Below, piece after piece: positions 1 through 48,377 of a stretch of DNA of 48,377 nt. The translations under genes were made by a program, and so were the position numbers. Source of the DNA: Minisyncoccia bacterium (lineage in GTDB: Bacteria; Patescibacteriota; Minisyncoccia; Phycocordibacterales; UBA2100). How positions within the stretch are numbered: position 1 is the first letter of the stretch; each line of letters starts with the position of its first letter. The notes under the pieces are model-generated. The model had not been told where the DNA came from, did not search any database, and was given only the letters and a program-made list of their open reading frames with translations. Location: positions 1-48,377 of the forward strand of contig CBFHTW010000003.1 of NCBI GenBank assembly GCA_965659025.1, read 5' to 3'.

Positions 1-108
1 GCCCCCACGCTCACTACCACGGCCAACAAATGCGATGTGCTCACATTCCTCACCACCGCGGCCACGGGCACTGTGCGCGTGCTCGGCTCCTCGGTGCTCA
101 ATTTCTAG
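1..108 (+). CDS. 3' end of a CDS entering the window; phage tail-fibre-like C-terminus
   Basis: Frame 1 reads APTLTTTANKCDVLTFLTTAATGTVRVLGSSVLNF then TAG at 106-108. APTLTTTANKxD resembles tail-fibre/surface protein C-termini. Confidence 0.55.
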   Translation, partial: APTLTTTANKCDVLTFLTTAATGTVRVLGSSVLNF

Positions 109-109
109 T

Positions 110-610
110 ATGCGTAAACAGACAAACAACTTCGCCTTTATTGACAGCCAAAACGTAAATTTGGCCATCCGCGAGCTTGGATGGAAACTGGATTGGCGGC
201 GCTTTCGTGTGTATCTGCGAGAAAAATACGGAGTGACGAAAGCGTTTCTGTTCATCGGATTCATTGAGGGGAACAATGATCTGTACACCACACTGCAAGA
301 TGCCGGCTTTCTTTGTGTTTTTAAGCCGACGCTCACCTACAAAGACGGCACGACCAAGGGCAACTGTGATGCCGAACTCGTGCTACATGCTATGGTGGAA
401 TACCCCAATTATGAAAAGGCGATTATTGTAACGGGTGACGGCGATTTTTATTGTCTTGTCCAATATTGGATAGAACACAACAAGTTGGAGCGTGTTTTGA
501 TTCCTAACTATTTTAAGTTTTCCGCGCTACTTAAACGATTTGGAAGGAAACAGTTAGATTTTATGAACGATTTACGGGGACGTTTAGAATATAAGAAAAG
601 GACCCCGTAG
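110..610 (+). CDS. NYN domain (LabA/DUF88, PIN-fold) putative RNase
   Basis: Motifs AFIDSQNV, KGNCDAEL and IVTGDGDF. ATG at 110 directly follows the upstream stop. Confidence 0.85.
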   Translation: MRKQTNNFAFIDSQNVNLAIRELGWKLDWRRFRVYLREKYGVTKAFLFIGFIEGNNDLYTTLQDAGFLCVFKPTLTYKDGTTKGNCDAELVLHAMVEYPNYEKAIIVTGDGDFYCLVQYWIEHNKLERVLIPNYFKFSALLKRFGRKQLDFMNDLRGRLEYKKRTP

Positions 611-636
611 GGACGGAACCCTACGAGGGACTTTTC
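595..636. other. Stem-loop spanning the NYN stop codon
   Basis: GAAAAG/CTTTTC, CCC/GGG and CGTAGGG/CCCTACG pair around the loop ACGGAA. Confidence 0.55.
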
Positions 637-644
637 GTGGTGAT

Positions 645-1652
645 ATGTATATGCTACCGAACCAAAAAACAAAGTCAAGCGGATCGCGGAAACACCGGTG
701 GGTGCTCATCCTGCTTGCTTTGATTTGCGCATTTGGCGGGTATGCGTGGCAATTCACAGTAGGATTGCCGCGGGCAAATGCCGCGGCGACGGTGATTTTT
801 CTCACTTCAGGGACGAGCTGGACGGTGCCGGCGAATTGGAACTCGGCGAATAACACCATTGAGGTGATTGGTGGAGGTGGAAGTGGACGTAGTTACATTA
901 GTGCTGGCGGGGCAGGGAGTTGGGAGAAATCGGCAGGCGGCGGCGGAGGCGGTTATTCAAAGACAACAAATATTACCCTAACTCCAGGCGCATCTGTTTC
1001 TTATATGGTTGGAACTGGAGGCGCTGCTAAAACAACCACTAGTAATGGAAGTGCCGGTGGCGATACGTATTTTAATGGCGCAAGCTGTGCGGCGGCGTCG
1101 GCGTGCGCCAAGGGTGGTGGTGGGGGCACAAATGGCACCGGTGGTTCAGGTGGGGCCGCCGCGAGCGGTGTTGGTTCCACGAAATACAGCGGCGGCCGCG
1201 GTGGTAATGGCTCGGGCAGTGTAATGAATGCATTGGGTGGCGGTGGAGCCGCTGGCCCCAATGGAAATGGTAATAATGGTGTTGATTCTAGTAGTAGCAC
1301 TGCTACTAATGGCGGTTCTGGTGACGCTGGGTCAGGCGGTTCTGGCGGCTCTGGTTCCACTACGGGAAATGGTGGAAATGGAGGTTCTGGTTCCGAGTTT
1401 GATGCAAGTCATGGTAGTGGAGGTGGTGGAGGAGGTAGTAAATACTATGTTGGAGGTGCTGCGGATATATATGCTGGGTCCGGTGGTAACTATGGTGCCG
1501 GTGGTGGGGGTATCAACACAGCATCCTATGCGGAACTCGGTGACTCCGGGATTAAAAGTTCTGGAGCTGGCGCACAAGGTCTCATCGTAATCACTTATAC
1601 CCCAGCGGCGGCTGCCGGCGGCACTTCATTCCTCATGGGTATGGAATTTTGA
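645..1652 (+). CDS. Secreted or membrane-anchored glycine-rich protein (phage tail-fibre-like Gly-rich domain)
   Basis: N-terminal hydrophobic segment, then SWTVP..IEVIGGGG, Gly-rich repeats and a GAQGLIVITY cap. Confidence 0.7.
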   Translation: MYMLPNQKTKSSGSRKHRWVLILLALICAFGGYAWQFTVGLPRANAAATVIFLTSGTSWTVPANWNSANNTIEVIGGGGSGRSYISAGGAGSWEKSAGGGGGGYSKTTNITLTPGASVSYMVGTGGAAKTTTSNGSAGGDTYFNGASCAAASACAKGGGGGTNGTGGSGGAAASGVGSTKYSGGRGGNGSGSVMNALGGGGAAGPNGNGNNGVDSSSSTATNGGSGDAGSGGSGGSGSTTGNGGNGGSGSEFDASHGSGGGGGGSKYYVGGAADIYAGSGGNYGAGGGGINTASYAELGDSGIKSSGAGAQGLIVITYTPAAAAGGTSFLMGMEF

Positions 1653-2209
1653 ATATGACATTTTTTCAACACATCGTTCGCACAACTGTTCTATTAGTAG
1701 TATGTGTCGCGATTATTGCACTGCCGTGGGTGGTGCGGCCGTACAGAGTGCAGGGCGGCTCTATGTATCCCACGCTCAAAGACGGGCAGGTGGTGTTTAT
1801 TGAAACCATCTCGCAGTATGTGATGAGGCCCTCGCGCGGGGAGATTATGGTCCTACACAATCCGCACAAGCCGAGCGAGACAGACATCAAGCGCGTCATT
1901 GGATTGCCTGGCGAGACAGTACATGTCTTGCCGGATAGGGTGGTTATTAGTAAGGCGTGCGGCGGCGCAAGCGGCGCGCCGCTTGCGTCGCACTTGGCGC
2001 CAAGGCTACCCGAGGATGGACCATGCCAAACCACTTACGCCACCTCCACGCCGATAGGCAGGGGCAACAATGGCATCGTCTTTGACATGTTTCTCGGGCC
2101 GCACGACTACTTTGTGCTCGGCGACGACAGGCGCGACAGTTCCGACTCGCGTCTCTTTGGCGCGGTGCAAGAAGAAAACATCATCGGTCGTGTGATATTC
2201 TCAATATGA
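1649..2209 (+). CDS. lepB: Signal peptidase I
   Basis: TM segment, catalytic Ser in GSMYPTL, Lys in IKRVIGLPG, box E GDDRRDSSDSR. Start may be ATG 1655. Confidence 0.9.
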   Translation: MNMTFFQHIVRTTVLLVVCVAIIALPWVVRPYRVQGGSMYPTLKDGQVVFIETISQYVMRPSRGEIMVLHNPHKPSETDIKRVIGLPGETVHVLPDRVVISKACGGASGAPLASHLAPRLPEDGPCQTTYATSTPIGRGNNGIVFDMFLGPHDYFVLGDDRRDSSDSRLFGAVQEENIIGRVIFSI

Positions 2210-3075
2210 TGAACCGCCTGCTCAACTTTCTTCAGTATCACAACGCGGTGCCTATCGCGCTCGGTATTCTGGTGCTCGGTGCCGGAGCGACATTTGCGGC
2301 AACCAATCCGCAAGCGGTGTATAGCCAAACACAGACTCCCGTGTCGGTAGACAACACCTACATCGCGAACAAAGAGCTTTCTTCGTACACACCCCGCGCG
2401 CAAATAATGCAAATAACAGAAGACGCCGACAATTATTATGTAGAGTACGATTTTCTCACCATAGATGTGCAGGAGTATGTGTGGCGCGATGTGAGCAAGC
2501 GAAATACACTCACGGTGGCCAAGAGCGCACTAAGCGGAGGAAACCTCGCCGCGTACGTGACGGAACAATTAAAACAAAATCTTGACCACGAAATAGATCG
2601 TCTGCAAGAATCGCAAACGATCGCGCGCAGAGATGTCTCGCAGAAAACCGTCGCCACTACCTACGGCGGACTCATCGGCGCGTTTTTGGACGAGACGACG
2701 GAGACATTGCCGGGGTACGTGCCGCCGCAAGAGCCGGTTGTCTTATCAGCGCCGCAGGGAAACGTGTCTGTGCAGGCGGGGACTGCAAACACGTCTTCAG
2801 AATCGGCGCTTACGCGTGAGCAAGTGGTGCAAATAATAGAACAGAGGGTCAACGAATTGCTCACGCAACAGCAGACACCGGCCACGACACCTGCGGACAC
2901 TACTCCACCTCCTCCAGCTACAGAAGAGCCGCCTCCTCCGCCTCCCGCACAGGAGACACCGCCAGCACCTACGCCAGAGCCCGCGCCAAGCGAGCCAACA
3001 CCTGAACCATCACCTACGCCAGAGCCTGCGCCAGAGCCGACACCCGCACCCGCCGAAGCGCCTGCGGCGCAATGA
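2206..3075 (+). CDS. Exported hypothetical protein with Pro/Glu/Thr-rich C-terminal stalk
   Basis: Signal/TM segment at the N-terminus, PEPTPEP repeats, ATGA coupling to lepB. Confidence 0.7.
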   Translation: MMNRLLNFLQYHNAVPIALGILVLGAGATFAATNPQAVYSQTQTPVSVDNTYIANKELSSYTPRAQIMQITEDADNYYVEYDFLTIDVQEYVWRDVSKRNTLTVAKSALSGGNLAAYVTEQLKQNLDHEIDRLQESQTIARRDVSQKTVATTYGGLIGAFLDETTETLPGYVPPQEPVVLSAPQGNVSVQAGTANTSSESALTREQVVQIIEQRVNELLTQQQTPATTPADTTPPPPATEEPPPPPPAQETPPAPTPEPAPSEPTPEPSPTPEPAPEPTPAPAEAPAAQ

Positions 3076-3124
3076 ACACAGGTGCGATTGATTGCGCCTT
3101 TTGAGGCCATGGTATACTCGCGCT

Positions 3125-3484
3125 ATGGCAAAGCAGGTTACATTGGATGAGCTCGGAGAAATGATGTCATATGTGGTTGAAAACATGGCCACGAAGGATG
3201 ACATCGCCGCCATCCGCGCAGAGATGGCCACCAAAGACGATATCAAAGACATGGCTACGAAGGATGACCTCGCCACGGGGCTTGCCTCTGTGCGCGCAGA
3301 GATGGCCACCAAAGACGACATCGCCGGCATCATGGCGGAACTCGCCGAGATCAAAATGCGCCTGCGCGAGCTTGAAGAGATTGTGGAAAACCATTCCGGA
3401 TACAGCAAAGACATTGATTACGCGCTTGAACGCATCGCCGCCATTGAAAAACACCTCGGCATAAAGGTGGCCAGGGCTGTCTAA
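3125..3484 (+). CDS. Coiled-coil protein with four MATKDD beta-layer repeats
   Basis: MATKDD encoded at 3185, 3224, 3251 and 3302. -10 box TATACT at 3113-3118. Confidence 0.75.
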   Translation: MAKQVTLDELGEMMSYVVENMATKDDIAAIRAEMATKDDIKDMATKDDLATGLASVRAEMATKDDIAGIMAELAEIKMRLRELEEIVENHSGYSKDIDYALERIAAIEKHLGIKVARAV

Positions 3485-3533
3485 TTTTCGTATCCACACT
3501 TCTGCACCTGTGATTAGGTGCTAGAATCTCCAC

Positions 3534-4580
3534 ATGGCAGTGCGCGTGGCGATAAACGGATTCGGACGCATCGGGAGATGTTTTTTTCGCACGGCGTGGG
3601 GGAATCCGGAGGTAGAGATTGTCGCTATCAATGACCTTGGTGATGCGGAGAATCTCGCATACTTGCTTGCGCACGACAGCGTGTATGGCCGCGCGCCGTT
3701 TGAGGTAGCTTGCAGGGAACAGGCGGAAGGGAGTAGCGGCACTGCGTTGCCGCGCGCGGCGCTTTCAGTGAATGGAAAAGATATTCCGCTTTTGCATGAA
3801 AAAGATCCGGCACGTTTGCCGTGGGGCAGTATTGGCGTGGATGTCGTGATAGAAAGCACAGGATTTTTCACTGATCCGGAAAAGGCGCTCCTGCATCTGA
3901 CGGCGGGTGCCAAGCGCGTGGTAATATCTGCGCCCGCGCATGGCGACGGTGCGCCAACCGTGCTCATGGGTGTGAACGAGCAGGCTCTCAAGACATGCGC
4001 CGTTTCTTCCAACGCTTCATGCACCACCAACGCCGCTTCGCCCATCATCGCCATTTTGAATGAATCTATCGGAATTGAGCGCGCGCTTCTCAACACCACC
4101 CATGCGTACACCGCCGCCCAGGCGATCGTGGATGCTCCCGCGGCCGACGACTTTCGCCGCGGCCGCGCAGGCGCGCACAACATGGCGCCTTCATCCACCG
4201 GCGCGGCTATCGCCGTTACTAAAGCCTACCCCGACCTCGCGGGGAAATTTGATGGCATCGCGGTGCGCGTGCCTGTCATAGCCGGCTCTTTGGTAGACGT
4301 TACTTTTGTCGCCAAGCGTGCGACCACTGCTGAAGAGGTGAATGCGATACTTGAAAAAGCCGCCGCCACGGCGCGCTGGCAAGGAATTTTCACAACTACG
4401 CGCGAGCCGCTCGTATCTTCGGATATTGTGGGCCAGCCATTTGGTTCTATCGCCGATCTTTCACTTACGCGTGTAGCAGACGGCACGCTCGTAAAGGTGC
4501 TCGCCTGGTACGACAACGAAATGGGGTATACACACACACTCCTGCGGCATGTGCTTGCGAGCGTACGCGCGGTACAATAA
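3534..4580 (+). CDS. gap: Glyceraldehyde-3-phosphate dehydrogenase type I
   Basis: INGFGRIGR, SNASCTTN and WYDNEMGY motifs. Confidence 0.97.
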   Translation: MAVRVAINGFGRIGRCFFRTAWGNPEVEIVAINDLGDAENLAYLLAHDSVYGRAPFEVACREQAEGSSGTALPRAALSVNGKDIPLLHEKDPARLPWGSIGVDVVIESTGFFTDPEKALLHLTAGAKRVVISAPAHGDGAPTVLMGVNEQALKTCAVSSNASCTTNAASPIIAILNESIGIERALLNTTHAYTAAQAIVDAPAADDFRRGRAGAHNMAPSSTGAAIAVTKAYPDLAGKFDGIAVRVPVIAGSLVDVTFVAKRATTAEEVNAILEKAAATARWQGIFTTTREPLVSSDIVGQPFGSIADLSLTRVADGTLVKVLAWYDNEMGYTHTLLRHVLASVRAVQ

Positions 4581-4584
4581 CGCC

Positions 4585-5022
4585 ATGCAACTATTCATTG
4601 CCGCTGATCATGCAGGGTTTGAAATGAAAGCGCGTCTTGCGGAAATACTGCGCGCGCGCGGGTACGATGTAAACGACATGGGCGCGCACGCATACGACAA
4701 AGATGACGACTATCCCGATGTTGTCTTGCCGCTCGCGCGCGCCGTGGCGACGGAGGAAGGAGCATTTGGTATCGTGCTTGGCAAGAGCGGCCACGGCGAA
4801 GCGATGGCGGCCAACAGAGTGCATGGCGCGCGCGCCGTGCTTTTCTGCGGTGAGGAGACACAACTGAAACTCTCGCGCGAACACAACAACGCAAACATTC
4901 TTTCTATCGGCACCGACTTTACGACGCCGGAGAAGGCGGCGGCCGCGATTGAGGCATGGCTCCAAACACCCTTTTCAGGCGATGATCGGCACGTGCGCCG
5001 CATTGTCAAACTAGACGCATGA
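4585..5022 (+). CDS. rpiB: Ribose-5-phosphate isomerase B
   Basis: ADHAG, DDYPD and REHNNAN motifs. GKSGHGE replaces CGxG (Cys-less type). Confidence 0.92.
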   Translation: MQLFIAADHAGFEMKARLAEILRARGYDVNDMGAHAYDKDDDYPDVVLPLARAVATEEGAFGIVLGKSGHGEAMAANRVHGARAVLFCGEETQLKLSREHNNANILSIGTDFTTPEKAAAAIEAWLQTPFSGDDRHVRRIVKLDA

Positions 5023-5738
5023 ACACCCGCGCTGTCTGTGCTCCGGAAATTATTCCCGCACTCCTCTCATCGGAGCTCTCCGGGCTGGTGGCGCGCGCTT
5101 CTGAATGCGCCGCGCTTTCCGCATGGATGCAGGTGGACGTGGTGGACGGCGCATTTGCATCGCCCGCATCGTGGCCTTTTGCCGGAGAAGCGGAAGAGGG
5201 CGAAGTGGCGGATGTGCTTTCGCGTTTGCCGCAGTCTGCTCGCTACGAGGCGCATCTTATGGCCAATGATCCGGAAGTGCTCGCGGGCAATCTTATGCGC
5301 GCCGGATTTTCTCGCATCGTCTTTCATATAGAGTCGTTTTCGGATGTGGAGGCGGCGCGCGCCGCGCTCGGCGCGGCGCGCGCACACGGCGCAGAAGCGG
5401 GCGTCGCCATCAATCTGGACACCCCGCTTTCATCTATTGATACTCTGGTGGACATCTGCGACGTAGTGCAGGTGATGAGCATCGCATCCATCGGCAAGCA
5501 AGGACAACTTTTTGACGACAGGGCACTGCCGCGCATTGAAGAATTGCGCGCGGAGTATCCGGCGCTCACCATCGCGGTAGACGGCGGCATCACCGAGGCC
5601 AATGTAGAAGAAATCGTGCGCGCGGGCGCCGACAGACTAATCGTCGGCTCTTCGCTCTTTGAACAAGACGATGTCGCGCGCACCTACGCGCGCCTGCTTT
5701 CACGCGCACAGGCCGGTTGTGCACCGCGCGTTTCTTAA
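5019..5738 (+). CDS. rpe: Ribulose-phosphate 3-epimerase
   Basis: QVDVVDG, EAHLM, VQVMS, VDGGI and VGS motifs, in a pentose phosphate cluster. Confidence 0.9.
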   Translation: MNTRAVCAPEIIPALLSSELSGLVARASECAALSAWMQVDVVDGAFASPASWPFAGEAEEGEVADVLSRLPQSARYEAHLMANDPEVLAGNLMRAGFSRIVFHIESFSDVEAARAALGAARAHGAEAGVAINLDTPLSSIDTLVDICDVVQVMSIASIGKQGQLFDDRALPRIEELRAEYPALTIAVDGGITEANVEEIVRAGADRLIVGSSLFEQDDVARTYARLLSRAQAGCAPRVS

Positions 5739-5757
5739 ACTCGGATACAATATAGAG

Positions 5758-6618
5758 ATGGAACCGCTTACCGATGCCGACGAAGCGATGCTCGCACAGA
5801 AAGCTGAAGCTATCCGCGAGACGATTGTGCAGATGCTTGTTGCCGCTGGTTCTGGACACACCGCAGGCCCCCTGGGGCTCGCGGATATATTCACAGCATT
5901 GTATTTTCGCGTACTCCGACACGACCCGCGCAATCCAGAATGGGAAGAGAGAGACAGGCTCGTGCTCTCCAACGGACACACTGCGCCGGTGCGCTACGCC
6001 GCGATGGCACACGCGGGATACTTTCCGGTGGAAGAATGTCTGACGCTCAGAAAATTCGGCTCGCGCTTGCAGGGGCATCCCGAGCGCGCCCGTTTGCCCG
6101 GGCTTGAGACGACATCGGGCCCCTTGGGCGAAGGGCTTTCGCAAGCGTCCGGCATGGCATGGGCGGCGCGCGCCGACGGCAAGACACACCGCGTGTACTG
6201 CGTGCTCTCCGACGGCGAACACGACGCGGGTAACACATGGGAGGCGCTCATGTTTGCCGCGGCACAAAGACTCTCCAACCTCACGGTCATCGTGGATCGC
6301 AATAATATCCAGATAGACGGTTTTACGGAGAGCGTGATGCCCCTGGAGCCTTTGCGCGAAAAATATGAATCATTCGGCTGGCACGTGCTAGAGGTAGACG
6401 GACACAACATTCCGCAGATCATTGCGGCGTGTGCAGAGGCAGGGGCTATTCGCGAGCGGCCGACGGCGATTATCGCGCACACGATACCAGGCAAGGGTGT
6501 GCGCGAGATTGAATTTGACTATCGCTGGCATGGCAAACCGCCGAGCCAAGAAGAGGCGGCGCGTTTTTTGAGTCAGTTGCGCACCCTTGGTGGCAAGGTT
6601 GCCGGTGAACATCAATAG
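5758..6618 (+). CDS. tkt: Transketolase N-terminal subunit
   Basis: SGH, LSNGH, LQGHP and TPP motif SDGE..N. Confidence 0.95.
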   Translation: MEPLTDADEAMLAQKAEAIRETIVQMLVAAGSGHTAGPLGLADIFTALYFRVLRHDPRNPEWEERDRLVLSNGHTAPVRYAAMAHAGYFPVEECLTLRKFGSRLQGHPERARLPGLETTSGPLGEGLSQASGMAWAARADGKTHRVYCVLSDGEHDAGNTWEALMFAAAQRLSNLTVIVDRNNIQIDGFTESVMPLEPLREKYESFGWHVLEVDGHNIPQIIAACAEAGAIRERPTAIIAHTIPGKGVREIEFDYRWHGKPPSQEEAARFLSQLRTLGGKVAGEHQ

Positions 6619-6623
6619 TATTT

Positions 6624-7616
6624 ATGCAACACAAAGACATGTATATGCGAGAGGATGTGTGCGCGGCGACAGCGGAGGCGGCCACGCGCGACGGCTTCGG
6701 CGCGGCGCTGGTGGAGCTTGGCGAGCGCGACAGCCGCGTGGTGGTTTTGTGCGCCGATCTCTCCGAGAGCACGCGTACACTCGCGTTTAAGGAGAAGTTT
6801 CCCGAGCGTTTTATAGAAGTGGGCGTTGCCGAACAAAACCTCGCCGCGCTCGCAAGCGGTATCGCCGCCGCAGGGAAGATTCCGTTTATCGCTTCGTATG
6901 CGGTGTTTAGCCCGGGACGCAATTGGGAACAATTGCGCACCAGCGCGGCGCTCAACACTATGCCGGTGAAGATTGCGGGCATGCATGCGGGCGTCTCTGT
7001 GGGGCCCGATGGCGCGACACACCAAGCGCTTGAAGACATATCGCTCATGCGCGTGTTGCCTGGCATGACAGTGCTCTCGCCATGTGACAGTGAAGAGGCG
7101 CGCAAGGCCACGATCGCCGCCGCTTCGCTTGCCGGGCCGGTGTACCTGCGTCTCACTCGCGAAAAGACGCCCGTCATGACTACGCCGCAGACGCCGTTTG
7201 AGATAGGGAAGGTCAATCTATTGTGGAGCGCGGATGCGCCGCAGGTGGTGCTCTGCGCCACGGGGCCTTTGGTGCACCAGGCGCTTTGCGCCGCACGCGC
7301 GCTTGAGGCAGATGGAGTGGGCACGGTGGTGCTAAACGTGCACACGATAAAGCCGCTGGACGAAGAGGGGATTCTTGCGCAGGTGCGCGTGTGCGGCGCG
7401 GTGGTGAGTGTGGAAGAACACCAAATCGCCGGAGGATTGGGCGGCGCGATTGCCGAGCTCTTGGCGCGCCGAGCCCCTGTCCCTATGGAATTTGTAGGCG
7501 TGCAAGACCGCTTCGGGCAGTCCGGCACTCCGGAAGAGCTTTTGGAACATTATGGACTCACCGCGCCGCATATCATTGAAGCGGCGAAGCGCGCGGTTGC
7601 GCGAAAGGGTATGTAG
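6624..7616 (+). CDS. tkt: Transketolase C-terminal subunit
   Basis: ADLSES, GVAEQN, DGATHQ, VEEH and DRFGQSG motifs. Confidence 0.95.
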   Translation: MQHKDMYMREDVCAATAEAATRDGFGAALVELGERDSRVVVLCADLSESTRTLAFKEKFPERFIEVGVAEQNLAALASGIAAAGKIPFIASYAVFSPGRNWEQLRTSAALNTMPVKIAGMHAGVSVGPDGATHQALEDISLMRVLPGMTVLSPCDSEEARKATIAAASLAGPVYLRLTREKTPVMTTPQTPFEIGKVNLLWSADAPQVVLCATGPLVHQALCAARALEADGVGTVVLNVHTIKPLDEEGILAQVRVCGAVVSVEEHQIAGGLGGAIAELLARRAPVPMEFVGVQDRFGQSGTPEELLEHYGLTAPHIIEAAKRAVARKGM

Positions 7617-7620
7617 TAGT

Positions 7621-7732
7621 GCACATAACATATTTGGGTCGCGATTTTTCTGCTGAAAAATCGCTCCGTTTCGCGCGCCCTGCCTGTCGGCAGGCAGGCG
7701 TCGCGCTGCAAAGACCCAAATATGTTATGCGC
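7621..7732. repeat. Structured palindromic element, copy 1 (MITE/REP-like or ncRNA)
   Basis: 20-bp terminal IR 7621-7640/7713-7732 (1 mismatch), inner hairpin GCGATTTTTC-TGCT-GAAAAATCGC, palindrome CCTGCCTGTCGGCAGGCAGG at 7679-7698. Related copy at 41100-41235. Confidence 0.8.
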
Positions 7733-7748
7733 GCTATCTTGTACAGAC

Positions 7749-7785
7749 AAAAAAGAAAGACCCGCAGCACTGTTGCTGCGGGTCT
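7749..7785 (-). terminator. Intrinsic terminator
   Basis: 12-bp stem AGACCCGCAGCA/TGCTGCGGGTCT with an A-tract on the left, downstream of the minus-strand gene. Confidence 0.7.
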
Positions 7786-7800
7786 GTGTTTTGCCTGACT

Positions 7801-8376
7801 TCACCCGGCGGTGGGGAAGGGGGTCGTGCAACCGCGCGTCTCTTGATACGCGGTGTGCCGCCCAAACTGCCCGACGGAAGAGAGTTTCTCAAAGAACTTG
7901 TTTCCGTTCTTGGAGACACCCTGCCCGTCCGTGCGCTTGTAGTAGCGCACACATTGCCATCCCTTCGGCAGAGTGAGCTCGCCCGAGCGCGCTTGCGCGA
8001 TGAGATCGCGCGCGACTGCCTCGGCCTGCGCCCACCTTGCCTTCTCGGAGCGCTTCGTGGCCAGGCGATAGTCCAGCGTCCAGCTGAACTGCTTGTCCGC
8101 GCCGACGATACCGCAAAGTGTCTTTGCGGGAGCGCGTTTGGCCCGGAGTGCGTCGGTGAGACGCGCGAGCGTAATCGTACCGATCAAACGCTGGCTGGAG
8201 GAGTCTTCACCACGGGCTTCGTGGTAGAGATTTTCCGCCAGGCACATCGTCGCCTGCTCTGTGCGCGCATGCACGCGCGCAGTGTAGACGAGCGCGCCCA
8301 AAAACATGAGCGCACCGAAACCGAGTGAGGTGAGTGCCGCGATGCGCGGCAACTTGTCTTTGAACTCAACGAGCAT
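7801..8376 (-). CDS. Cell wall hydrolase (Hydrolase_2, SleB/CwlJ-like), membrane anchored
   Basis: CLAENLYHEARGE, QFSW and GRHTAY motifs, N-terminal TM segment. Confidence 0.8.
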   Translation of the reverse strand: MLVEFKDKLPRIAALTSLGFGALMFLGALVYTARVHARTEQATMCLAENLYHEARGEDSSSQRLIGTITLARLTDALRAKRAPAKTLCGIVGADKQFSWTLDYRLATKRSEKARWAQAEAVARDLIAQARSGELTLPKGWQCVRYYKRTDGQGVSKNGNKFFEKLSSVGQFGRHTAYQETRGCTTPFPTAG

Positions 8377-8470
8377 TTTTTCCTCCTACTCAATACAAAA
8401 AGAGGACCATACCTCTGCGTTCTATTGTATCACAAATTGCAAGAAAGTCAATGTCTAGAAAACCGAGCAA

Positions 8471-9460
8471 TTATGCCACTTTTTCGGCTTTGAAATCGGC
8501 CGGGGCGTGCGTTAGGTGTTGCTCAAGTTCTTCGCGAGTGAGAAGGCCGGCTTGCGCGCCGAGCTTCTGCACCACAAACGCGGCGTTGACGACACCGTGC
8601 AGAAGCGCCTCATGCGCTGGCAGGCCAAGCAACATGTATCCGACGGTGGTGGACGCTGTAGCATCGCCTGCGCCGGTGCGTGAGACGGGCGGTGCGGGAT
8701 CCGGATACACCGGCACGCGCCAGGTACCTTCTTCGCTTTGCACATGCGCGCCGCGTACGCCGTCTGTGATGATGACAGTCTTGGGTCCGAGCGCGCGCAC
8801 GCCTGCGAAAAGCTCCAACACATCGTCCGTTTCTTTTTTTAACACCTGCTTCGCCTCTTCTTTATTGCAGACGAACAGCGTGGTGGCTTGATACACTTCG
8901 GCGAGCGCCTCGGCTCCGGCGAGTATCTGAAACGTGCCTGGCTGAAAGGCGAGATGCACGCCGTTTGCCGCGGCATACCGCGCGACTTCTTTTTGATATT
9001 CCACCGTGTCTTCGCCGAGTGAGGTGAGGTACAGCCATTTGGGCGCTTCGGCAAAACGCGGAAGCATGCGCGGATAGTGTTCGTGTTTGACGAGAATGGT
9101 GCGCTCGGCGCCGTATTGAAGTACGTAGTGGTAGTTGGTCGGGAGGCCTGCATGCACACCCACGAACTCGGTGGCAATGCCCGCGGCGAGCATGGTCTGC
9201 AGGCACGCGCGGCCGTTGTCGTCGTTGCCCATCTCCACTGCCGCGGCGGCAGAGAGGCCGAGGCGCGCGATGGCGGCGGCGGCGTTGGTGGCGTTGCCCA
9301 CGGCGCGCACCTCCGTGGCCGATTCAAATGGGACCTTTTGGCCAAACTTTACACACAACTCGCATTCCTCCGGATTGACATCGCAATGGACCTCCGCCTC
9401 TTTGAGGCGGATAAAGCAATCGGTAACCACGTCGCCAAAGGCAACAACATCGTATCGCAT
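8471..9460 (-). CDS. PfkB family carbohydrate kinase
   Basis: GNATNAA, NKEEA, ITDGVRG and TGAGDA motifs. Confidence 0.9.
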   Translation of the reverse strand: MRYDVVAFGDVVTDCFIRLKEAEVHCDVNPEECELCVKFGQKVPFESATEVRAVGNATNAAAAIARLGLSAAAAVEMGNDDNGRACLQTMLAAGIATEFVGVHAGLPTNYHYVLQYGAERTILVKHEHYPRMLPRFAEAPKWLYLTSLGEDTVEYQKEVARYAAANGVHLAFQPGTFQILAGAEALAEVYQATTLFVCNKEEAKQVLKKETDDVLELFAGVRALGPKTVIITDGVRGAHVQSEEGTWRVPVYPDPAPPVSRTGAGDATASTTVGYMLLGLPAHEALLHGVVNAAFVVQKLGAQAGLLTREELEQHLTHAPADFKAEKVA

Positions 9461-9517
9461 AAGAATACAGTATACATCCTCTCTGCGCCGTGGTGCTTGT
9501 GGGGTATACTAGGCCGC

Positions 9518-10603
9518 ATGAAGGGCAAACGTGACGCGGCACAAAAGGGCAATGTACACGCGACCCTGTATCGCACGTATCGGCCGTCCACCTTTGACGA
9601 AGTGCGCGGGCAAGAACCTGTCGTCTCGGCGCTCTCCCAGGAGGTAAAAGACGGGCGCATTGCGCACGCGTATCTCTTTGCCGGCGGGCGCGGTACGGGC
9701 AAGACGAGCGTGGCGCGCATTTTGGCTCGCGCGCTTGGAGTTTCTGACAAGGATGTGTACGAGATAGACGCGGCCTCCAATCGCGGAATAGATGACGTGC
9801 GTGAACTGCGCGCGGGCGTGTATGCGGCCCCGTTTGATTCGCCGTACAAGGTGTACATCATTGACGAGGCGCACATGCTTACAAAAGAGGCGTGGAACGC
9901 GCTTTTAAAGACGCTTGAAGAGCCGCCGGCGCACGCGATATTTATTTTGGCGACCACGGAGCGGCACAAGGTGCCCGAGACAATCAGCTCGCGCTGTGAA
10001 GTGTATCTCTTTGCCCAGCCTTCGCGCGAGGTGCTCTCCGAGATGGTGCGCGACGTGGCCAAAAAAGAGGGCTACGCGATGGAGAAACCTGCGGCGGAGC
10101 TGGTGGCGCTTCTAGCTGAAGGGTCGTTTCGCGATGCGCTCGGTATTTTGCAAAAGGTGTGCACTATTTCGCACGATAAAAAAATCTCGGTGGGCGAGGT
10201 GGAAAGTGTTTCCGGCGCGCCGCGCGCCGCCTTGGTGCGCGAGATATTAGAGGGTGTGGCACGGCGGGATGTATCGCGCGCTCTTGCGGCGAGTGCGGAG
10301 GCGGCGCGCGGCGCCTTTGACGCTCGCACACTTCTGAAACTTCTCATGCAACGCGTGCGCATCGTGCTGTTGGCGCGTCACGCGCCCAGCCTTGCTGGCG
10401 AGCTAAAAGAAGAACTCTCCGATGATGACTGGGCGCTCGCGGAATCCCTCGCAAAAGACAAAGACGCACACATTGCTTCGGATACGTTGCGGGCGCTTCT
10501 AAGCGCCTACGCAGAGACGGCCTATGCGGCGGTGCCGTATTTGCCGTTGGAGCTTGCCATTATAGATGTGTGCACACCGCGCGCACCCAGCGCCAAAAGT
10601 TGA
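9518..10603 (+). CDS. dnaX: DNA polymerase III subunit gamma/tau
   Basis: LYRTYRP, GGRGTGKTS, IIDEAHML, LLKTLEEPP and SRC motifs. No Zn-finger insert. Confidence 0.95.
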   Translation: MKGKRDAAQKGNVHATLYRTYRPSTFDEVRGQEPVVSALSQEVKDGRIAHAYLFAGGRGTGKTSVARILARALGVSDKDVYEIDAASNRGIDDVRELRAGVYAAPFDSPYKVYIIDEAHMLTKEAWNALLKTLEEPPAHAIFILATTERHKVPETISSRCEVYLFAQPSREVLSEMVRDVAKKEGYAMEKPAAELVALLAEGSFRDALGILQKVCTISHDKKISVGEVESVSGAPRAALVREILEGVARRDVSRALAASAEAARGAFDARTLLKLLMQRVRIVLLARHAPSLAGELKEELSDDDWALAESLAKDKDAHIASDTLRALLSAYAETAYAAVPYLPLELAIIDVCTPRAPSAKS

Positions 10604-10703
10604 CTTCTCTGCAGTGCCGTGTAGTATACTCCAATCGGCCTGTAAGGGCCGATATTGTTGCCCCGTGATTCGGGGCTTTCACAACTGAAGAAGGAAGTTA
10701 GGA

Positions 10704-11462
10704 ATGACGAAGAATACGATCGGGATACCGTTCCATCTCGCGCTCGCGGCGGCGCTCACCGAATCCGGCATCGCCAAGTGCGTGCCGTGTTTCAAGACGC
10801 TTTCGCATCTCGCGGCGATGACCAAGCTCGCCGACGGCCACCGCGCCGTCTTTGACGCGTTTACCAACGCGGCCAAGAGCCTGGGCTTCACAGGCGATAC
10901 ACAGATCGTCCGGCAGACATCGGTCTCATTGATGTCCAAGGATTATTCGCTCATCACCAGGAAGTTCGGCATCCCGTCGGACATCCTCGGCGCCTACGTA
11001 CCCACGAAACAGGTGCCGTATGACCAGGCGATCATCGTCGCGCTCAAGGCGCTCGCCGACACCGACGGCGACAAGAAGGCGTACGAAGTTCTTGCTCAGC
11101 TCGTCGGCGAGACGAAGCTGGACGAGGAATGTCGCACGCCGATCTTCAACGCTCTCTACGAGAGCGCGAAGAAACTCGGCATGACACAGCACAGTGTTGT
11201 CATCACGGCGGCCGCGGCGATTATGTCCAACGAACCGAGTACGGTTGCTCAGCGCTTCGGCGCCGACATCGTCCGGATCAAGGAAATTATCACTGCGCTC
11301 AAGTCCAAGCCGGCCAGTACCGACACGAAGCACGCTTCGTCGTCGCAGAAACCGTCCCAGCAGAAACCGAGCAAGCATCAGCCCACCTCGGTTCTGCCCA
11401 AGACGGCGCCGGCACAACAGTCGCAGTCTCATGCTCGCATGACCGGCGGCGACCGCTCCTGA
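10704..11462 (+). CDS. Hypothetical protein with internal ~100-aa duplication and low-complexity tail
   Basis: SD-like AAGGA upstream, own promoter-like sequence (TTGACT 10600, TATACT 10625) and terminator. Confidence 0.7.
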   Translation: MTKNTIGIPFHLALAAALTESGIAKCVPCFKTLSHLAAMTKLADGHRAVFDAFTNAAKSLGFTGDTQIVRQTSVSLMSKDYSLITRKFGIPSDILGAYVPTKQVPYDQAIIVALKALADTDGDKKAYEVLAQLVGETKLDEECRTPIFNALYESAKKLGMTQHSVVITAAAAIMSNEPSTVAQRFGADIVRIKEIITALKSKPASTDTKHASSSQKPSQQKPSKHQPTSVLPKTAPAQQSQSHARMTGGDRS

Positions 11463-11507
11463 TCCCTTCCACAAGGATTGTTTTAACTCACCGATAACAC
11501 GGTGAGT

Positions 11508-11546
11508 GTGGCCAGTTCGCCTCGCGCGAACTGGCCACTTTCTTTT
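11508..11546 (+). terminator. Intrinsic terminator
   Basis: 13-bp stem GTGGCCAGTTCGC/GCGAACTGGCCAC followed by TTTCTTTT. Confidence 0.8.
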
Positions 11547-11557
11547 CCTCACATAAT

Positions 11558-11586
11558 TTGCAAAAGAGCTGTATTATTCATACCAT
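11558..11586 (+). promoter_or_regulatory. Sigma70-like promoter of the tRNA locus
   Basis: TTGCAA-N17-TACCAT just upstream of the duplicated tRNA 5' end. Confidence 0.5.
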
Positions 11587-11592
11587 CCAGAA

Positions 11593-11641
11593 CATTGGGG
11601 GATCGCCTGCCTGCGCAGGCAGGTCTAATATGGTAGAACAT
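11593..11641 (+). pseudogene. Degenerate duplicate of the tRNA-Gln 5' end interrupted by an 18-bp palindrome
   Basis: CATTGGGGGATCG[CCTGCCTGCGCAGGCAGG]TCTAA(TA)TGGTAGAACAT versus CATTGGGGGATCGTCTAATGGTAGGACAT at 11883-11911. Confidence 0.8.
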
Positions 11642-11900
11642 GTGGTTTGTTTATTTTCTTCGGCACAGACAGAAGAGATGGTACTACGTAGGTAGTACGA
11701 ATAATCTGATCAGACGACTTGGTGAACATAATGCTGGAAAAGTTAAATCTACAAAAGAGTATAGGCCACTAACGTTGGTTCATGAACTTTCGTTTGATAC
11801 AGAGAGGGAGGCGCGACTTTTTGAGCATAAAGTAAAGAAACAAAGATTGCTAAAAGAGCAAATTATTCGTACTATCGAGAAGCATTGGGGGATCGTCTAA
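11640..11900 (+). CDS. Small stand-alone GIY-YIG nuclease
   Basis: FVYFL..YYVGSTNNLIRRLGEHN..EARLFE. The last codons are encoded by the tRNA 5' end. Confidence 0.88.
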   Translation: MWFVYFLRHRQKRWYYVGSTNNLIRRLGEHNAGKVKSTKEYRPLTLVHELSFDTEREARLFEHKVKKQRLLKEQIIRTIEKHWGIV

Positions 11901-11956
11901 TGGTAGGACATCAGGTTTTGGTCCTGAGTATCGGGGTTCGAGTCCCTGTCCCCCAG
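11886..11956 (+). tRNA. tRNA-Gln(TTG)
   Basis: Acceptor TGGGGGA/TCCCCCA, anticodon arm TCAGG-TTTTGGT-CCTGA, T arm CGGGG-TTCGAGT-CCCTG. CCA not encoded. Confidence 0.95.
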
Positions 11957-13552
11957 CAAGCAAGGATTTTTGGAGTAGATTTCTCCATTATCCTTTGTAT
12001 CTCCTTGGTTTTCGGGCGGTTCTAACCCAGACGGAAGGTCGCGGATTATGTCCGCGGCTTTTCGTATTGGAACGAGCAGATTATCCAATGAAATCGTGAG
12101 TTTTCCGTCGAGAAGCGTGTAGTTCCAACCCAGCGCGGAGAATATCTCCCGCTTCGCCTCAATGAGCTTCTTTTCGCTTGCCTTGCTGAACGCGAGCGGC
12201 GCTTTCTCCGCGAAGTTGAAGCCCCGCTCGGCAATCTCGAGCCACGTGTCTATGCGCTTGTCTGTATCGCCCAGAAGCGCCTTGAGGCGTGCTTTCTCCG
12301 CAAGCAACGTCTCCTTGCGACCGCGGAACTCGTGCTCGTCAATCTCCAAGTTCGCTCGCATATCTATCAGGTTGTCTATCTTCCGCACACAGGCGTCGTA
12401 TTCGCGGCGCTGATTGCCCATCACCAACTCGCGGTCAGACACTTCCTGCCCGTTCTGTTCCTTGAGGCGCGACATCGCCCACGTCGTAAAGTCAGCGGGG
12501 ATGTTGAGCTTCTTCAACTCCGCATCTACCTGCTTCTCAAGTGCCTTTTCCTCGATGGACTTCTGCGAGCAGTTCGGGTTCTTCTTTTTCGTGCAATGGT
12601 AGTACGTGTAAGTTGCTACACCGCCGCTGGCGAGCTTTTTCATTTTTTCCTCGGCCGTAATGAGGGCTCCGCATTCACCACATCGTATCGGCCCCCTGTA
12701 CGCCATATCGCGTCGCTCCTTGGGGCGTGGGTTGCCGCGGCGACCGAGCAGGAACTGGATGCGGTCGTATTCCTCGCGGCTCATCAGCGGTTCGTGTAAT
12801 CCTGTGTACCACTTGCCGCTACCGACAGGGTACTCGAACTCACCGTAATAAAAGGGGCGGGTAAAGATATTGTAGATATTGCTGCGACTTATCTTCTTTC
12901 CGTTCAATGAACGCAGACCCCATTCATCTGTAGCAATGCGCCATATCTGCGGTGGCGTGTGATTTCCTGTGAGCATCAGGTCTACCATCTTCCGCAAAAG
13001 CGGGAAGCGTTCGGTGTCCGTATAGACCTTCTTCTTGCCGCGCTCTTCGTACTTGTCATTTTTGTAGCCAAGCGGAGCAGGCGCTGGGTAATAGCCCATC
13101 TTCGCTTTCTGTTCAAGACCGCGCTTCACATCGCGGCCTTTCTTCGCACTTTCGTACTGCGATTGCGAGAGCGCCATCTGTAGCATCCAAATACCCTCTG
13201 GTGAGTTGTTCTCGAAGTGGTACGTAGCGAACTTGAGGTCTGCAAGCTCTCCTGTGCGAAGCAGGTATGTAAGCGTGCTCGCGTCTACTTCGTTGCGGGA
13301 GAGGCGGTCAGGATGCCAAGCGAGAAGACCTGCACGTTCACCGTTGCGGATACGCAGGAGCATATCGCTGAACTTCGGACGGTTGTATGGAACGAAGGCG
13401 CTCTTTTCTTCGTCCACGAACTCAATGTCCAAATCAGGGAAGCGTTCGGAAAGCTGCGCTCGTTGCGCGGGTATGGAAAGTGCCTGTTTCTCCTTATCCT
13501 CGGAGGATTTGCGGAGGTAGGCAAAATAGCGGGTTTTTGCTGGTGTTTTCAT
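11897..13552 (-). CDS. Large serine recombinase (integrase)
   Basis: YLRKS catalytic motif, DRLSRN, recombinase domain, Zn ribbon CGECG..YYHC, coiled coil. C-terminus (GDRDSNP) is antisense to the tRNA. Start placed at ATG 13552. Confidence 0.93.
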   Translation of the reverse strand: MKTPAKTRYFAYLRKSSEDKEKQALSIPAQRAQLSERFPDLDIEFVDEEKSAFVPYNRPKFSDMLLRIRNGERAGLLAWHPDRLSRNEVDASTLTYLLRTGELADLKFATYHFENNSPEGIWMLQMALSQSQYESAKKGRDVKRGLEQKAKMGYYPAPAPLGYKNDKYEERGKKKVYTDTERFPLLRKMVDLMLTGNHTPPQIWRIATDEWGLRSLNGKKISRSNIYNIFTRPFYYGEFEYPVGSGKWYTGLHEPLMSREEYDRIQFLLGRRGNPRPKERRDMAYRGPIRCGECGALITAEEKMKKLASGGVATYTYYHCTKKKNPNCSQKSIEEKALEKQVDAELKKLNIPADFTTWAMSRLKEQNGQEVSDRELVMGNQRREYDACVRKIDNLIDMRANLEIDEHEFRGRKETLLAEKARLKALLGDTDKRIDTWLEIAERGFNFAEKAPLAFSKASEKKLIEAKREIFSALGWNYTLLDGKLTISLDNLLVPIRKAADIIRDLPSGLEPPENQGDTKDNGEIYSKNPCLLGDRDSNPDTQDQNLMSYH

Positions 13553-13700
13553 ATACGCGAAAGGGACGGTCTGGTTGACCCACTTACGATGCACCCCGAG
13601 GGATACCCATAGTGGCAGACCGCCCCTTTCGCGCCGCTATGGGTATAGAAAAATCTCGGGGGATACGCAAACGTAAGCAGGTCAACATAGCCATTATACC

Positions 13701-14825
13701 TCATTTTCCGTCAATAAGGCGCTTCAGGAACGCTCGTACGTCGTCAGGTATCTCGACCGTGCCGTTGCTGCTTTGGAAGTCGCGCAACTCTCGCACGATG
13801 TCTACGGCGCGTTCTACGCCCATACTACCGTAGCCGTATGCACCGAACGTGGTGCCGATGTTCTCGTGTCCGAGCGTCAAACTGATAGCCCGTTTTTCTT
13901 CCTCGGTGAGGCGCATCTTACTCATCAAGCTCACCACCAAGTGTCGGTACGAGTGAGGGTGGTAGTACTTCACGCCCGCGCCTTCGCACCGCTTCTCAAA
14001 TATCTTCCGAGCGCTTCCCGTATCGCTCCAAAAAGAGCGGCTGATACTTTCCTTACTGTAGGCCTTCTTCGTACTGATTTCGCTTGAGGTGGCGGGGAAG
14101 ATAGGGTCGTCTGGAGCAAATCCCTTGTTCTCCAAATACTCATACCACTCCAAGAAGTAGCGACTGGGTTCATCCCATCCGATAGGGAAAAATGTCGTGA
14201 TGATGGTCTTCGAGTTCTTCGTCCGTACGCCGTCCGCGGGGTTCTGGTGGATGCGGCGGGTCGCCTTGTCAAAACTCTTCATTTTGAGCGAGATGATGGC
14301 GCTGATGCGACAGCCCGTTATGAGGGCGAAGCTGATGAGCGCCCTGTCGCGTCTGCCTATCTCTGTCGCTGGGTCGATATTCTCGATTACTTGCTGCACC
14401 TCCTCAAGGGTAGGCATCGCTTTCGTTGTGCCCGCGAGGACTATCTGCATATCCTTCTTCGAGATACGCAGGAAATCGGCATCTCCTTTGACGAGCTTCT
14501 GGCTATACTCGGGCTGCCCAGCAAGCCAGAGGAAGAACTCTTTTACGCGCCGCAGGTAGTGATACCGCGTCGCGGGCTTGAGCGTTCCGTCGGGCGTCTT
14601 CGTCGCTTTCCGAATGAGCCACCCGCAGAATGCCATCGCTTTTGTCTTATCGAAAGTCGCGAAGTCCTCGTTATCGGAGAAAACCTGCCACTGACCGATG
14701 GCGTCGGCGTAGTCGTTTACGGACGCTTCCGTGAAGCCCTTTGCTCCGCGCAGGTGGTCGAAGAAGCCGCGCTTTGCCTGCTCGTTTCGGTATGGTGTTT
14801 TGTCTTGATGGCTGGGATTGCTCAT
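13701..14825 (-). CDS. Tyrosine recombinase/integrase
   Basis: RDRA..TGCRISA, HSYRH and LGH..TT..Y catalytic residues. Confidence 0.9.
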   Translation of the reverse strand: MSNPSHQDKTPYRNEQAKRGFFDHLRGAKGFTEASVNDYADAIGQWQVFSDNEDFATFDKTKAMAFCGWLIRKATKTPDGTLKPATRYHYLRRVKEFFLWLAGQPEYSQKLVKGDADFLRISKKDMQIVLAGTTKAMPTLEEVQQVIENIDPATEIGRRDRALISFALITGCRISAIISLKMKSFDKATRRIHQNPADGVRTKNSKTIITTFFPIGWDEPSRYFLEWYEYLENKGFAPDDPIFPATSSEISTKKAYSKESISRSFWSDTGSARKIFEKRCEGAGVKYYHPHSYRHLVVSLMSKMRLTEEEKRAISLTLGHENIGTTFGAYGYGSMGVERAVDIVRELRDFQSSNGTVEIPDDVRAFLKRLIDGK

Positions 14826-15060
14826 ATTCGTACAAACGGACATTTACATCTCAAATAACGATTTCTGATAGTACATCCACGTTTAGTCCTCGGTAGCGCA
14901 GGGCTGCTCTATTTTGTCCGATTGGCGGACGAAAGGGGGGCAGTCAGGTGCCACCAATCGGAACCCCTGTGCTAACGAGGACGTGGATGTACCATCTGGC
15001 TGTTCCCCTTTCGCATACTCGTGCGCAAGAGAGAACGAGTGCCAGACATAGCGTACATCT

Positions 15061-16851
15061 ATGTCTGAAAAATCATTACCATTACACAAAATCCAACAGG
15101 TAAAGGGGCGGCCGCTTTTGCATTGGGTCGGTAAGCGCCCTCTCGAGAGCGTTCAGTTTTTTCCTGCGCAAGAGAAAGAGGTATATGGCGACAAGAACGC
15201 CAAGGATTTCAATAAACTATTTTGGGGCGACAACCTCCAAGTGCTCTCGCATCTCATCAAGGATTACCGTGGCGCGATAGACCTCATTTACATTGACCCG
15301 CCGTTCGACAGCGCTGCGGACTACGTGAAGAAGGTCGTTATTCGTGGCCAAGAACTGAAAGGGGTGCAGCAGAGCGTCTTGGAAGAGGCGCAATATACCG
15401 ACATCTGGGAGAACGACGAATACCTCCAGTTTATATACGAGCGTCTCATTCTGATGCGGGAGCTTCTTTCCGAAAAGGGGAGCATCTACCTCCATTGCGA
15501 CAGTCATAAAAATGCCCACCTCCGCCTCATCCTTGATGAGGTGTTTGGAGAGAGCAACTTCCGCAACGAAATCGTGTGGCATTACCACGATAAGTTCGCT
15601 ACTGGTGGCAAATCGCTCGACCGAAATCACGACACCATTTATCACTACTCAAAGACCCCTGTCTTTACTGGGAACGAGATACGGGTCGAGAAGGAAGAAG
15701 CGACGCGCCGTGCGCTCCGTAAGAAGGTGAACGGCAAGACCGTGAACGTCTTGGACGACGAGGGCAATAAAATCTATGGTGAGTTCACGGACAAGCGCAT
15801 TGACGACGTATGGGACATCGGGAGGACAATCTCGAAGAACGAATATCTCGAATATCCGACGCAGAAAAAAGAAGAGCTCGTCGAGCGCATACTTCGCTAT
15901 GGCTCGAACGAAGGTGATATGGTCGCAGATTTCTTCGTGGGTTCTGGTACAGCCTGCGCGGTCGCGCAGCGGATGGGTCGTCGCTGGCTCGGATGCGACA
16001 TCAACGTAGGTGCAGTACAGACCAGCACCAAGCGGCTCGCTAAACTCGTCGAAGACCAACTCGCCGAAAAGCCCGAGAGCTTCAAGGGTTCGCTCGGCTT
16101 CAAGGTACTGAATGTGAACGAGTACGATGTGTTCAAGAACGAACTGGAGGCCAAGGAGGTTGTTATGGAGATTTACGGCGTAGAGCCAGTGAAGCGCTCA
16201 TACTTCGACGGCGTATTGGACGGCGACTATGTGAAAGTCCTGCCGCTCAATCGCGTGCTCGGCAAGATGGACATTCGCTCGCTCCTCAAGGGCATCGGTA
16301 ATGAACTCGACAACTTCACGAAGAAGACAGTAAGCAAGCACGGCGAAGCGATATACGAGGAGGATGTCATTGTTATTTGCTCGGGTATGGAGCTCGATGT
16401 ACGTGATTTTCTCAAGAAGGAAAATAAAACGGGCGTTTCGATAAAGCTATACGACATTCTGACCGATACCAAAGACCTCATCTTCAAGCAGTACCCAGAA
16501 AGTAGGGTAAAAGTCGTCGCGAAAGGTACGAACCTCGCTGTGGAGATTGAGGAGTTCTATTCGCCGCTCCTGATGCGCAAACTCGAACTCGAGAACGGCA
16601 AGATGCTCAAGAAAGAGCGCGAGGCGAAGGTCAGCGACTTCAAGCAAATCGTCGATAGCGTAGCCATTGACGTGGACTACGACGGTAAGCTCTTCAACGC
16701 AGAGGTGATGGACTTGCCGAACAAGAAAGAGGTTATCGTGGGCTCGTACGAGTGGGAGTACGCAAAGAAAGGCAAGTATACGGTCGCTATAAAAATCATA
16801 GACGTGCTCGGGGAGGAGTTCTTCGAGACGTACGACGTGGAAGCGAAATAA
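15061..16851 (+). CDS. mod: Type III R-M DNA methyltransferase (Mod)
   Basis: IYIDPPF catalytic motif precedes DFFVGSGT SAM-binding motif (beta class); YPTQK; upstream of res. Confidence 0.9.
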   Translation: MSEKSLPLHKIQQVKGRPLLHWVGKRPLESVQFFPAQEKEVYGDKNAKDFNKLFWGDNLQVLSHLIKDYRGAIDLIYIDPPFDSAADYVKKVVIRGQELKGVQQSVLEEAQYTDIWENDEYLQFIYERLILMRELLSEKGSIYLHCDSHKNAHLRLILDEVFGESNFRNEIVWHYHDKFATGGKSLDRNHDTIYHYSKTPVFTGNEIRVEKEEATRRALRKKVNGKTVNVLDDEGNKIYGEFTDKRIDDVWDIGRTISKNEYLEYPTQKKEELVERILRYGSNEGDMVADFFVGSGTACAVAQRMGRRWLGCDINVGAVQTSTKRLAKLVEDQLAEKPESFKGSLGFKVLNVNEYDVFKNELEAKEVVMEIYGVEPVKRSYFDGVLDGDYVKVLPLNRVLGKMDIRSLLKGIGNELDNFTKKTVSKHGEAIYEEDVIVICSGMELDVRDFLKKENKTGVSIKLYDILTDTKDLIFKQYPESRVKVVAKGTNLAVEIEEFYSPLLMRKLELENGKMLKKEREAKVSDFKQIVDSVAIDVDYDGKLFNAEVMDLPNKKEVIVGSYEWEYAKKGKYTVAIKIIDVLGEEFFETYDVEAK

Positions 16852-16854
16852 CGT

Positions 16855-17478
16855 ATGGAAATCGTCTACGTACTTACGAATGAAGCGATGGCTGGCTATG
16901 TGAAGATAGGCAGGACTACCACGAGCTTGGAGCAGCGCATCCGTGAGCTCAACTCCTCAACGAGCGTCCCGCTCCCGTTCACGGCGTTCTATGCGTGTAC
17001 AGTGCAGGACAGCACGTTCGTCGAACATCAGCTCCACGACGCTTTCGACGATAGTCGCATCAATCCACGGCGCGAGTTCTTCCGCATTGCGCCCGAGCGC
17101 GTTGTGGCGGCACTCAAGCTCGCACAGATAGAAGACATAACCCCGAAGCGTGATTACGTGGAGATGCCCGAAGACCAAGTGGCGCTCAACCGCGTCCGTG
17201 CCATACGAAGCAAGTTCAACTTCGGTATGGTTGATATTCCTATCGGTGCAGAACTCTCTTTCAGTCGTGATGAGAATATAAAGGCGCAGGTCGTTGACAC
17301 ACAATCCAAGAACTCCATTGAGTTCAGGGGCGAGATAACGAGCTTGTCGCGTGCCGCACAGAACATACTTGGTTTTGATTATGGTGTCGCGGGTACGGAC
17401 TACTGGATGTACGAGGGCGAGACACTCGACGAGCGCCGCAGACGGTTCGAGGGCGGCGAGGAACCTAATCAAGAATAG
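16855..17478 (+). CDS. GIY-YIG nuclease (T5orf172-like) with possible C-terminal RAMA-like domain
   Basis: IVYVLTN..YVKIGRT..RIREL..REFF. C-terminal SLSRAA..GTDYW.YEGETLDERR. Confidence 0.8.
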   Translation: MEIVYVLTNEAMAGYVKIGRTTTSLEQRIRELNSSTSVPLPFTAFYACTVQDSTFVEHQLHDAFDDSRINPRREFFRIAPERVVAALKLAQIEDITPKRDYVEMPEDQVALNRVRAIRSKFNFGMVDIPIGAELSFSRDENIKAQVVDTQSKNSIEFRGEITSLSRAAQNILGFDYGVAGTDYWMYEGETLDERRRRFEGGEEPNQE

Positions 17479-17480
17479 CG

Positions 17481-20012
17481 ATGGACAGCTCCTTCCTACA
17501 GAAAATCAAAGAACGGGTCGGCGAGTGGCGAAGTGGTGGCTACCAAGGCGTCGAGCAGGAAACCCTTACCATCCTCAAGTACATCAAAAGCGTACGTTTC
17601 CTCCACGCGCCGCAGGTAGAGGCACTTGAGACATACATCTATCTCAAGGAGGTCGTTGGTAATAAGCACTCACTGTCGGTCTTCCGCTCGCTTTTTGAGG
17701 ATGAGCGCGAACTCCTACGGGCACTCGGTACCTCTGATGCTGATGCGCTTGACATCGCGTACGACAAAGCGAAAGACGCGCGTATACAGGCGCTCCTTGA
17801 GAGTAAGTTCGGAAGCTCCGATTACGCCAATCAGGTCTATGCGCTGGCGATGGGCTCGGGCAAGACGATTTTGATGGCAACGATGATGCTCTACGATTTC
17901 GTGCTCTCGTACTACCATCCCGAGGACGAACGCTTCGCCAAGAACATACTCGTCTTCGCGCCCGATACGACCATCATAGACAGCTTGAAAGAGATAAAGA
18001 CCTTCGACTATACGAAAGTGCTCCCGAAGGGTTATCGCAATATCCTACTCAACATCAAGTATCACTATCTCGAAAGTCCCGATACACCGCTTTCTCCCAT
18101 CGGCAACTACAACATCATTGTCTCGAACTCACAGAAGATAATCCTCAAGCGCCGCAATACCACGAACCCTACAAAGTCGCTCTTTGCCGAGAAGTCGAAG
18201 CTCGAACGCCAGATGAGCGAGAACGGGCGTCTCGCCACTATCCGTCAACTCGAACGCCTCGCTATCTTCGTGGACGAAGCGCATCACAGCTACGGCAAGA
18301 CGATGGATAACGAGCTCAAGCGCACCCGAGAGACGATTGAATATCTCCACGGCAACAAGCCGCTCGTTTCGGTCGTGAACCTCACGGGTACGCCGTATGT
18401 GCAGAACAAAATGATTGCCGATGTCGTATATCACTTTGGCCTCAAGAGCGGTATTGAGAAAGGCATCTTGAAGCAGGTGCGTATCTTGGATTACGGGAAC
18501 GTGCGCGAGGAGAAGTTCGTGGAGGATGTCGTTGAGACATTCCTAAACGAGTACGGAGAGCACCGTCTCGAAGGCCGACTGCCCAAAATGGCGTTCTATG
18601 CAGCGAGCATCGCTGACCTTCGTGGCTTACGGCAGGTGGTAGAGCGTACGCTTGCCAGTAAGGGGATAGCCCTCGACAAGGTACTCGAATATCACACGGA
18701 AGCGGAGGAGAATAAGGATGAGTTCCAAAAGCTCGACACCGCCGAAAGTAATAAGCAGTTCGTACTTCTCGTCGGCAAGGGAACGGAGGGCTGGAACTGT
18801 CGCTCGCTCGTAGCGTGCGCCCTTTACCGCGAGCCAAAGAGTACCATCTTTGTCCTCCAATCCTCGACGCGCTGCCTTCGCGCTATCGGCGACAACTCCA
18901 CTGTTGCCCGCATCTTCCTCTCAAAGGATAACTACAAAGTGCTCGATAAGGAGCTCAAAAATAACTTCGATACCAGCGTCGCAGAGCTTTCCGCTCAAGA
19001 CCAGAAAGCGATTGACCACGAGCTCAAGGTGGAGCGCCGCAAGAAGGTAAAAGTAAAGAAAGTACTCAAAGAGATGGCGACCGCGGAAGCAGTGGATACG
19101 AGTGGCATCAAGCTCGACTTTAGCAAGTTCAAGGCATCAGAATATCTTTCATTCGTTGGCGAGGGAGGTATCCTCGTGAACGATGATGGTCGTGCGGGGT
19201 ACACCGAGGCGCGTGCAAATCGGCGAGTGGAGGATACACAAAATCTGACATTCTACGAGATAGCGGAGGTCATAAATCGCTATACGCACCTATCGTGCTC
19301 CTCCATTGCGGACATCATCGAGCGGAGCGGCAAGACACGCACCGAGCTCGTACAGCAAGCCAATGAAAGTCCAGCACTCATTCCATTCCTCGTGCAGGAA
19401 GTTCTCGAAAAGGCGTACCGCTACGAATGGCGCGAGGAGACGATTGAGGAAGAACTTGAGCTCACAAAGCTCTACCCGTTCAAGATAACCGTCCAGCACG
19501 ACCGTAATATCCTCGTCGTCTACAAGGAGCAAGAGGAGCAGGACGGCCACAAGAGCCGCATCGGTTTCCATATCAACCCGTACAACTTCGACAGTAGCGA
19601 CGAAAAGGACTTGTTCCGCTATCTCCGTGATTATCTCAAGGAGGACGAAGCCGTGGTGGACGTGTATTTCACGGGTGGCGTGATAGACGCGATACACAAC
19701 GATTTTTATTTCGAGTATTGGAACCCAGAACGTCAGTGCTACGCACGGTATTTTCCTGACTTCTTGGTAGAGACGACGAAGGGTCGCTATCTCATCATCG
19801 AGGTAAAGAGCAATGCCGAGCGTATGGACTACGAGGCAAACGCCAAGAACTACACGGGCAAGGTGGAGGAGCTCACGAACGAGGTCTTTGCCAAGCAGGT
19901 CGGCTTCGAGGAGTTCCAAAAGACAAACGCGAACTTCGAGTACCGCATCATTTTCAACGCAGGTATCCAAGCGGAGCAAGCACGGTTGCTCGAGGAAGTG
20001 CGCTCGCTATGA
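17481..20012 (+). CDS. res: Type III R-M restriction subunit (SF2 helicase plus PD-(D/E)xK nuclease)
   Basis: AMGSGKT, DEAH, TGTP, EGWN, and C-terminal YFPDFLV..IIEVK. Confidence 0.9.
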   Translation: MDSSFLQKIKERVGEWRSGGYQGVEQETLTILKYIKSVRFLHAPQVEALETYIYLKEVVGNKHSLSVFRSLFEDERELLRALGTSDADALDIAYDKAKDARIQALLESKFGSSDYANQVYALAMGSGKTILMATMMLYDFVLSYYHPEDERFAKNILVFAPDTTIIDSLKEIKTFDYTKVLPKGYRNILLNIKYHYLESPDTPLSPIGNYNIIVSNSQKIILKRRNTTNPTKSLFAEKSKLERQMSENGRLATIRQLERLAIFVDEAHHSYGKTMDNELKRTRETIEYLHGNKPLVSVVNLTGTPYVQNKMIADVVYHFGLKSGIEKGILKQVRILDYGNVREEKFVEDVVETFLNEYGEHRLEGRLPKMAFYAASIADLRGLRQVVERTLASKGIALDKVLEYHTEAEENKDEFQKLDTAESNKQFVLLVGKGTEGWNCRSLVACALYREPKSTIFVLQSSTRCLRAIGDNSTVARIFLSKDNYKVLDKELKNNFDTSVAELSAQDQKAIDHELKVERRKKVKVKKVLKEMATAEAVDTSGIKLDFSKFKASEYLSFVGEGGILVNDDGRAGYTEARANRRVEDTQNLTFYEIAEVINRYTHLSCSSIADIIERSGKTRTELVQQANESPALIPFLVQEVLEKAYRYEWREETIEEELELTKLYPFKITVQHDRNILVVYKEQEEQDGHKSRIGFHINPYNFDSSDEKDLFRYLRDYLKEDEAVVDVYFTGGVIDAIHNDFYFEYWNPERQCYARYFPDFLVETTKGRYLIIEVKSNAERMDYEANAKNYTGKVEELTNEVFAKQVGFEEFQKTNANFEYRIIFNAGIQAEQARLLEEVRSL

Positions 20013-20128
20013 CCGAGCCCGAGCCGTTATCGGGGGAGGACATTGGAGAGCTTGCGGAGTTCTTCGACCTGCTGGCGCGGTTCGATTACGAGGATAAAAT
20101 AAGAGAAGGGGCGACACTTGACAAGTAG
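20009..20128 (+). CDS. 39-aa small ORF coupled to res
   Basis: ATGA overlap with the res stop. Reads MTEPEPLSGEDIGELAEFFDLLARFDYEDKIREGATLDK. Confidence 0.5.
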   Translation: MTEPEPLSGEDIGELAEFFDLLARFDYEDKIREGATLDK

Positions 20129-20147
20129 GTATATTGTGTAGTATACT
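20118..20147 (+). promoter_or_regulatory. Sigma70 promoter of the DGR target gene
   Basis: TTGACA-N18-TATACT. Confidence 0.75.
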
Positions 20148-20304
20148 CGTCCCAAGTTCTTTGACTTTCAACTTGCAGGTTTGCCGCAGCAGAGAGCGGC
20201 CGATATTCGGCCTCCGTCTGCTACGGCAAACCCTCGACCCGAGGGAGCCCGCTGGCACCAATGCGTACTTGTCCGAAAGGGCTCATTCGCAAAGGAGAAA
20301 AACT

Positions 20305-20883
20305 ATGAGCGACCTTACGCTCGATGTTGGTCTTGCCGCCAAACTCAAGGTGGCGTTCGCACGCAACGGCTGGACGGAGCAACTGATTGACGCGGCCTGC
20401 GAAGGCGACAAGCTCGGTCAGTTCAAGCAAGTCCTGCTCGGCCACGCCGCCATCAATGTCGTCGAACACGTCATTGACTGCGACGCGCAACCCTTCGTTC
20501 CCGATGGCTGGTCTGTCGAGGAGCATCAGAAGGGCGGCGCGTTCAAGTGGGACAAAGCAACCCAGAAGGACGCCCTCTACCTCTCGAAAGGTCAGGCGGG
20601 CAGCAAGTACATCGAGGGCAACAAGCTCCGCAAGGAGCTCTCGGACAAGAGCACGCCCGTGCTCAACGCCAACGTCCTCGACTACCTGCTCGCCAACCCG
20701 CACCTCATCCCCGAGGAGTGGAAGGGCAAATACGTCTTCTTCTGGGGGACGGTGTACCGCGGCCGCGGTGGCGGCCTGTACGTCCGCTGCCTCTGCTGGG
20801 GCGACGGCAGGTGGGACTGGAGCGGCGACTGGCTCGGCAGCGGCTTCGACGGCAACGACCCCGCCGCGGTGCGTGCAAGTTGA
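20305..20883 (+). CDS. DGR target protein (192 aa) with C-terminal variable region
   Basis: SD AAGGAG before ATG 20305. The last ~41 codons match TR with adenine-only differences. No signal peptide evident. Confidence 0.92.
   Translation: MSDLTLDVGLAAKLKVAFARNGWTEQLIDAACEGDKLGQFKQVLLGHAAINVVEHVIDCDAQPFVPDGWSVEEHQKGGAFKWDKATQKDALYLSKGQAGSKYIEGNKLRKELSDKSTPVLNANVLDYLLANPHLIPEEWKGKYVFFWGTVYRGRGGGLYVRCLCWGDGRWDWSGDWLGSGFDGNDPAAVRAS
20754..20878 (+). repeat. DGR variable repeat (VR)
   Basis: 125-bp ungapped match to 21201-21325 with 19 mismatches, all opposite TR adenines. Confidence 0.97.
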
Positions 20884-20934
20884 ACTTGGTGCTCTGAACC
20901 TCTGAACCCTTGGGCTCTTGGTTCTTTGCACTTT

Positions 20935-20960
20935 GACCCGCGCTGGAAACGGCGCGGGTC
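20935..20960 (+). other. Post-VR hairpin with GAAA loop (DGR target-recognition element and/or terminator)
   Basis: GACCCGCGCTG-GAAA-CGGCGCGGGTC, ~55 bp after VR. Confidence 0.7.
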
Positions 20961-20967
20961 TTTGCTT

Positions 20968-20976
20968 TGCTATACT
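20968..20976 (+). promoter_or_regulatory. Extended -10 promoter, candidate start of the TR RNA
   Basis: TGCTATACT about 225 bp upstream of TR. Confidence 0.45.
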
Positions 20977-21200
20977 CAAGAAAGGCGGTAGGTGAATACG
21001 CGGGCGATTACGGTTTCCCGCTACCGATGCCAGTGCGCGTACGTCGAGAGCGTTCCCGATTACGGTTTGGAGCGGAGTGGCGCACGAGGCACTCAAAAGT
21101 ATGAAGATACTTGGTGTGGGATGCTATGCGAGTGTAGCTCGCGAATACGATACAACCTCAAGAGTATTCAAGAGGTGGTGGTACGGACGGCATCCCATAC

Positions 21201-21325
21201 GAACCGCAACCGCGATGGCAACCTGTACGTCCGCTACCTCTACTGGAACGACGGCAGGTGGAACTGGAGCAACAACTGGCTCGACAACGACTTCAACGGC
21301 AACAACCCCGCCGCGGTGCGTGCAA
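21201..21325 (+). repeat. DGR template repeat (TR)
   Basis: Adenine-rich copy of VR with 11 AAC codons, followed by hairpin ACCCCGC-TAACT-GCGGGGT at 21341-21359. Confidence 0.97.
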
Positions 21326-21346
21326 CTCTCTTCACTTCTCACCCCG

Positions 21347-21739
21347 CTAACTGCGGGGTTGAGTTTTGGTGAGCTGCCCGCTCCAACCGCCGAGCATCTT
21401 GCCGATTTCCTCCACCTTCAAGGAAAGCAGGCCGTACTTGTTCGTATCAATAGATTTCGTCTCCCACAACACCATCAGGAGCACTTTGAGTGTATCTGTC
21501 TTTCGTATCGCTGCGCGGACGTAGGGGCGTTTTTCCTCTCGCGAGAGAAAACTCGCCGATGCTATCATTTCCATAATCTCAATGAACAATGTATCTATAC
21601 GCTGACCGAGTGAGTGCCTATGGAGTTTGGGCAGTATTTGATAGAACGCGTACCACTGGAGGTACGCCGCTTTCACGCTCTGTAAAAGAGGCAAGAGCTT
21701 CGGGGGGGGGGTAGATTTATGGCTATCAAACTCGCTCAT
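21347..21739 (-). CDS. avd: DGR accessory variability determinant (Avd-like four-helix bundle), opposite strand
   Basis: 130 aa, basic, LPK..R..LG..I and EIGKMLGGW motifs. Start placed at ATG 21739. Confidence 0.85.
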   Translation of the reverse strand: MSEFDSHKSTPPPKLLPLLQSVKAAYLQWYAFYQILPKLHRHSLGQRIDTLFIEIMEMIASASFLSREEKRPYVRAAIRKTDTLKVLLMVLWETKSIDTNKYGLLSLKVEEIGKMLGGWSGQLTKTQPRS

Positions 21740-22720
21740 TCCTACGAGAGTATCATCTCGCTGGATAATCTCCTCGAAGCGTGGTGTGAGTTTGTGCGCG
21801 GCAAGAGAAAGCGGAAAGATGTGCAAGAGTTCGAGCTTCGCTTGATGGATAACGTCCTCTCACTCCACAGGGATTTACGCGAAAAGACCTACACCCATTC
21901 TGACTACGAGGCGTTTAGCATCTCCGACCCTAAACCGCGCAACATACATAAAGCGAGTGTGCGCGACCGTCTCCTTCATCACGCGATTTACCGTCTGCTA
22001 TATCCGTTCTTCGACAAGGGTTTCGTGGGAAGTTCGTACTCGTGCAGAAAGAGTAAGGGCACGCATAAAGCGATTGAGCACTTTCAGCAGCTCGCGTATA
22101 GCGCATCTCATAATCACACGCGCACTGTGTGGGTGCTGAAATGCGACGTGCGTAAGTTCTTTGCATCCATAGACCAAGAGCGTCTTCTGCGGATACTCGA
22201 GACGCGCATACCAGACAGCGAAGTACTTTGGCTTCTCGGGCAAATCGTACGCAGCTTCGAGAGTACGGGAACGGGCTTCGGCTTGCCCCTCGGGAACCTG
22301 ACCTCGCAGCTCCTCGTGAATATCTATATGAACGAGTTTGACCAGTTCGTGAAGCACACGCTCAAATCGAAGGCCTATGTGCGATACGCGGACGATTTCG
22401 TACTCCTATCTCGAGACAGGGCAGAACTTGAGCAGCAACTCCCGCGCATCGAGGCGTTTCTTTGGGACGAGCTGCGGCTTACGCTCCACCCCGACAAAGT
22501 GTTCATCAAAACGCTGGCGTCAGGCGTGGACTTTCTCGGGTGGGTGCATTTCCCTGACCATCGCGTTGTCCGTACGACCACCAAGCGTCGTATGCATCGC
22601 CGTCTCGAGCAGATGGAGTGGAAGGAACAGAGCGTCCAGTCGTATCTTGGCCTCTTGAGCCACGGTAATGCGGCGAAGCTACAGCAGCGGATTAGGCGGC
22701 AGCAAGCAGCTCGGGAATAG
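21719..22720 (+). CDS. DGR reverse transcriptase
   Basis: RDRLLHHA, KCDVRKFF, GLPLGNLTSQ (DGR-type GxxxSQ), YVRYADD and DFLG motifs. No maturase or endonuclease extension. Confidence 0.96.
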   Translation: MAIKLAHSYESIISLDNLLEAWCEFVRGKRKRKDVQEFELRLMDNVLSLHRDLREKTYTHSDYEAFSISDPKPRNIHKASVRDRLLHHAIYRLLYPFFDKGFVGSSYSCRKSKGTHKAIEHFQQLAYSASHNHTRTVWVLKCDVRKFFASIDQERLLRILETRIPDSEVLWLLGQIVRSFESTGTGFGLPLGNLTSQLLVNIYMNEFDQFVKHTLKSKAYVRYADDFVLLSRDRAELEQQLPRIEAFLWDELRLTLHPDKVFIKTLASGVDFLGWVHFPDHRVVRTTTKRRMHRRLEQMEWKEQSVQSYLGLLSHGNAAKLQQRIRRQQAARE

Positions 22721-22915
22721 CGATTTTGTAGCGAAACTCGGACTTTCCCTCCAAAAGGACGGTTCTAACTTCGTCCAATGCCCGCAGCCGCGTAAAGACT
22801 CGCAAGGCCTCGTCCACGCGGCTTCGCCAGTCGTGCAAGTCGATATTGTGCGTACATATCCAAAGTAGTAGTCTTTACGCGAGCCACGTGGTGAGTCCGC
22901 GAACTTTACGTGGCC

Positions 22916-23185
22916 ATGTATATGTATTGGACATACATTCTCGAAAACCAGGATGATAAAAGTTGGTATATTGGATATTCTTCCGATCTGAAACAACGGC
23001 TTAAAACACACCAAGCAAAACGGGGTGGTCAGACAACCAGTCGAAAAGAAAATTGGAAGTTGATGTATTGTGAGGGATATTTAAGCAAAGCAGATGCGGA
23101 AGGCAGAGAACGGTTTCTAAAAAGCGGTGCGGGTCGGAAGTTTATAAAGAAGCAACTTGTAAATTATTTAAGCCAATCAGTTTGA
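22916..23185 (+). CDS. Small stand-alone GIY-YIG nuclease
   Basis: WTYIL..WYIGYSSDLKQRLKTH..AEGRERFLKSGAG. Confidence 0.88.
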   Translation: MYMYWTYILENQDDKSWYIGYSSDLKQRLKTHQAKRGGQTTSRKENWKLMYCEGYLSKADAEGRERFLKSGAGRKFIKKQLVNYLSQSV

Positions 23186-23229
23186 GATAGATTCCCTGGC
23201 CGGACAGGCGGACTCCGAGGAGCATAAAT

Positions 23230-23649
23230 ATGACACCAGAAAATCAAGCTACAATAATAGGAATAGCCGGGACACTTTTGGGTGTTCTTGCCGGAGCAAT
23301 TCTGAATCATTTTTTAGAAAGGAATAGAAACAAGAGAACACTAATTCTAAATAAAAAGATCGATATTTATTCATCTCTTCTAGTTAAATTGAATACAGTA
23401 TTTCAGGATAGTGAAAATAATATTATTACAAACCCCCATTTCAAAAAGACAATTCATACCATATTAGCTAAATCTCTTTCCGAGGCTAGATTAATTGCCG
23501 GTAGAAAACTCGAATCGAAGTTAAGAGATTATTACGAAGAAACCGTCCTTTTCTGGGAACAGGGGAAAAATGATGACGTGTTACCTAAAATAGTTATTGA
23601 GATTGAACAATTAATGCGTGAAGAAATTGGCCAAAAACGTTTACATTAA
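23230..23649 (+). CDS. AT-rich hypothetical protein with N-terminal TM helix
   Basis: SD GAGGAG, TM segment IIGIAGTLLGVLAGAIL, visibly low GC. Confidence 0.7.
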   Translation: MTPENQATIIGIAGTLLGVLAGAILNHFLERNRNKRTLILNKKIDIYSSLLVKLNTVFQDSENNIITNPHFKKTIHTILAKSLSEARLIAGRKLESKLRDYYEETVLFWEQGKNDDVLPKIVIEIEQLMREEIGQKRLH

Positions 23650-23885
23650 ATCATTCCGAGGAACGTCAAAATGGTAGAATAGAAATAGCGTCAGAAAAGC
23701 CTTGTGGGGATTAATAGAGAATTATCCGAATCCGATGAGGTCAGTCGAGTAGTGAGACCGACCGAGTCTCCTAAGATCGTCATATTTTGCAACGTATCTT
23801 GAGAACGAGTCATGGACTCGAACTTTGGGTAAATCACAAGATTCTATTCTGTTATTGCACACCTACTGAGAGCAGTATTCAGAGC

Positions 23886-23926
23886 AAAAAATAGAGTCGG
23901 CCTTTCGGTCGACTCTTTTTGCTTTT
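23886..23926. terminator. Bidirectional intrinsic terminator
   Basis: AGAGTCGGCC-TTTC-GGTCGACTCT flanked by A and T tracts. Confidence 0.75.
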
Positions 23927-23940
23927 TACTTTGACAGCCG

Positions 23941-24672
23941 TCAGGCTGCTTTTTCAGTTGGCGATGTCATCTCCGATTGCTCGGGCAGGCGATAGCCTCG
24001 GCCCCACACTGTCTCGATGAATTTTTCCGAGTCAGGGTGGACATCCATCAGCTTGCGCCGGAGCTTGCAGACGAACACGTCGATAATCTTCATTTCCGGC
24101 TCGTCCTCCACACCGCCCACGTACATCTGCGTCAGGATCATCTCCTTCGACAACACGCGACCGGGACTCGTTGCGAACAAAAGCATCATTGTCAATTCCT
24201 TGCCGGTGAGGTGTACCGGGAAGCCGTTGATCAGCACCGACTTGGTCGTCAGATTGATCTTGAGCTTCGCTTCGCCGTTTTGGTACTCGACGATGTCGAG
24301 CAGCGATCCTTTGAACCGCCTCGTGACGGCACGGAGCGACGCAACCAACTCGCGGGGATTGACTGGTCCGCGAATCAAATCGTCGCCGCCATTTTCCAGG
24401 AACACCGCTCGTTGATCGCCCCATACCCGATCCTCCGATCCGCGCGAGATGCCGATGATTGAAGTCGCGATCTTCTTCACTCGCAGACCGCGAGCGGCGT
24501 AAATGCCAAGACCGCTTTTCTCCAGATCAAGCACGCCCGCGTCGTATAGGCCGTCTTGGAGCCAGATCTGTAAGTCCTCGGCGTCCTCGACATCCTGTTT
24601 CTCGACGGCAATGCCATTGTCCCGCAAGAAAACGATCGTGGTGTCGTCGAGTCCCGCTGATAGGACTTTCAT
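23941..24672 (-). CDS. OmpR-family response regulator with CtrA-like DNA-binding domain and degenerate receiver
   Basis: VHLTGKE..KEM..Y..DEPEMKIIDVFVCKLRRKL..IETVWGRGY. SD AGGGAG. Confidence 0.85.
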   Translation of the reverse strand: MKVLSAGLDDTTIVFLRDNGIAVEKQDVEDAEDLQIWLQDGLYDAGVLDLEKSGLGIYAARGLRVKKIATSIIGISRGSEDRVWGDQRAVFLENGGDDLIRGPVNPRELVASLRAVTRRFKGSLLDIVEYQNGEAKLKINLTTKSVLINGFPVHLTGKELTMMLLFATSPGRVLSKEMILTQMYVGGVEDEPEMKIIDVFVCKLRRKLMDVHPDSEKFIETVWGRGYRLPEQSEMTSPTEKAA

Positions 24673-24797
24673 GCCATATCTCCCTGTTTGAAGAGCTTCA
24701 GATTCCTACTTCTAAAGCAAAATAAATCACAGGTCGGCTTCTTTGTCTACGCAAAGAAAAAGGCCCCCGAAGGAGCCTTGGCCGAAGCCACAGTAGT

Positions 24798-25736
24798 TCA
24801 CTCGCCCTTGATAGACTTGTGCATCTCGTTGAGATAGCCGATGAGTTGCTGCAAGAGCTTAGCATCCTGCTCGCGATCGGCGATCTCGTCGTCTCGCGTC
24901 CTGTAAAGCTCATTGAGGTTGAGCCCTTGGTGGATGCGACGAGCACGATTGAGCGTTCCGCCAACGAAGTTCTTGAACGCTTTGTAGTCGTCGGAGGGTT
25001 TTCGCATCCTACCGCCGACACCGTAACCACTCTTGCCAGTTCGCACCGAGATGAGCGCCCGCGTTTCGACGATGCCGAGGTTGCGTTCAATGGCTTCCTT
25101 GGCGATCATGAGCTGCAAGTTCGTATCGGTCGTGCTCCGTGCAATGTCAATCGCCGCCGTGGTGGTCAACCGTTCGTCCTTGGTCCGCAATGGGTCCATG
25201 AACTTCTTGACCTGATCCGGCAACGAATGCATGTAAACATAGTTCTCAACATGCGTGACCGACTTTTTGACCGTCGCGGCGATCTCCACGATTTTTGCAT
25301 GATGGCTTTGAGCCGTGCTTTCATCGTAAAGACGTTTGTACGCCGCCGCTTCATCCAGCGGAACGAGATCTTCGCGGTGAAGGTTATCGAGAAGCGCCTC
25401 TCGGAAGTGGTGCCGCTCGTCGTGGACGATGTCGATGAAGCACTTGACGATGGGATCGGTGTCGCTGCGGTCTTTGATGAGGCCGAACGCTCTCCATCGA
25501 CGTTCGCCGCCGATGAGCACGAATACCCCACCCTGTGTTGAGTGCTTGCACACTCTCACCGGAGTCTTCTGGCCGTTGGTTGAGATGTCATCGGCGAGGT
25601 CTTCAAGACCTTTCTGATCGAAGTAGCGTCGAGGTTGGCCCTCGAAGCGCATGATTCGACTGAGCTTAACTGGGAGTGGCTGACCAAGTCCGCTCTCCTC
25701 GCCATTTTCAACAACGCGCAGTGCTGACTTGTTCAC
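24798..25736 (-). CDS. ParB/Spo0J-family protein
   Basis: QPRRYF, GGERRWRA (GxRR) and DNLHREDL motifs. SD GGGAGG, GTG start. Confidence 0.88.
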   Translation of the reverse strand: MNKSALRVVENGEESGLGQPLPVKLSRIMRFEGQPRRYFDQKGLEDLADDISTNGQKTPVRVCKHSTQGGVFVLIGGERRWRAFGLIKDRSDTDPIVKCFIDIVHDERHHFREALLDNLHREDLVPLDEAAAYKRLYDESTAQSHHAKIVEIAATVKKSVTHVENYVYMHSLPDQVKKFMDPLRTKDERLTTTAAIDIARSTTDTNLQLMIAKEAIERNLGIVETRALISVRTGKSGYGVGGRMRKPSDDYKAFKNFVGGTLNRARRIHQGLNLNELYRTRDDEIADREQDAKLLQQLIGYLNEMHKSIKGE

Positions 25737-25977
25737 ATGAGCCTCCCTTGGCTGGATTGACCTTGAAGATCAGTACTGAAAAGGATAATGACATAAGTCA
25801 GCTTTTTGGGCAACGATCTCTCAAAAATCACAAGCTCTGCAAATCAGTGCTAGAGACTAGTGGTAAATATGCGTTTTCCCTTAATAGCGATCTGCTTTTA
25901 AGACAGCTTAGCAGTTCTCTTTTTTAATCAGCGCCCTCTTCTCTCAATAAGTACTTCGTGTGGTACTGTTCTAATAT

Positions 25978-26292
25978 ATGAATCCATACATAAGTGCTGG
26001 GGCGGCGAGTGCGTATATTGCGCTCATTGCGTTGTTTTTTAGTTACGTGCCACATTTTGAGTCGCAGGGTAGTCCGGCCTTTGCGGCCTTTACCATGCTC
26101 TCGCTGTTGGTGCTCTCTGTCGCGGTGATGGGATTTTTGTTTTTCTATGAGCCACTTAGTTTGTACATGGAGGGGAGACGCGCTGAATCCATCAAACATT
26201 TCTTTCGGACGATAGTGATGTTTGCGTGTATTGTGATTACGGTTTTTGCCACGGTGATTTTTGTTCTGCCTTTGTTTGGCGGTGTGGCGTGA
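25978..26292 (+). CDS. Small membrane protein
   Basis: Three hydrophobic segments. Confidence 0.65.
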   Translation: MNPYISAGAASAYIALIALFFSYVPHFESQGSPAFAAFTMLSLLVLSVAVMGFLFFYEPLSLYMEGRRAESIKHFFRTIVMFACIVITVFATVIFVLPLFGGVA

Positions 26293-26352
26293 GTGGGTTG
26301 GTATTGAAAAAGGGTACACCCGCCAAGGCATGCCTTGGTGGGTGTGTATGTC

Positions 26353-26952
26353 TCAGGCTTCAATGCCCCGTTCGGCCAAAAGAAGTCTGATGATAGGGAT
26401 GGTACGGAACTCCGATGTCGCCGCCTTCATAAAGACGACCACACGAACAATGTCACGAATTGCGCCTTCAAGTTTGTTCTGGTCGGCGTATGTGGCAGTG
26501 ATGGAGCTCCACCCAAACCGCATCAGATCTTCGTCGGCGCGAGCGATGCCGATTGCGAACGCGATATGACTTGCGAGGCACGCGCGCGTCTTGCCGAGCG
26601 AACGTACGAATCGCGCCCATTGGTATCCCCAATGCGCCCACTCCGCCGGAGAGATATCCCGCTTTATGGCACGTGTGAAGAGCACAACTTCCAAGATCAT
26701 AGATTTCCACTGCCATTCTGGTTCATGTGCTCGGCGCAACTCGCGCTCAATGGCCGCCTGGTGATGTTCCTGACAGTGGTCGCACTGATAGTAGATGGCG
26801 AGCGCGTACGCGATGTATTCGCGCACCAAAACTGGCAACGTAAACGAATCCGATTCCCCAGGCACACCCGAAAACGCGTGGGCATGAAGCTCTTGGAGCA
26901 CGCCACTGAACGCATTGCCAGGAATGGGGGCTTTTGCAGGATTGTTCTGCAT
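26353..26952 (-). CDS. Hypothetical protein, AhpD/carboxymuconolactone decarboxylase-like
   Basis: REYIAYALAIYYQCDHCQEHH matches the E..A......CxxC..H pattern. Confidence 0.55.
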   Translation of the reverse strand: MQNNPAKAPIPGNAFSGVLQELHAHAFSGVPGESDSFTLPVLVREYIAYALAIYYQCDHCQEHHQAAIERELRRAHEPEWQWKSMILEVVLFTRAIKRDISPAEWAHWGYQWARFVRSLGKTRACLASHIAFAIGIARADEDLMRFGWSSITATYADQNKLEGAIRDIVRVVVFMKAATSEFRTIPIIRLLLAERGIEA

Positions 26953-27096
26953 GGTCTCAACCTTTCTATGGGGAATGTTTGTCCGGTGCGCATACTAGGC
27001 CAGGCGAGCGGTATGTGCAAATATGAAGAATAATTATTACAGGGCGGGAGTTGTTCCCGCCTCGTTTTTTCTTCCCATTGCCATAAGGTACACTGT

Positions 27097-27579
27097 ATGA
27101 GTATGAACATCCGTGACACTGTGAAGTGTGGGGTGTCGCTCGTAATACCTCAGATTGCGGGAGCTGTGGGTTCGCTGTTTACCATGCCAGCGATAGCTGG
27201 TTGGTACGCTTCGCTTGTGAAACCGGAGCTTGCGCCGCCCAACTGGGTGTTTGCTCCCGTGTGGACGACTATCTTTTTTCTGATGGGCTGGGCACTGTTT
27301 TTGATCTGGCGTGAGAATACTTCTCGTACAGAGGTGCAATTTGCACTTGGTATGTTTGGCATACAGCTCGCATTGAACGTATGTTGGTCATTCTTGTTCT
27401 TCGGCACACAAGACCCCAGAGCGGCATTTTTTGAAATTACTGCCCTTTGGCTCGCGATCGCCGCCACGATAGTAGCGTTTGCGTATGTTTCTCGCGTAGC
27501 GGCTTGGCTCCTTGTTCCATATATCGCGTGGGTGAGTTTTGCGGCATACCTCAACTATTCCATTTGGATGCTCAACTAA
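27097..27579 (+). CDS. tspO: TspO/MBR tryptophan-rich sensory protein
   Basis: WYASLVKP..PPNWVFAPVWT, QLALNVCWS and PYIAWVSFAAYLN motifs. Confidence 0.92.
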   Translation: MSMNIRDTVKCGVSLVIPQIAGAVGSLFTMPAIAGWYASLVKPELAPPNWVFAPVWTTIFFLMGWALFLIWRENTSRTEVQFALGMFGIQLALNVCWSFLFFGTQDPRAAFFEITALWLAIAATIVAFAYVSRVAAWLLVPYIAWVSFAAYLNYSIWMLN

Positions 27580-27649
27580 GAGTGTAGGGGTGAGTACTGT
27601 ACATCTTTTGGTGCTGTGGTACTCTTGCACACAGTTTTTGGAGGGTGAC

Positions 27650-27901
27650 ATGACAAGAGAAAGGGCTACGAGTGAGATTGCGCGTTCGCTCGCGCAATTC
27701 AGTGCGGACAGGGCACTCCTGGACGAGCGATGTGCGGATCTGCTCAAGCGGCATCCGTGGTGTTATGTGGGCGTGTATCGCGGTGATATCTTCGTCGGAT
27801 TCACCTTTGAGGAGGTAATCAGACATTTCGGGGATGGGGATCATGTGGTGATCAAACACCTCAACCCGAATCCACCCGCGTACATTCTCGCTGTCGCGTG
27901 A
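27650..27901 (+). CDS. Small hypothetical protein
   Basis: SD GGAGG, ATG 27650, followed by a 12-bp hairpin at 27925-27952. Confidence 0.6.
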   Translation: MTRERATSEIARSLAQFSADRALLDERCADLLKRHPWCYVGVYRGDIFVGFTFEEVIRHFGDGDHVVIKHLNPNPPAYILAVA

Positions 27902-28021
27902 CCTGAATCTTTCCGAGTACATAGGGCGCCGTCTGCATACGCAGACGGCGCCAATTTCATGGAGGTTGCAGATTACCTATGCAGGTATAGAGTGAACAAC
28001 GGAAAACGAAAGGAGGGCGCA

Positions 28022-28426
28022 ATGAGAAAGGACCTGATACCGCCTTTGCCGCGCGAGCAGTATGCCGCGGTGGCGGTTGGGCGGCTCCGGCAAAGCGTGC
28101 GGAGTCCAAACGGAAAGGTGTGGGCGCACGACGCGTGGTGGATCATACGGCAGGCGCTCAGGGACGAGTCATTGTACGTACAAGACGTCGGACTGTGTTC
28201 ACTCATGATGTACGAGGGGTATGTTCTTCTTGCGATTGCATATCTGCAGTCGTTTCCGAACACAGAACTCCGCAATGAGCTTTCAACAGAAATTGAGGGT
28301 GTTCTCAGGGTTCTGGCGGATCGTGTGGAAATGCTGTCTGCGACCAAGAATCTTTCCTATGAGGAGATGCAGCACATCATTGATTCTATTACGAATATAC
28401 ATCGTGCATTGGCACGTGTCGCATAA
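28022..28426 (+). CDS. Hypothetical protein
   Basis: SD AAGGAGG before ATG 28022. Confidence 0.6.
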   Translation: MRKDLIPPLPREQYAAVAVGRLRQSVRSPNGKVWAHDAWWIIRQALRDESLYVQDVGLCSLMMYEGYVLLAIAYLQSFPNTELRNELSTEIEGVLRVLADRVEMLSATKNLSYEEMQHIIDSITNIHRALARVA

Positions 28427-28495
28427 ACAAAACAGTGGCCGAGAGTAACATCTCGGCCACGCGCTTTTCTACTAGCGTGTTACACTTCTCATCGT

Positions 28496-29557
28496 ATGAG
28501 GAGCACGAAGCGCCGCGCGCATTCTGCACTGCGAATAACCGCCTATCTTGCGGGCGTGGGAGTGATGTGTGGTGCGCTGGTATACCTCGTCACCGATTTG
28601 TATCCCGGCTCACTTGAGGCAAGCGGAATAGGCGCTCCGGTACCGGCCGCACGGGCCGTGTTGGATAGAGTTGCATATGACGCCAAGATGCTCGCAATTG
28701 CAAACGTAGGGACGACTACCGCATCCACCACGCCGTCGCGCTGGCCAGTGAAGGCGGCGTACCCGAATGCCGGCGCGCTTTTGCCGTTTAAGCGAATCGT
28801 CGCGTACTACGGAAACTTTTACTCAAAACAAATGGGAGTGTTGGGAGAATACGAACAAGAAGAAGTGTTGCAGAGGCTTCGCGCCGCCGCCGCCGAATGG
28901 AATTCGGCCGATCCGGAGACGCCCGTTGTGCCGGCGATTGACTACATCGCTGTGACGGCGCAGGCGAGCGCGGGCGAAGACGGCATGTACCGTCTGCGCA
29001 TGCCGGATAGTCAGATAGATAGAGCGATTGAGATGGCACAGAGGATAGACGGTATTGTGTTTCTTGATGTGCAGGTTGGCTTTAGTACTTTGCAAAAAGA
29101 ATTGCCTGCACTGAAAAAGTATCTCGCCCTACCGCAAGTACACCTTGCGATTGATCCGGAATTTTCCATGAAGCATGGCATCCGGCCGGGTAGGGAAATA
29201 GGTACGATGGATGCGGCCGATGTAAATTATGCGGCGGAATATCTTGCGCAACTCGTGCGAGACAATAATTTGCCGCCGAAAATTCTTGTGGTGCACCGTT
29301 TTACCGAGGAGATGGTGACGGGGTATCGTACTATACGACCGCTTCCGGAAGTGCAGATCGTGATTGACATGGATGGATGGGGTTTCCCGGCAAAGAAGCT
29401 CAACACGTATCGCTTGGTGGTTCAGAACGAGCCGATACAGTTTGCCGGATTCAAGATATTTTATAAAAACGATTTACGCGCTCCGAGTCCGCGCCTGCTC
29501 ACACCTGCAGAACTTCTGCAGTTGAGTCCACAGCCGATATTCATTCAGTATCAGTAG
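28496..29557 (+). CDS. Membrane-anchored hypothetical protein
   Basis: N-terminal TM segment, long ORF, convergent hairpin downstream. Confidence 0.7.
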   Translation: MRSTKRRAHSALRITAYLAGVGVMCGALVYLVTDLYPGSLEASGIGAPVPAARAVLDRVAYDAKMLAIANVGTTTASTTPSRWPVKAAYPNAGALLPFKRIVAYYGNFYSKQMGVLGEYEQEEVLQRLRAAAAEWNSADPETPVVPAIDYIAVTAQASAGEDGMYRLRMPDSQIDRAIEMAQRIDGIVFLDVQVGFSTLQKELPALKKYLALPQVHLAIDPEFSMKHGIRPGREIGTMDAADVNYAAEYLAQLVRDNNLPPKILVVHRFTEEMVTGYRTIRPLPEVQIVIDMDGWGFPAKKLNTYRLVVQNEPIQFAGFKIFYKNDLRAPSPRLLTPAELLQLSPQPIFIQYQ

Positions 29558-29566
29558 GGAAATGAG

Positions 29567-29598
29567 ATGCGGCCCGCTCCTACAGGAGCGGGCCGCAT
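29567..29598. terminator. Perfect 15-bp inverted repeat between convergent genes
   Basis: ATGCGGCCCGCTCCT-AC-AGGAGCGGGCCGCAT. Confidence 0.6.
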
Positions 29599-29619
29599 GG
29601 CGCATGTTTTCCGGACTAT

Positions 29620-30444
29620 TTAGAAGAATCCAAACATGCGGGAGAACATACCCCCTAACTGTTTGAAGATTCCGCCAAGCGGACGTGCATCCTCGCGTTT
29701 CTCGGTACTTGTTGCGGCCACCCCGTGATCTACAACGGTAGAAGCGGTAACCGCTGTTCCGTTGATTGTGCCCTGTACCACTACAGAATCACCCACAATA
29801 ACACTCGCGAGTGTCGTCGTTGCGCCACGTTTTATGACGGTTGCACTCGCCGCGTCTATCGCGTAGCTCACATTACCTTTGTTGGTGAGGGTCAGTGTGG
29901 AACCGCTCTGTGCAGTTACTGTACCGGCAACAACAGGCTGGCCGTTCCCTTGCATGACAGCTTGGGCCGGCGGAAGAGGTCGGTCTTTCAGTTTCTGTTC
30001 TACTTTGCGCAGCATGTTGCCCATACCTATGATGCCCGTGCGTATTGATGTTGCCGTTACTGTTGTTCCGTCCACCGTGCCCTGCACCGACACCGTGTCT
30101 CCGACAACAAGGCTGGTGAGCGTCGTCGTTGCCGCTCCACGAAACACCTGTGCGGAGCTTGCGTTGATGGTATAGGTGGTGCGACTGCCACGTTCAGCGT
30201 CTTTGTCTTTGTTTCCACGTTGTCGCGGAGCGTTGCCGTCCACGGTAAGGGTGGTGCCATTGATGGCCGTTATCTTTCCTACCACCTCGGGGTTGTGAGG
30301 AGCGAGTATGGCACGAATGCCAAACATTCCGCGGCCATTTCCCGCATCTGCGCGTTCGTTGGTATCGGCTAGTACCGGTGTCGCCACCGCGAGCAGGGCG
30401 AGCATACTGCCTACGCTCACGACACGTTTAATACTTACTGACAT
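29620..30444 (-). CDS. Secreted DUF5666-like repeat protein
   Basis: Signal peptide and two G.IT..GT.LT...VGD.V.VQG...VTA repeats. Confidence 0.7.
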   Translation of the reverse strand: MSVSIKRVVSVGSMLALLAVATPVLADTNERADAGNGRGMFGIRAILAPHNPEVVGKITAINGTTLTVDGNAPRQRGNKDKDAERGSRTTYTINASSAQVFRGAATTTLTSLVVGDTVSVQGTVDGTTVTATSIRTGIIGMGNMLRKVEQKLKDRPLPPAQAVMQGNGQPVVAGTVTAQSGSTLTLTNKGNVSYAIDAASATVIKRGATTTLASVIVGDSVVVQGTINGTAVTASTVVDHGVAATSTEKREDARPLGGIFKQLGGMFSRMFGFF

Positions 30445-30555
30445 ATGAATTTCTTGTGTTAATTACGCGTCTAAACGGCCATATTCTGCTAGGGCCGTGT
30501 ATGGTATACGTACCAGCGAGATACATTGGTGCGTGGTCGTGATACACTGGTTTTT

Positions 30556-32136
30556 ATGAATGTATTTTCAGATATGGTGAAGCGTTTGGTCGCGTTTGGA
30601 AGGGCACATCGGGTGGTTGTCGTGGCCATGGTGCTTGTGTGTGTTGGCGCGGCGAGCTTTTCTGTACTGCGGACGAACACACAGGATGACAGCACACTCG
30701 TCGTACATCCCAAAGAGTTTCTCCAGCAAGTGTCTGTTTCGGGCACGGTCATCGCCGCACAAGATGTGGAGCTTGGATTTACGGCAAGCGGGCGCGTGGC
30801 CCGCTCCTACGCGCGTGTGGGTGATGTGGTGCGCGCCGGGGCGGTGCTTGCAGAAATAGATAACGGGGATTTGCGTGCCGCGGTCGCACAGCGAGAAGCG
30901 ACACTTGCATCGCAACAAGCAAAACTTGATTCCCTAAAAGCAGGCACACGACCGGAAGAAATCGCCCTGGCGCGCGCCGCGGTGGAAAGTGCTACTGCCG
31001 CCCTTTCGCAGGCAAATCAGAGTGTCGTCAATGCTATACGCGACTCATATACCGCCTCGGACAACGCTGTGCATGTAACCGTTGACCAGTTTATACAAAA
31101 TCCACGCGGTATTACTCCGTCACTTACGTTTTATACGTCTGCCTCCCAACTTGCGATCAATATTCCCACGGAACGGACAATGATGGAGGATGTGCTGATG
31201 CGCTGGAGCGCTCGCAATGCGACACTTGTCGCCACGGGGGATGTGCTTTCTGCGGCGCAAGAGGCACAGCATGACCTTACCTTGACCACGGTACTTCTTG
31301 CGGACAGCGCGGGTGCGCTCAACCAGGCACAACCCTCACAATCGGCGACCGTCTCTACTATTGCGTCGTATGCTTCCGGCGTGGCGACGGCGCGCGCAAA
31401 TATCAACACTGTTACCGCCGCACTGACCGGAGCGGTGACGGCACAGCGGAGCGCCGCGGCGGCGTTGGAACAAGCACAGCGCACCCTCACGCTCAAAGAA
31501 GCGGGACCAACAGGAGACGATATCGCGGCACAGGTGGCGCTCGTAGCGGCGGCACGGGCGGATATAGAAAACGCGCGCGCACAACTATCCAAGACTCTCA
31601 TTGTTGCACCGTTTTCTGGCACAGTAACGCGCATGGATGCAAAGCAAGGGGAGATAGTGTCACCAAACACCGCAGAGATTTCTCTTATGAGCGTTGACCG
31701 TCTCCGCGTGGAGAGTTATGTACCGGAAATCTCGGTGGCATTGGTGCGTCAGGGTAATGAAGCATTGGTAACGCTTGATGCGTATGGCTCTGGGGTCACA
31801 TTTTCAGCGGCGGTCGCGTCTGTTGATCCGGCAGAGACCATCCGCAATGGCGTGCCTATGTACCGTGCCGTGCTTGAATTCTCCACCCAAGACGCGCGTA
31901 TTAAATCCGGCATGACGGCCAATGTTGCCATCACGACAGCGCGGCGCGAAGGGATCATAAGCGTGCCACAGAGGGTTGTCTCAATGCGTGATGGAAAATC
32001 ATATGTTCCCGTGCGCATTGGCACGAGTGTAGAAGACAGAGAGGTAACAACCGGCGCGGTATCGGCCATTGGAGAAATTGAGATACTCTCGGGATTGCGC
32101 GACGGAGACACTGTCGTGCTTGCGCCCGCTTTATAA
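30556..32136 (+). CDS. Efflux membrane-fusion/adaptor protein (HlyD/MacA-like)
   Basis: TM anchor, SGRV..VGDVV..G..LA, coiled coil, APFSGTV, GMTA and GL..GD.V. Confidence 0.88.
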   Translation: MNVFSDMVKRLVAFGRAHRVVVVAMVLVCVGAASFSVLRTNTQDDSTLVVHPKEFLQQVSVSGTVIAAQDVELGFTASGRVARSYARVGDVVRAGAVLAEIDNGDLRAAVAQREATLASQQAKLDSLKAGTRPEEIALARAAVESATAALSQANQSVVNAIRDSYTASDNAVHVTVDQFIQNPRGITPSLTFYTSASQLAINIPTERTMMEDVLMRWSARNATLVATGDVLSAAQEAQHDLTLTTVLLADSAGALNQAQPSQSATVSTIASYASGVATARANINTVTAALTGAVTAQRSAAAALEQAQRTLTLKEAGPTGDDIAAQVALVAAARADIENARAQLSKTLIVAPFSGTVTRMDAKQGEIVSPNTAEISLMSVDRLRVESYVPEISVALVRQGNEALVTLDAYGSGVTFSAAVASVDPAETIRNGVPMYRAVLEFSTQDARIKSGMTANVAITTARREGIISVPQRVVSMRDGKSYVPVRIGTSVEDREVTTGAVSAIGEIEILSGLRDGDTVVLAPAL

Positions 32137-32138
32137 GC

Positions 32139-33392
32139 ATGGCGTTTTCTTTAGACGTACGCATTGGATGGTTTCTCGCTCTGCGGCAGATTCGCCGTGC
32201 GAGTATTTGGACCACTTCACTCATCATCTTGGTGATGGTGCTTACGTTTCTCAACCTCGTTGTTGTCTCCGGCGTACTCGTGGGTCTCATCCAGGGCGCT
32301 GTGCAAGCGGTACGCGACAAATACACGAGCGACGTTATTATCTCTTCACTTACCGACAAGGAGTATATAGAGGACAGCACCAATCTCATTACACTTCTCG
32401 GCACACTCCCGCAGGTGGAGTCGTTTACGCCGCGATACCGCGAAGGGGGACTTTTGGAGGCAAACTACCAAACACGTAAAGATACCGAAAAAGCGAACAC
32501 GGCTTCGGCACAAATTGTTGGCATAGATCCAGCCGCAGAGGACATGGTGACACACATCAAGGATGATCTGGTAGAGGGAGAGTTTTTGTCTCCTAGTGAT
32601 TACGACAAGGTACTTCTCGGACACTATCTGCTCAAACAGTACATGCCCATAGAATCACCCTCGTTCTCTACATTGGAAAACGTATCTGTTGGTTCCAAAA
32701 TACGAATGAAGGTGGGAGGCGCGACACGCGAGGTAGTCGTCAAAGGCATCATCAAGACAAAAGTGGATGAGGTGTCTATGTCGGCCTACATGGTAGGTAC
32801 GCAACTGCGCGGCATGATCGGGCGCAGTGACGGAAACGTGGACGAGATCGCTATTAAAGTGCGTCCGGGAGTTGATCCGGCCAGTGTGCGTGACGCGCTT
32901 GTTTTGCGCGGCGCGGATACGCACGCACGCGTGCAGACCTACGAAGATGGACAGCCGAAATTTCTCAAAGATATGATCAACACCTTCAATTTGCTCGGTG
33001 CAGCGTTTAGTTCTATCGGCCTTGTGGTTGCTTCGGTAACTATATTTATTGTTGTGTTTATCAACGCTATCACGCGCCGCAAATTTATAGGCATTCTTAA
33101 GGGTATAGGTATCAACGCACGGGCGATTGAGGTCTCGTACATCATTCAGTCTATTTGGTATGCGTTGTGTGGTTCGGCAATCGGGCTTGTATTGGTGTAT
33201 GGATTTCTTGTTCCGTATTTTGCGTCCAATCCGATAGACTTTCCGTTTAGTGACGGCATTCTTGTAGCCCCCCTTGGGGAAACCATGTTCCGTGTCGGCT
33301 TGCTCATTGTTTCCACGCTCATTGCCGGATTCATTCCTGCGTGGATGATCGTGCGCAAGAATACGCTGGACTCTATTCTCGGCAGAAACTAA
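32139..33392 (+). CDS. ABC transporter permease (FtsX/MacB/LolC-like)
   Basis: N-terminal TM, large extracytoplasmic domain, RRKFIGILKGIG and three C-terminal TMs. Confidence 0.88.
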   Translation: MAFSLDVRIGWFLALRQIRRASIWTTSLIILVMVLTFLNLVVVSGVLVGLIQGAVQAVRDKYTSDVIISSLTDKEYIEDSTNLITLLGTLPQVESFTPRYREGGLLEANYQTRKDTEKANTASAQIVGIDPAAEDMVTHIKDDLVEGEFLSPSDYDKVLLGHYLLKQYMPIESPSFSTLENVSVGSKIRMKVGGATREVVVKGIIKTKVDEVSMSAYMVGTQLRGMIGRSDGNVDEIAIKVRPGVDPASVRDALVLRGADTHARVQTYEDGQPKFLKDMINTFNLLGAAFSSIGLVVASVTIFIVVFINAITRRKFIGILKGIGINARAIEVSYIIQSIWYALCGSAIGLVLVYGFLVPYFASNPIDFPFSDGILVAPLGETMFRVGLLIVSTLIAGFIPAWMIVRKNTLDSILGRN

Positions 33393-33403
33393 CACAACGG
33401 ACT

Positions 33404-34087
33404 ATGATTGAAGTAACACAGCTCACAAAAACATTTTGGAACGGCGACGCAGAGACTTCCGTGCTGAAGGGCATTGATCTGTGCGTGGAGAATGGGGAGT
33501 TTGTTTCCATCGTGGGGCGCTCTGGCGCGGGGAAAAGCACCCTCATGTACCAAATGAGTCTTTTGGACGAGCCTACAAGCGGTGATGTGTTGGTGGACGG
33601 TCGCAGTACCACCGCGATGACGCAAGACGAAGAAATTGCCACACGTCTCACGTTGTTCGGATATGTATTTCAAGACTACGCGCTTCTGCCGGAACTCACT
33701 GCCATAGAGAACGTGGCGTTGCCACTTCTTATGCAGGGGCTTACGCGCTCAGACGCATATGCAAAAGCCGCTGCGTCACTGGAGCGCGTTCAGCTTTCGC
33801 ATCGCCTACACAACATTCCGTCGCAACTCTCCGGCGGTGAGCAACAGCGCGTGTCAATCGCGCGCGCGGTCGCTCATGCACCGAAGGTGCTCTTTGCTGA
33901 TGAGCCGACGGCAAATTTGGATAGAGAATCATCACAAAGAGTTATGGAGGTATTTCAAACACTGCACAGGGAGGGCCAGACCATCATCATGGTGACACAC
34001 GAGGAGGAGTACGCACGTCTCACTGATCGGACCATACGTCTGGACGACGGCCGCGTTGTCTCCATTATCAAGCACGAACACGCATGA
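33404..34087 (+). CDS. ABC transporter ATP-binding protein (LolD/MacB-like)
   Basis: GRSGAGKST, LSGGEQQR, ADEPT and VTH motifs. Confidence 0.95.
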   Translation: MIEVTQLTKTFWNGDAETSVLKGIDLCVENGEFVSIVGRSGAGKSTLMYQMSLLDEPTSGDVLVDGRSTTAMTQDEEIATRLTLFGYVFQDYALLPELTAIENVALPLLMQGLTRSDAYAKAAASLERVQLSHRLHNIPSQLSGGEQQRVSIARAVAHAPKVLFADEPTANLDRESSQRVMEVFQTLHREGQTIIMVTHEEEYARLTDRTIRLDDGRVVSIIKHEHA

Positions 34088-34101
34088 TACAGTAGGGCCG
34101 T

Positions 34102-34974
34102 ATGCAGATACAGATGTTTACCCGCGGGATACTTGCCCTTGCACTTCTGCTTGCGCCTGCAGTGGTCGCGGCCGACATTGTCTCGGAACTCCACATCAAT
34201 CCAAACGGTACGTTTTCGGCGAAGAATCTCGTCGTTACTCAAAAGTCGGGCAACAACCTCTTCGCACGCGCCACATGGGGGCAGGCATTTGTTCGCACGA
34301 CACTTCTCCTTAGCGGTAGCACCACAGTGACAAAGATGCATGGAGAACAAGCGGGTGTCGCTGACATCAAAGAAGGGGACAGAATTGACGTGGAGGGCAC
34401 ACTTTCCTCCGGTGCCGAAGGGCTCATCATTGCGGTGCGAAGTGTACGCGACACGACGCTTCTGCGAGATGAAAAGACACTCTCTGGTACCATCTCGCGC
34501 ACAGATGGCACCGCACTCACCTTTGTGCTCAAGAATAAACCCTTCGGCACCACGACCGTTTCAGTGCCAGCCTCGTTGGAAATCAAGAAGGGCGCGCGTG
34601 CCATTCAATTCGCCGATCTCACAGTGGGGGACAAGGTACTTTCAGCCACTGGTTCATACGACTACACGTCAAACATACTTAGTGCGAGCGCGCTTGAGGT
34701 ATATCAAGATCCAGCCGTATTTAAGTCGCGAAATTTTGAGGGTGCGCTGGAGAGCGTGGCGGCAACAACGCTCCCGACAACGCTTTTGGTGCGCGTTGGT
34801 TCCACCACGTACACAGTGTATGTACACAGCGGCGCGTCGCTTTTAAGCAAAGCAAAGTCGCCAACGACACTTTCGCGATTTGTAGTGGGGGATAGGGTTC
34901 GTTTTTTTGGGGCGGTGCGAAAAACTAATCTTCTTGAGATTGACGCCGAGGTAGTGCGCGATATGAATTTCTAG
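34102..34974 (+). CDS. Secreted DUF5666-like repeat protein
   Basis: Signal peptide and three GD(R/K)(I/V) repeat modules. Confidence 0.65.
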   Translation: MQIQMFTRGILALALLLAPAVVAADIVSELHINPNGTFSAKNLVVTQKSGNNLFARATWGQAFVRTTLLLSGSTTVTKMHGEQAGVADIKEGDRIDVEGTLSSGAEGLIIAVRSVRDTTLLRDEKTLSGTISRTDGTALTFVLKNKPFGTTTVSVPASLEIKKGARAIQFADLTVGDKVLSATGSYDYTSNILSASALEVYQDPAVFKSRNFEGALESVAATTLPTTLLVRVGSTTYTVYVHSGASLLSKAKSPTTLSRFVVGDRVRFFGAVRKTNLLEIDAEVVRDMNF

Positions 34975-34992
34975 CCGCTACATATTGCTCGC

Positions 34993-35418
34993 ATGAAAGA
35001 CATCATTCTCACAATTCACCTGCTCATTCTCGCGTGTATTGGGGTGACGGTTTTGCTCGCCGATAAACAGGCGTTCGGTTGGATGCGCGGCAAGAGAGAA
35101 ACACTAGATGCCGTCATGCTTGCGCGCCTCCACCGCATTGTCCTGGTGGGGCTCGCTGGCATGATCATCACCGGCCTCGTGTTGTTTTATCCGATGCGGA
35201 CGTATCTTCTTCATACACCAGCTTTTTACATCAAAATGGCATTTGTGCTCGCACTGGTCGTGAATGGCCGCGTCATCGGCCGATTCATGAACGTTGCTAC
35301 TGTGCGCCCGTTCTCCTCCCTTACTAAAAGTGAGAGAATGCCGCTCTTTATAAGCGGCGCAGTGTCGGGAATAAGCTGGGTGGGAGCTGTGATCGCGGCA
35401 TTTTTCTTCATTCCATAA
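34993..35418 (+). CDS. Membrane protein
   Basis: Four hydrophobic segments, TGLVL and FYIKM. Confidence 0.7.
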   Translation: MKDIILTIHLLILACIGVTVLLADKQAFGWMRGKRETLDAVMLARLHRIVLVGLAGMIITGLVLFYPMRTYLLHTPAFYIKMAFVLALVVNGRVIGRFMNVATVRPFSSLTKSERMPLFISGAVSGISWVGAVIAAFFFIP

Positions 35419-35515
35419 GAGCTTGCATTTTTTCTTCATTCGTGGTATAGCGATGACATATCAGCCGTTCTTTTGGTGCACTATTATTTAGTAAGGCCAT
35501 AAGCCAATTACCAGT

Positions 35516-36910
35516 ATGAACAAGATTATCTCTTCAGTACTCGCGTTTTCGGCGCTTTTTGGCGCCCAAATCGCCTCCGCTCAGTCGTTTTATCAATACC
35601 AGCCAATGTATGGCACTGGGTGCGTGACTATCACTCAGACGCTCTCGCTTGGGTCGTCTGATTCGTACACGGGCGGACAAGTGTCTACACTTCAGCGTTT
35701 CCTTGTGACTGCCGGATACCTCAATACCAACGACATTGTTGGGTACTTCGGCAAGGCAACGAGCGCGGCGGTGAAGCGCTTTCAGCGCGCGCAGGGCGTT
35801 CCTGTCTCCGGGGTCGTGGGTGAACTCACTCGCAACGCGGTACAACGCGTAAGTTGCAGTGGCGCATACGGAACTGCGTATAACTACAATTACGTTGCAC
35901 CGACGTACTACACGACGCCTACGTACAACACCTACCCATACCTCACCTGTGGCAATGGGTACGCGTACACCTCGTGTGCACAGCCGCTTCTCGCGACACT
36001 CAACTACATTAGTCCGACAGCAGGCGCGGTAGGTTCCACGGTAACCGTGTTTGGTTCTGGATTCTCCACATCAAACAACACCGTGCACTTCGGCAATGGC
36101 ATCATCACCAACCTTGGTTCTGCAGATGGCCGCTCGGTATCGTTTACCGTGCCGGCACAACTCACTGGATATGGTTCTCAGCCGGTGGTGCTTGGTACGT
36201 ATCCGGTTTCCGTCACCAACGCGTATGGCTCTACTTCTGGCACGGCACCGTTTACGGTGACATCGCTCGGAATCTCTGCCGCACCGACGATCAGCAACCT
36301 CACTGGTCCGACGACGATCGGCGTTGCCTCGCAGGGCGTGTGGAGCTTCACCGTAACACCACGCAGTGGCACGGGTTACATTACCGCCTCGGTTACATGG
36401 GGCGACGAGGGTTCATACCCGTACGTGTATGCGGCTCAAAACAGCCAACAGCTTGCATATGGCGGAACACAGACTGTTTCGTTCACGCACGCATACCTCG
36501 TACCTGGTACGTACACGATTACCTTCACAGTGCGCGACGCGAACAGCGCGCAGAGTAGCACCGCGACGATGACCGTTACTGTCTCTGGCAGTGCGTCCTA
36601 CGGTGCGCCGACGATTGCCTCGGTGAATCCGTCGTCTGCACGTGTGGGCACGCAGATTGTGATTTCCGGTTCCGGCTTCACGCCAACAGGCAACATCGTG
36701 CGTTTTGGGAACGGCGGCATGCAGAATGTGAGTGCACAGAACGGCACGACAATGCTCTACACAATTCCGTACGCGACGTCGCCTTGTGACATCATGAGCG
36801 GATACGTCTGTGCGGCATCGGCACAGCTCATCACTCCTGGGACATACCCACTCTTCGTGACGAATGCGAACGGCACTTCCGGCACGATCTACTTCACCGT
36901 ACTTCCGTAA
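35516..36910 (+). CDS. Secreted protein: peptidoglycan-binding domain plus IPT/TIG and PKD-like Ig domains
   Basis: V..LQRFL..GY..GYFG..T..AVKRFQ, GSGF repeats and WGD..HAY..PGTYTITFTV. Confidence 0.85.
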   Translation: MNKIISSVLAFSALFGAQIASAQSFYQYQPMYGTGCVTITQTLSLGSSDSYTGGQVSTLQRFLVTAGYLNTNDIVGYFGKATSAAVKRFQRAQGVPVSGVVGELTRNAVQRVSCSGAYGTAYNYNYVAPTYYTTPTYNTYPYLTCGNGYAYTSCAQPLLATLNYISPTAGAVGSTVTVFGSGFSTSNNTVHFGNGIITNLGSADGRSVSFTVPAQLTGYGSQPVVLGTYPVSVTNAYGSTSGTAPFTVTSLGISAAPTISNLTGPTTIGVASQGVWSFTVTPRSGTGYITASVTWGDEGSYPYVYAAQNSQQLAYGGTQTVSFTHAYLVPGTYTITFTVRDANSAQSSTATMTVTVSGSASYGAPTIASVNPSSARVGTQIVISGSGFTPTGNIVRFGNGGMQNVSAQNGTTMLYTIPYATSPCDIMSGYVCAASAQLITPGTYPLFVTNANGTSGTIYFTVLP

Positions 36911-36981
36911 GGTTGTTTCCTGAAGTGCGTGTTTGCGGCGCGGCCTTTAGGCCGCGCCGCTTCGTGTTGTATAGTGCTCGC

Positions 36982-38754
36982 ATGGACGAGCAGTTGCTTT
37001 CACCGATACAAGAGGCGCTTGTGGCGTATTTGCGAGAAAAGGGCATAGCCGAGCCGGATGTCGTGTTTGAACGTCCCGCGCAGAGAGAACACGGAGATAT
37101 ATCAGCAAACATAGCGTTGCGATACGCCAAAACACTTGGTGTCTCGCCGGTTGCTCTTGTTGAAGAATTGGCAACGCATCTGCGCGGCGCACGCATCCCC
37201 GCAATCGCCTCTGTTGCCGCTGTGTCTCCTGGGTTTCTCAACATCACACTCTCCCCACAAGCGCTTATGGGATGCGTGCGCCGCGTGTTTGAAGAGTGCG
37301 ACACATACGGAAGACACAACACTCACGCTGGAGAGGTATGGGTGGTGGAACACACATCGCCCAACCCAAACAAGGCGATGCACCTCGGGCACCTGCACAA
37401 CAATCTCACCGGCATGTCCATTGCCAATCTACTTTCTTTTGAGGGCGCGAAAGTGGTGCGCGACTGCGTAGACAACAACCGCGGTATCGCGATCGCAAAA
37501 GCAATGTGGGGTTTCTTGGATCTTATGAAAAAAGAAACCATTTCTCCCAATGACGCGGGATATTGGAATCAGCATCGCACTGAATGGAGTACGCCGGAGG
37601 AGCGAAATCTCACACCCGACCGATTCATCACTGCGTGTTATGTGCACGGCTCGCAGGCGGCAGAACAAGACCCCAAGGCGGATGCCGCAATCCGCGCCAT
37701 GGTTGTCTCATGGGAGGCGGGTGATACAGATACATGGAAACTGTGGGAACACATACTCGGCTATTCGTGGGCCGGCATCAACAAAACACTTGCGCGCCTG
37801 GGCAACCACTGGGATGTGGTATGGCACGAGCACGAACATTACCAAGATGGAAAACAGTGGGTGGAACAAGGTTTGAGCAAGGGAGTGTTCCAAAAATTGG
37901 ATGACGGAGCCGTTATCACCAATCTGGCCGCGTATGATTTGCCCGATACCGTGATTCTAAAAAAAGACGGCACCTCGCTGTATCTGACGCAAGACGTGGC
38001 ACTGACCGCGATGAAAAAACACACATACGGCGCGAACCATCTAGTGTGGGTCATTGGGCCGGAACAAACACTCGCGATGAAACAGCTCTTTGCCGTGTGC
38101 GAGCAACTTGGCATCGGCACACGTTCGGAATTTACTCATGTGCCGTATGGCTATGTGGGACTTTCCGATGAAGACGGCAGATTTACGACGATGTCTTCGC
38201 GAGAGGGAAACGTGGTGCTCATTGATGACGTGTTGGACGCCATACGAGAAAAGACAGCGGCGCAGTTGAAAGAGCCGGACGATCAGCGCGCGGAGGCGCT
38301 TGCGGTAGCGGCACTGAAGTTTGCGATACTTAAAGCGGCAAAGGATCAGCAGATTGCCTTTTCCGTGGAGCGTTCCGTGGACGTACATGGCGACTCGGGC
38401 GTGTATGTGCTCTACACATATGCGCGTATTCGTTCTCTCTTGCGCAAGGCGGCGGAAGCGCAGATTCGGCCGGATATTGGCGAGTGGACGCCGACATCTG
38501 TTTCCGGCTTGGCGATAGCGCGCGAACTGTCGTGGTTCCCCGAGGCGGTGGCGGAGAGTGCCAGTGATTTTTCGGTACATCACATTGCGCAGTATGTGCT
38601 CGCACTCTGCGGAGCATTCAACCGTTGGTATGGCGAAGAGCAGATACTTGATGTGGAAGATTCCGTGGCACGCCTCGCGCTTGCAGAAGCCGTTTCCATT
38701 GTATTGAAAAATGGGCTTGGTGTGTTGGGTATTGAGGTGCTTGAGGAGGTCTGA
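36982..38754 (+). CDS. argS: Arginine-tRNA ligase
   Basis: SPNPNKAMHLGH, KDGTSLY, MSSREG and YTYARIRS motifs. Confidence 0.95.
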   Translation: MDEQLLSPIQEALVAYLREKGIAEPDVVFERPAQREHGDISANIALRYAKTLGVSPVALVEELATHLRGARIPAIASVAAVSPGFLNITLSPQALMGCVRRVFEECDTYGRHNTHAGEVWVVEHTSPNPNKAMHLGHLHNNLTGMSIANLLSFEGAKVVRDCVDNNRGIAIAKAMWGFLDLMKKETISPNDAGYWNQHRTEWSTPEERNLTPDRFITACYVHGSQAAEQDPKADAAIRAMVVSWEAGDTDTWKLWEHILGYSWAGINKTLARLGNHWDVVWHEHEHYQDGKQWVEQGLSKGVFQKLDDGAVITNLAAYDLPDTVILKKDGTSLYLTQDVALTAMKKHTYGANHLVWVIGPEQTLAMKQLFAVCEQLGIGTRSEFTHVPYGYVGLSDEDGRFTTMSSREGNVVLIDDVLDAIREKTAAQLKEPDDQRAEALAVAALKFAILKAAKDQQIAFSVERSVDVHGDSGVYVLYTYARIRSLLRKAAEAQIRPDIGEWTPTSVSGLAIARELSWFPEAVAESASDFSVHHIAQYVLALCGAFNRWYGEEQILDVEDSVARLALAEAVSIVLKNGLGVLGIEVLEEV

Positions 38755-38797
38755 TTGGAATGTTTTTATGGAGTGTTCCATGATATTCTTTTGAGAT

Positions 38798-40261
38798 ATG
38801 TCCAGCGGTGAAGACATCAGAAATGAACGCATCCAAAAGCTTTCCCTCCTGCGGGAAGCGGGAATGGAAGGGTATCCAGTGCACACCGAGCGCACATCAG
38901 ATATTCACGCATTTGTCGCCGATTTTTCTGCACTGCTTGAATCGCAGGCGCTGTATACGCTCGCCGGGCGTGTGATGTCGCGCCGCGGGCAGGGCGGCAT
39001 CGTCTTTGCCGATATATTTGACGGCAGTGCTCGGGTGCAGATCGTATTGCAAGAGGCGGATATGCCCGCGGCGCTTTTTGAGCTCTTTGGTAAGGCGGTG
39101 GACACTGGAGATTTCATTGAAGTGTCTGGTGCCGCGCTTCTTACCAAGCGCGGCGAGCGCTCACTCAAAGTTTCGCAGTGGCGCATGCTCGCCAAATCAC
39201 TTCGTCCGATTCCCGACGAATGGTTTGGGTTGAAGGATGACGAAAAACGCCTGCGCGAACGCGAGCTTGATATTCTCACCAATCCGGATCTGCGTGCGCT
39301 CTTTGTGCGTCGTGCGAAGTTTTGGCAGACGATACGCTCCTTCCTTATGGACCGCGGTTTTTTGGAGGTGGAAACGCCCGTGTTGGAAAATTCTCCCGGC
39401 GGGGCCGATGCGCGACCTTTCGTTACACACCACAACGCGTTGGACATTGATGTATACCTGCGTATTGCCGCAGGAGAGCTTTGGCAAAAGCGGCTTCTCG
39501 TAGCCGGTTTTTCAAAAGTCTTTGAAATCGGACGCGTGTTTCGCAATGAAGGGCAATCCGCTGAGCATCTGCAAGATTACACGCAGGTGGAGTTTTACCA
39601 GGCGTATGCCGACATGACAGAGGGCATGGAAATCGTGCGCGATTTATATCGTCGCATTGCGGCGGACGTGTATGGCACGCAGGTGTTTTCTATACGCGGG
39701 TTTGAGGTGGACATGGCCGCGTCGTGGCCGGTCTTGGATTTCAGAGAGCTCTTTGATGAACATTTTGGCATCAACCCAACGCGCTGTACCGAAGGTGAAG
39801 CCATCGCGGCGGCAGAGCGCGCGGGGGTAAGTATGTCTGGGACGCCGAACAAGCCACGCGCGTTGGATGCGCTTTGGAAGAGTATTCGCAAGAGCATTGG
39901 CGGTCCGGCGTTTTTGGTTGGCGTTCCAGTGTTTATGGAGCCGTTGGCCAAACGCTCTGCAGATGGTGAGAGTGTGGAGCGATTCCAGGTACTCATTGCC
40001 GGATCGGAGGTGGGGAAGGGATACAGCGAGCTGAATGACCCGCAAGATCAGTATGAGCGTTTCGTCGCCCAGGAAGCCTTGCGAAATCTTGGCGACGATG
40101 AAGCCCAGCGCATGGATAGTGATTTTGTGCGCGCACTTGAATATGGCATGCCGCCGGCGTTTGGGTTTGGCGTTTCGGAGCGCCTTTTTGCATTTTTGGA
40201 AAACAAGCCAGCGCATGAATCCCAGCTGTTTCCGCTTTTGCGCCCGAGGGTGGGTGAGTAG
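38798..40261 (+). CDS. lysS: Lysine-tRNA ligase class II
   Basis: FLEVETP, ARPFVTHHNALD, FRNEG, YSELNDP and EYGMPP motifs. Confidence 0.96.
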   Translation: MSSGEDIRNERIQKLSLLREAGMEGYPVHTERTSDIHAFVADFSALLESQALYTLAGRVMSRRGQGGIVFADIFDGSARVQIVLQEADMPAALFELFGKAVDTGDFIEVSGAALLTKRGERSLKVSQWRMLAKSLRPIPDEWFGLKDDEKRLRERELDILTNPDLRALFVRRAKFWQTIRSFLMDRGFLEVETPVLENSPGGADARPFVTHHNALDIDVYLRIAAGELWQKRLLVAGFSKVFEIGRVFRNEGQSAEHLQDYTQVEFYQAYADMTEGMEIVRDLYRRIAADVYGTQVFSIRGFEVDMAASWPVLDFRELFDEHFGINPTRCTEGEAIAAAERAGVSMSGTPNKPRALDALWKSIRKSIGGPAFLVGVPVFMEPLAKRSADGESVERFQVLIAGSEVGKGYSELNDPQDQYERFVAQEALRNLGDDEAQRMDSDFVRALEYGMPPAFGFGVSERLFAFLENKPAHESQLFPLLRPRVGE

Positions 40262-40323
40262 TGGTTTTTCTCGTCTCGTACAAAGCATTGACCCAAAGCT
40301 CTCTGTTTGGTACAGTGCCTGCC

Positions 40324-40710
40324 ATGCTGAAAATCAGATTACAGAGGGTCGGCCGCAAGAACAGTCCGTCGTATCGCGTGGTCGTCGGTGAGCACACCAT
40401 CGGCCCCAAGAGCGGGAAGTTTCTTGAGACACTTGGCTCATACAACCCCAAGACAAAGATGCGCACCTTGAGCGCAGAGCGTATCCAGTACTGGCTTTCC
40501 AAGGGGGCGCAGGCAAGCGGCACTGTGCACAACATGCTTGTAAGTGCCAATGTCATTTCCGGAAAGAAAATAAACGTACTCCCCAAGAAGAGCCCGCCGA
40601 AAAAAGAGGAAACAGCTGAGTCTGTTGCTCCGGCCGAGCAGGCTCCTGCGGCAGAAACGCCCGTTGTAGCGGCCGAGGCGGAGACGCCGAGCGAGGAGGT
40701 TGCCGCCTAG
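40324..40710 (+). CDS. rpsP: 30S ribosomal protein S16
   Basis: MLKIRLQRVGRK..YRVVV..LGSYNP..GAQ. Promoter TTGACC-N17-TACAGT at 40288-40316. Confidence 0.97.
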   Translation: MLKIRLQRVGRKNSPSYRVVVGEHTIGPKSGKFLETLGSYNPKTKMRTLSAERIQYWLSKGAQASGTVHNMLVSANVISGKKINVLPKKSPPKKEETAESVAPAEQAPAAETPVVAAEAETPSEEVAA

Positions 40711-40770
40711 GTAGCAGTGCCTGCTAGGGCGGGGTATACTAAAAGACATTACTAAGGTAGCGAGACAGTT

Positions 40771-41091
40771 ATGGAACGCGACCAGCAGTTTTTGGAATAT
40801 GTAGTGAAGGCGCTCGTGGAGCACCCGGAAGACGTGCAGATCAATCGCACGATAGACGAGATGGGTGTATTGCTCACACTCAAGGTGCACCAGGACGACA
40901 TGGGCAAGATCATTGGTAAAAGCGGCGCGACCGCAAAAGCGATTCGCACTGTATTGCGCGTGGTGGGTATGAAGAACGACGCGCGTGTCAATCTCAAGAT
41001 TGAAGAGCCGGAGGGTGCCGACATGGACCGCTCTGTGCCGAAGATTGATCGCACGGTTGAAGACGTTATTGCTGATTTGAAGGCGGAGTAA
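40771..41091 (+). CDS. khpA: KH-domain RNA-binding protein
   Basis: DMGKIIGKSGATAKAIR, located after rpsP. Confidence 0.92.
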   Translation: MERDQQFLEYVVKALVEHPEDVQINRTIDEMGVLLTLKVHQDDMGKIIGKSGATAKAIRTVLRVVGMKNDARVNLKIEEPEGADMDRSVPKIDRTVEDVIADLKAE

Positions 41092-41099
41092 CCATCTTC

Positions 41100-41235
41100 G
41101 TGACCTCCGAATGTTTTTGGGTACGGAATTTTTCTGCTGAAAAATTCCTCCATCCTCACGCTCTGCCTGCCCTGCATGCGCAGGCATGGCAGACAGGCGT
41201 CGCGTTGCGGAGTCCCAAAAACACTCGGTGGTCAC
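41100..41235. repeat. Structured palindromic element, copy 2
   Basis: Outer IR GTGACC..TGTTTTTGGG / CCCAAAAACA..GGTCAC, inner GGAATTTTTC-TGCT-GAAAAATTCC, CTGCCTGCC..GGCAGACAGG then CGTCGCG as in copy 1. Confidence 0.8.
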
Positions 41236-41262
41236 TTATATGGTAGATATGACGACATGCAT

Positions 41263-41898
41263 ATGATTCACTTCCACATCATCACATTGTTTCCAGACTC
41301 AATTGAGCCGTATTTGCACAGCTCTATCATTGGCCGCGCGCTCAAGGAAAAAAAGGCGAAGATTTCTTTTTATAACCCAAAAGATTTTACGAATGATGCC
41401 CATGCGCGCGTAGACAGGCGGCCATACGGCGGGGGGCCGGGTATGGTGCTGGAACCGGAGGCGGTACTTCGGGCCGCCAAGAAAGCCATCGGCACTCGTA
41501 AGGCGGAAGTGATCTTCTTTTCTCCCGGAGGCAAGCAGTTTGACGAAGCAACTGCTAAGAAACTTTCCAAAAAGAAAGACGTTGTGTGTATCTGTGGGCA
41601 CTATGAAGGAGTGGATGCGCGAGTGGAAAAGATACTCAAAGCGAAGGGTGTGTCCGTAGGGCCGTTCGTGCTCACCGGCGGTGAATTGCCGGCGGCGCTT
41701 ATTGCGGATGCAACATTGCGTTTTGTGCCTGGCGTACTCGGCAAGGCGGAGTCGCTGGAAGGTGCGCGCGTATCCGCGCACGATGTGTACACTCGGCCCG
41801 AGGTGCTGGTATGGAAAGGGAAGAAGTATCGTGTGCCTAAGGTGCTTCTCTCGGGTAACCACGCGAAGATAGAGGAGTGGAAAAAGAAACATTCATAA
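41263..41898 (+). CDS. trmD: tRNA (guanine37-N1)-methyltransferase
   Basis: ITLFP, VDRRPYGGGPGM, CGHYEGVD, VLTGGELPA and LLSGNHAKI motifs. Confidence 0.96.
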   Translation: MIHFHIITLFPDSIEPYLHSSIIGRALKEKKAKISFYNPKDFTNDAHARVDRRPYGGGPGMVLEPEAVLRAAKKAIGTRKAEVIFFSPGGKQFDEATAKKLSKKKDVVCICGHYEGVDARVEKILKAKGVSVGPFVLTGGELPAALIADATLRFVPGVLGKAESLEGARVSAHDVYTRPEVLVWKGKKYRVPKVLLSGNHAKIEEWKKKHS

Positions 41899-41985
41899 CA
41901 TTGACCCTTTAGTGGAGCCAAGGTAGTATGCCAACCCAGGAGGACGCAGAGTGGTTCTGTGTTCTAAAGCCGAGAGGGTGCTGAA

Positions 41986-42195
41986 ATGAAAAAGGGAAGT
42001 GCACGCGGGCAAAAGGCCACAAAGGCCAAGCGTACAAACCACCGCGTGGAAAGGGGCTCGGATCCCACGATGAATACATCCACTGCTTGTTGCCGTCACG
42101 ATAGCCACAAGCATCTGGATCCCGATGTTGCGCGCCGCGCTGCACAAAATATGTGTGTGTGCAGCGAAGTGCGCGATTTTGATTTTTGCAAGTAG
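41986..42195 (+). CDS. Small basic Cys/His-rich hypothetical protein
   Basis: Promoter TTGACC-N17-TAGTAT at 41901-41929, purine-rich RBS, terminator at 42212-42250. Confidence 0.45.
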   Translation: MKKGSARGQKATKAKRTNHRVERGSDPTMNTSTACCRHDSHKHLDPDVARRAAQNMCVCSEVRDFDFCK

Positions 42196-42211
42196 CACCA
42201 ACAAGTTTTGC

Positions 42212-42250
42212 GGCCCCGCGGGATACAATCCCGCGGGGCCAGCATTTTTT
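42212..42250 (+). terminator. Intrinsic terminator
   Basis: GGCCCCGCGGGA/TCCCGCGGGGCC followed by a T tract. Confidence 0.75.
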
Positions 42251-42251
42251 G

Positions 42252-42280
42252 TTGACACAACACAAACAACCCTGTATACT
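42252..42280 (+). promoter_or_regulatory. rpoBC promoter
   Basis: TTGACA-N17-TATACT. Confidence 0.8.
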
Positions 42281-42405
42281 CGCCCTGTTTTCGTACTCCG
42301 ATTGAGTTGTGGATGCATACGGTACGTGAACGGTTTGTTTACAGGGTGCATAACAACTCATACCAGGGCCTGCCTCGCGCGTGAGGAAGACCCCACACAT
42401 TCGTT

Positions 42406-45400
42406 ATGGTAAAACGAACAGCGGCACGTCCGCAGAAGTTTTTTGGTCGTTTCCGGAAGCCGCTTGTAGAGCTTCCGAACCTTGTTGAAGCGCAACTCGC
42501 TTCGTTCAAGGAGTTTATTGAAAGTGGCGCTGAAAAAGTGTTTCGTGAGTTTTCTCCGATTGCTGATCACGCCGGAAAAAAGTTTGAATTGGAATTTGTA
42601 AAATTTTCGTTCGGCAAGTTGCGCTGTGACGAAGAGACGGCAAAGCGCCTCAACCGCACCTATGAGGCTCCGCTTTCTGTCGTTGCGCGATTGAAGAACA
42701 AAACGACCGGGGAAAAGAAAGAGCAGGAGATTTTTCTTGCGGACTTCCCATGGATGACCGAGCACGGCACATTCATCGTTTCCGGTGTAGAGCGTATCAT
42801 TGTGCCACAACTCGCGCGTAGCTATGGCGTGTTTTTTGACGCCGTTCCGTACAAAGGCGTGCGCTACTTCACAGCCAAGATTATTCCCGCGCGCGGCGTA
42901 TGGATTGAACTTGAATCTGATCCTGACGGCGCAGTGTACGTGAAGATAGACCGCAAGCGTCGCTTCCCGGTAACCTCTCTTTTGCGCGTGCTCGGACTCA
43001 ACAAAGATTCAGAAATCATGGGGCAGTTTAAGAGTGATGCCGCCCGCTCCGCGTTAGAAGCGACGCTGAAGATTGACCACGCACACACTAAGGAAGAGGC
43101 GGCTGTGGAGATTTACCGTCGGTTGCGCGATGGCGACATTGCGACGCCGGAAACGGCGCGCGATCATGTGGCATCTATCTTTTCTCCTGAGCGCTATGAT
43201 CTTTCGCGTGTTGGCCGTTTCCACTTCAACCGTCGCTTCGGTCTCGGTCTCAAAGAATCCGACCTCGCTGCCGGAACCCTTTCGGCCGCCGACGTTGTGC
43301 GCATCATCGCATACATCGCTGATTCCAATATTAATCCGAAGGCACAGCCGGACGACATTGATCACCTCGGTTTCCGCCGCGTGCGTTTCGTCGGCGAGCT
43401 TTTGGAACAGAAGATGCGCATCGGTCTCTCGCGCATGAAGCGCAACATTCAAGACCGTATGGCCATCGTGGATCCGGAGACGGTGTTGCCGGTGCAATTC
43501 GTCAACCCGCGTCCGTTCCAGGCGGCGGTGAAAGAATTCTTCACCACCAACCAGCTCTCACAGCTAATGAACCAGTACAACACACTGGATGAAATTGAAC
43601 ACCTTCGTACGCTCTCTACACTTGGCCCGAGCGGACTCACCGCCGAGCGCGCTGGCCTTGAGGTGCGCGACGTCCACTCCTCGCATTACGGTCGCGTGTG
43701 TCCTATCCACACACCGGAAGGCAAGAACATTGGTTTGGTATTGCACCTTTCGCTGTATGCCCGCCCAAACGAGTTTGGCATCATTGAGACGCCATACGCA
43801 AAGGTAGAAAAGGGCGTGGTAACAAAAGAAATCGTATACCTCAACGCGCTTGAAGAAGAGGGTGAGGCGATTGCGCACGCCGCGGTGCCGCGCGACGAGG
43901 CAGGGAAGATCACGCCGAAGATGGTGGAGGTACGCCGCGGTGGTGAGCCGACTCTCGTCTCACGCGATGAAGTGACATACATGGAGGTAGCCACCAACCA
44001 GCCGTTCTCCGTTGCAACATCACTCATTCCATTTATTGAAAACGACGACGCAAACCGCGCACTCATGGGTTCAAACATGCAGAAGCAGGCGGTTCCGCTT
44101 GTACAGCCACAGGTGCCGATCGTCGCGACCGGTGTTGAAGAAATAGCGGCACGCGATTCCGGACGCCTTTGTCTTGCCGCCGAGGCAGGAGAGGTAACCT
44201 ACATGGACGCTCGCGTGGTACGAGTAAAGAACGCAGACGGCAAGACACGCGAGTACCCACTCGTGACATTCTCCCGCACCAACGGCTTTACCGTATTCCA
44301 TCAGCGCCCGGCTGTCTCCGTGGGCGACAAGGTCAAGCGCGGCGATGTCATCGCGGAATCCGCTGGATCTGCCGACGGACAGCTCGCAATCGGACAAAAC
44401 GTCCGTGTCGCGTTCATGCCGTGGTTTGGCGCCAACTACGAAGACGCCATCATTATCTCCGAGCGCCTTGTAAAAGACGCGCGCTTCACCTCTATCCACA
44501 TGGAGGAATTTGAGTGTGTCGTACGCGACACGAAGCTCGGCGAAGAAGTTACTACGCACGACATTCCAAACGTGAGCGAATTTAAACTCCGCAACTTGGA
44601 CGAGGAGGGCATCATCCGTGTCGGTGCTGAAGTGCGCCCCGGCGACATCCTTGTCGGGAAGGTGACTCCCAAGGGCGAAACACAACTAACACCTGAGGAA
44701 CGCCTCTTGCACGCGATCTTCGGCGAGAAGGCAAAAGATGTCAAAGACACATCGCGCCGCATGGACGGCGGCAAACGCGGCCGCGTGGTGAGTGTCAAAG
44801 TATTTTCTCGCGAGAACGGCGACATGCTGGAGAGCGGCGTTATCAAGCGCATTCTTGTAGAAGTGGCGCAACTACGCACTGTCTCTGTGGGTGACAAGCT
44901 CGCCGGCCGTCACGGTAACAAGGGCGTCATCTCGCGCGTACTTCCTGAAGAAGACATGCCATACGACGAGCAGGGCAACCCGGTGGACATCATTCTCACC
45001 CCGCTTGGTGTGCCGTCTCGTATGAACCTCGGTCAGATTCTTGAGATCCACTTGGGACTTGCCGCCGAGGCGCTCGGCTACCAGGCCGTAGTGCCTTCAT
45101 TTGCTGGCGCCACGGAAGACGAGATTCGCTCCGAGCTTGCATCGGCCAATCTGCCCGAAACAGGAAAGTTTACGCTCTTTGACGGTCGCACAGGCGAAGC
45201 GTTCTCGCAGAAGATCGCCGTCGGCATCATGTACATGTTGAAACTTCACCACATGGTGGAAGACAAGATACACTCTCGTTCCATTGGTCCGTACTCACTC
45301 ACCACACAACAGCCGCTCGGTGGTAAAGCACAAGGAGGTGGTCAGCGCGTGGGAGAAATGGAAGTCTGGGCGTTTCTCGGCTATGGAGCCGCGTACTCGC

Positions 45401-45585
45401 TCCGTGAAATTCTCACCATCAAGTCAGACGATATCCTTGGCCGCAGTGCCGCCTTTGACGCCATTGTCTCGGGCGGAAGAATCTCTGAAGCAAACACTCC
45501 CGCAACGTTCAATGTGTTCGTCCGTCATTTGCGCGGACTGGGCATTGATATTGAATTTACCAGCAACGGCAGTGATGTCGCCTAA
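42406..45585 (+). CDS. rpoB: RNA polymerase beta subunit
   Basis: DDIDHLG.RR, RDVHSSHYGR, ANRALMGSNMQKQA, GDKLAGRHGNKG and GGQRVGEMEVWA motifs. Confidence 0.99.
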   Translation: MVKRTAARPQKFFGRFRKPLVELPNLVEAQLASFKEFIESGAEKVFREFSPIADHAGKKFELEFVKFSFGKLRCDEETAKRLNRTYEAPLSVVARLKNKTTGEKKEQEIFLADFPWMTEHGTFIVSGVERIIVPQLARSYGVFFDAVPYKGVRYFTAKIIPARGVWIELESDPDGAVYVKIDRKRRFPVTSLLRVLGLNKDSEIMGQFKSDAARSALEATLKIDHAHTKEEAAVEIYRRLRDGDIATPETARDHVASIFSPERYDLSRVGRFHFNRRFGLGLKESDLAAGTLSAADVVRIIAYIADSNINPKAQPDDIDHLGFRRVRFVGELLEQKMRIGLSRMKRNIQDRMAIVDPETVLPVQFVNPRPFQAAVKEFFTTNQLSQLMNQYNTLDEIEHLRTLSTLGPSGLTAERAGLEVRDVHSSHYGRVCPIHTPEGKNIGLVLHLSLYARPNEFGIIETPYAKVEKGVVTKEIVYLNALEEEGEAIAHAAVPRDEAGKITPKMVEVRRGGEPTLVSRDEVTYMEVATNQPFSVATSLIPFIENDDANRALMGSNMQKQAVPLVQPQVPIVATGVEEIAARDSGRLCLAAEAGEVTYMDARVVRVKNADGKTREYPLVTFSRTNGFTVFHQRPAVSVGDKVKRGDVIAESAGSADGQLAIGQNVRVAFMPWFGANYEDAIIISERLVKDARFTSIHMEEFECVVRDTKLGEEVTTHDIPNVSEFKLRNLDEEGIIRVGAEVRPGDILVGKVTPKGETQLTPEERLLHAIFGEKAKDVKDTSRRMDGGKRGRVVSVKVFSRENGDMLESGVIKRILVEVAQLRTVSVGDKLAGRHGNKGVISRVLPEEDMPYDEQGNPVDIILTPLGVPSRMNLGQILEIHLGLAAEALGYQAVVPSFAGATEDEIRSELASANLPETGKFTLFDGRTGEAFSQKIAVGIMYMLKLHHMVEDKIHSRSIGPYSLTTQQPLGGKAQGGGQRVGEMEVWAFLGYGAAYSLREILTIKSDDILGRSAAFDAIVSGGRISEANTPATFNVFVRHLRGLGIDIEFTSNGSDVA

Positions 45586-45597
45586 CCTACCTTGCAT

Positions 45598-48377
<2,780 letters not shown>

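Follow-up and report, generated by a model that had tools for sequence, protein, structure and literature searches.

The window analysed here, 48,377 nucleotides long, belongs to an assembly of 533,332 bases in 39 contigs that is estimated to be 88.9% complete (referred to as G000; other G-numbers denote related genomes, L-numbers loci and C-numbers contigs). A first-pass annotation had described the same structured architecture at two places in the window, 7621–7732 and 41100–41235, and all of the parts that it listed are present in the sequence where it placed them. Further copies were first found by short-word BLAST, and two covariance models were then built, R1 from seven G000 copies and R2 from 74 copies in other genomes. 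The two copies in the window (copies A and B) and their surroundings contain the following features.

6624–7616, + strand: C-terminal half of transketolase, upstream of copy A (Pfam Transket_pyr, 1.8e-43; Transketolase_C, 1.3e-24)
7617–7736, + strand in the first-pass annotation, - strand as the better-folding strand of the family: copy A, whole hairpin element, 120 nt (R1, E 1.3e-26; R2, E 4.4e-18)
7617–7640: copy A, left arm of the closing stem, directly after the tkt stop codon, pairs with 7713–7736 (fold and sequence)
7641–7664: copy A, hairpin 1, 10-bp stem with loop TGCT at 7651–7654 (sequence and fold)
7672–7709: copy A, hairpin 2, short GC stem, then CGTC; the loop holds the nested palindrome 7680–7698 (sequence and fold)
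7680–7698: copy A, nested palindrome CTGCCTG-TCGG-CAGGCAGG, a separate repeat family of G000 with solo copies elsewhere
7699–7709: copy A, CGTCGCGCTGC (sequence)
7713–7736: copy A, right arm (sequence and fold)
7758–7785: two-way intrinsic-terminator-like hairpin, 22 nt beyond copy A, 12 pairs, T runs after the stem on both strands
40771–41091, + strand: khpA, upstream of copy B (Pfam KH_KhpA-B, 1.1e-21)
41100–41235: copy B, whole hairpin element, 136 nt, in the khpA/trmD spacer (R1, E 4.4e-19)
41100–41124 and 41212–41235: copy B, arms (sequence)
41125–41148: copy B, hairpin 1 with loop TGCT at 41135–41138 (sequence and fold)
41163–41197: copy B, nested palindrome, itself with a second palindromic insert at 41170–41189 (sequence, fold and BLAST)
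41198–41208: copy B, CGTCGCGTTGC (sequence)
41257–41898, + strand: trmD, downstream of copy B (Pfam tRNA_m1G_MT, 1.4e-43)

Both copies start near a stop codon on the strand of the upstream gene, as had been noted: copy A 0–4 nt past the ORF of the transketolase C-terminal half and copy B 8 nt past khpA, while 21 nt separate the end of copy B from trmD. The transketolase upstream of copy A is split over two adjacent ORFs, an N-terminal thiamine-diphosphate-binding half (5659–6618) and the C-terminal pyrimidine-binding half (6624–7616). On the other side, the terminator-like hairpin at 7758–7785 lies between copy A and a convergent gene at 7801–8376. A promoter and terminator scan of the flanks found no consensus promoter beside copy A or copy B, and neither copy was itself called as a terminator.

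Aligned with each other, the copies have a mean column identity of 77%, and the two base pairs by which their hairpin-1 stems differ are both compensated, as had been claimed. As RNA, the + strands of both copies fold with a minimum free energy (MFE) of -72.9 kcal/mol (z = -9.8 for copy A and z = -10.3 for copy B, equalled by 0 of 200 shuffles in each case), and the - strands reach -72.5 kcal/mol (z -11.4) and -78.0 kcal/mol, respectively. With DNA parameters copy A gives -45.8 kcal/mol (z = -9.5). Judged by these z-scores and by the E-values of the covariance models, the resemblance of copies A and B exceeds chance.

A hairpin family in small-genome Patescibacteria

Building a covariance model from the copies, the check proposed with the annotation, led to further loci both in G000 and in its relatives. 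The element had been described as present twice; R1 and R2 searches of the contigs showed that G000 holds ten full-length and three partial loci.

Full-length G000 loci, + strand (R1/R2): C3:7617, C3:41100, C4:31541, C30:48, C5:17859 and C23:3366
Full-length G000 loci, - strand (R1/R2): C31:758, C25:6177, C1:15290 and C1:21039
Partial G000 loci (R1/R2): C12:1–67 (contig end), C3:49284 and a truncated copy near C1:15230

The core of the family consists of a variable closing stem, hairpin 1 with the loop TGCT (sometimes TACT or CGCT; AGCA on the other strand), a short linker starting with CTC, and hairpin 2 with a 4–5-bp GC stem and the loop CGTC (variants CAGTC and CGAC). The closing stem is about 20 to more than 30 bp long, is free in sequence with its pairing kept, and is capped by a conserved three-way junction. 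In the copy on C5 the stem of hairpin 1 is wholly different and GC-rich with an unchanged TGCT loop, and the stem of hairpin 2 covaries too in copies of G055. The element measures 97–103 nt in other genomes, across 36–62% G+C, and 100–140 nt family-wide.

Of the shared architecture that had been proposed, the arms and the two hairpins hold up as parts of the family, but the CTGCCTG..CAGGCAGG palindrome does not belong to its core. This palindrome is found in the hairpin-2 loop of seven of the ten full-length and all three partial G000 copies, is lacking in three full copies, and occurs alone on six other G000 contigs (C23, C1, C24, C12, C6 and C10). It is missing from the element in other genomes, where hairpin 2 has a 4–5-nt loop. 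It is therefore a short repeat of its own, nested in the loops of hairpins. Other inserts occur in the hairpin-2 loop as well, of 57 nt in G019 and of 26 nt in G211.

Among 60 relatives of the same family and order, with genomes of 0.4–1.3 Mb, full-length R1 matches were found in ten, with 1 to 21 copies each, and two further relatives match the palindrome part only. R2 counts 34 copies in G055 and 20 in the congeneric G211. In an even sample of the phylum, 2 of 150 genomes carry the element (R2, stricter filters). A search with a degenerate pattern, one genome per species, matched more than 121 stretches; among the matches listed, 80 loci were fetched and 74 of these were confirmed by R1. The assemblies behind the 74 confirmed loci, again among the matches listed, are labelled Patescibacteria, Parcubacteria-group lineages, ‘uncultured Saccharibacteria’ or plain ‘bacterium’. 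Three pattern matches among those listed, labelled Planctomycetota, Terriglobia and Udaeobacter, were not confirmed by R1. The core pattern had no match in 2.9 million viral contigs.

The first-pass annotation could not assign the element to a known family, and the searches bear this out. Against Rfam 15, the only match in the whole window at gathering thresholds was a tRNA at 11886–11956, and 13 element loci (five of G000 and eight foreign sites) gave no match at E ≤ 1. For 7400–7900 of the window, 13 weak matches at E ≤ 10 all lie far below gathering, the best with 25.2 bits against a cut-off of 49. With no Rfam family matching, the element does not coincide with an already described family of that catalogue. 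The self-cleaving ribozymes in Rfam (hammerhead, twister, twister-sister, pistol and hatchet) did not match either, and inspection of the junction by eye revealed no hammerhead core motifs on either strand. A full-text literature search with term look-ups, which covered bioRxiv preprints by their main text, returned no description of the element. Copies A and B are thus members of an undescribed hairpin family in small-genome Patescibacteria of the Parcubacteria/Paceibacteria type.

The genomes of Patescibacteria rank among the smallest and most streamlined of all bacteria, and little is known of the non-coding elements in this group. With up to 34 diverged copies in a 0.8-Mb genome, the element makes up as much as about 0.5% of the DNA; at such a share of a streamlined genome it either does something for the cell or persists unusually effectively.

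Pairing, preferred strand and shared sites

The annotation's claim of a structure conserved over sequence finds strong support. RNAalifold predicted 50 pairs from the seven G000 copies, 27 of which have changes on both sides that keep the pairing; for the 74 foreign copies 30 of 32 predicted pairs are compensated. In the wide alignment all seven pairs of the upper stem of hairpin 1 covary around a conserved loop. Under the model structure 91.1% of the cells of the 74 copies are paired, compared to 63.1% after shuffling and 42–47% when the partner is slid by 1–3 columns. The covariation score is 0.597 vs. 0.132 for shuffled alignments, and none of 500 shuffles reaches the observed values; all of these figures come from a wide alignment that was itself fitted to the model. 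The 74 copies were picked by a pattern that covers part of hairpins 1 and 2 and none of the arms, so the sequence conservation seen in the two hairpins is partly by construction.

Pairing continues beyond the ends of the model, by at least six columns in 34 of the 74 copies and by at least ten in 21. The arms themselves are close to random between copies, with an identity of 0.56–0.58 vs. 0.46–0.48 for shuffled arms, and the identity of the core is 0.67–0.80. Three readings of the sequence were tried and rejected. TC...TC ends, considered as a 2-bp duplication or a tandem G.A motif, occur in just 13 of 97 copies and are at most a subfamily trait; hairpin 1 as the operator of a dimeric DNA-binding protein is ruled out by a stem that covaries to GC-rich versions; and coding potential was rejected by eye, from the 1–2-nt indels between copies and the freely varying arms.

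In 84 of 97 distinct copies the better fold is that of the reverse complement of the annotated strand (Wilcoxon p = 5e-14), with a mean MFE of -51.5 kcal/mol for the complement vs. -47.0 kcal/mol. The mismatches in the arms point the same way. Among 1922 aligned arm positions 1695 are Watson-Crick pairs, and on the annotated strand A.C mismatches outnumber G.U pairs (82 vs. 21) and pyrimidine-pyrimidine mismatches outnumber purine-purine ones (109 vs. 15). Read on the complement strand, the same mismatches are G.U and purine-purine ones, the kinds that disturb a stem least. In all four classes of gene context the bias points in one direction (17 vs. 4 where only the left side has a gene 3' end, 15 vs. 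1 where only the right side does), so it belongs to the element itself rather than to the transcription of its neighbour. Across the family, the better-folding strand is thus the complement of the annotated one, whatever the direction of the neighbouring gene. An unknown mutation bias could in principle be the source of this asymmetry.

Nine of the ten G000 copies examined lie 0–21 nt from the stop codon of a neighbour, and the last one (C30) is interrupted by the end of its contig. Six point the same way as the gene upstream (tkt, khpA, CCA-adding enzyme, HAD hydrolase, uracil-DNA glycosylase and rpoC) and three lie in the opposite sense, behind recR, a CarboxypepD_reg protein and a 349-aa ORF with no Pfam match. 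For the 74 wide-sample copies, where 400-nt flanks, crude ORF calls and a limit of 60 nt were used, a gene 3' end adjoins on the left only in 18, on the right only in 15, on both sides (convergent genes) in 22 and on neither in 19. In G055, 11 copies follow a co-oriented gene, five follow an opposite one, seven lie between convergent and four between divergent genes. From these counts the element prefers gene 3' ends and is not bound to one orientation. The rule that copies share the orientation of the upstream gene accordingly applies to copies A and B but fails for the family (6 vs. 3 in G000, 18 vs. 15 in the wide sample).

Several of these sites are shared between genera. Fourteen flanking proteins of G000 were compared by tblastn with 138 foreign element loci, and khpA was searched for in the 60 relatives. 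The element follows the C-terminal transketolase gene in both G000 and G033, and it lies behind rpoC in G000 (a partial copy) and at L115. Between khpA and trmD it was found in G000 and also in G025, G033 and G019 (3 of 29 khpA loci scanned). This site is filled in three genomes of genus g5 and empty in G004, where the spacer is 16 nt. The khpA–trmD spacers of G036 (L063) and G029 (L064) contain other, unrelated long hairpins made of short tandem words. When the congeners G055 and G211 are compared, the alignment runs through the element, or as far as its edge, at five loci, and a sixth locus holds a diverged copy that the model had not listed.

Eight comparisons of orthologous copies could be made, five between G211 and G055 and three among the khpA copies of g5, which are not independent of each other. 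Of 137 changed pairs 94 were altered on both sides and still pair, six still pair via G-U, and 37 are broken in one or both copies; a further 154 pairs are unchanged and 21 are gapped. In contigs of four sequencing runs covering 6900–8500 the element is present in related strains, with no joint and no empty site. Read depth in the runs over this region has a spike at 7602–7709, as expected for a repeat.

Mobile repeat, RNA element or folded-DNA site

The only clean burst of copies was found in G025, where 16 of 20 copies are nearly identical and lie within a ~155-nt palindromic unit that is longer than the element and has common ends. This unit is flanked by a CTAG/TTAG (YTAR) duplication, and its site is empty in G019 and G033 (L044–L060, e.g., L044:1172–1328). 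The burst is an ordinary MITE with the element as an inner passenger. The search for empty sites, also suggested with the annotation, succeeded for this MITE burst only; the G055 locus checked instead had a diverged orthologous copy in G211. At a second locus the sole G211 match extending past the element lies at the start of a contig. No constant terminal repeats or target duplications were seen at the ends of the element itself in 97 copies, and the sequences outside the arms are not conserved across copies. In G055, groups of copies at different loci have common inner arms and differ in their outer pairing (e.g., L268/L271/L274/L284/L286 and L294/L299). On contig C1 of G055 the orientations are six to six, and there is hence no replication-strand bias of the kind known for single-stranded DNA transposons.

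Y1 transposase, reverse transcriptase and TnpB were considered as partner enzymes; none has a convincing link to the element among the 60 relatives, a sample of low power for gene co-occurrence, and no mobilising enzyme was found. Y1 transposase (PF01797) was not detected in G000 (88.9% complete) or in G055 (95% complete, 34 copies). Among the relatives the Y1 domain occurs in 8 of 10 with the element and in 26 of 50 without it, and no element lies within 1.5 kb of the six Y1 loci examined. Reverse transcriptase was found in 5 of 10 relatives with the element and in 12 of 50 without it, the other five element-bearing relatives being those where it was not found. TnpB was absent from the five genomes searched.

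The first-pass annotation had named a multi-stem ncRNA, a 3' UTR element and a non-autonomous mobile element as candidates. Our leading interpretation, a tentative one by analogy with REPINs, is a resident hairpin repeat that acts as a folded single strand. Such an element would be non-autonomous, would occupy gaps just 3' of genes and would mostly be inherited vertically at fixed sites, with new copies arising occasionally when whole hairpins are copied to new sites. Its active form would be the folded single strand, possibly ssDNA, that is complementary to the annotated one, and a putative partner protein may recognise this strand through the junction and the loops. Selection on the fold, templated correction from arm to arm, or a combination of the two could keep the arms complementary and let them grow outward as far as the gene borders. 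As a by-product, transcripts that run through a copy would acquire a long double-stranded stem.

We counted the groups of G055 copies with shared arms, the patchy distribution and the empty khpA–trmD site of G004 for multiplication; that the element is mobile on its own we infer. The sites behind the C-terminal transketolase gene, between khpA and trmD and behind rpoC, together with the six loci shared by G211 and G055 and the 94 of 137 changed pairs that are altered on both sides, were counted for persistence at fixed sites. The 84 of 97 reverse-strand folds, the mismatch bias and the lack of an adjoining promoter were counted for a single strand that is intrinsic to the element. Against a REPIN-like repeat we counted that no mobilising enzyme was found, the lack of constant ends and target duplications, the passenger status of the element in the G025 burst, the balanced orientations on C1 of G055 and the mutation bias that might underlie the asymmetry; long retention at the same site with a fully kept fold would also fit a host function equally well.

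REP/REPIN-RAYT systems consist of a short palindrome of 20–40 nt, nearly identical between copies and with a GTAG or CGTC tag at one end, and of a cognate Y1 (RAYT) gene in the same genome that is usually flanked by the repeat. They are among the closest known systems. Like the element, they are multi-copy extragenic hairpins behind genes, occur in both orientations, fold as a single strand and persist vertically with copy numbers that vary widely between genomes. CGTC is also present in the hairpin-2 loop of the element and after the nested palindrome of G000. Unlike REP/REPIN repeats, the element is three times longer (97–140 nt), has a three-way junction and has arms that differ between copies; there is no cognate Y1 (RAYT) gene in G000 or G055, and none of the Y1 genes examined is flanked by the element. 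REP and REPIN repeats are the subject of Bertels and Rainey (2011, PMC3116915) and Di Nocera (2013, PMC3733652).

Other repeats can be compared with it as well. The repeats bcr1–bcr18 of the Bacillus cereus group are structured and dispersed too, and compensatory changes are said to preserve the predicted fold of some of them; their hosts and architecture differ. Correia/NEMIS of Neisseria and ERIC of enterobacteria are long-hairpin MITEs, whose copies share terminal repeats and have target duplications. They resemble the element in having 100–155 nt, in forming a hairpin over the whole length and in being intergenic and transcribed within neighbouring mRNAs. The element differs from such a MITE in its near-random arms (0.56–0.58 vs. 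0.46–0.48 shuffled) and in having no constant end or duplication. Two reviews deal with MITEs (PMC10969869 and PMC3184786). Hairpin-forming repeats of sponge mitochondria (PMC2800124) are likewise repeat families that invade the intergenic regions of compact genomes, in different hosts and on a different scale.

The main rival, to which we give a lower probability, is a cis-acting RNA element of transcript 3' ends. The stem, together with a protein-bound junction, would stop transcription, block 3' exonucleases or provide an RNase III cut, and might uncouple neighbouring genes as REP sequences do in Escherichia coli. The position of the copies suits this explanation: the 9 of 10 G000 copies close to stop codons are matched in the wide sample by 55 of 74 copies that have the 3' end of a gene no more than 60 nt away on one side or both, 22 of them between convergent genes. 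Most G055 copies also have an A run and a T run at their borders, as two-way terminators do, and the element is conserved at operon-internal sites such as khpA–trmD and behind rpoC. Fully compensated change at fixed sites is what one would expect of selection on an RNA fold. Yet the mismatch asymmetry follows the element's own orientation and not the direction of the neighbouring gene, and a folding signal on the opposite strand makes it less likely that the upstream gene simply has the element as its 3' UTR, which is one of the readings offered with the annotation. G.U intermediates are scarce on the co-transcribed strand (6 vs. 94 double changes). Several copies (copy A and those at L275, L277, L290 and L291) adjoin a separate, ordinary terminator. 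A role as a plain hairpin needs no conserved junction, and only about 12 of roughly 550 G000 genes carry a copy, while 50 of the 60 relatives have none. As for an intrinsic (Rho-independent) terminator, which has a GC-rich stem with a U tract directly after it, the observations point both ways: the scan called neither window copy, A and T runs adjoin many copies in G055, and the first flank bases in the wide sample are only about one-third T.

It is also conceivable, though we consider it doubtful, that the element is a new single-stranded nucleic-acid machine of Patescibacteria, an RNA gene or a folded-DNA site, with long, perfectly paired arms, different at each locus, that a dedicated copying mechanism rather than ordinary compensatory mutation would generate and maintain. 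It would then be either a structured RNA, protein-bound or self-cleaving, made from the strand opposite to the annotated one, or a folded-DNA site for a putative recombinase or nuclease.

Independent RNA genes on the complement strand, as protein-binding small RNAs or a new self-cleaving ribozyme with many diverged paralogues, are improbable in our estimate. Conserved loops and a conserved junction among freely covarying stems are a hallmark of functional RNA, and the strand asymmetry intrinsic to the element, its constant size of ~97–103 nt across 36–62% G+C and the lack of matches to known families would all fit such genes. What counts against them is that no conserved promoter was found and that the flanks outside the arms are variable, so that an RNA including both arms must start in variable flanking DNA; nearly pure Watson-Crick arms of 20–30 bp would also be unusual in RNA genes.

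Of the explanations named, the one to which we give the lowest probability is that the folded DNA serves as a recombination site of the attC type known from integrons, or as some other DNA-level signal of the host for which a single-strand hairpin is required. Integron attC sites have conserved R and L end boxes and stand in tandem cassettes beside an integrase. The element has in common with them the position behind stop codons, a variable sequence and length with the fold rather than the sequence conserved, and one strand that folds better; its hairpin-2 loop is moreover a recurrent site of nested inserts in G000, G211 and G019. Against this, the copies are found behind housekeeping genes spread over at least eight contigs and form no cassette arrays, the conserved part is the internal junction with no conserved end boxes in 97 copies, and the same sites are occupied across genera, unlike shuffling cassettes. 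We thus rank the REPIN-like repeat first, followed by the cis-acting 3'-end element, the RNA gene or ribozyme and the attC-like site, with the remaining probability going to none of these.

The element has kept an elaborate fold in place from genus to genus, and no catalogued RNA family corresponds to it. Since a covariance model is available, along with orthologous pairs by the dozen and a clear prediction of the strand, the question of RNA versus DNA becomes directly testable.

Nested palindromes and other observations

The window's own reverse transcriptase was rejected as a partner of the element, as it belongs to an ordinary diversity-generating retroelement. This retroelement is complete (20134–22720), with a target ORF (20134–20883), a variable repeat (20756–20878), a template repeat (21203–21325) and the reverse transcriptase ORF (21719–22720; RVT_1, 3e-23). 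The differences between the two repeats are all at template adenines (A to G). Y1-domain ORFs of ~220–280 aa were found in 34 of the 60 tiny relatives, with up to six per genome, which was unexpected for streamlined genomes.

The element loci also reveal a second phenomenon, in which short palindromes repeatedly nest in hairpin loops. These are GC-rich (CCTGCCTG-CCGG or CG-CAGGCAGG, often followed by CGTC) and nest in each other as well; they were seen at 7680–7698, 41163–41197 and loci L008–L016 of G000. The palindrome family may be a CGTC-tagged REP-like repeat, and it is separate from the element that hosts it. No Y1 transposase was found in the G000 assembly.

Two solo palindromes are located at the T-loop position of tRNA-like fragments adjoining tRNA-Pro genes. 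These 3' fragments, which ARAGORN did not call, lie at about 330–390 of L008 (C12) and about 370–480 of L009 (C10). From their sequence they look like leftover ends of duplicated tRNAs into which the palindrome was inserted later. At C1:15060–15440 of G000 a full copy of the element is followed by a truncated second copy with the palindrome, and the region is bracketed by a 28-nt direct repeat from the right arm of the first copy. This arrangement suggests a local duplication or a nested insertion.

Follow-up and report, generated by a model that had tools for sequence, protein, structure and literature searches.

The window, by which we mean the whole 48,377-nucleotide stretch of DNA analysed here, contains a single tRNA gene, for tRNA-Gln(UUG) (called by ARAGORN; Rfam score 59.1 bits), and its 5' end overlaps a small GIY-YIG nuclease ORF. 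The ORF is itself preceded by a second copy of the beginning of the tRNA, which is split by a palindrome (Table 1). Together these form a unit of ~360 bp in which the nuclease ORF is the only gene and the duplicated segment is the 5' part of the tRNA. The C-terminus of the ORF reads ...HWGIV-stop, and codons W-G-I-V and TAA are tRNA nt 1-15, just as the original prediction proposed in stating that the downstream copy gives the last codons and stop and begins the functional tRNA. The companion claim, that the upstream copy supplies the AT of the ATG, also holds: the start codon sits at the position equivalent to tRNA nt 25-27 and its A and T align with nt 25-26. A terminator-like hairpin, which ends an upstream 252-aa gene, marks the left limit of the cassette region. 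The GC content of the ORF is 0.34-0.42 compared with ~0.6 in the flanks (50-nt windows).

Table 1. Features at and beside the tRNA-Gln gene, by position in the window.
Feature	Coordinates	Strand	Remarks
Terminator-like hairpin and T-run	11508-11548	+	13-pair stem at 11508-11538, then TTTCTTTTCC
ORF-tail remnant	11551-11595	+	Aligned with 11840-11885; approximately the last 45 nt of the GIY-YIG ORF
Pseudo-tRNA nt 1-10, TGGGGGATCG	11596-11605	+	10/10 identical to tRNA nt 1-10
Perfect 18-bp palindrome, CCTGCCTGCGCAGGCAGG	11606-11623		Exactly between tRNA-like nt 10 and 11
Pseudo-tRNA nt 11-33	11624-11648	+	2-nt AT insertion at 11630-11631; overlaps ORF codons 1-3
GIY-YIG nuclease ORF, 86 aa	11640-11900	+	PF01541; stand-alone UPF0213/SLX1-like domain
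Intact tRNA-Gln(UUG)	11886-11957	+	nt 1-15 are the final four codons and stop of the ORF
Large serine recombinase ORF	11897-13594	-	Extends past the left edge of the island into the tRNA
Separate ~10.8-kb island at the tRNA 3' end	11958-22788		From a contig join in run X2 and Pfam
Second small GIY-YIG gene	22922-23185	+	3'-flank type; with the island taken out, ~135 nt 3' of the tRNA

Direct repeats do bracket the ORF as originally described, but they are longer than the ~29 bp given at the time. Positions 11551-11648 and 11840-11918 are identical at 66 of 77 aligned columns, covering ~45 nt 5' of the tRNA (in the downstream copy, the last codons of the ORF) and tRNA nt 1-33, and the local alignment scores 55 against a maximum of 20 in 100 shuffles. 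The upstream copy is interrupted twice, by the palindrome and by the 2-nt AT insertion. The region in front of it had been taken for the native tRNA promoter, but it does not look like that alone: ~45 nt of it are homologous to the 3' end of the ORF itself, and, judged by this alignment, the segment is probably the tail of an older cassette copy. Similar older-ORF tails lie upstream of the pseudo-tRNA at L026, L060 and L063, which suggests repeated insertion or tandem duplication. Promoter-like hexamers fall within 11548-11586, including CTCACA-18-TATTAT in the remnant at 11548-11577 (promoter scan) and a second pair identified by eye, TTGCAA (11558)-17-TACCAT (11581).

A search of 11400-12100 against Rfam (E up to 1) matches neither the leader nor the ORF; apart from the intact tRNA there is just one hit, a chance match of mir-128 to the terminator hairpin. 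A group I intron carrying a homing endonuclease was discarded on the same result. The leader folds with z-scores of -0.65 and -1.54 (RNA or DNA), values indistinguishable from shuffles that support no particular RNA structure. The palindrome, allowing up to two mismatches, has two matches in the window where shuffles of the window predict zero.

The 86-aa protein matches PF01541 with an E-value of 1.5e-14 (54.5 bits, cut-off 22.6), in agreement with the whole-genome scan, and neither a second Pfam domain nor a DNA-binding domain is found in it, in keeping with the earlier view of a nuclease-only element. Residues Y5, Y16, G18, R26 and H30 are invariant and E62 is nearly so among 21 aligned sequences; these are active-site-type residues of GIY-YIG enzymes, to which we presume a catalytic role. 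The best-matching solved structures are BH0048 (PDB 1zg2, E 3.5e-9) and EF2693 (1ywl, 1.2e-6), followed by a weak match to SLX1 (7cq2, 1.4e-3), and like these UPF0213 proteins and the SLX1 domain the product is a single GIY-YIG domain of ~100 aa. The intron-type endonuclease model TIGR01453 reaches 17.9 bits, short of its cut-off of 56, and does so over residues 3-39 only. By sequence comparison the protein is thus a stand-alone UPF0213/SLX1-like GIY-YIG domain that is not close to the intron-type endonucleases. Annotation pipelines label such genes only as 'GIY-YIG nuclease family protein'.

The window derives from a metagenome-type assembly of 39 contigs, and in run X7 the assembly graph is broken by the palindrome; both facts lend something to the idea that chance similarity, or an assembly artefact of the kind the original prediction warned of, has fused a tRNA fragment with an unrelated ORF. 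However, positions 11000-11921 are covered by contigs of four runs from four studies with 0-1 differences, and of these runs one is probably the source of the window and three are independent. With three independent assemblies in agreement, a repeat far above shuffles, and the same architecture at 38 of 41 related loci and 43 metagenome sites (below), this explanation deserves hardly any credence. No ORF-less allele is present among the contigs of the four runs, a form of data in which rare variants are dropped.

Twenty homologues of the nuclease are present in the protein collection, several of them ending in HWGIV, HWEIV, HCGVV, CPIV or CGIV, and these termini are the tRNA 5' end read in frame. 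A locus scan using one genome per species, with a query built from the 12 closest sequences, identifies 40 loci from many classes of the phylum. At 36 of the 40 a tRNA-Gln (UUG or CUG) lies on the same strand, starting at -49 to +137 nt relative to the ORF stop; of the remaining four, three end at a contig edge and one is from another phylum. The tRNA duplication is common to the homologous genes almost without exception, as the first account of the locus required. A further part of that account is that the ORF ends within the tRNA, so that RNase P would truncate its mRNA. The overlap is real in the window but does not generalise. The exact 14-nt overlap class of the window occurs at seven loci, and because the stop precedes the tRNA in 25 of the 36 tRNA-bearing loci, the overlap and any loss of a stop codon through RNase P are a minority feature.

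The palindrome is more constant. Counting the window, it is found at 38 of 41 loci, no more than 130 nt upstream of the start and always between tRNA-like nt 10 and 11, and it is the exact 18-mer at 29 of them. It had correctly been recognised as splitting the upstream copy; the notion of an accidental break does not stand, given its identical placement at these 38 loci and its occurrence as a dispersed repeat (below). In variant palindromes, a count by eye gives about four G-U-type and three disruptive changes, numbers that favour neither an RNA nor a DNA role. The flanks of the palindrome follow the host: the 10 nt to its left equal nt 1-10 of the local tRNA in 28 of 35 loci, with at least 10 acceptor variants among the hosts, and of the 14 nt to its right at least 12 match the local tRNA in 26 of 35. 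The longest pseudo-copies reach nt 35, through the anticodon (L031).

Among the pairs listed with computable dS, the ORFs have dN/dS values of 0.08-0.24, and synonymous sites are saturated in most pairs. An 18-mer evolving neutrally would have diverged over these distances, and the palindrome and its tRNA-like flanks are therefore selected or continually renewed. L029 and L032 are less distant (dS 0.65), and between them the leader shows no difference by eye over the stretch from pseudo nt 1 to the ATG. DNA homology begins at approximately pseudo nt 1 and ends 0-9 nt beyond the tRNA 3' end in all four pairs compared. Close pairs such as L029 and L032, with 89% identity in the upstream gene and 92% in the unit, look vertically inherited. 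When the filled locus L019 is compared with the empty loci L014 and L006 of the same genus, the tRNA alone aligns.

A GIY-YIG gene directly upstream of the tRNA is absent from 17 of 19 tRNA-Gln loci of relatives, the comparison asked for in the earlier proposal, and the distribution is patchy even within one family. Truncated ORFs are present at 3 of the 40 loci. Scanning metagenomes with a 26-nt junction matched 119 contigs, of which 80 were fetched, yielding 84 sites. At 43 of these there is a full cassette with tRNA-Gln, at three the nuclease gene is followed by the contig end, and at one the nuclease gene is present with no tRNA found; 14 have the palindrome followed directly by the tRNA, 15 have neither a nuclease gene nor a called tRNA, and eight are too short to judge. 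The ORF-less scars thus make up 14 of 76 assessable sites. Ten of the 15 sites with neither feature are full-length tRNA-Gln copies with the palindrome at 10/11, in some of which the anticodon loop or T-loop holds another hairpin. Hairpins were removed in silico at ten loci, namely nine of these full-length sites (L222, a duplicate of L205, being omitted) and L245, after which ARAGORN recognised the hairpin-bearing copy as a tRNA in nine of the ten. An intact tRNA-Gln with the same anticodon lies just upstream of the hairpin-bearing copy in seven of the ten, and these copies are therefore disabled duplicates rather than the working gene. The 26-mer junction has no matches in viral contigs, and phage records give two weak Listeria-phage matches without annotation.

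The association extends well beyond tRNA-Gln. Of 401 genomes sampled from the phylum, 256 have a match to the subfamily profile, often more than one, and copy number ranges from 0 to 11 per genome. A same-strand tRNA starts between -60 and +200 nt from the stop at 20 of the 29 best loci and at 33 of 60 further loci taken in rank order of profile matches, so that the survey called for originally places 53 of 89 small CPR GIY-YIG genes just 5' of some tRNA; another 10 of the 60 lie ~80 nt 3' of a tRNA. The chance of such adjacency is ~1% (40 tRNAs x 261 nt / 2 x 533 kb, for this genome). Nineteen tRNA identities are represented among the tRNA-adjoining loci, and the tRNA beside which the gene lies varies from genome to genome.

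A pseudo-5' copy of the same tRNA beats all 100 shuffles at 16 of the 20 tRNA-adjoining best loci and 29 of the 33 further ones. Insertions of at least 8 nt interrupt the pseudo-copy at 23 of 34 loci, at positions from nt 0 to 87 and most commonly at nt 9-37, and are mostly GC-rich hairpins; one arm family, for example CCTGCCTGCCGGCAGGCAGG, is common to some of them but not to others, and UUCG or GAA loops are present in some. For Asp, Val and Ala, some subfamilies have a pseudo-copy extending to the T-loop, and some cassettes, such as L112, L152 and L171, have long pseudo-copies with no hairpin. A mirror-image layout, with a pseudo-3' part after the ORF, is seen in 7 of 22 3'-side genes. The ORF tree, which is poorly resolved, needs 52 changes of tRNA label compared with 82-92 in 200 shuffles, and 50 compared with 64-74 in 300 shuffles for the subset not chosen by motif.

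An arrangement of this frequency could be a non-mobile host feature, in which a housekeeping nuclease is co-expressed with tRNAs (for example for repair of heavily transcribed tRNA genes) and the tRNA pieces are by-products of local slippage. The purifying selection on the ORF, the syntenic cassette in the close relatives L029 and L032, the unchanged cassette in four runs from four studies and the presence of the family in 256 of 401 genomes would all be at home in such an arrangement. Its patchiness within one family, with 17 of 19 tRNA-Gln loci lacking the gene directly upstream, would not be, and neither would a copy number of 0 to 11, the frequent truncated ORFs and ORF-less scars, the tandem remnants, an ORF that is AT-rich relative to its host, or the use of different tRNAs in different genomes. 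We consider a host arrangement quite improbable.

The palindrome also occurs away from the cassette. The exact 18-mer is found in 10 of the 401 sampled genomes, with five copies in this 533-kb genome and up to 15 in one other; allowing up to three mismatches there are 12 copies in this genome, only one of which adjoins a GIY-YIG gene. No such gene is nearby at 16 of 17 palindrome loci examined. One copy lies inside a 23S rRNA gene (L066), and others occupy the centre of other hairpins. Palindromes are nested in palindromes at L040, L045, L051 and L060. Elsewhere in this genome (C10) an ORF-less 3' duplicate of tRNA-Pro is split by the palindrome in its T-loop. The insertions are clean 18-bp events with no target duplication, and in duplicated tRNA-Gln they fall in the D-arm, the anticodon loop (35/36 and 37/38) and the T-loop. 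Given its unrelated sites and the ORF-less tRNA duplicates, the palindrome may have dynamics of its own. Three further roles were dropped: an intrinsic terminator, because a T-run does not follow the palindrome; a DNA uptake sequence, because each genome has too few copies; and snap-back filler DNA, because the palindrome does not derive from its own flanks.

Repeats of the REP/RAYT type and MITE-like repeats are short palindromes dispersed through genomes, and archaeal multi-intron and split tRNA genes have insertions in tRNA-like sequences. The palindromes described here resemble the former in being short, GC-rich and dispersed in the genome, and the latter in being inserted at D-arm, anticodon-loop and T-loop positions, but they differ from both in being 18 bp only, in occurring as hairpins in duplicates beside an intact tRNA (7/10), and in that splicing is unsupported. 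It is the palindrome alone that shows the dispersed copies by which REP/MITE-like repeats are recognised.

These observations can be read with the hairpin as the centre of events. Short palindromes would then be the mobile or fragile unit, much as in REP or MITE-type repeats, an SLX1-like GIY-YIG protein would cut or mobilise them, tRNA genes would be hit through the hairpin loops of the cloverleaf, and duplications would result from repair of breaks at palindromes, with the survivors having regained an intact tRNA. The multi-copy 18-mer and its many positions apart from any GIY-YIG gene, the nesting, the clean insertions into three arms of duplicated tRNA-Gln, the copy in 23S rRNA and the split tRNA-Pro duplicate are all consistent with this, and SLX1 is among the nearest solved relatives of the protein. 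However, a nuclease gene is missing from the vicinity of all but one of the 17 palindrome loci examined, and the GIY-YIG family is present in 256 of 401 genomes whereas this palindrome is present in 10, though other hairpin sequences exist. The long hairpin-free pseudo-copies of L112, L152 and L171 also count against it, and clustering of ORF clades by tRNA identity is unexpected for a purely structure-specific enzyme. A hairpin-centred origin thus seems unlikely.

The architecture and its recurrence, the specificity of subfamilies for particular tRNAs, the patchiness, the decay and scar forms and the constraint on both ORF and leader are established features of these loci. A plausible scenario, to which we assign a probability of roughly 0.6, is that a stand-alone UPF0213/SLX1-like nuclease forms the core of a site-specific, homing-like selfish cassette at this locus, one that occupies a tRNA gene and keeps an intact tRNA. 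The fixed site at tRNA-Gln, the sharp limits of pairwise homology and the foreign base composition of the ORF also speak for it. Part of this scenario, held with the same reasonable confidence, is that the cassette belongs to a large family of selfish cassettes associated with tRNA genes in CPR bacteria. We infer that it moves, that its cleavage is specific, that it uses the tRNA promoter and that the hairpin has a role, along the following lines.

From 5' to 3', the cassette consists of a promoter-proximal decoy of the tRNA 5' part (here nt 1-33) split by a GC-rich palindromic hairpin (here at nt 10/11), then a GIY-YIG gene of 80-90 aa starting from the end of the decoy, and then the intact tRNA abutting or overlapping the stop codon. 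Lying inside the tRNA transcription unit, it would share a transcript with the tRNA, which RNase P would free, and the cost to the host would be small because a complete tRNA is carried or regenerated by the cassette. Spread would be homing-like: the nuclease would break an unoccupied or neighbouring tRNA gene, and repair would copy from the occupied one, with homology provided by the highly conserved tRNA sequence. The hairpin would be a selected cis-element, and candidate roles are interruption of the direct repeat to prevent deletion of the ORF, destruction of the nuclease site in the decoy, or provision of a structured substrate for the nuclease.

Three difficulties attend the homing-like cassette. 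The 86-aa protein lacks a DNA-binding domain, which makes sequence-specific homing by it alone doubtful. Any target within the tRNA is restored along with the intact tRNA, and this would leave the cassette open to attack by its own nuclease. The sequences flanking the palindrome on the left and right follow the tRNA variants of the particular host, which is not easily explained by an insert derived from a donor. Also counting against the cassette reading are the lack of an ORF-less allele among the contigs of the four runs, the apparently vertical inheritance of close pairs, the palindromes at unrelated sites and in ORF-less tRNA duplicates, and the zero matches in viral contigs. A wider proposal, which we put forward tentatively and at somewhat less than even odds, is that minimal selfish elements of this kind, with one 80-90-aa GIY-YIG gene and a hairpin-marked decoy, live inside CPR tRNA genes throughout the phylum and survive by carrying a replacement tRNA segment, in a 5'-side form and a mirror 3'-side form. 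The hairpin would be a nuclease substrate or an immunity mark. No other mobile DNA would be as common in these genomes, and the elements would drive the duplication and turnover of tRNA genes.

Seg and I-TevI enzymes have a long DNA-binding region; unlike them, the cassette protein is a catalytic domain alone, with 86 aa and a TIGR01453 score far below the cut-off. We know of no tRNA-linked context or decoy-plus-hairpin leader for UPF0213 or SLX1 proteins. SegB is described as a free-standing GIY-YIG homing endonuclease in the tRNA gene cluster of T4 (PMC2330249), and the cassette resembles the Seg genes of T4-like phages in having a GIY-YIG catalytic domain encoded by a stand-alone gene among or beside tRNA genes. 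Both are patchy at a fixed site, and break-repair spread from the occupied allele would be expected of both. The cassette differs from Seg in its duplicated tRNA 5' part and conserved hairpin, no phage context was found for it among the viral contigs and phage records searched, and homing is here deduced.

Short insertions in CPR rRNA genes lie at the top or base of stem-loops and in some cases include GIY-YIG proteins, although the GIY-YIG genes are judged there to be sparse and not spread by homing (PMC11270868). The cassette, as a putative selfish insertion in a structural RNA gene, is like those CPR insertions that carry homing endonucleases (PMC11270868), but it leaves its target RNA uninterrupted, and the term 'tRNA gene' is absent from the main text of that report. 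The openly accessible literature searched contains no description of duplicated tRNA parts accompanying small GIY-YIG genes at the 5' ends of tRNAs in CPR bacteria. The survey suggests that the element is widespread, and it appears to be undescribed.

CPR genomes are tiny and usually have one gene per tRNA. Well over half of those sampled carry the small nuclease genes, most examined copies of which lie at tRNA genes. If mobile, the cassette would be a very small self-propagating unit of ~360 bp encoding a catalytic domain only, which raises the question of how a site is chosen with no DNA-binding domain. Mobility would also offer an explanation for hairpin-split tRNA fragments and for short insertions in structural RNA genes of CPR bacteria, and the 86-aa protein with the 18-bp palindrome in its tRNA context would constitute a testable enzyme-substrate pair.

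Integrase islands and prophages insert at tRNA genes, regenerating an intact tRNA from a duplicated segment and leaving a partial copy at the far end. The cassette likewise has a tRNA gene as its site, with an intact tRNA and a partial copy, but unlike such islands it duplicates the 5' part of the tRNA, is only ~360 bp long and has no recombinase inside; if mobile, it would be a 5'-side counterpart to the familiar use of the 3' side by integrases. The contrast with 3'-end integrases drawn in the original prediction is apt at this very gene, where the 3' end adjoins a further insertion that encodes a large serine recombinase, a tyrosine integrase, a DNA methylase, a T5orf172 protein, a ResIII helicase-nuclease and a reverse transcriptase. 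A run X2 contig, from another population, joins tRNA nt 72 directly to the sequence at window position 22789, and this stretch is therefore a separate island. It lies outside the cassette, which is present with or without it. No additional tRNA-fragment repeat was detected at the island's distal end or in the rest of the window.

We also note that beyond the island there is a second small GIY-YIG gene, beside which no pseudo-tRNA is detectable. The resulting order of GIY-YIG gene, tRNA-Gln and GIY-YIG gene is also seen at L108 and L115.

Palindromes of the kind found in the cassette are not confined to tRNA-Gln. A family of 18-20-bp palindromes is scattered over the window's own genome, with 12 copies at no more than three mismatches (see the table). 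The copy at window position 41171 is the variant CCTGCATGCGCAGGCATG, which recurs nested within the palindrome of L051, a locus from a relative, and is also present on the metagenome contig L215, where a duplicated tRNA-Gln has it in its T-loop.

Coordinates of features within the window and its genome
Feature	Position	Strand	Remarks
Palindrome family sites	41171-41188		Also on contigs C1, C2, C5, C10, C13, C14, C17, C19, C24 and C31 of the same genome (G000)
Second small GIY-YIG gene	22922-23185		About 135 nt 3' of tRNA-Gln with the island removed
Island, ~10.8 kb	11958-22788		Abuts tRNA-Gln 3' end; a contig of run X2, from another population, joins straight across
Large serine recombinase ORF	11897-13594	minus	Extends beyond the left edge of the island, antisense through tRNA-Gln

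A split tRNA copy lacking an ORF is seen elsewhere in the same genome (G000:C10:12266-12454), where a second copy of the tRNA-Pro 3' part lies between tRNA-Pro(GGG) and tRNA-Ala(GGC); two palindromes, side by side, interrupt the T-loop of this copy. On three metagenome contigs (L214, L223 and L230), the disabled duplicates of tRNA-Gln have, as a second hairpin, a clean 18-bp insertion within their anticodon loop, located at 35/36 or 37/38; position 37/38 is the canonical site of tRNA introns in archaea and eukaryotes. The palindrome of the cassette is also present within a 23S rRNA gene of another genome, G104 (L066, 1501-1518; Rfam LSU match 1-2221), and a palindrome variant at G000:C13:7980-7997 has a sequence context that, compared by eye, resembles this site.

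In the relative L042, nucleotides 1-10 of the decoy, the partial tRNA copy upstream of the ORF, differ from the local tRNA at three of ten positions and agree with the acceptor type found in other hosts (L044). The mismatch possibly records either transfer or tRNA replacement.

The island beside tRNA-Gln encodes a large serine recombinase, a tyrosine integrase, an N6/N4 methylase, a T5orf172 protein, a ResIII helicase-nuclease and a reverse transcriptase. Both of its junctions contain CAGC, and it appears to be a defence-type island. The second GIY-YIG gene is 21% identical to the first, and the order GIY, tRNA-Gln, GIY is seen also in the relatives L108 and L115; a pseudo-tRNA was looked for beside the second gene and none was found. 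A motif of about 30 nt, GTTTGAGATAG..GGACTCCGAGGAGCA, lies directly 3' of tRNA-Gln in the relative L024; its counterpart in the window (23180-23225) comes after the second GIY gene and is interrupted by a 15-nt near-palindrome.

Follow-up and report, generated by a model that had tools for sequence, protein, structure and literature searches.

A candidate phase switch in the inverted avd gene, and a predicted self-contained template RNA, in a Patescibacteria DGR

The DGR at positions 20118-22720 of the window (the whole stretch of DNA that was analysed, 48,377 nucleotides, corresponding to contig C3 of a genome of 533 kb with a completeness of 88.9%) carries its avd gene on the strand opposite to the template repeat (TR) and the reverse transcriptase (RT). 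The question raised by this arrangement is whether, and by what means, it bears on the control of mutagenesis. The preliminary description of the locus took the antisense avd to be a departure from a canonical avd-TR-RT order. It proposed that avd mRNA, being complementary to a TR-spacer-RT transcript, could regulate mutagenesis by antisense interference, and that the priming spacer overlaps a coding gene. To our knowledge the DGRs of CPR bacteria have no experimental model, and the restraint of DGRs by cells is an open question. The reading preferred here, to which a probability of roughly 0.7 is given, is that of an element with the published CPR architecture B3 in which the template RNA would be self-contained and avd would be switched by slipped-strand events. 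It is this regulation that would matter at the locus, rather than a layout that has already been published.

The element contains the following parts.

20118..20147, plus strand: strong promoter-like site of the target gene (TTGACA-18-TATACT, 11/12)
20305..20883, plus strand: DGR target gene, 192 aa from ATG 20305, with the variable repeat as its C-terminus
20756..20878, plus strand: variable repeat (VR), from the TR/VR repeat comparison
20935..20969, plus strand: terminator-like hairpin and T-run 3′ of the target gene
21203..21325, plus strand: template repeat (TR), from the TR/VR repeat comparison
21347..21739, minus strand: avd, 130 aa from ATG 21739 (alternative start TTG 21694), assigned by profile and fold matches
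21719..22720, plus strand: DGR reverse transcriptase (RT), 333 aa, RVT_1

The VR and TR form a 123-nt repeat with 85% identity, and the VR ends 5 nt ahead of the stop of the target ORF. The two copies differ at 23 positions, 21 of which are TR adenines and two of which lie at the 5′ edge; their final 22 nt are identical and constitute a GC-rich IMH-like segment. The VR of the window and that of contigs from other sequencing runs disagree at 13 positions, at TR-adenine sites, and the probable source run holds an alternative VR contig that replaces 20761-20924. As the VR varies at TR adenines between samples, the element is active. The RT matches RVT_1 (E 3e-23) and no DGR-specific NCBIfam model, and it is 56-70% identical to the RTs of 160 loci that have the same cassette. 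The locus is therefore an ordinary, active Patescibacteria (CPR) DGR with the layout TR-(avd)-RT. Its RT and VR are the sole ones found in the assembly, and a search of the 88.9%-complete genome for remote targets gave no additional TR-like copy. The target gene would be transcribed from its own promoter and ended by its own terminator; the 192-aa product matched no Pfam or NCBIfam family. Nineteen of the 21 adenine-site differences are A to G, resulting in a VR rich in Gly, Asp, Ser and Cys, and other letters are found at these sites in contigs of another sample. On one flank of the DGR (16855-20012) lie a T5orf172/GIY-YIG-like gene and the gene for an 843-aa ResIII helicase-like protein, the C-terminus of which weakly resembles a TnsA-like endonuclease, and on the opposite flank (22910-23185) a small GIY-YIG protein is encoded. 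These neighbours may represent a defence or mobile context.

The minus-strand ORF between TR and RT extends over 21347..21826, and its in-frame ATG at 21739 yields the 130-residue protein. The sequence matches the Pfam family bAvd (PF22296) with E 6.4e-10 and 39.9 bits, just missing the cut-off of 40, and the NCBIfam family DivGenRetAVD (NF033474) with E 3.1e-16 and 59.6 bits, under the cut-off of 80, the latter profile beginning at residue 16. PF22296 is also matched by 41/41 aligned relatives. AlphaFold predicts, with a pLDDT of 92, a four-helix bundle (helices at residues 17-33, 38-62, 67-93 and 99-124) preceded by residues 1-16, which are disordered. Foldseek placed 2gsc first, then Avd of the Bordetella phage (4dwl), then the Avd chains of 8ub7/8ube; superposition on 4dwl gives a TM of 0.75/0.88-0.91 with an rmsd of 1.5. 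A sequence profile search of the PDB likewise has 4dwl (E 0.065) and 8ub7 (E 0.43) as its top two matches, both weak. By HMM and by fold the ORF is a true Avd. The minus-strand avd of the preliminary description is hence borne out, and its own check, that the ORF might prove not to be Avd by HMM or structure, came out in favour of Avd through PF22296, NF033474 and the 4dwl-like model.

The orientation of avd was compared with that in related loci, which were taken from the genomes of relatives together with 80 loci on genome contigs and 80 loci on metagenome contigs; the record titles of the relatives name Candidatus Paceibacterota, Parcubacteria or Patescibacteria. The RT N-terminus is present in 175 loci, of which 31 have less than 500 nt upstream and are not assessable, leaving 144. 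Two pairs are the same record entered twice (L002=L036 and L006=L039). In 143/144 assessable loci avd is divergent from the RT and adjacent to it, a count which, like the others given below, overstates independence, the loci being kin. The lone exception (L019), in which avd is co-oriented, has an RT that is 41% identical. The same arrangement has been described for the group as a whole. In the article text of Wu et al. (2018; PMC5758913) architecture B3 is TR-(avd)-RT, the parentheses denoting the reverse strand, and makes up 90% of the CPR DGR set, and the article text of Roux et al. (2021; PMC8144416) assigns the DGRs of Patescibacteria to DGR clade 2. The present element has the same order and strands as these B3, clade 2 DGRs (target, TR, reverse-strand avd, RT), and also the single adjacent target and the small-genome host. 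As far as the text of these two papers goes, the layout is the published CPR layout without any difference. The antisense avd is thus the B3 norm and not a departure from a canonical order, and the claim that it is unusual should be dropped. Of the two halves of the other observation that the preliminary description had set against itself, a documented clade norm and the lack of overlapping transcripts, the former was found. In the article text of these two papers the words ‘spacer’ and ‘promoter’ do not occur in Wu et al. (2018; PMC5758913), which mentions no repeat tract or terminator, and ‘avd’, ‘strand’ and ‘orientation’ do not occur in Roux et al. (2021; PMC8144416), which mentions no tract, promoter, spacer or terminator.

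The start of avd lies inside the RT gene. The RT ATG at 21719 is the first start codon past a stop, and RT codon 7 (CAT, 21737-21739), read on the opposite strand, is the avd ATG, so that the two ORFs overlap head-to-head over 21719-21739. This 21-nt overlap, which had been noted in the preliminary description, is present in the sequence. Among the relatives His7 of the RT is encoded by CAT in 96 loci and by CAC in none, compared with 57% CAT in the rest of the same RT genes (p 3.7e-24). RT codons 1-7 also avoid TTA, CTA and TCA, which are stops on the opposite strand (11/1001 versus 4.45% elsewhere), and the frame that leads from the avd ATG to the repeat described below is free of stops in 76/76 loci, the other two frames being so in 9/76 and 12/76. 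At the level of the clade, use of the ATG at 21739 is therefore supported by codon and frame conservation. In the window avd could instead start at TTG 21694, downstream of the repeat, and from this start the bundle is complete whatever the length of the tract. Ahead of the ATG is a promoter-like motif.

21747..21755, minus strand: extended -10-like motif TGaTACTCT, putative avd promoter, 7 nt upstream of the avd ATG and inside RT codons 10-13

The pattern TGnTAnnnT-N7-ATG is found on the minus strand in 64/96 relatives, and where residue 12 of the RT is Ile its codon is ATC in 85/123 cases, the share of ATC in the remainder of the RT genes being 28%. This suggests that the promoter of avd is embedded in RT codons 10-13 and that avd is probably read from a leaderless mRNA.

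Between this start and the Avd fold lies a simple repeat.

21702..21711, both strands: G10/C10 simple-sequence repeat; its minus strand supplies avd codons 10-13 (TPPP), and its plus strand is a G-rich stretch that ends 7 nt before the RT ATG

In the 533-kb genome, which has only three G/C runs of at least 8, none is longer than G10, and outside the junctions the related loci hold just 8 G/C runs of at least 7 in 660,767 nt. The tract precedes both helix 1 of Avd (residue 17) and the start of the Avd profile (residue 16). At the avd/RT junction 128/143 related loci carry a repeat, with a unit of 1, 2, 4 or 5, as follows.

Mononucleotide repeat: 111/143 loci, 109 of them G, lengths 7-14, mode 9-10
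Dinucleotide repeat: 14/143 loci, mostly GA, with one GT and one CT
Tetranucleotide repeat: 2/143 loci
Pentanucleotide repeat: 1/143 loci
Tri- or hexanucleotide repeat: 0/143 loci
Junction without a repeat: 12/143 loci
N in the junction: 3/143 loci

In the minus-strand reading, poly-G is replaced by (CAGC)n, (GAAC)n and (GGACA)n at the junctions of L040, L045 and L185. In L067 and two further loci a run of N falls exactly at the junction, where the assembly may have left a gap at an unstable repeat or the sequence may have been masked.

Only 19/76 poly-G loci have the conserved ATG and the Avd bundle in the same frame; in 31 the ATG is at +1 and in 26 at +2. Such a random phase (19:31:26) is equally expected of a non-coding tract. 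When any in-frame start is considered, 47 of the 128 repeat-bearing loci have one upstream of the repeat, 23 have one downstream only and 58 have none, and all of the repeat-free loci (12/12) have an upstream in-frame start. At its 5′ edge the tract nevertheless favours one codon phase (48:17:11). In the window the G10 length is the ON phase for avd. A contig from another study is identical over 578 nt except that it has G9, at a depth of 3.2 at which this may be an error; the G9 length would end avd after 8 further codons. The only near-identical locus pairs are the two duplicate records (L002=L036, L006=L039), with equal tracts, and homopolymer lengths in metagenome assemblies carry some error. 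A tract placed between start and fold, with a unit that is never a multiple of three and a random phase, is probably the signature of translational phase variation, which would make avd a switched gene. The G10/C10 tract would sit in a dispensable N-terminal peptide of Avd, where slipped-strand mispairing would add or remove repeat units and so bring the bundle into or out of frame with the conserved ATG. Avd, and hence mutagenic retrohoming, would in this way be switched on and off. If this is true, a second mutational device, a stochastic one, would govern a targeted hypermutator. The broader claim for the clade, in which avd is a contingency gene whose non-triplet repeat heritably switches the hypermutator, most sampled populations are off and the RNA scaffold has moved to the leader, is put at about even odds.

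The proposed switch has counterparts in the contingency loci of Campylobacter and Neisseria (poly-G/C) and of Haemophilus (tetranucleotides). These loci (e.g. PMC3401435, PMC2651432) share with avd a repeat early in the coding region with a unit that is not a multiple of three, a modal poly-G/C length of 9-10, lengths that vary among relatives, and alleles that occur in nature both in and out of frame. What would be switched here is not a surface or restriction gene but the gene for an accessory protein of a targeted hypermutator. The hosts differ as well, those considered here being free-living or episymbiotic Patescibacteria. A literature search found nothing in the text covered that ties DGRs or Avd to homopolymers, phase variation, slippage or simple repeats.

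The repeat in avd might act on RNA instead of DNA. Polymerase slippage or ribosomal frameshifting on the C-run would then give a constant low level of in-frame Avd, as a throttle that is not heritable. Runs of 9-11 identical bases are the commonest, and all three phases are similarly frequent without apparent loss of the element, both of which would be expected of such a device; a run of proline codons is in addition a known slippage context. The di-, tetra- and pentanucleotide repeats at the site (17 loci), however, fit slippage of DNA better, and the tract length ranges from 6 to 14 among loci and possibly differs between two samples of the organism. A throttle at the RNA level is accordingly unlikely, and heritable switching by slipped-strand mispairing is preferred.

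The region on either side of the TR bears on the second part of the question, namely whether avd is antisense to a long TR-spacer-RT transcript. The template RNA appears to have ends and a structured part of its own.

20968..20976, plus strand: extended -10 promoter-like motif TGcTATACT of the TR RNA (TG-extended -10 hexamer)
20984..21202, plus strand: structured non-coding leader of the TR RNA, with predicted helices at 20991-21025, 21038-21086 and 21114-21200
21099..21107, plus strand: leader box, proposed by complementarity to pair with the post-TR linker
21329..21337, plus strand: pyrimidine-rich post-TR linker, complementary to the leader box
21341..21369, plus strand: hairpin and T-rich tail resembling an intrinsic terminator, putative 3′ end of the TR RNA, which overlaps the stop and last codons of avd

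Nucleotide conservation upstream of the TR is seen in many relatives and begins at 20984-20989, and an equivalent TG-extended -10 stands a few bases ahead of the leader in 24/24 sequences judged by eye. In an alignment of 25 sequences the leader has 59 consensus pairs, 45 of which show compensatory changes, and it holds a 12-bp long-range helix in which 21114-21125 pairs with 21189-21200. The covariance model of the leader matches 128/130 loci that have at least 800 nt upstream (24 of these being training rows) and gives a single match within the 48-kb window. An Rfam search of 20700-21900 with E up to 1 returned no family. An exact 12-nt direct repeat, CGATTACGGTTT, is present at 21005-21016 and 21057-21068, where it forms the loops of the leader hairpins P1a and P2a; this suggests an internal duplication within the leader RNA. 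Two contigs from an RNA library lie on 21001-21151 and 21166-21316, a weak hint at transcription of the leader and TR because such libraries can contain DNA. An RNA-library run yielded no contigs over avd, the RT or the target, and a contig of another run starts at 21702, but gaps in coverage and contig ends carry no weight in data of this type.

At the 3′ side of the TR, the avd stop codon TAG (21347-21349) falls inside the hairpin ACCCCG-CTAAC-TGCGGGGT at 21341-21359, as the preliminary description had it. The hairpin has a folding energy of -21.1 kcal/mol (z -4.8; 0/200 shuffles fold as well), its stem covaries among the relatives, and together with the tail TGAGTTTTGG it was recognised as a terminator-like element of the plus strand. 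On the TR-sense strand 101/138 relatives have such an element, a GC-rich hairpin followed by a T-rich tail, no more than 30 nt from the avd stop, against 59/1323 (4.5%) at random positions and 3/138 on the avd-sense strand. The linker that lies between TR and hairpin can form a 9-bp candidate duplex with the leader box. In this duplex 89% of cells are paired versus 47-57% when the segments are slid, a share inflated by the derivation of the helix from the consensus; 6/9 pairs change on both sides and 0/500 shuffles attain the score. These features are in agreement with Handa et al. (bioRxiv 10.1101/2023.10.23.563531), whose preprint predicts stem-loops just 3′ of the TR together with upstream-downstream duplexes in 207/278 Avd-bearing DGRs, including those of CPR.

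Read together, the motifs and their conservation, from which the boundaries and transcript ends of the TR RNA are deduced, would describe a separate template RNA of ~385 nt. It would run from the extended -10 (20968-20976) through the ~220-nt leader (20984-21202) into the TR (21203-21325), continue with the pyrimidine linker that pairs back to the leader, and end with the hairpin and U-tail (21341-21369). On the opposite strand the last codons of avd would be written over the terminator of the TR RNA. The part of the RNA after the TR that matters seems to be ~45 nt, of which only the hairpin overlaps the last codons of avd. A promoter, leader, TR, linker and terminator in ~385 nt of template RNA, with RT and Avd, would amount to a minimal parts list for a CPR DGR.

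The account of the preliminary description can be weighed against these features. It holds that TR and RT are read as a single transcript, that the complementary avd mRNA tunes mutagenesis by pairing or collision, and that the priming spacer is inside avd. The 21-nt overlap of the avd and RT 5′ ends agrees with this account, as does the rarity of a terminator on the strand of avd itself (3/138 loci), since avd transcripts with no terminator of their own may extend antisense into the TR. A recognisable separate promoter for the RT was also not detected: a consensus scan between TR and RT gave none, a base profile of the relatives anchored on the tract showed no sharp motif, and a census of extended -10/TAnAAT motifs gave just a weak rise 60-80 nt upstream. 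The RT may therefore rely on some read-through from the TR promoter past the terminator, which would produce a transcript antisense to all of avd, and antisense effects may arise in this way. Against a single transcript stand the terminator-like hairpin and T-tail directly 3′ of the TR in 101/138 loci, and the conserved structured RNA upstream of the TR, which would pair with the linker ahead of the hairpin. The layout, moreover, is the clade norm and nothing special to this locus. As to a priming spacer inside avd, an extended alignment predicts neither conserved pairs nor pairing with upstream segments for the 120 nt that follow the hairpin on the strand antisense to avd. The hairpin itself has a terminator-like tail, and no long structured 3′ spacer of the Bordetella type is predicted in this stretch, so that avd would overlap the hairpin only. 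As the TR RNA would be separate, with a promoter, leader and terminator of its own, the element is not likely to be designed around a long TR-spacer-RT transcript that is antisense to avd. The single-transcript account thus retains the antisense avd and its overlap with the RT start, loses the long transcript, and as a whole is judged quite improbable. According to the preferred reading, of a self-contained template RNA and a slipped-strand switch, avd would be antisense chiefly to two segments, the hairpin that ends the template RNA and the first 7 codons of the RT, and not to a long priming spacer.

The RT would begin 7 nt past the G10 tract, which raises the question of whether the tract serves the RT only. 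That the tract is just a Shine-Dalgarno or 5′-UTR element of the RT, with avd starting downstream (at TTG 21694 here) and the length drifting neutrally, is very unlikely: the RT does start 4-24 nt past the repeat in 98/125 loci (mode 13 nt), poly-G and (GA)n are rich in purines, residues 16-17 are where the Avd profile and helix 1 begin, 23/128 loci have a downstream start only and the phase relative to the upstream ATG is random, but (GT)13, (CT)10 and the tetra- and pentanucleotide repeats at the same place cannot be Shine-Dalgarno sites, tri- and hexanucleotide repeats are absent, 58/128 repeat loci have no in-frame start on either side while 12/12 repeat-free loci start upstream, RT His7 is always encoded by CAT (96 loci) and never by CAC, with the upstream frame stop-free in 76/76, and the 5′ edge of the tract keeps its codon phase (48:17:11). 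As a separate observation, 27/125 repeat-bearing loci (including L010 and L013) have no RT ATG, GTG or TTG after the repeat, and in 12 of those 27 the RT reading frame stays open across the repeat as far as a start upstream of it, so that in some elements the RT rather than avd may be gated by the repeat.

The DGR of Bordetella phage BPP-1 (avd-TR-brt; bioRxiv 10.1101/2023.10.23.563531, PDB 8ub7) shares with the present element the adenine-specific transfer from TR to VR and a stem-loop just 3′ of the TR, which is predicted here. The Avd four-helix bundle is also shared, the model having a TM of 0.73-0.76 to 4dwl and 8ub7. The duplex that bridges the flanks of the TR in BPP-1, formed by avd and Sp, may have its counterpart here in the candidate pairing of leader box and linker. 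In contrast to BPP-1, the avd gene here has the inverse orientation and follows the TR. The structured RNA would here be a dedicated non-coding leader 5′ of the TR, whereas in BPP-1 it is a ~140-nt spacer 3′ of the TR; the 3′ part here would be only ~45 nt and, unlike that of BPP-1, would end in a terminator-like hairpin. The predicted template RNA suggests that the scaffold which follows the TR in the Bordetella phage can also be moved to its 5′ side.

Retron ncRNAs (msr-msd) are self-contained structured RNAs with structure 5′ of the template, read by a neighbouring RT, and the predicted template RNA is alike to them in outline only. There is no match in sequence or structure, the Rfam search being empty, and the DGR differs in that its product is used for retrohoming into the VR and that Avd is needed.

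The only other G run of at least 9 in the genome is a G9 on contig C2 (47413-47421). It was considered as a sign of a second DGR and rejected, as it lies inside an unrelated 254-aa ORF (L026, 2596..3360); this ORF could be a second phase-variable gene.

Follow-up and report, generated by a model that had tools for sequence, protein, structure and literature searches.

The analysed window, the whole stretch of 48,377 nucleotides, carries on its minus strand a gene for a protein similar to CtrA, which in Alphaproteobacteria is the master switch of the cell cycle. The gene was delimited by the open reading frame call, its DNA-binding domain by identity comparison, and its receiver-like domain by alignments, predicted secondary structure and PDB matches.

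23941..24672, minus strand: CtrA-like regulator gene, 243 amino acids with an ATG start, pseudo-receiver plus CtrA-type winged helix
24307..24672, minus strand: pseudo-receiver domain, residues 1-122, (beta-alpha)5 fold
23983..24267, minus strand: winged-helix DNA-binding domain, residues 136-230, with CtrA-type recognition helix and wing

The protein has the layout of the OmpR/PhoB family, with a Trans_reg_C domain C-terminal to a receiver-fold domain, and a Pfam scan of its 243 residues gave Trans_reg_C (PF00486, residues 152-229, 64.5 bits) as the sole match. The AlphaFold2 model (pLDDT 90.1) shows a (beta-alpha)5 domain followed by a winged helix, and this predicted fold matched full-length PrrA, KdpE, MtrA and PmrA in a Foldseek search of the PDB, where the matches were OmpR-family regulators. 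The CtrA model NF045991 ranked first in NCBIfam with 142.7 bits, followed by OmpR with 79.4 bits; the equivalog threshold of NF045991, a curated cut-off of 350 bits above which true CtrAs score 355-444 bits, was not reached. A CtrA-type DNA-binding domain had been proposed from the letters of the DNA, and identity comparisons bear this out: residues 136-230 are 56% (44-60) identical to 12 true CtrAs versus 29% (26-33) to 6 generic OmpR-family references. Over the recognition helix and wing (residues 188-229), the corresponding values are 69% and 35%; over the receiver (residues 1-122), they are 33% and 28%, and the whole-length identity to true CtrA is about 40%. The consensus KIIDVFVCKLRKKL...IETVWGRGY is the same in the homologue family and in the CtrA matches.

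Homologues of the protein form a family of more than 100 clusters at 40-85% identity, found in metagenome-assembled genomes named Kaiserbacteria or Paceibacterota, with 56 representatives at E<=1e-30. The Pfam receiver is absent in 108 of 120 among the family matches listed. A tree of 111 rows splits off the 6 OmpR-family references with an SH-aLRT of 100 and shows the family as a clade of 72 rows (SH-aLRT 99) within a grade of canonical CtrA; the tree comes from a quick search with 6 outgroups and has a weak backbone (SH-aLRT 80-87) and many open forks. When 40 proteins were compared with NCBIfam, 12 reached the CtrA cut-off, 20 further ones had CtrA as their best model at 213-348 bits, and the remaining 8 had no NCBIfam match at E<=1e-35. 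It is hardly credible that the protein is a generic regulator of the OmpR family whose likeness to CtrA arose by chance or convergence. An overall identity of only some 40% and a score far under the CtrA cut-off would be in keeping with such an origin, but the CtrA model scores nearly double the next model, the nearest matches outside the family are CtrA (best model for 32 of those 40 proteins), the split from the OmpR references has an SH-aLRT of 100, and SciP-like genes adjoin in related loci. The relation to alphaproteobacterial CtrA that the sequence-only reading had claimed is thus upheld by the NCBIfam ranking, the tree and the SciP-like neighbours in related loci, and the phylogeny against CtrA and OmpR proteins that it had called for places the family with CtrA.

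The genome of origin (533 kb in 39 contigs, 88.9% complete) fits a bacterium of the candidate phyla radiation (CPR) by its size and by the Kaiserbacteria and Paceibacterota names of the homologues, in agreement with the initial assignment. The distribution of the family is sparse: one weak match was found in 40 relatives of this genome and none in 400 genomes of the class, and two weak matches were found in 40 relatives of another carrier genome (G441). Vertical inheritance with later loss and transfer between CPR bacteria would both account for this pattern. An organism name is attached to just 2 of the canonical CtrA rows, so that the direction of transfer is one that we infer. The proposed horizontal acquisition holds in part: an origin from CtrA is supported, while an event that was recent or private to this genome is not, as the family is diversified and has co-diversified with a ParB paralog. 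Judged from its sequences, the family is diversified, specific to Paceibacteria-type CPR bacteria and previously undescribed; a literature search found no discussion of CtrA in Parcubacteria, the candidate phyla radiation or Patescibacteria, nor did a search via DUF1153.

The receiver domain has kept its fold and lost parts of its phosphorylation site. Taken alone, it matches PDB receivers with a TM score of about 0.8 and an rmsd of 2.5, and it carries an insertion of 5 residues that includes the invariant Trp84. Asp49, within the motif VLDL, aligns with the phospho-acceptor of CtrA, which an excerpt of PMC9437464 gives as D51 for the Caulobacter protein. Gly102 (in RGP) stands at the column of the conserved Lys, where CtrA has TKP, and Leu8 replaces the first acidic, Mg-binding residue of the pocket. 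The sequence-only reading had noted the retained Asp and the lost Lys and had called the domain a pseudo-receiver, and both points were confirmed, with one Mg-binding acid lost in addition and no match of Pfam Response_reg in the protein. Across 142 family rows, the phospho-acceptor column holds D in 91, N in 35, H in 7 and other residues in 9, so that Asp is absent in 51; Lys is found at its column in a single row, and the first acidic column is occupied by L, V or I in 130. Seven rows of the clade have both D and K and lack the first acid, which suggests a stepwise erosion of the site.

No kinase is encoded within the window, as had been remarked before, and the genome has a single HisKA/HATPase kinase, a 7TM orphan encoded on a different contig (C1). 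Its one true receiver adjoins a pilus/T2SS-E ATPase. ChpT (PF10090) was found neither in 15 related carrier genomes nor in this 88.9% complete one. These findings bear on whether the protein might still be a working response regulator, phosphorylated at Asp49, for example by the 7TM kinase, with the Arg that precedes the lost Lys as its substitute. The window protein does keep Asp49, Ser76 and Asp9, 102 of 142 rows have an Arg (86) or a Lys (16) one position ahead of the column of the lost Lys, Asp and Lys occur together in seven rows of the clade, and one orphan kinase is at hand. With Asp49, Ser76 and one pocket acid in place, residual phosphorylation of the window protein is conceivable. 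A working phospho-switch is nonetheless quite unlikely, given the erosion of all three columns in the family, the lack of a match to the Pfam receiver model, the location of the kinase on another contig, the true receiver beside the ATPase as a more obvious partner for that kinase, and the missing ChpT. The protein is probably a transcription factor that arose from CtrA and in which the receiver has ceased to serve as a phosphorylation switch.

Directly upstream of the regulator gene lies a gene for a ParB paralog, here called ParB2. It was assigned by Pfam (ParB_N and HTH_ParB); the two promoters were placed by eye, and the hairpin with its T-run is kept in related loci.

24722..24749, minus strand: probable own promoter of the CtrA-like gene, -35 TAGACA and extended -10 TGaTTTATT
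24760..24779, minus strand: intrinsic-terminator-like hairpin directly after parB2
24798..25736, minus strand: ParB2, divergent ParB paralog of 312 amino acids with GERRxRA and QPR boxes
25737..25860, minus strand: putative parB2 promoter and leader, TTGCC ... CATTAT, -10-like

The position and type of the promoter assigned to the CtrA-like gene are kept across related loci in a spacer alignment of 12 loci; a consensus promoter scan did not flag it. With a terminator and a promoter between them, parB2 and the CtrA-like gene would not form a tight operon in most loci. A near-palindromic element in the parB2 leader (about 25754-25774) was seen by eye and is common to some relatives; neither this element nor the TTTAC/TTAACC strings near the promoter of the CtrA-like gene, likewise seen by eye, are consistent across loci.

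ParB2 scored 90 bits with TIGR00180, with Noc second at 81 bits, and it has a conserved C-terminal region of its own (RKPSDDY...). A ParB paralog is found directly upstream of the CtrA-like gene in 13 of 15 related loci, and a second, canonical ParB is encoded elsewhere in this genome and in all five relatives checked. A SciP-like gene adjoins in 9 of the 15 related loci (tblastn), and SciP-like proteins (DUF1153) are present in 10 of the 15 related carrier genomes (Pfam, 64-93 bits). The five SciP-like neighbours that were scanned match NF051866 alone, with 66-83 bits, and do not reach its cut-off of 100. A canonical CtrA-like gene (238-310 bits) occurs in addition in 3 of the 15 genomes. GcrA, a ParA-type AAA_31 protein and a DUF1153/SciP-like gene were not found in this 88.9% complete genome. 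SciP is an inhibitor of CtrA, and where its counterpart is missing, as here, the CtrA-like regulator would act unopposed.

To the left of these genes lies an integrated island, which was delimited by loose ends, contig starts and junction sequences. The tRNA gene at which it is inserted is listed for context and is outside the module.

11886..11957, plus strand: tRNA-Gln, integration site of the neighbouring island
11950..22780, no strand assigned: 10.8-kb island

The island codes for a serine recombinase, a tyrosine integrase, a DNA methylase, T5orf172, ResIII and a DGR. It is absent from other populations, and the CtrA-like gene lies 1.2 kb past its right end. The possibility that the contig is chimeric, raised along with the first reading, was excluded by three independent assemblies. 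The stretch is known from aquatic and wastewater habitats. The parB2 and ctrA-like genes, with sciP where present, might serve a mobile element as its module for maintenance and control, comparable to a KorB-type ParB with a small repressor. For this speak the ParB paralog as conserved partner, the sparse distribution among relatives, the position of the module right next to an integration hot spot at tRNA-Gln and, in one related locus (L013), an HTH_17 gene of excisionase type that lies upstream of parB2. Yet such a module is unlikely, since the independent assemblies place the right end of the island at 22780 and put the module in the shared backbone. Moreover, no tRNA-tail copies were found flanking the module, its flanks are mostly housekeeping genes (123 neighbouring open reading frames in 15 loci), no replication, integrase or conjugation gene is among those 123, and no close relatives were found in IMG/VR (five weak loci) or in phage or plasmid collections. 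A mobile element that includes the CtrA-like gene itself was rejected when reads aligned to the window placed the gene outside the island boundary, and no long direct repeats bounding the gene were found. A 33-bp branch point at 27925-27957 was considered as an att site and proved to be a repeated GC hairpin.

The DNA binding and the specificity of the CtrA-like protein are predicted from homology only. It had been suggested that the protein retained the specificity of CtrA, and the search for CtrA boxes speaks against a regulon of this kind. TTAA-N7-TTAA has no site in the 533-kb genome, where about 0.5 would be expected, and whole-genome counts at spacings N3-N18, together with the positions of half-sites and dyads with respect to genes, gave no signal. 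In 14 of 15 related genomes, TTAA pairs at N5-9 were below a reversed-pattern control, which is not ideal, as TTAA is under-represented in general. No CtrA box was found upstream of nine sciP-like genes at up to one mismatch, upstream of parB2 or in the spacer between parB2 and the CtrA-like gene, and no conserved box was present in the promoters examined; the true ctrA promoter of Azospirillum has a TTAA cluster. Retained CtrA-box specificity is thus unsupported.

A genome that lacks CtrA boxes of its own could also point outwards, to a CtrA mimic that is delivered into an alphaproteobacterial host and hijacks its CtrA-controlled genes. In its recognition helix the protein is almost identical to CtrA, and phages of Alphaproteobacteria encode receiver-less CtrA-like proteins. 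Such a mimic is nonetheless very improbable, as the ties to a cytoplasmic ParB paralog, to SciP-like proteins and sometimes to a canonical CtrA-like gene look like an internal circuit. No evidence was found for the alphaproteobacterial host or mimic that had been hinted at.

The best reading is of a phosphorylation-independent regulator that arose from CtrA and whose acquisition lies far back. An ancestor of CPR lineages may have taken up an alphaproteobacterial-type CtrA-SciP pair, after which the CtrA-like copy would have escaped kinase control. The protein would bind DNA as a constitutive dimer of the OmpR type, and how active it is would depend on its own promoter and on partners, SciP-like proteins where present and possibly ParB2. 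Its sites would differ from the canonical TTAA-N7-TTAA and may be half-sites that stand alone or at other spacings. A bolder version is doubtful: some CPR bacteria would have captured the alphaproteobacterial CtrA-SciP switch, dropped the kinase relay and wired the switch to a dedicated CTP-dependent ParB clamp, giving a kinase-free module that couples the state of the chromosome to a developmental or attachment programme of these ultra-small episymbionts, and of which the present genome would be a natural variant without SciP.

CtrA and SciP count as hallmarks of cell-cycle control in Alphaproteobacteria. A CPR family derived from CtrA would mean that the circuit was carried across a very deep phylogenetic divide and was then rebuilt without phosphorylation, and it would give a concrete, testable origin to one of the few regulator families in the tiny, regulator-poor genomes of these bacteria. 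Its constant pairing with a ParB paralog hints that a CTP clamp and a transcription factor may be linked. Where metagenome-assembled genomes of CPR bacteria carry an automatic 'CtrA' label (JGI names), this is no evidence for a CckA-ChpT-CtrA cell cycle.

Among known systems, CtrA itself is the closest. The CPR family has its OmpR-type architecture and shares with it the recognition helix and wing, branches with it in the tree and has a SciP-like neighbour in relatives. Alphaproteobacterial CtrAs are about 74% identical to each other according to an excerpt of PMC9437464, whereas the window protein reaches about 40% and has lost the Lys and one pocket acid. It also differs in that neither ChpT nor TTAA-N7-TTAA was found in its genome, and in that its host is a CPR bacterium.

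HP1043 (PDB 2hqr) and RitR (PDB 5u8k/5vfa), which were among the Foldseek matches, act, by the titles of their PDB entries, without phosphorylation. They likewise combine a full receiver fold with a degenerate phospho-pocket and a winged-helix output and have no adjoining cognate kinase. However, they are not derived from CtrA, and the Trp insertion and the neighbouring ParB paralog are the CPR family's own. The 'CtrA' proteins of phages (roseophages RDJL Phi 1 and Phi 2, vB_PmaS-R3 and Rhodobacter Rc phages) also have a CtrA-type domain that is free of kinase control, with 42-51% identity to the DNA-binding domain of the window protein and, for RDJL Phi 2, 68% over the helix-wing region. They are short and receiver-less (151 amino acids in RDJL Phi 2) and belong to phages of Alphaproteobacteria, vB_PmaS-R3 being a Paracoccus phage.

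For the SciP-like neighbours, SciP (NF051866, Pfam DUF1153) is the sole model, and their scores stay under 100. ParB2 has the sequence features of a ParB/Noc/KorB clamp, a ParB_N domain with the GERRxRA box and a ParB helix-turn-helix, and keeps the QPR box as well, so that it is a predicted CTP-binding protein. It shares with the KorB and Noc CTP clamps a DNA-binding regulator as fixed neighbour and differs from them by its own conserved C-terminal region. We presume that its pairing with the CtrA-like protein is analogous to that of KorB with KorA of plasmid RK2.

The regulator is a member, and not a singleton, of a CPR-specific, CtrA-related family, which combines a receiver fold minus key catalytic residues with a linked ParB paralog and, in many cases, SciP-like genes, with no ChpT detected. 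It is encoded as follows:

23941-24672, minus strand, regulator ORF (243 aa, ATG start)

Pfam recognised a single domain in this protein, Trans_reg_C, which is a winged helix of OmpR type at residues 152-229 (64.5 bits); a receiver domain was not detected in the Pfam scan. The top NCBIfam model was CtrA (NF045991) with 142.7 bits at a cut-off of 350, followed by OmpR with 79.4 bits, and a sequence search of the PDB led to generic OmpR-family regulators at E values of 1e-13 and weaker. AlphaFold2, run on a 36-row alignment, predicted an entire (beta-alpha)5 domain and, C-terminal to it, a winged helix (pLDDT 90.1). Foldseek linked this model to the full-length OmpR-family proteins PrrA, KdpE, MtrA and PmrA (TM 0.68 for PmrA) and also to the phosphorylation-independent HP1043 and RitR, and isolated receiver domains matched it with a TM of about 0.8 and an rmsd of 2.5 Å. 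Fold prediction and superpositions thus identify the N-terminal half as a receiver fold whose active site has decayed.

The sequence-only reading had described an Asp in VLDL, the loss of the conserved Lys and a CtrA-like recognition helix. An alignment that included other family members and genuine CtrA matches bore this out: Asp49 lies in the phospho-acceptor column, RGP stands where CtrA has TKP, and helix and wing (DEPEMKIIDVFVCKLRRKL...IETVWGRGY) track CtrA. Leu8 occupies the first acidic pocket position, and five residues with an invariant Trp are inserted between strand 4 and helix 4 of the receiver.

Identity of the regulator to 12 true CtrAs and to six generic OmpR-family references
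DNA-binding domain, residues 136-230: CtrAs 56% (44-60), references 29% (26-33)
Helix plus wing, residues 188-229: CtrAs 69%, references 35%
Receiver, residues 1-122: CtrAs 33%, references 28%

An NCBIfam scan covered 40 proteins (36 canonical-receiver matches, the annotated Azospirillum CtrA, two CPR neighbours and a phage CtrA), of which 12 reached the CtrA cut-off, 20 more had CtrA as top model with 213-348 bits, and eight were without match at E<=1e-35. In a 111-row tree (IQ-TREE quick search, LG+C20 PMSF, SH-aLRT), six generic references (OmpR, VirG, PcoR, VanR, BaeR, PhoP-like) were split from all other rows with a support of 100. The pseudo-receiver family formed a 72-row clade (support 99, stem length 0.69) that, rooted on these references, emerged from a canonical CtrA grade with poor resolution; outgroups were few (six), the search was quick, backbone support was only 80-87, and no more than two canonical CtrA rows carried an organism name (Oceanibacterium and Azospirillum). 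From the split and the CtrA grade it follows that the family does not group with the generic OmpR regulators, which upholds the CtrA affinity proposed earlier. Next to this topology, a likeness to CtrA by mere chance is extremely improbable.

A word-indexed search with the regulator gave 7253 matches among 8000 scored candidates, the best 120 of which span 85% down to about 36% identity. Names among the matches listed included Candidatus Kaiserbacteria, Paceibacterota and Parcubacteria, as well as the JGI automatic name 'CtrA', and the precomputed Pfam receiver was missing in 108 of the 120 listed. An exhaustive search of 50%-identity representatives found 56 proteins at E<=1e-30. In a family alignment of 238 rows (227 retrieved proteins of 200-300 aa, the window protein and, as references, ten regulators), the insertion Trp, used as a working label only, was common to 142 rows including the window protein. 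The phospho-acceptor column of these rows holds D in 91, N in 35, H in 7 and other residues in 9; Lys is kept in its column in a single row, and in the first acidic column 130 rows have L, V or I. Asp and Lys are both retained, with the first acid absent, in seven rows of the family clade, which suggests that the receiver active site was eroded stepwise. Residual phosphorylation is considered quite improbable for the regulator.

The genome assembly (G000; 533 kb, 39 contigs, 88.9% complete), of which the window is contig C3, contains the regulator as its only Trans_reg_C protein, one HisKA/HATPase kinase (524 aa, 7TM type, contig C1) and a single true receiver (137 aa, stand-alone, contig C2), which adjoins a T2SS-E/pilus ATPase. 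From this inventory, the earlier remark that no kinase is nearby is correct, with the kinase on C1 and the regulator on C3. The position of the only true receiver beside a pilus-type ATPase hints that the one 7TM kinase works in pilus control and not on the CtrA-like protein. ChpT, GcrA and DUF1153 were not found in this assembly at its 88.9% completeness. The lone receiver and the T2SS-E/pilus-type ATPase are directly adjacent at C2:31776-33263 (minus strand).

Species-representative genomes were scanned with the family alignment and a single peptide pattern, a sample that is not exhaustive, and 15 loci were obtained, all from CPR MAGs. Directly upstream of the regulator and on the same strand, 13 of the 15 carry a ParB-like gene of 300-330 aa, whose identity to the window ParB (39-73%) rises and falls with that of the regulator. 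A second, canonical ParB is encoded elsewhere in G000 and in all five other genomes examined, with ParB_N scores of 92-102 bits versus 29-44 for the linked paralog. In this paralog, ParB2, both the GERRxRA box and the QPR box are retained, and a conserved C-terminal region is peculiar to it. The ParB2 family has sharp limits and numbers about 100 clusters, many of them on contigs size-matched to regulator-bearing contigs. As the spacer in most loci holds a terminator hairpin and then a promoter (TTGACA-like -35, extended -10 TGnTTTACT-like), parB2 and the regulator are a conserved tandem and not a tight operon; short gaps occur only in loci L015 (18 bp) and L025 (12 bp). By eye, a near-palindrome (ACTGATCTTCAAGGTCAATCC) was seen in the parB2 leader at about 25754-25774 (minus strand), with similar strings at the same place in four related loci (L014, L017, L024, L018), which makes it a candidate for an operator or for a site where ParB2 loads. 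The window of this 533-kb CPR genome also encodes a membrane protein of the TspO/MBR family (27097-27579, plus strand, 171 bits).

Small DUF1153 genes adjoin the regulator in related loci, and the sole NCBIfam match of five such neighbours was 'CtrA inhibitor SciP' with 66-83 bits (cut-off 100). SciP-like genes were found in nine of 15 loci by tblastn and in ten of 15 genomes by Pfam; nine of the Pfam matches are strong and, judged by their coordinates, no more than about 450 bp away from the regulator. A canonical-receiver regulator (238-310 bits on the CtrA model) is additionally encoded in three of the 15 genomes, and in two related loci all four genes stand side by side, in L015 in the order sciP-like, canonical ctrA-like, parB2, pseudo-receiver ctrA-like:

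L015:5894-8723, SciP-like, canonical CtrA-like (238 bits), ParB2 and pseudo-receiver copy
L023:8001-9851, SciP-like, canonical CtrA-like (291 bits), ParB2 and pseudo-receiver copy

In the tree, the canonical CPR copies group among ordinary CtrAs and not beside the pseudo-receiver clade. No ChpT was detected in the 15 carrier genomes. G000 has the regulator and ParB2 without a SciP-like gene; downstream, at the sciP-like position of relatives, lie a GIY-YIG nuclease gene (22910-23185, plus strand) and a 139-aa ORF without family match (23230-23649, plus strand), around which GC falls locally to 46%.

Retained DNA specificity had also been proposed. TTAA-N7-TTAA occurs 0 times in G000, against about 0.5 expected from the frequency of TTAA (503 present), and three TTAACCAT sites, taken here to be the CtrA half-site motif, were found, one of them intergenic. 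TTAA pairs at N5-9 were rarer than a reversed-pattern control in 14 of 15 related genomes; in G445, the one genome given in full, N7 makes up 7 of 48 pairs. No CtrA box at <=1 mismatch was found upstream of nine sciP-like genes, and no conserved box upstream of parB2 or in the parB2-regulator spacer. The promoter region of Azospirillum ctrA (66% GC, 7 TTAA in 6.7 kb) served as a small positive control and showed a cluster that includes three N7 boxes with one mismatch; window positions 23601-26100 contain one such box. A CtrA-box regulon is therefore not supported, which leaves the conserved helix as the sole basis of the proposed specificity. That the protein is a CtrA mimic directed at a host is very improbable.

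Contigs from four runs of four studies were compared with the window. In three runs, one contig reaches without a break from 22781 to 27434, 27954 or 28455 at high identity, covering the GIY-YIG gene, the 139-aa ORF, the regulator, parB2 and beyond, which settles that the regulator stretch is not chimeric. In two runs, the 3' part of tRNA-Gln stands immediately before position 22781, hence 11950-22780 is an island absent there:

11886-11957, tRNA-Gln
11950-22780, island of 10.8 kb in the 3' end of tRNA-Gln, lacking in contigs of two independent runs
11897-13594, minus strand, serine recombinase of the island
13701-14843, minus strand, tyrosine integrase of the island

The island has a short, imperfect att core (TGTCCCCCAGC vs TGCCCGCAGCC), and further cargo comprises an N6/N4 DNA methylase, T5orf172, a ResIII enzyme and a diversity-generating retroelement (DGR). 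The DGR was observed at 20134-22720:

20134-20883, plus strand, DGR target gene
21347-21826, minus strand, DGR bAvd-like
21719-22720, plus strand, DGR reverse transcriptase

The 3' end of the target gene (20756-20878) and a template-like repeat at 21203-21325 share 85% identity. A 33-bp GC-rich palindromic hairpin at 27925-27957, which has a second copy at C7:3149-3181 of G000, forms a branch point in other assemblies and resembles a shared terminator or REP-like element.

The island does not include the regulator. Receiver-less CtrA-like proteins are carried by phages of Rhodobacterales; close relatives of the regulator were found neither in IMG/VR nor in the phage and plasmid collections, where the top match was the annotated Azospirillum CtrA (39%). 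A maintenance module of a mobile element is an unlikely explanation and fails for the window locus. Among species representatives the family is sparse: the protein query matched one of 40 sampled relatives (33% identity) and none of 400 same-class genomes, and the family-profile query matched two of 40 relatives of another carrier, both weakly. Either loss or transfer among CPR could produce such a pattern.

The preferred reading is that a CtrA-SciP pair of the alphaproteobacterial kind was taken up long ago; the regulator would then have escaped phosphorylation, and control may now run through expression level and partners. Literature searches found no paper on CtrA in Parcubacteria, candidate phyla radiation or Patescibacteria, nor on DUF1153. 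According to PMC9437464, alphaproteobacterial CtrAs average about 74% mutual identity, bind TTAA-N7-TTAA and have D51 and the acidic pocket intact, whereas the regulator has about 40% identity to them and is not a CtrA orthologue in that sense. DNA-binding determinants of CtrA described in PMC6847485 are T168/T170 and the conserved stretch 167-191; at the positions aligned to T168/T170, the regulator has Val and Ser.
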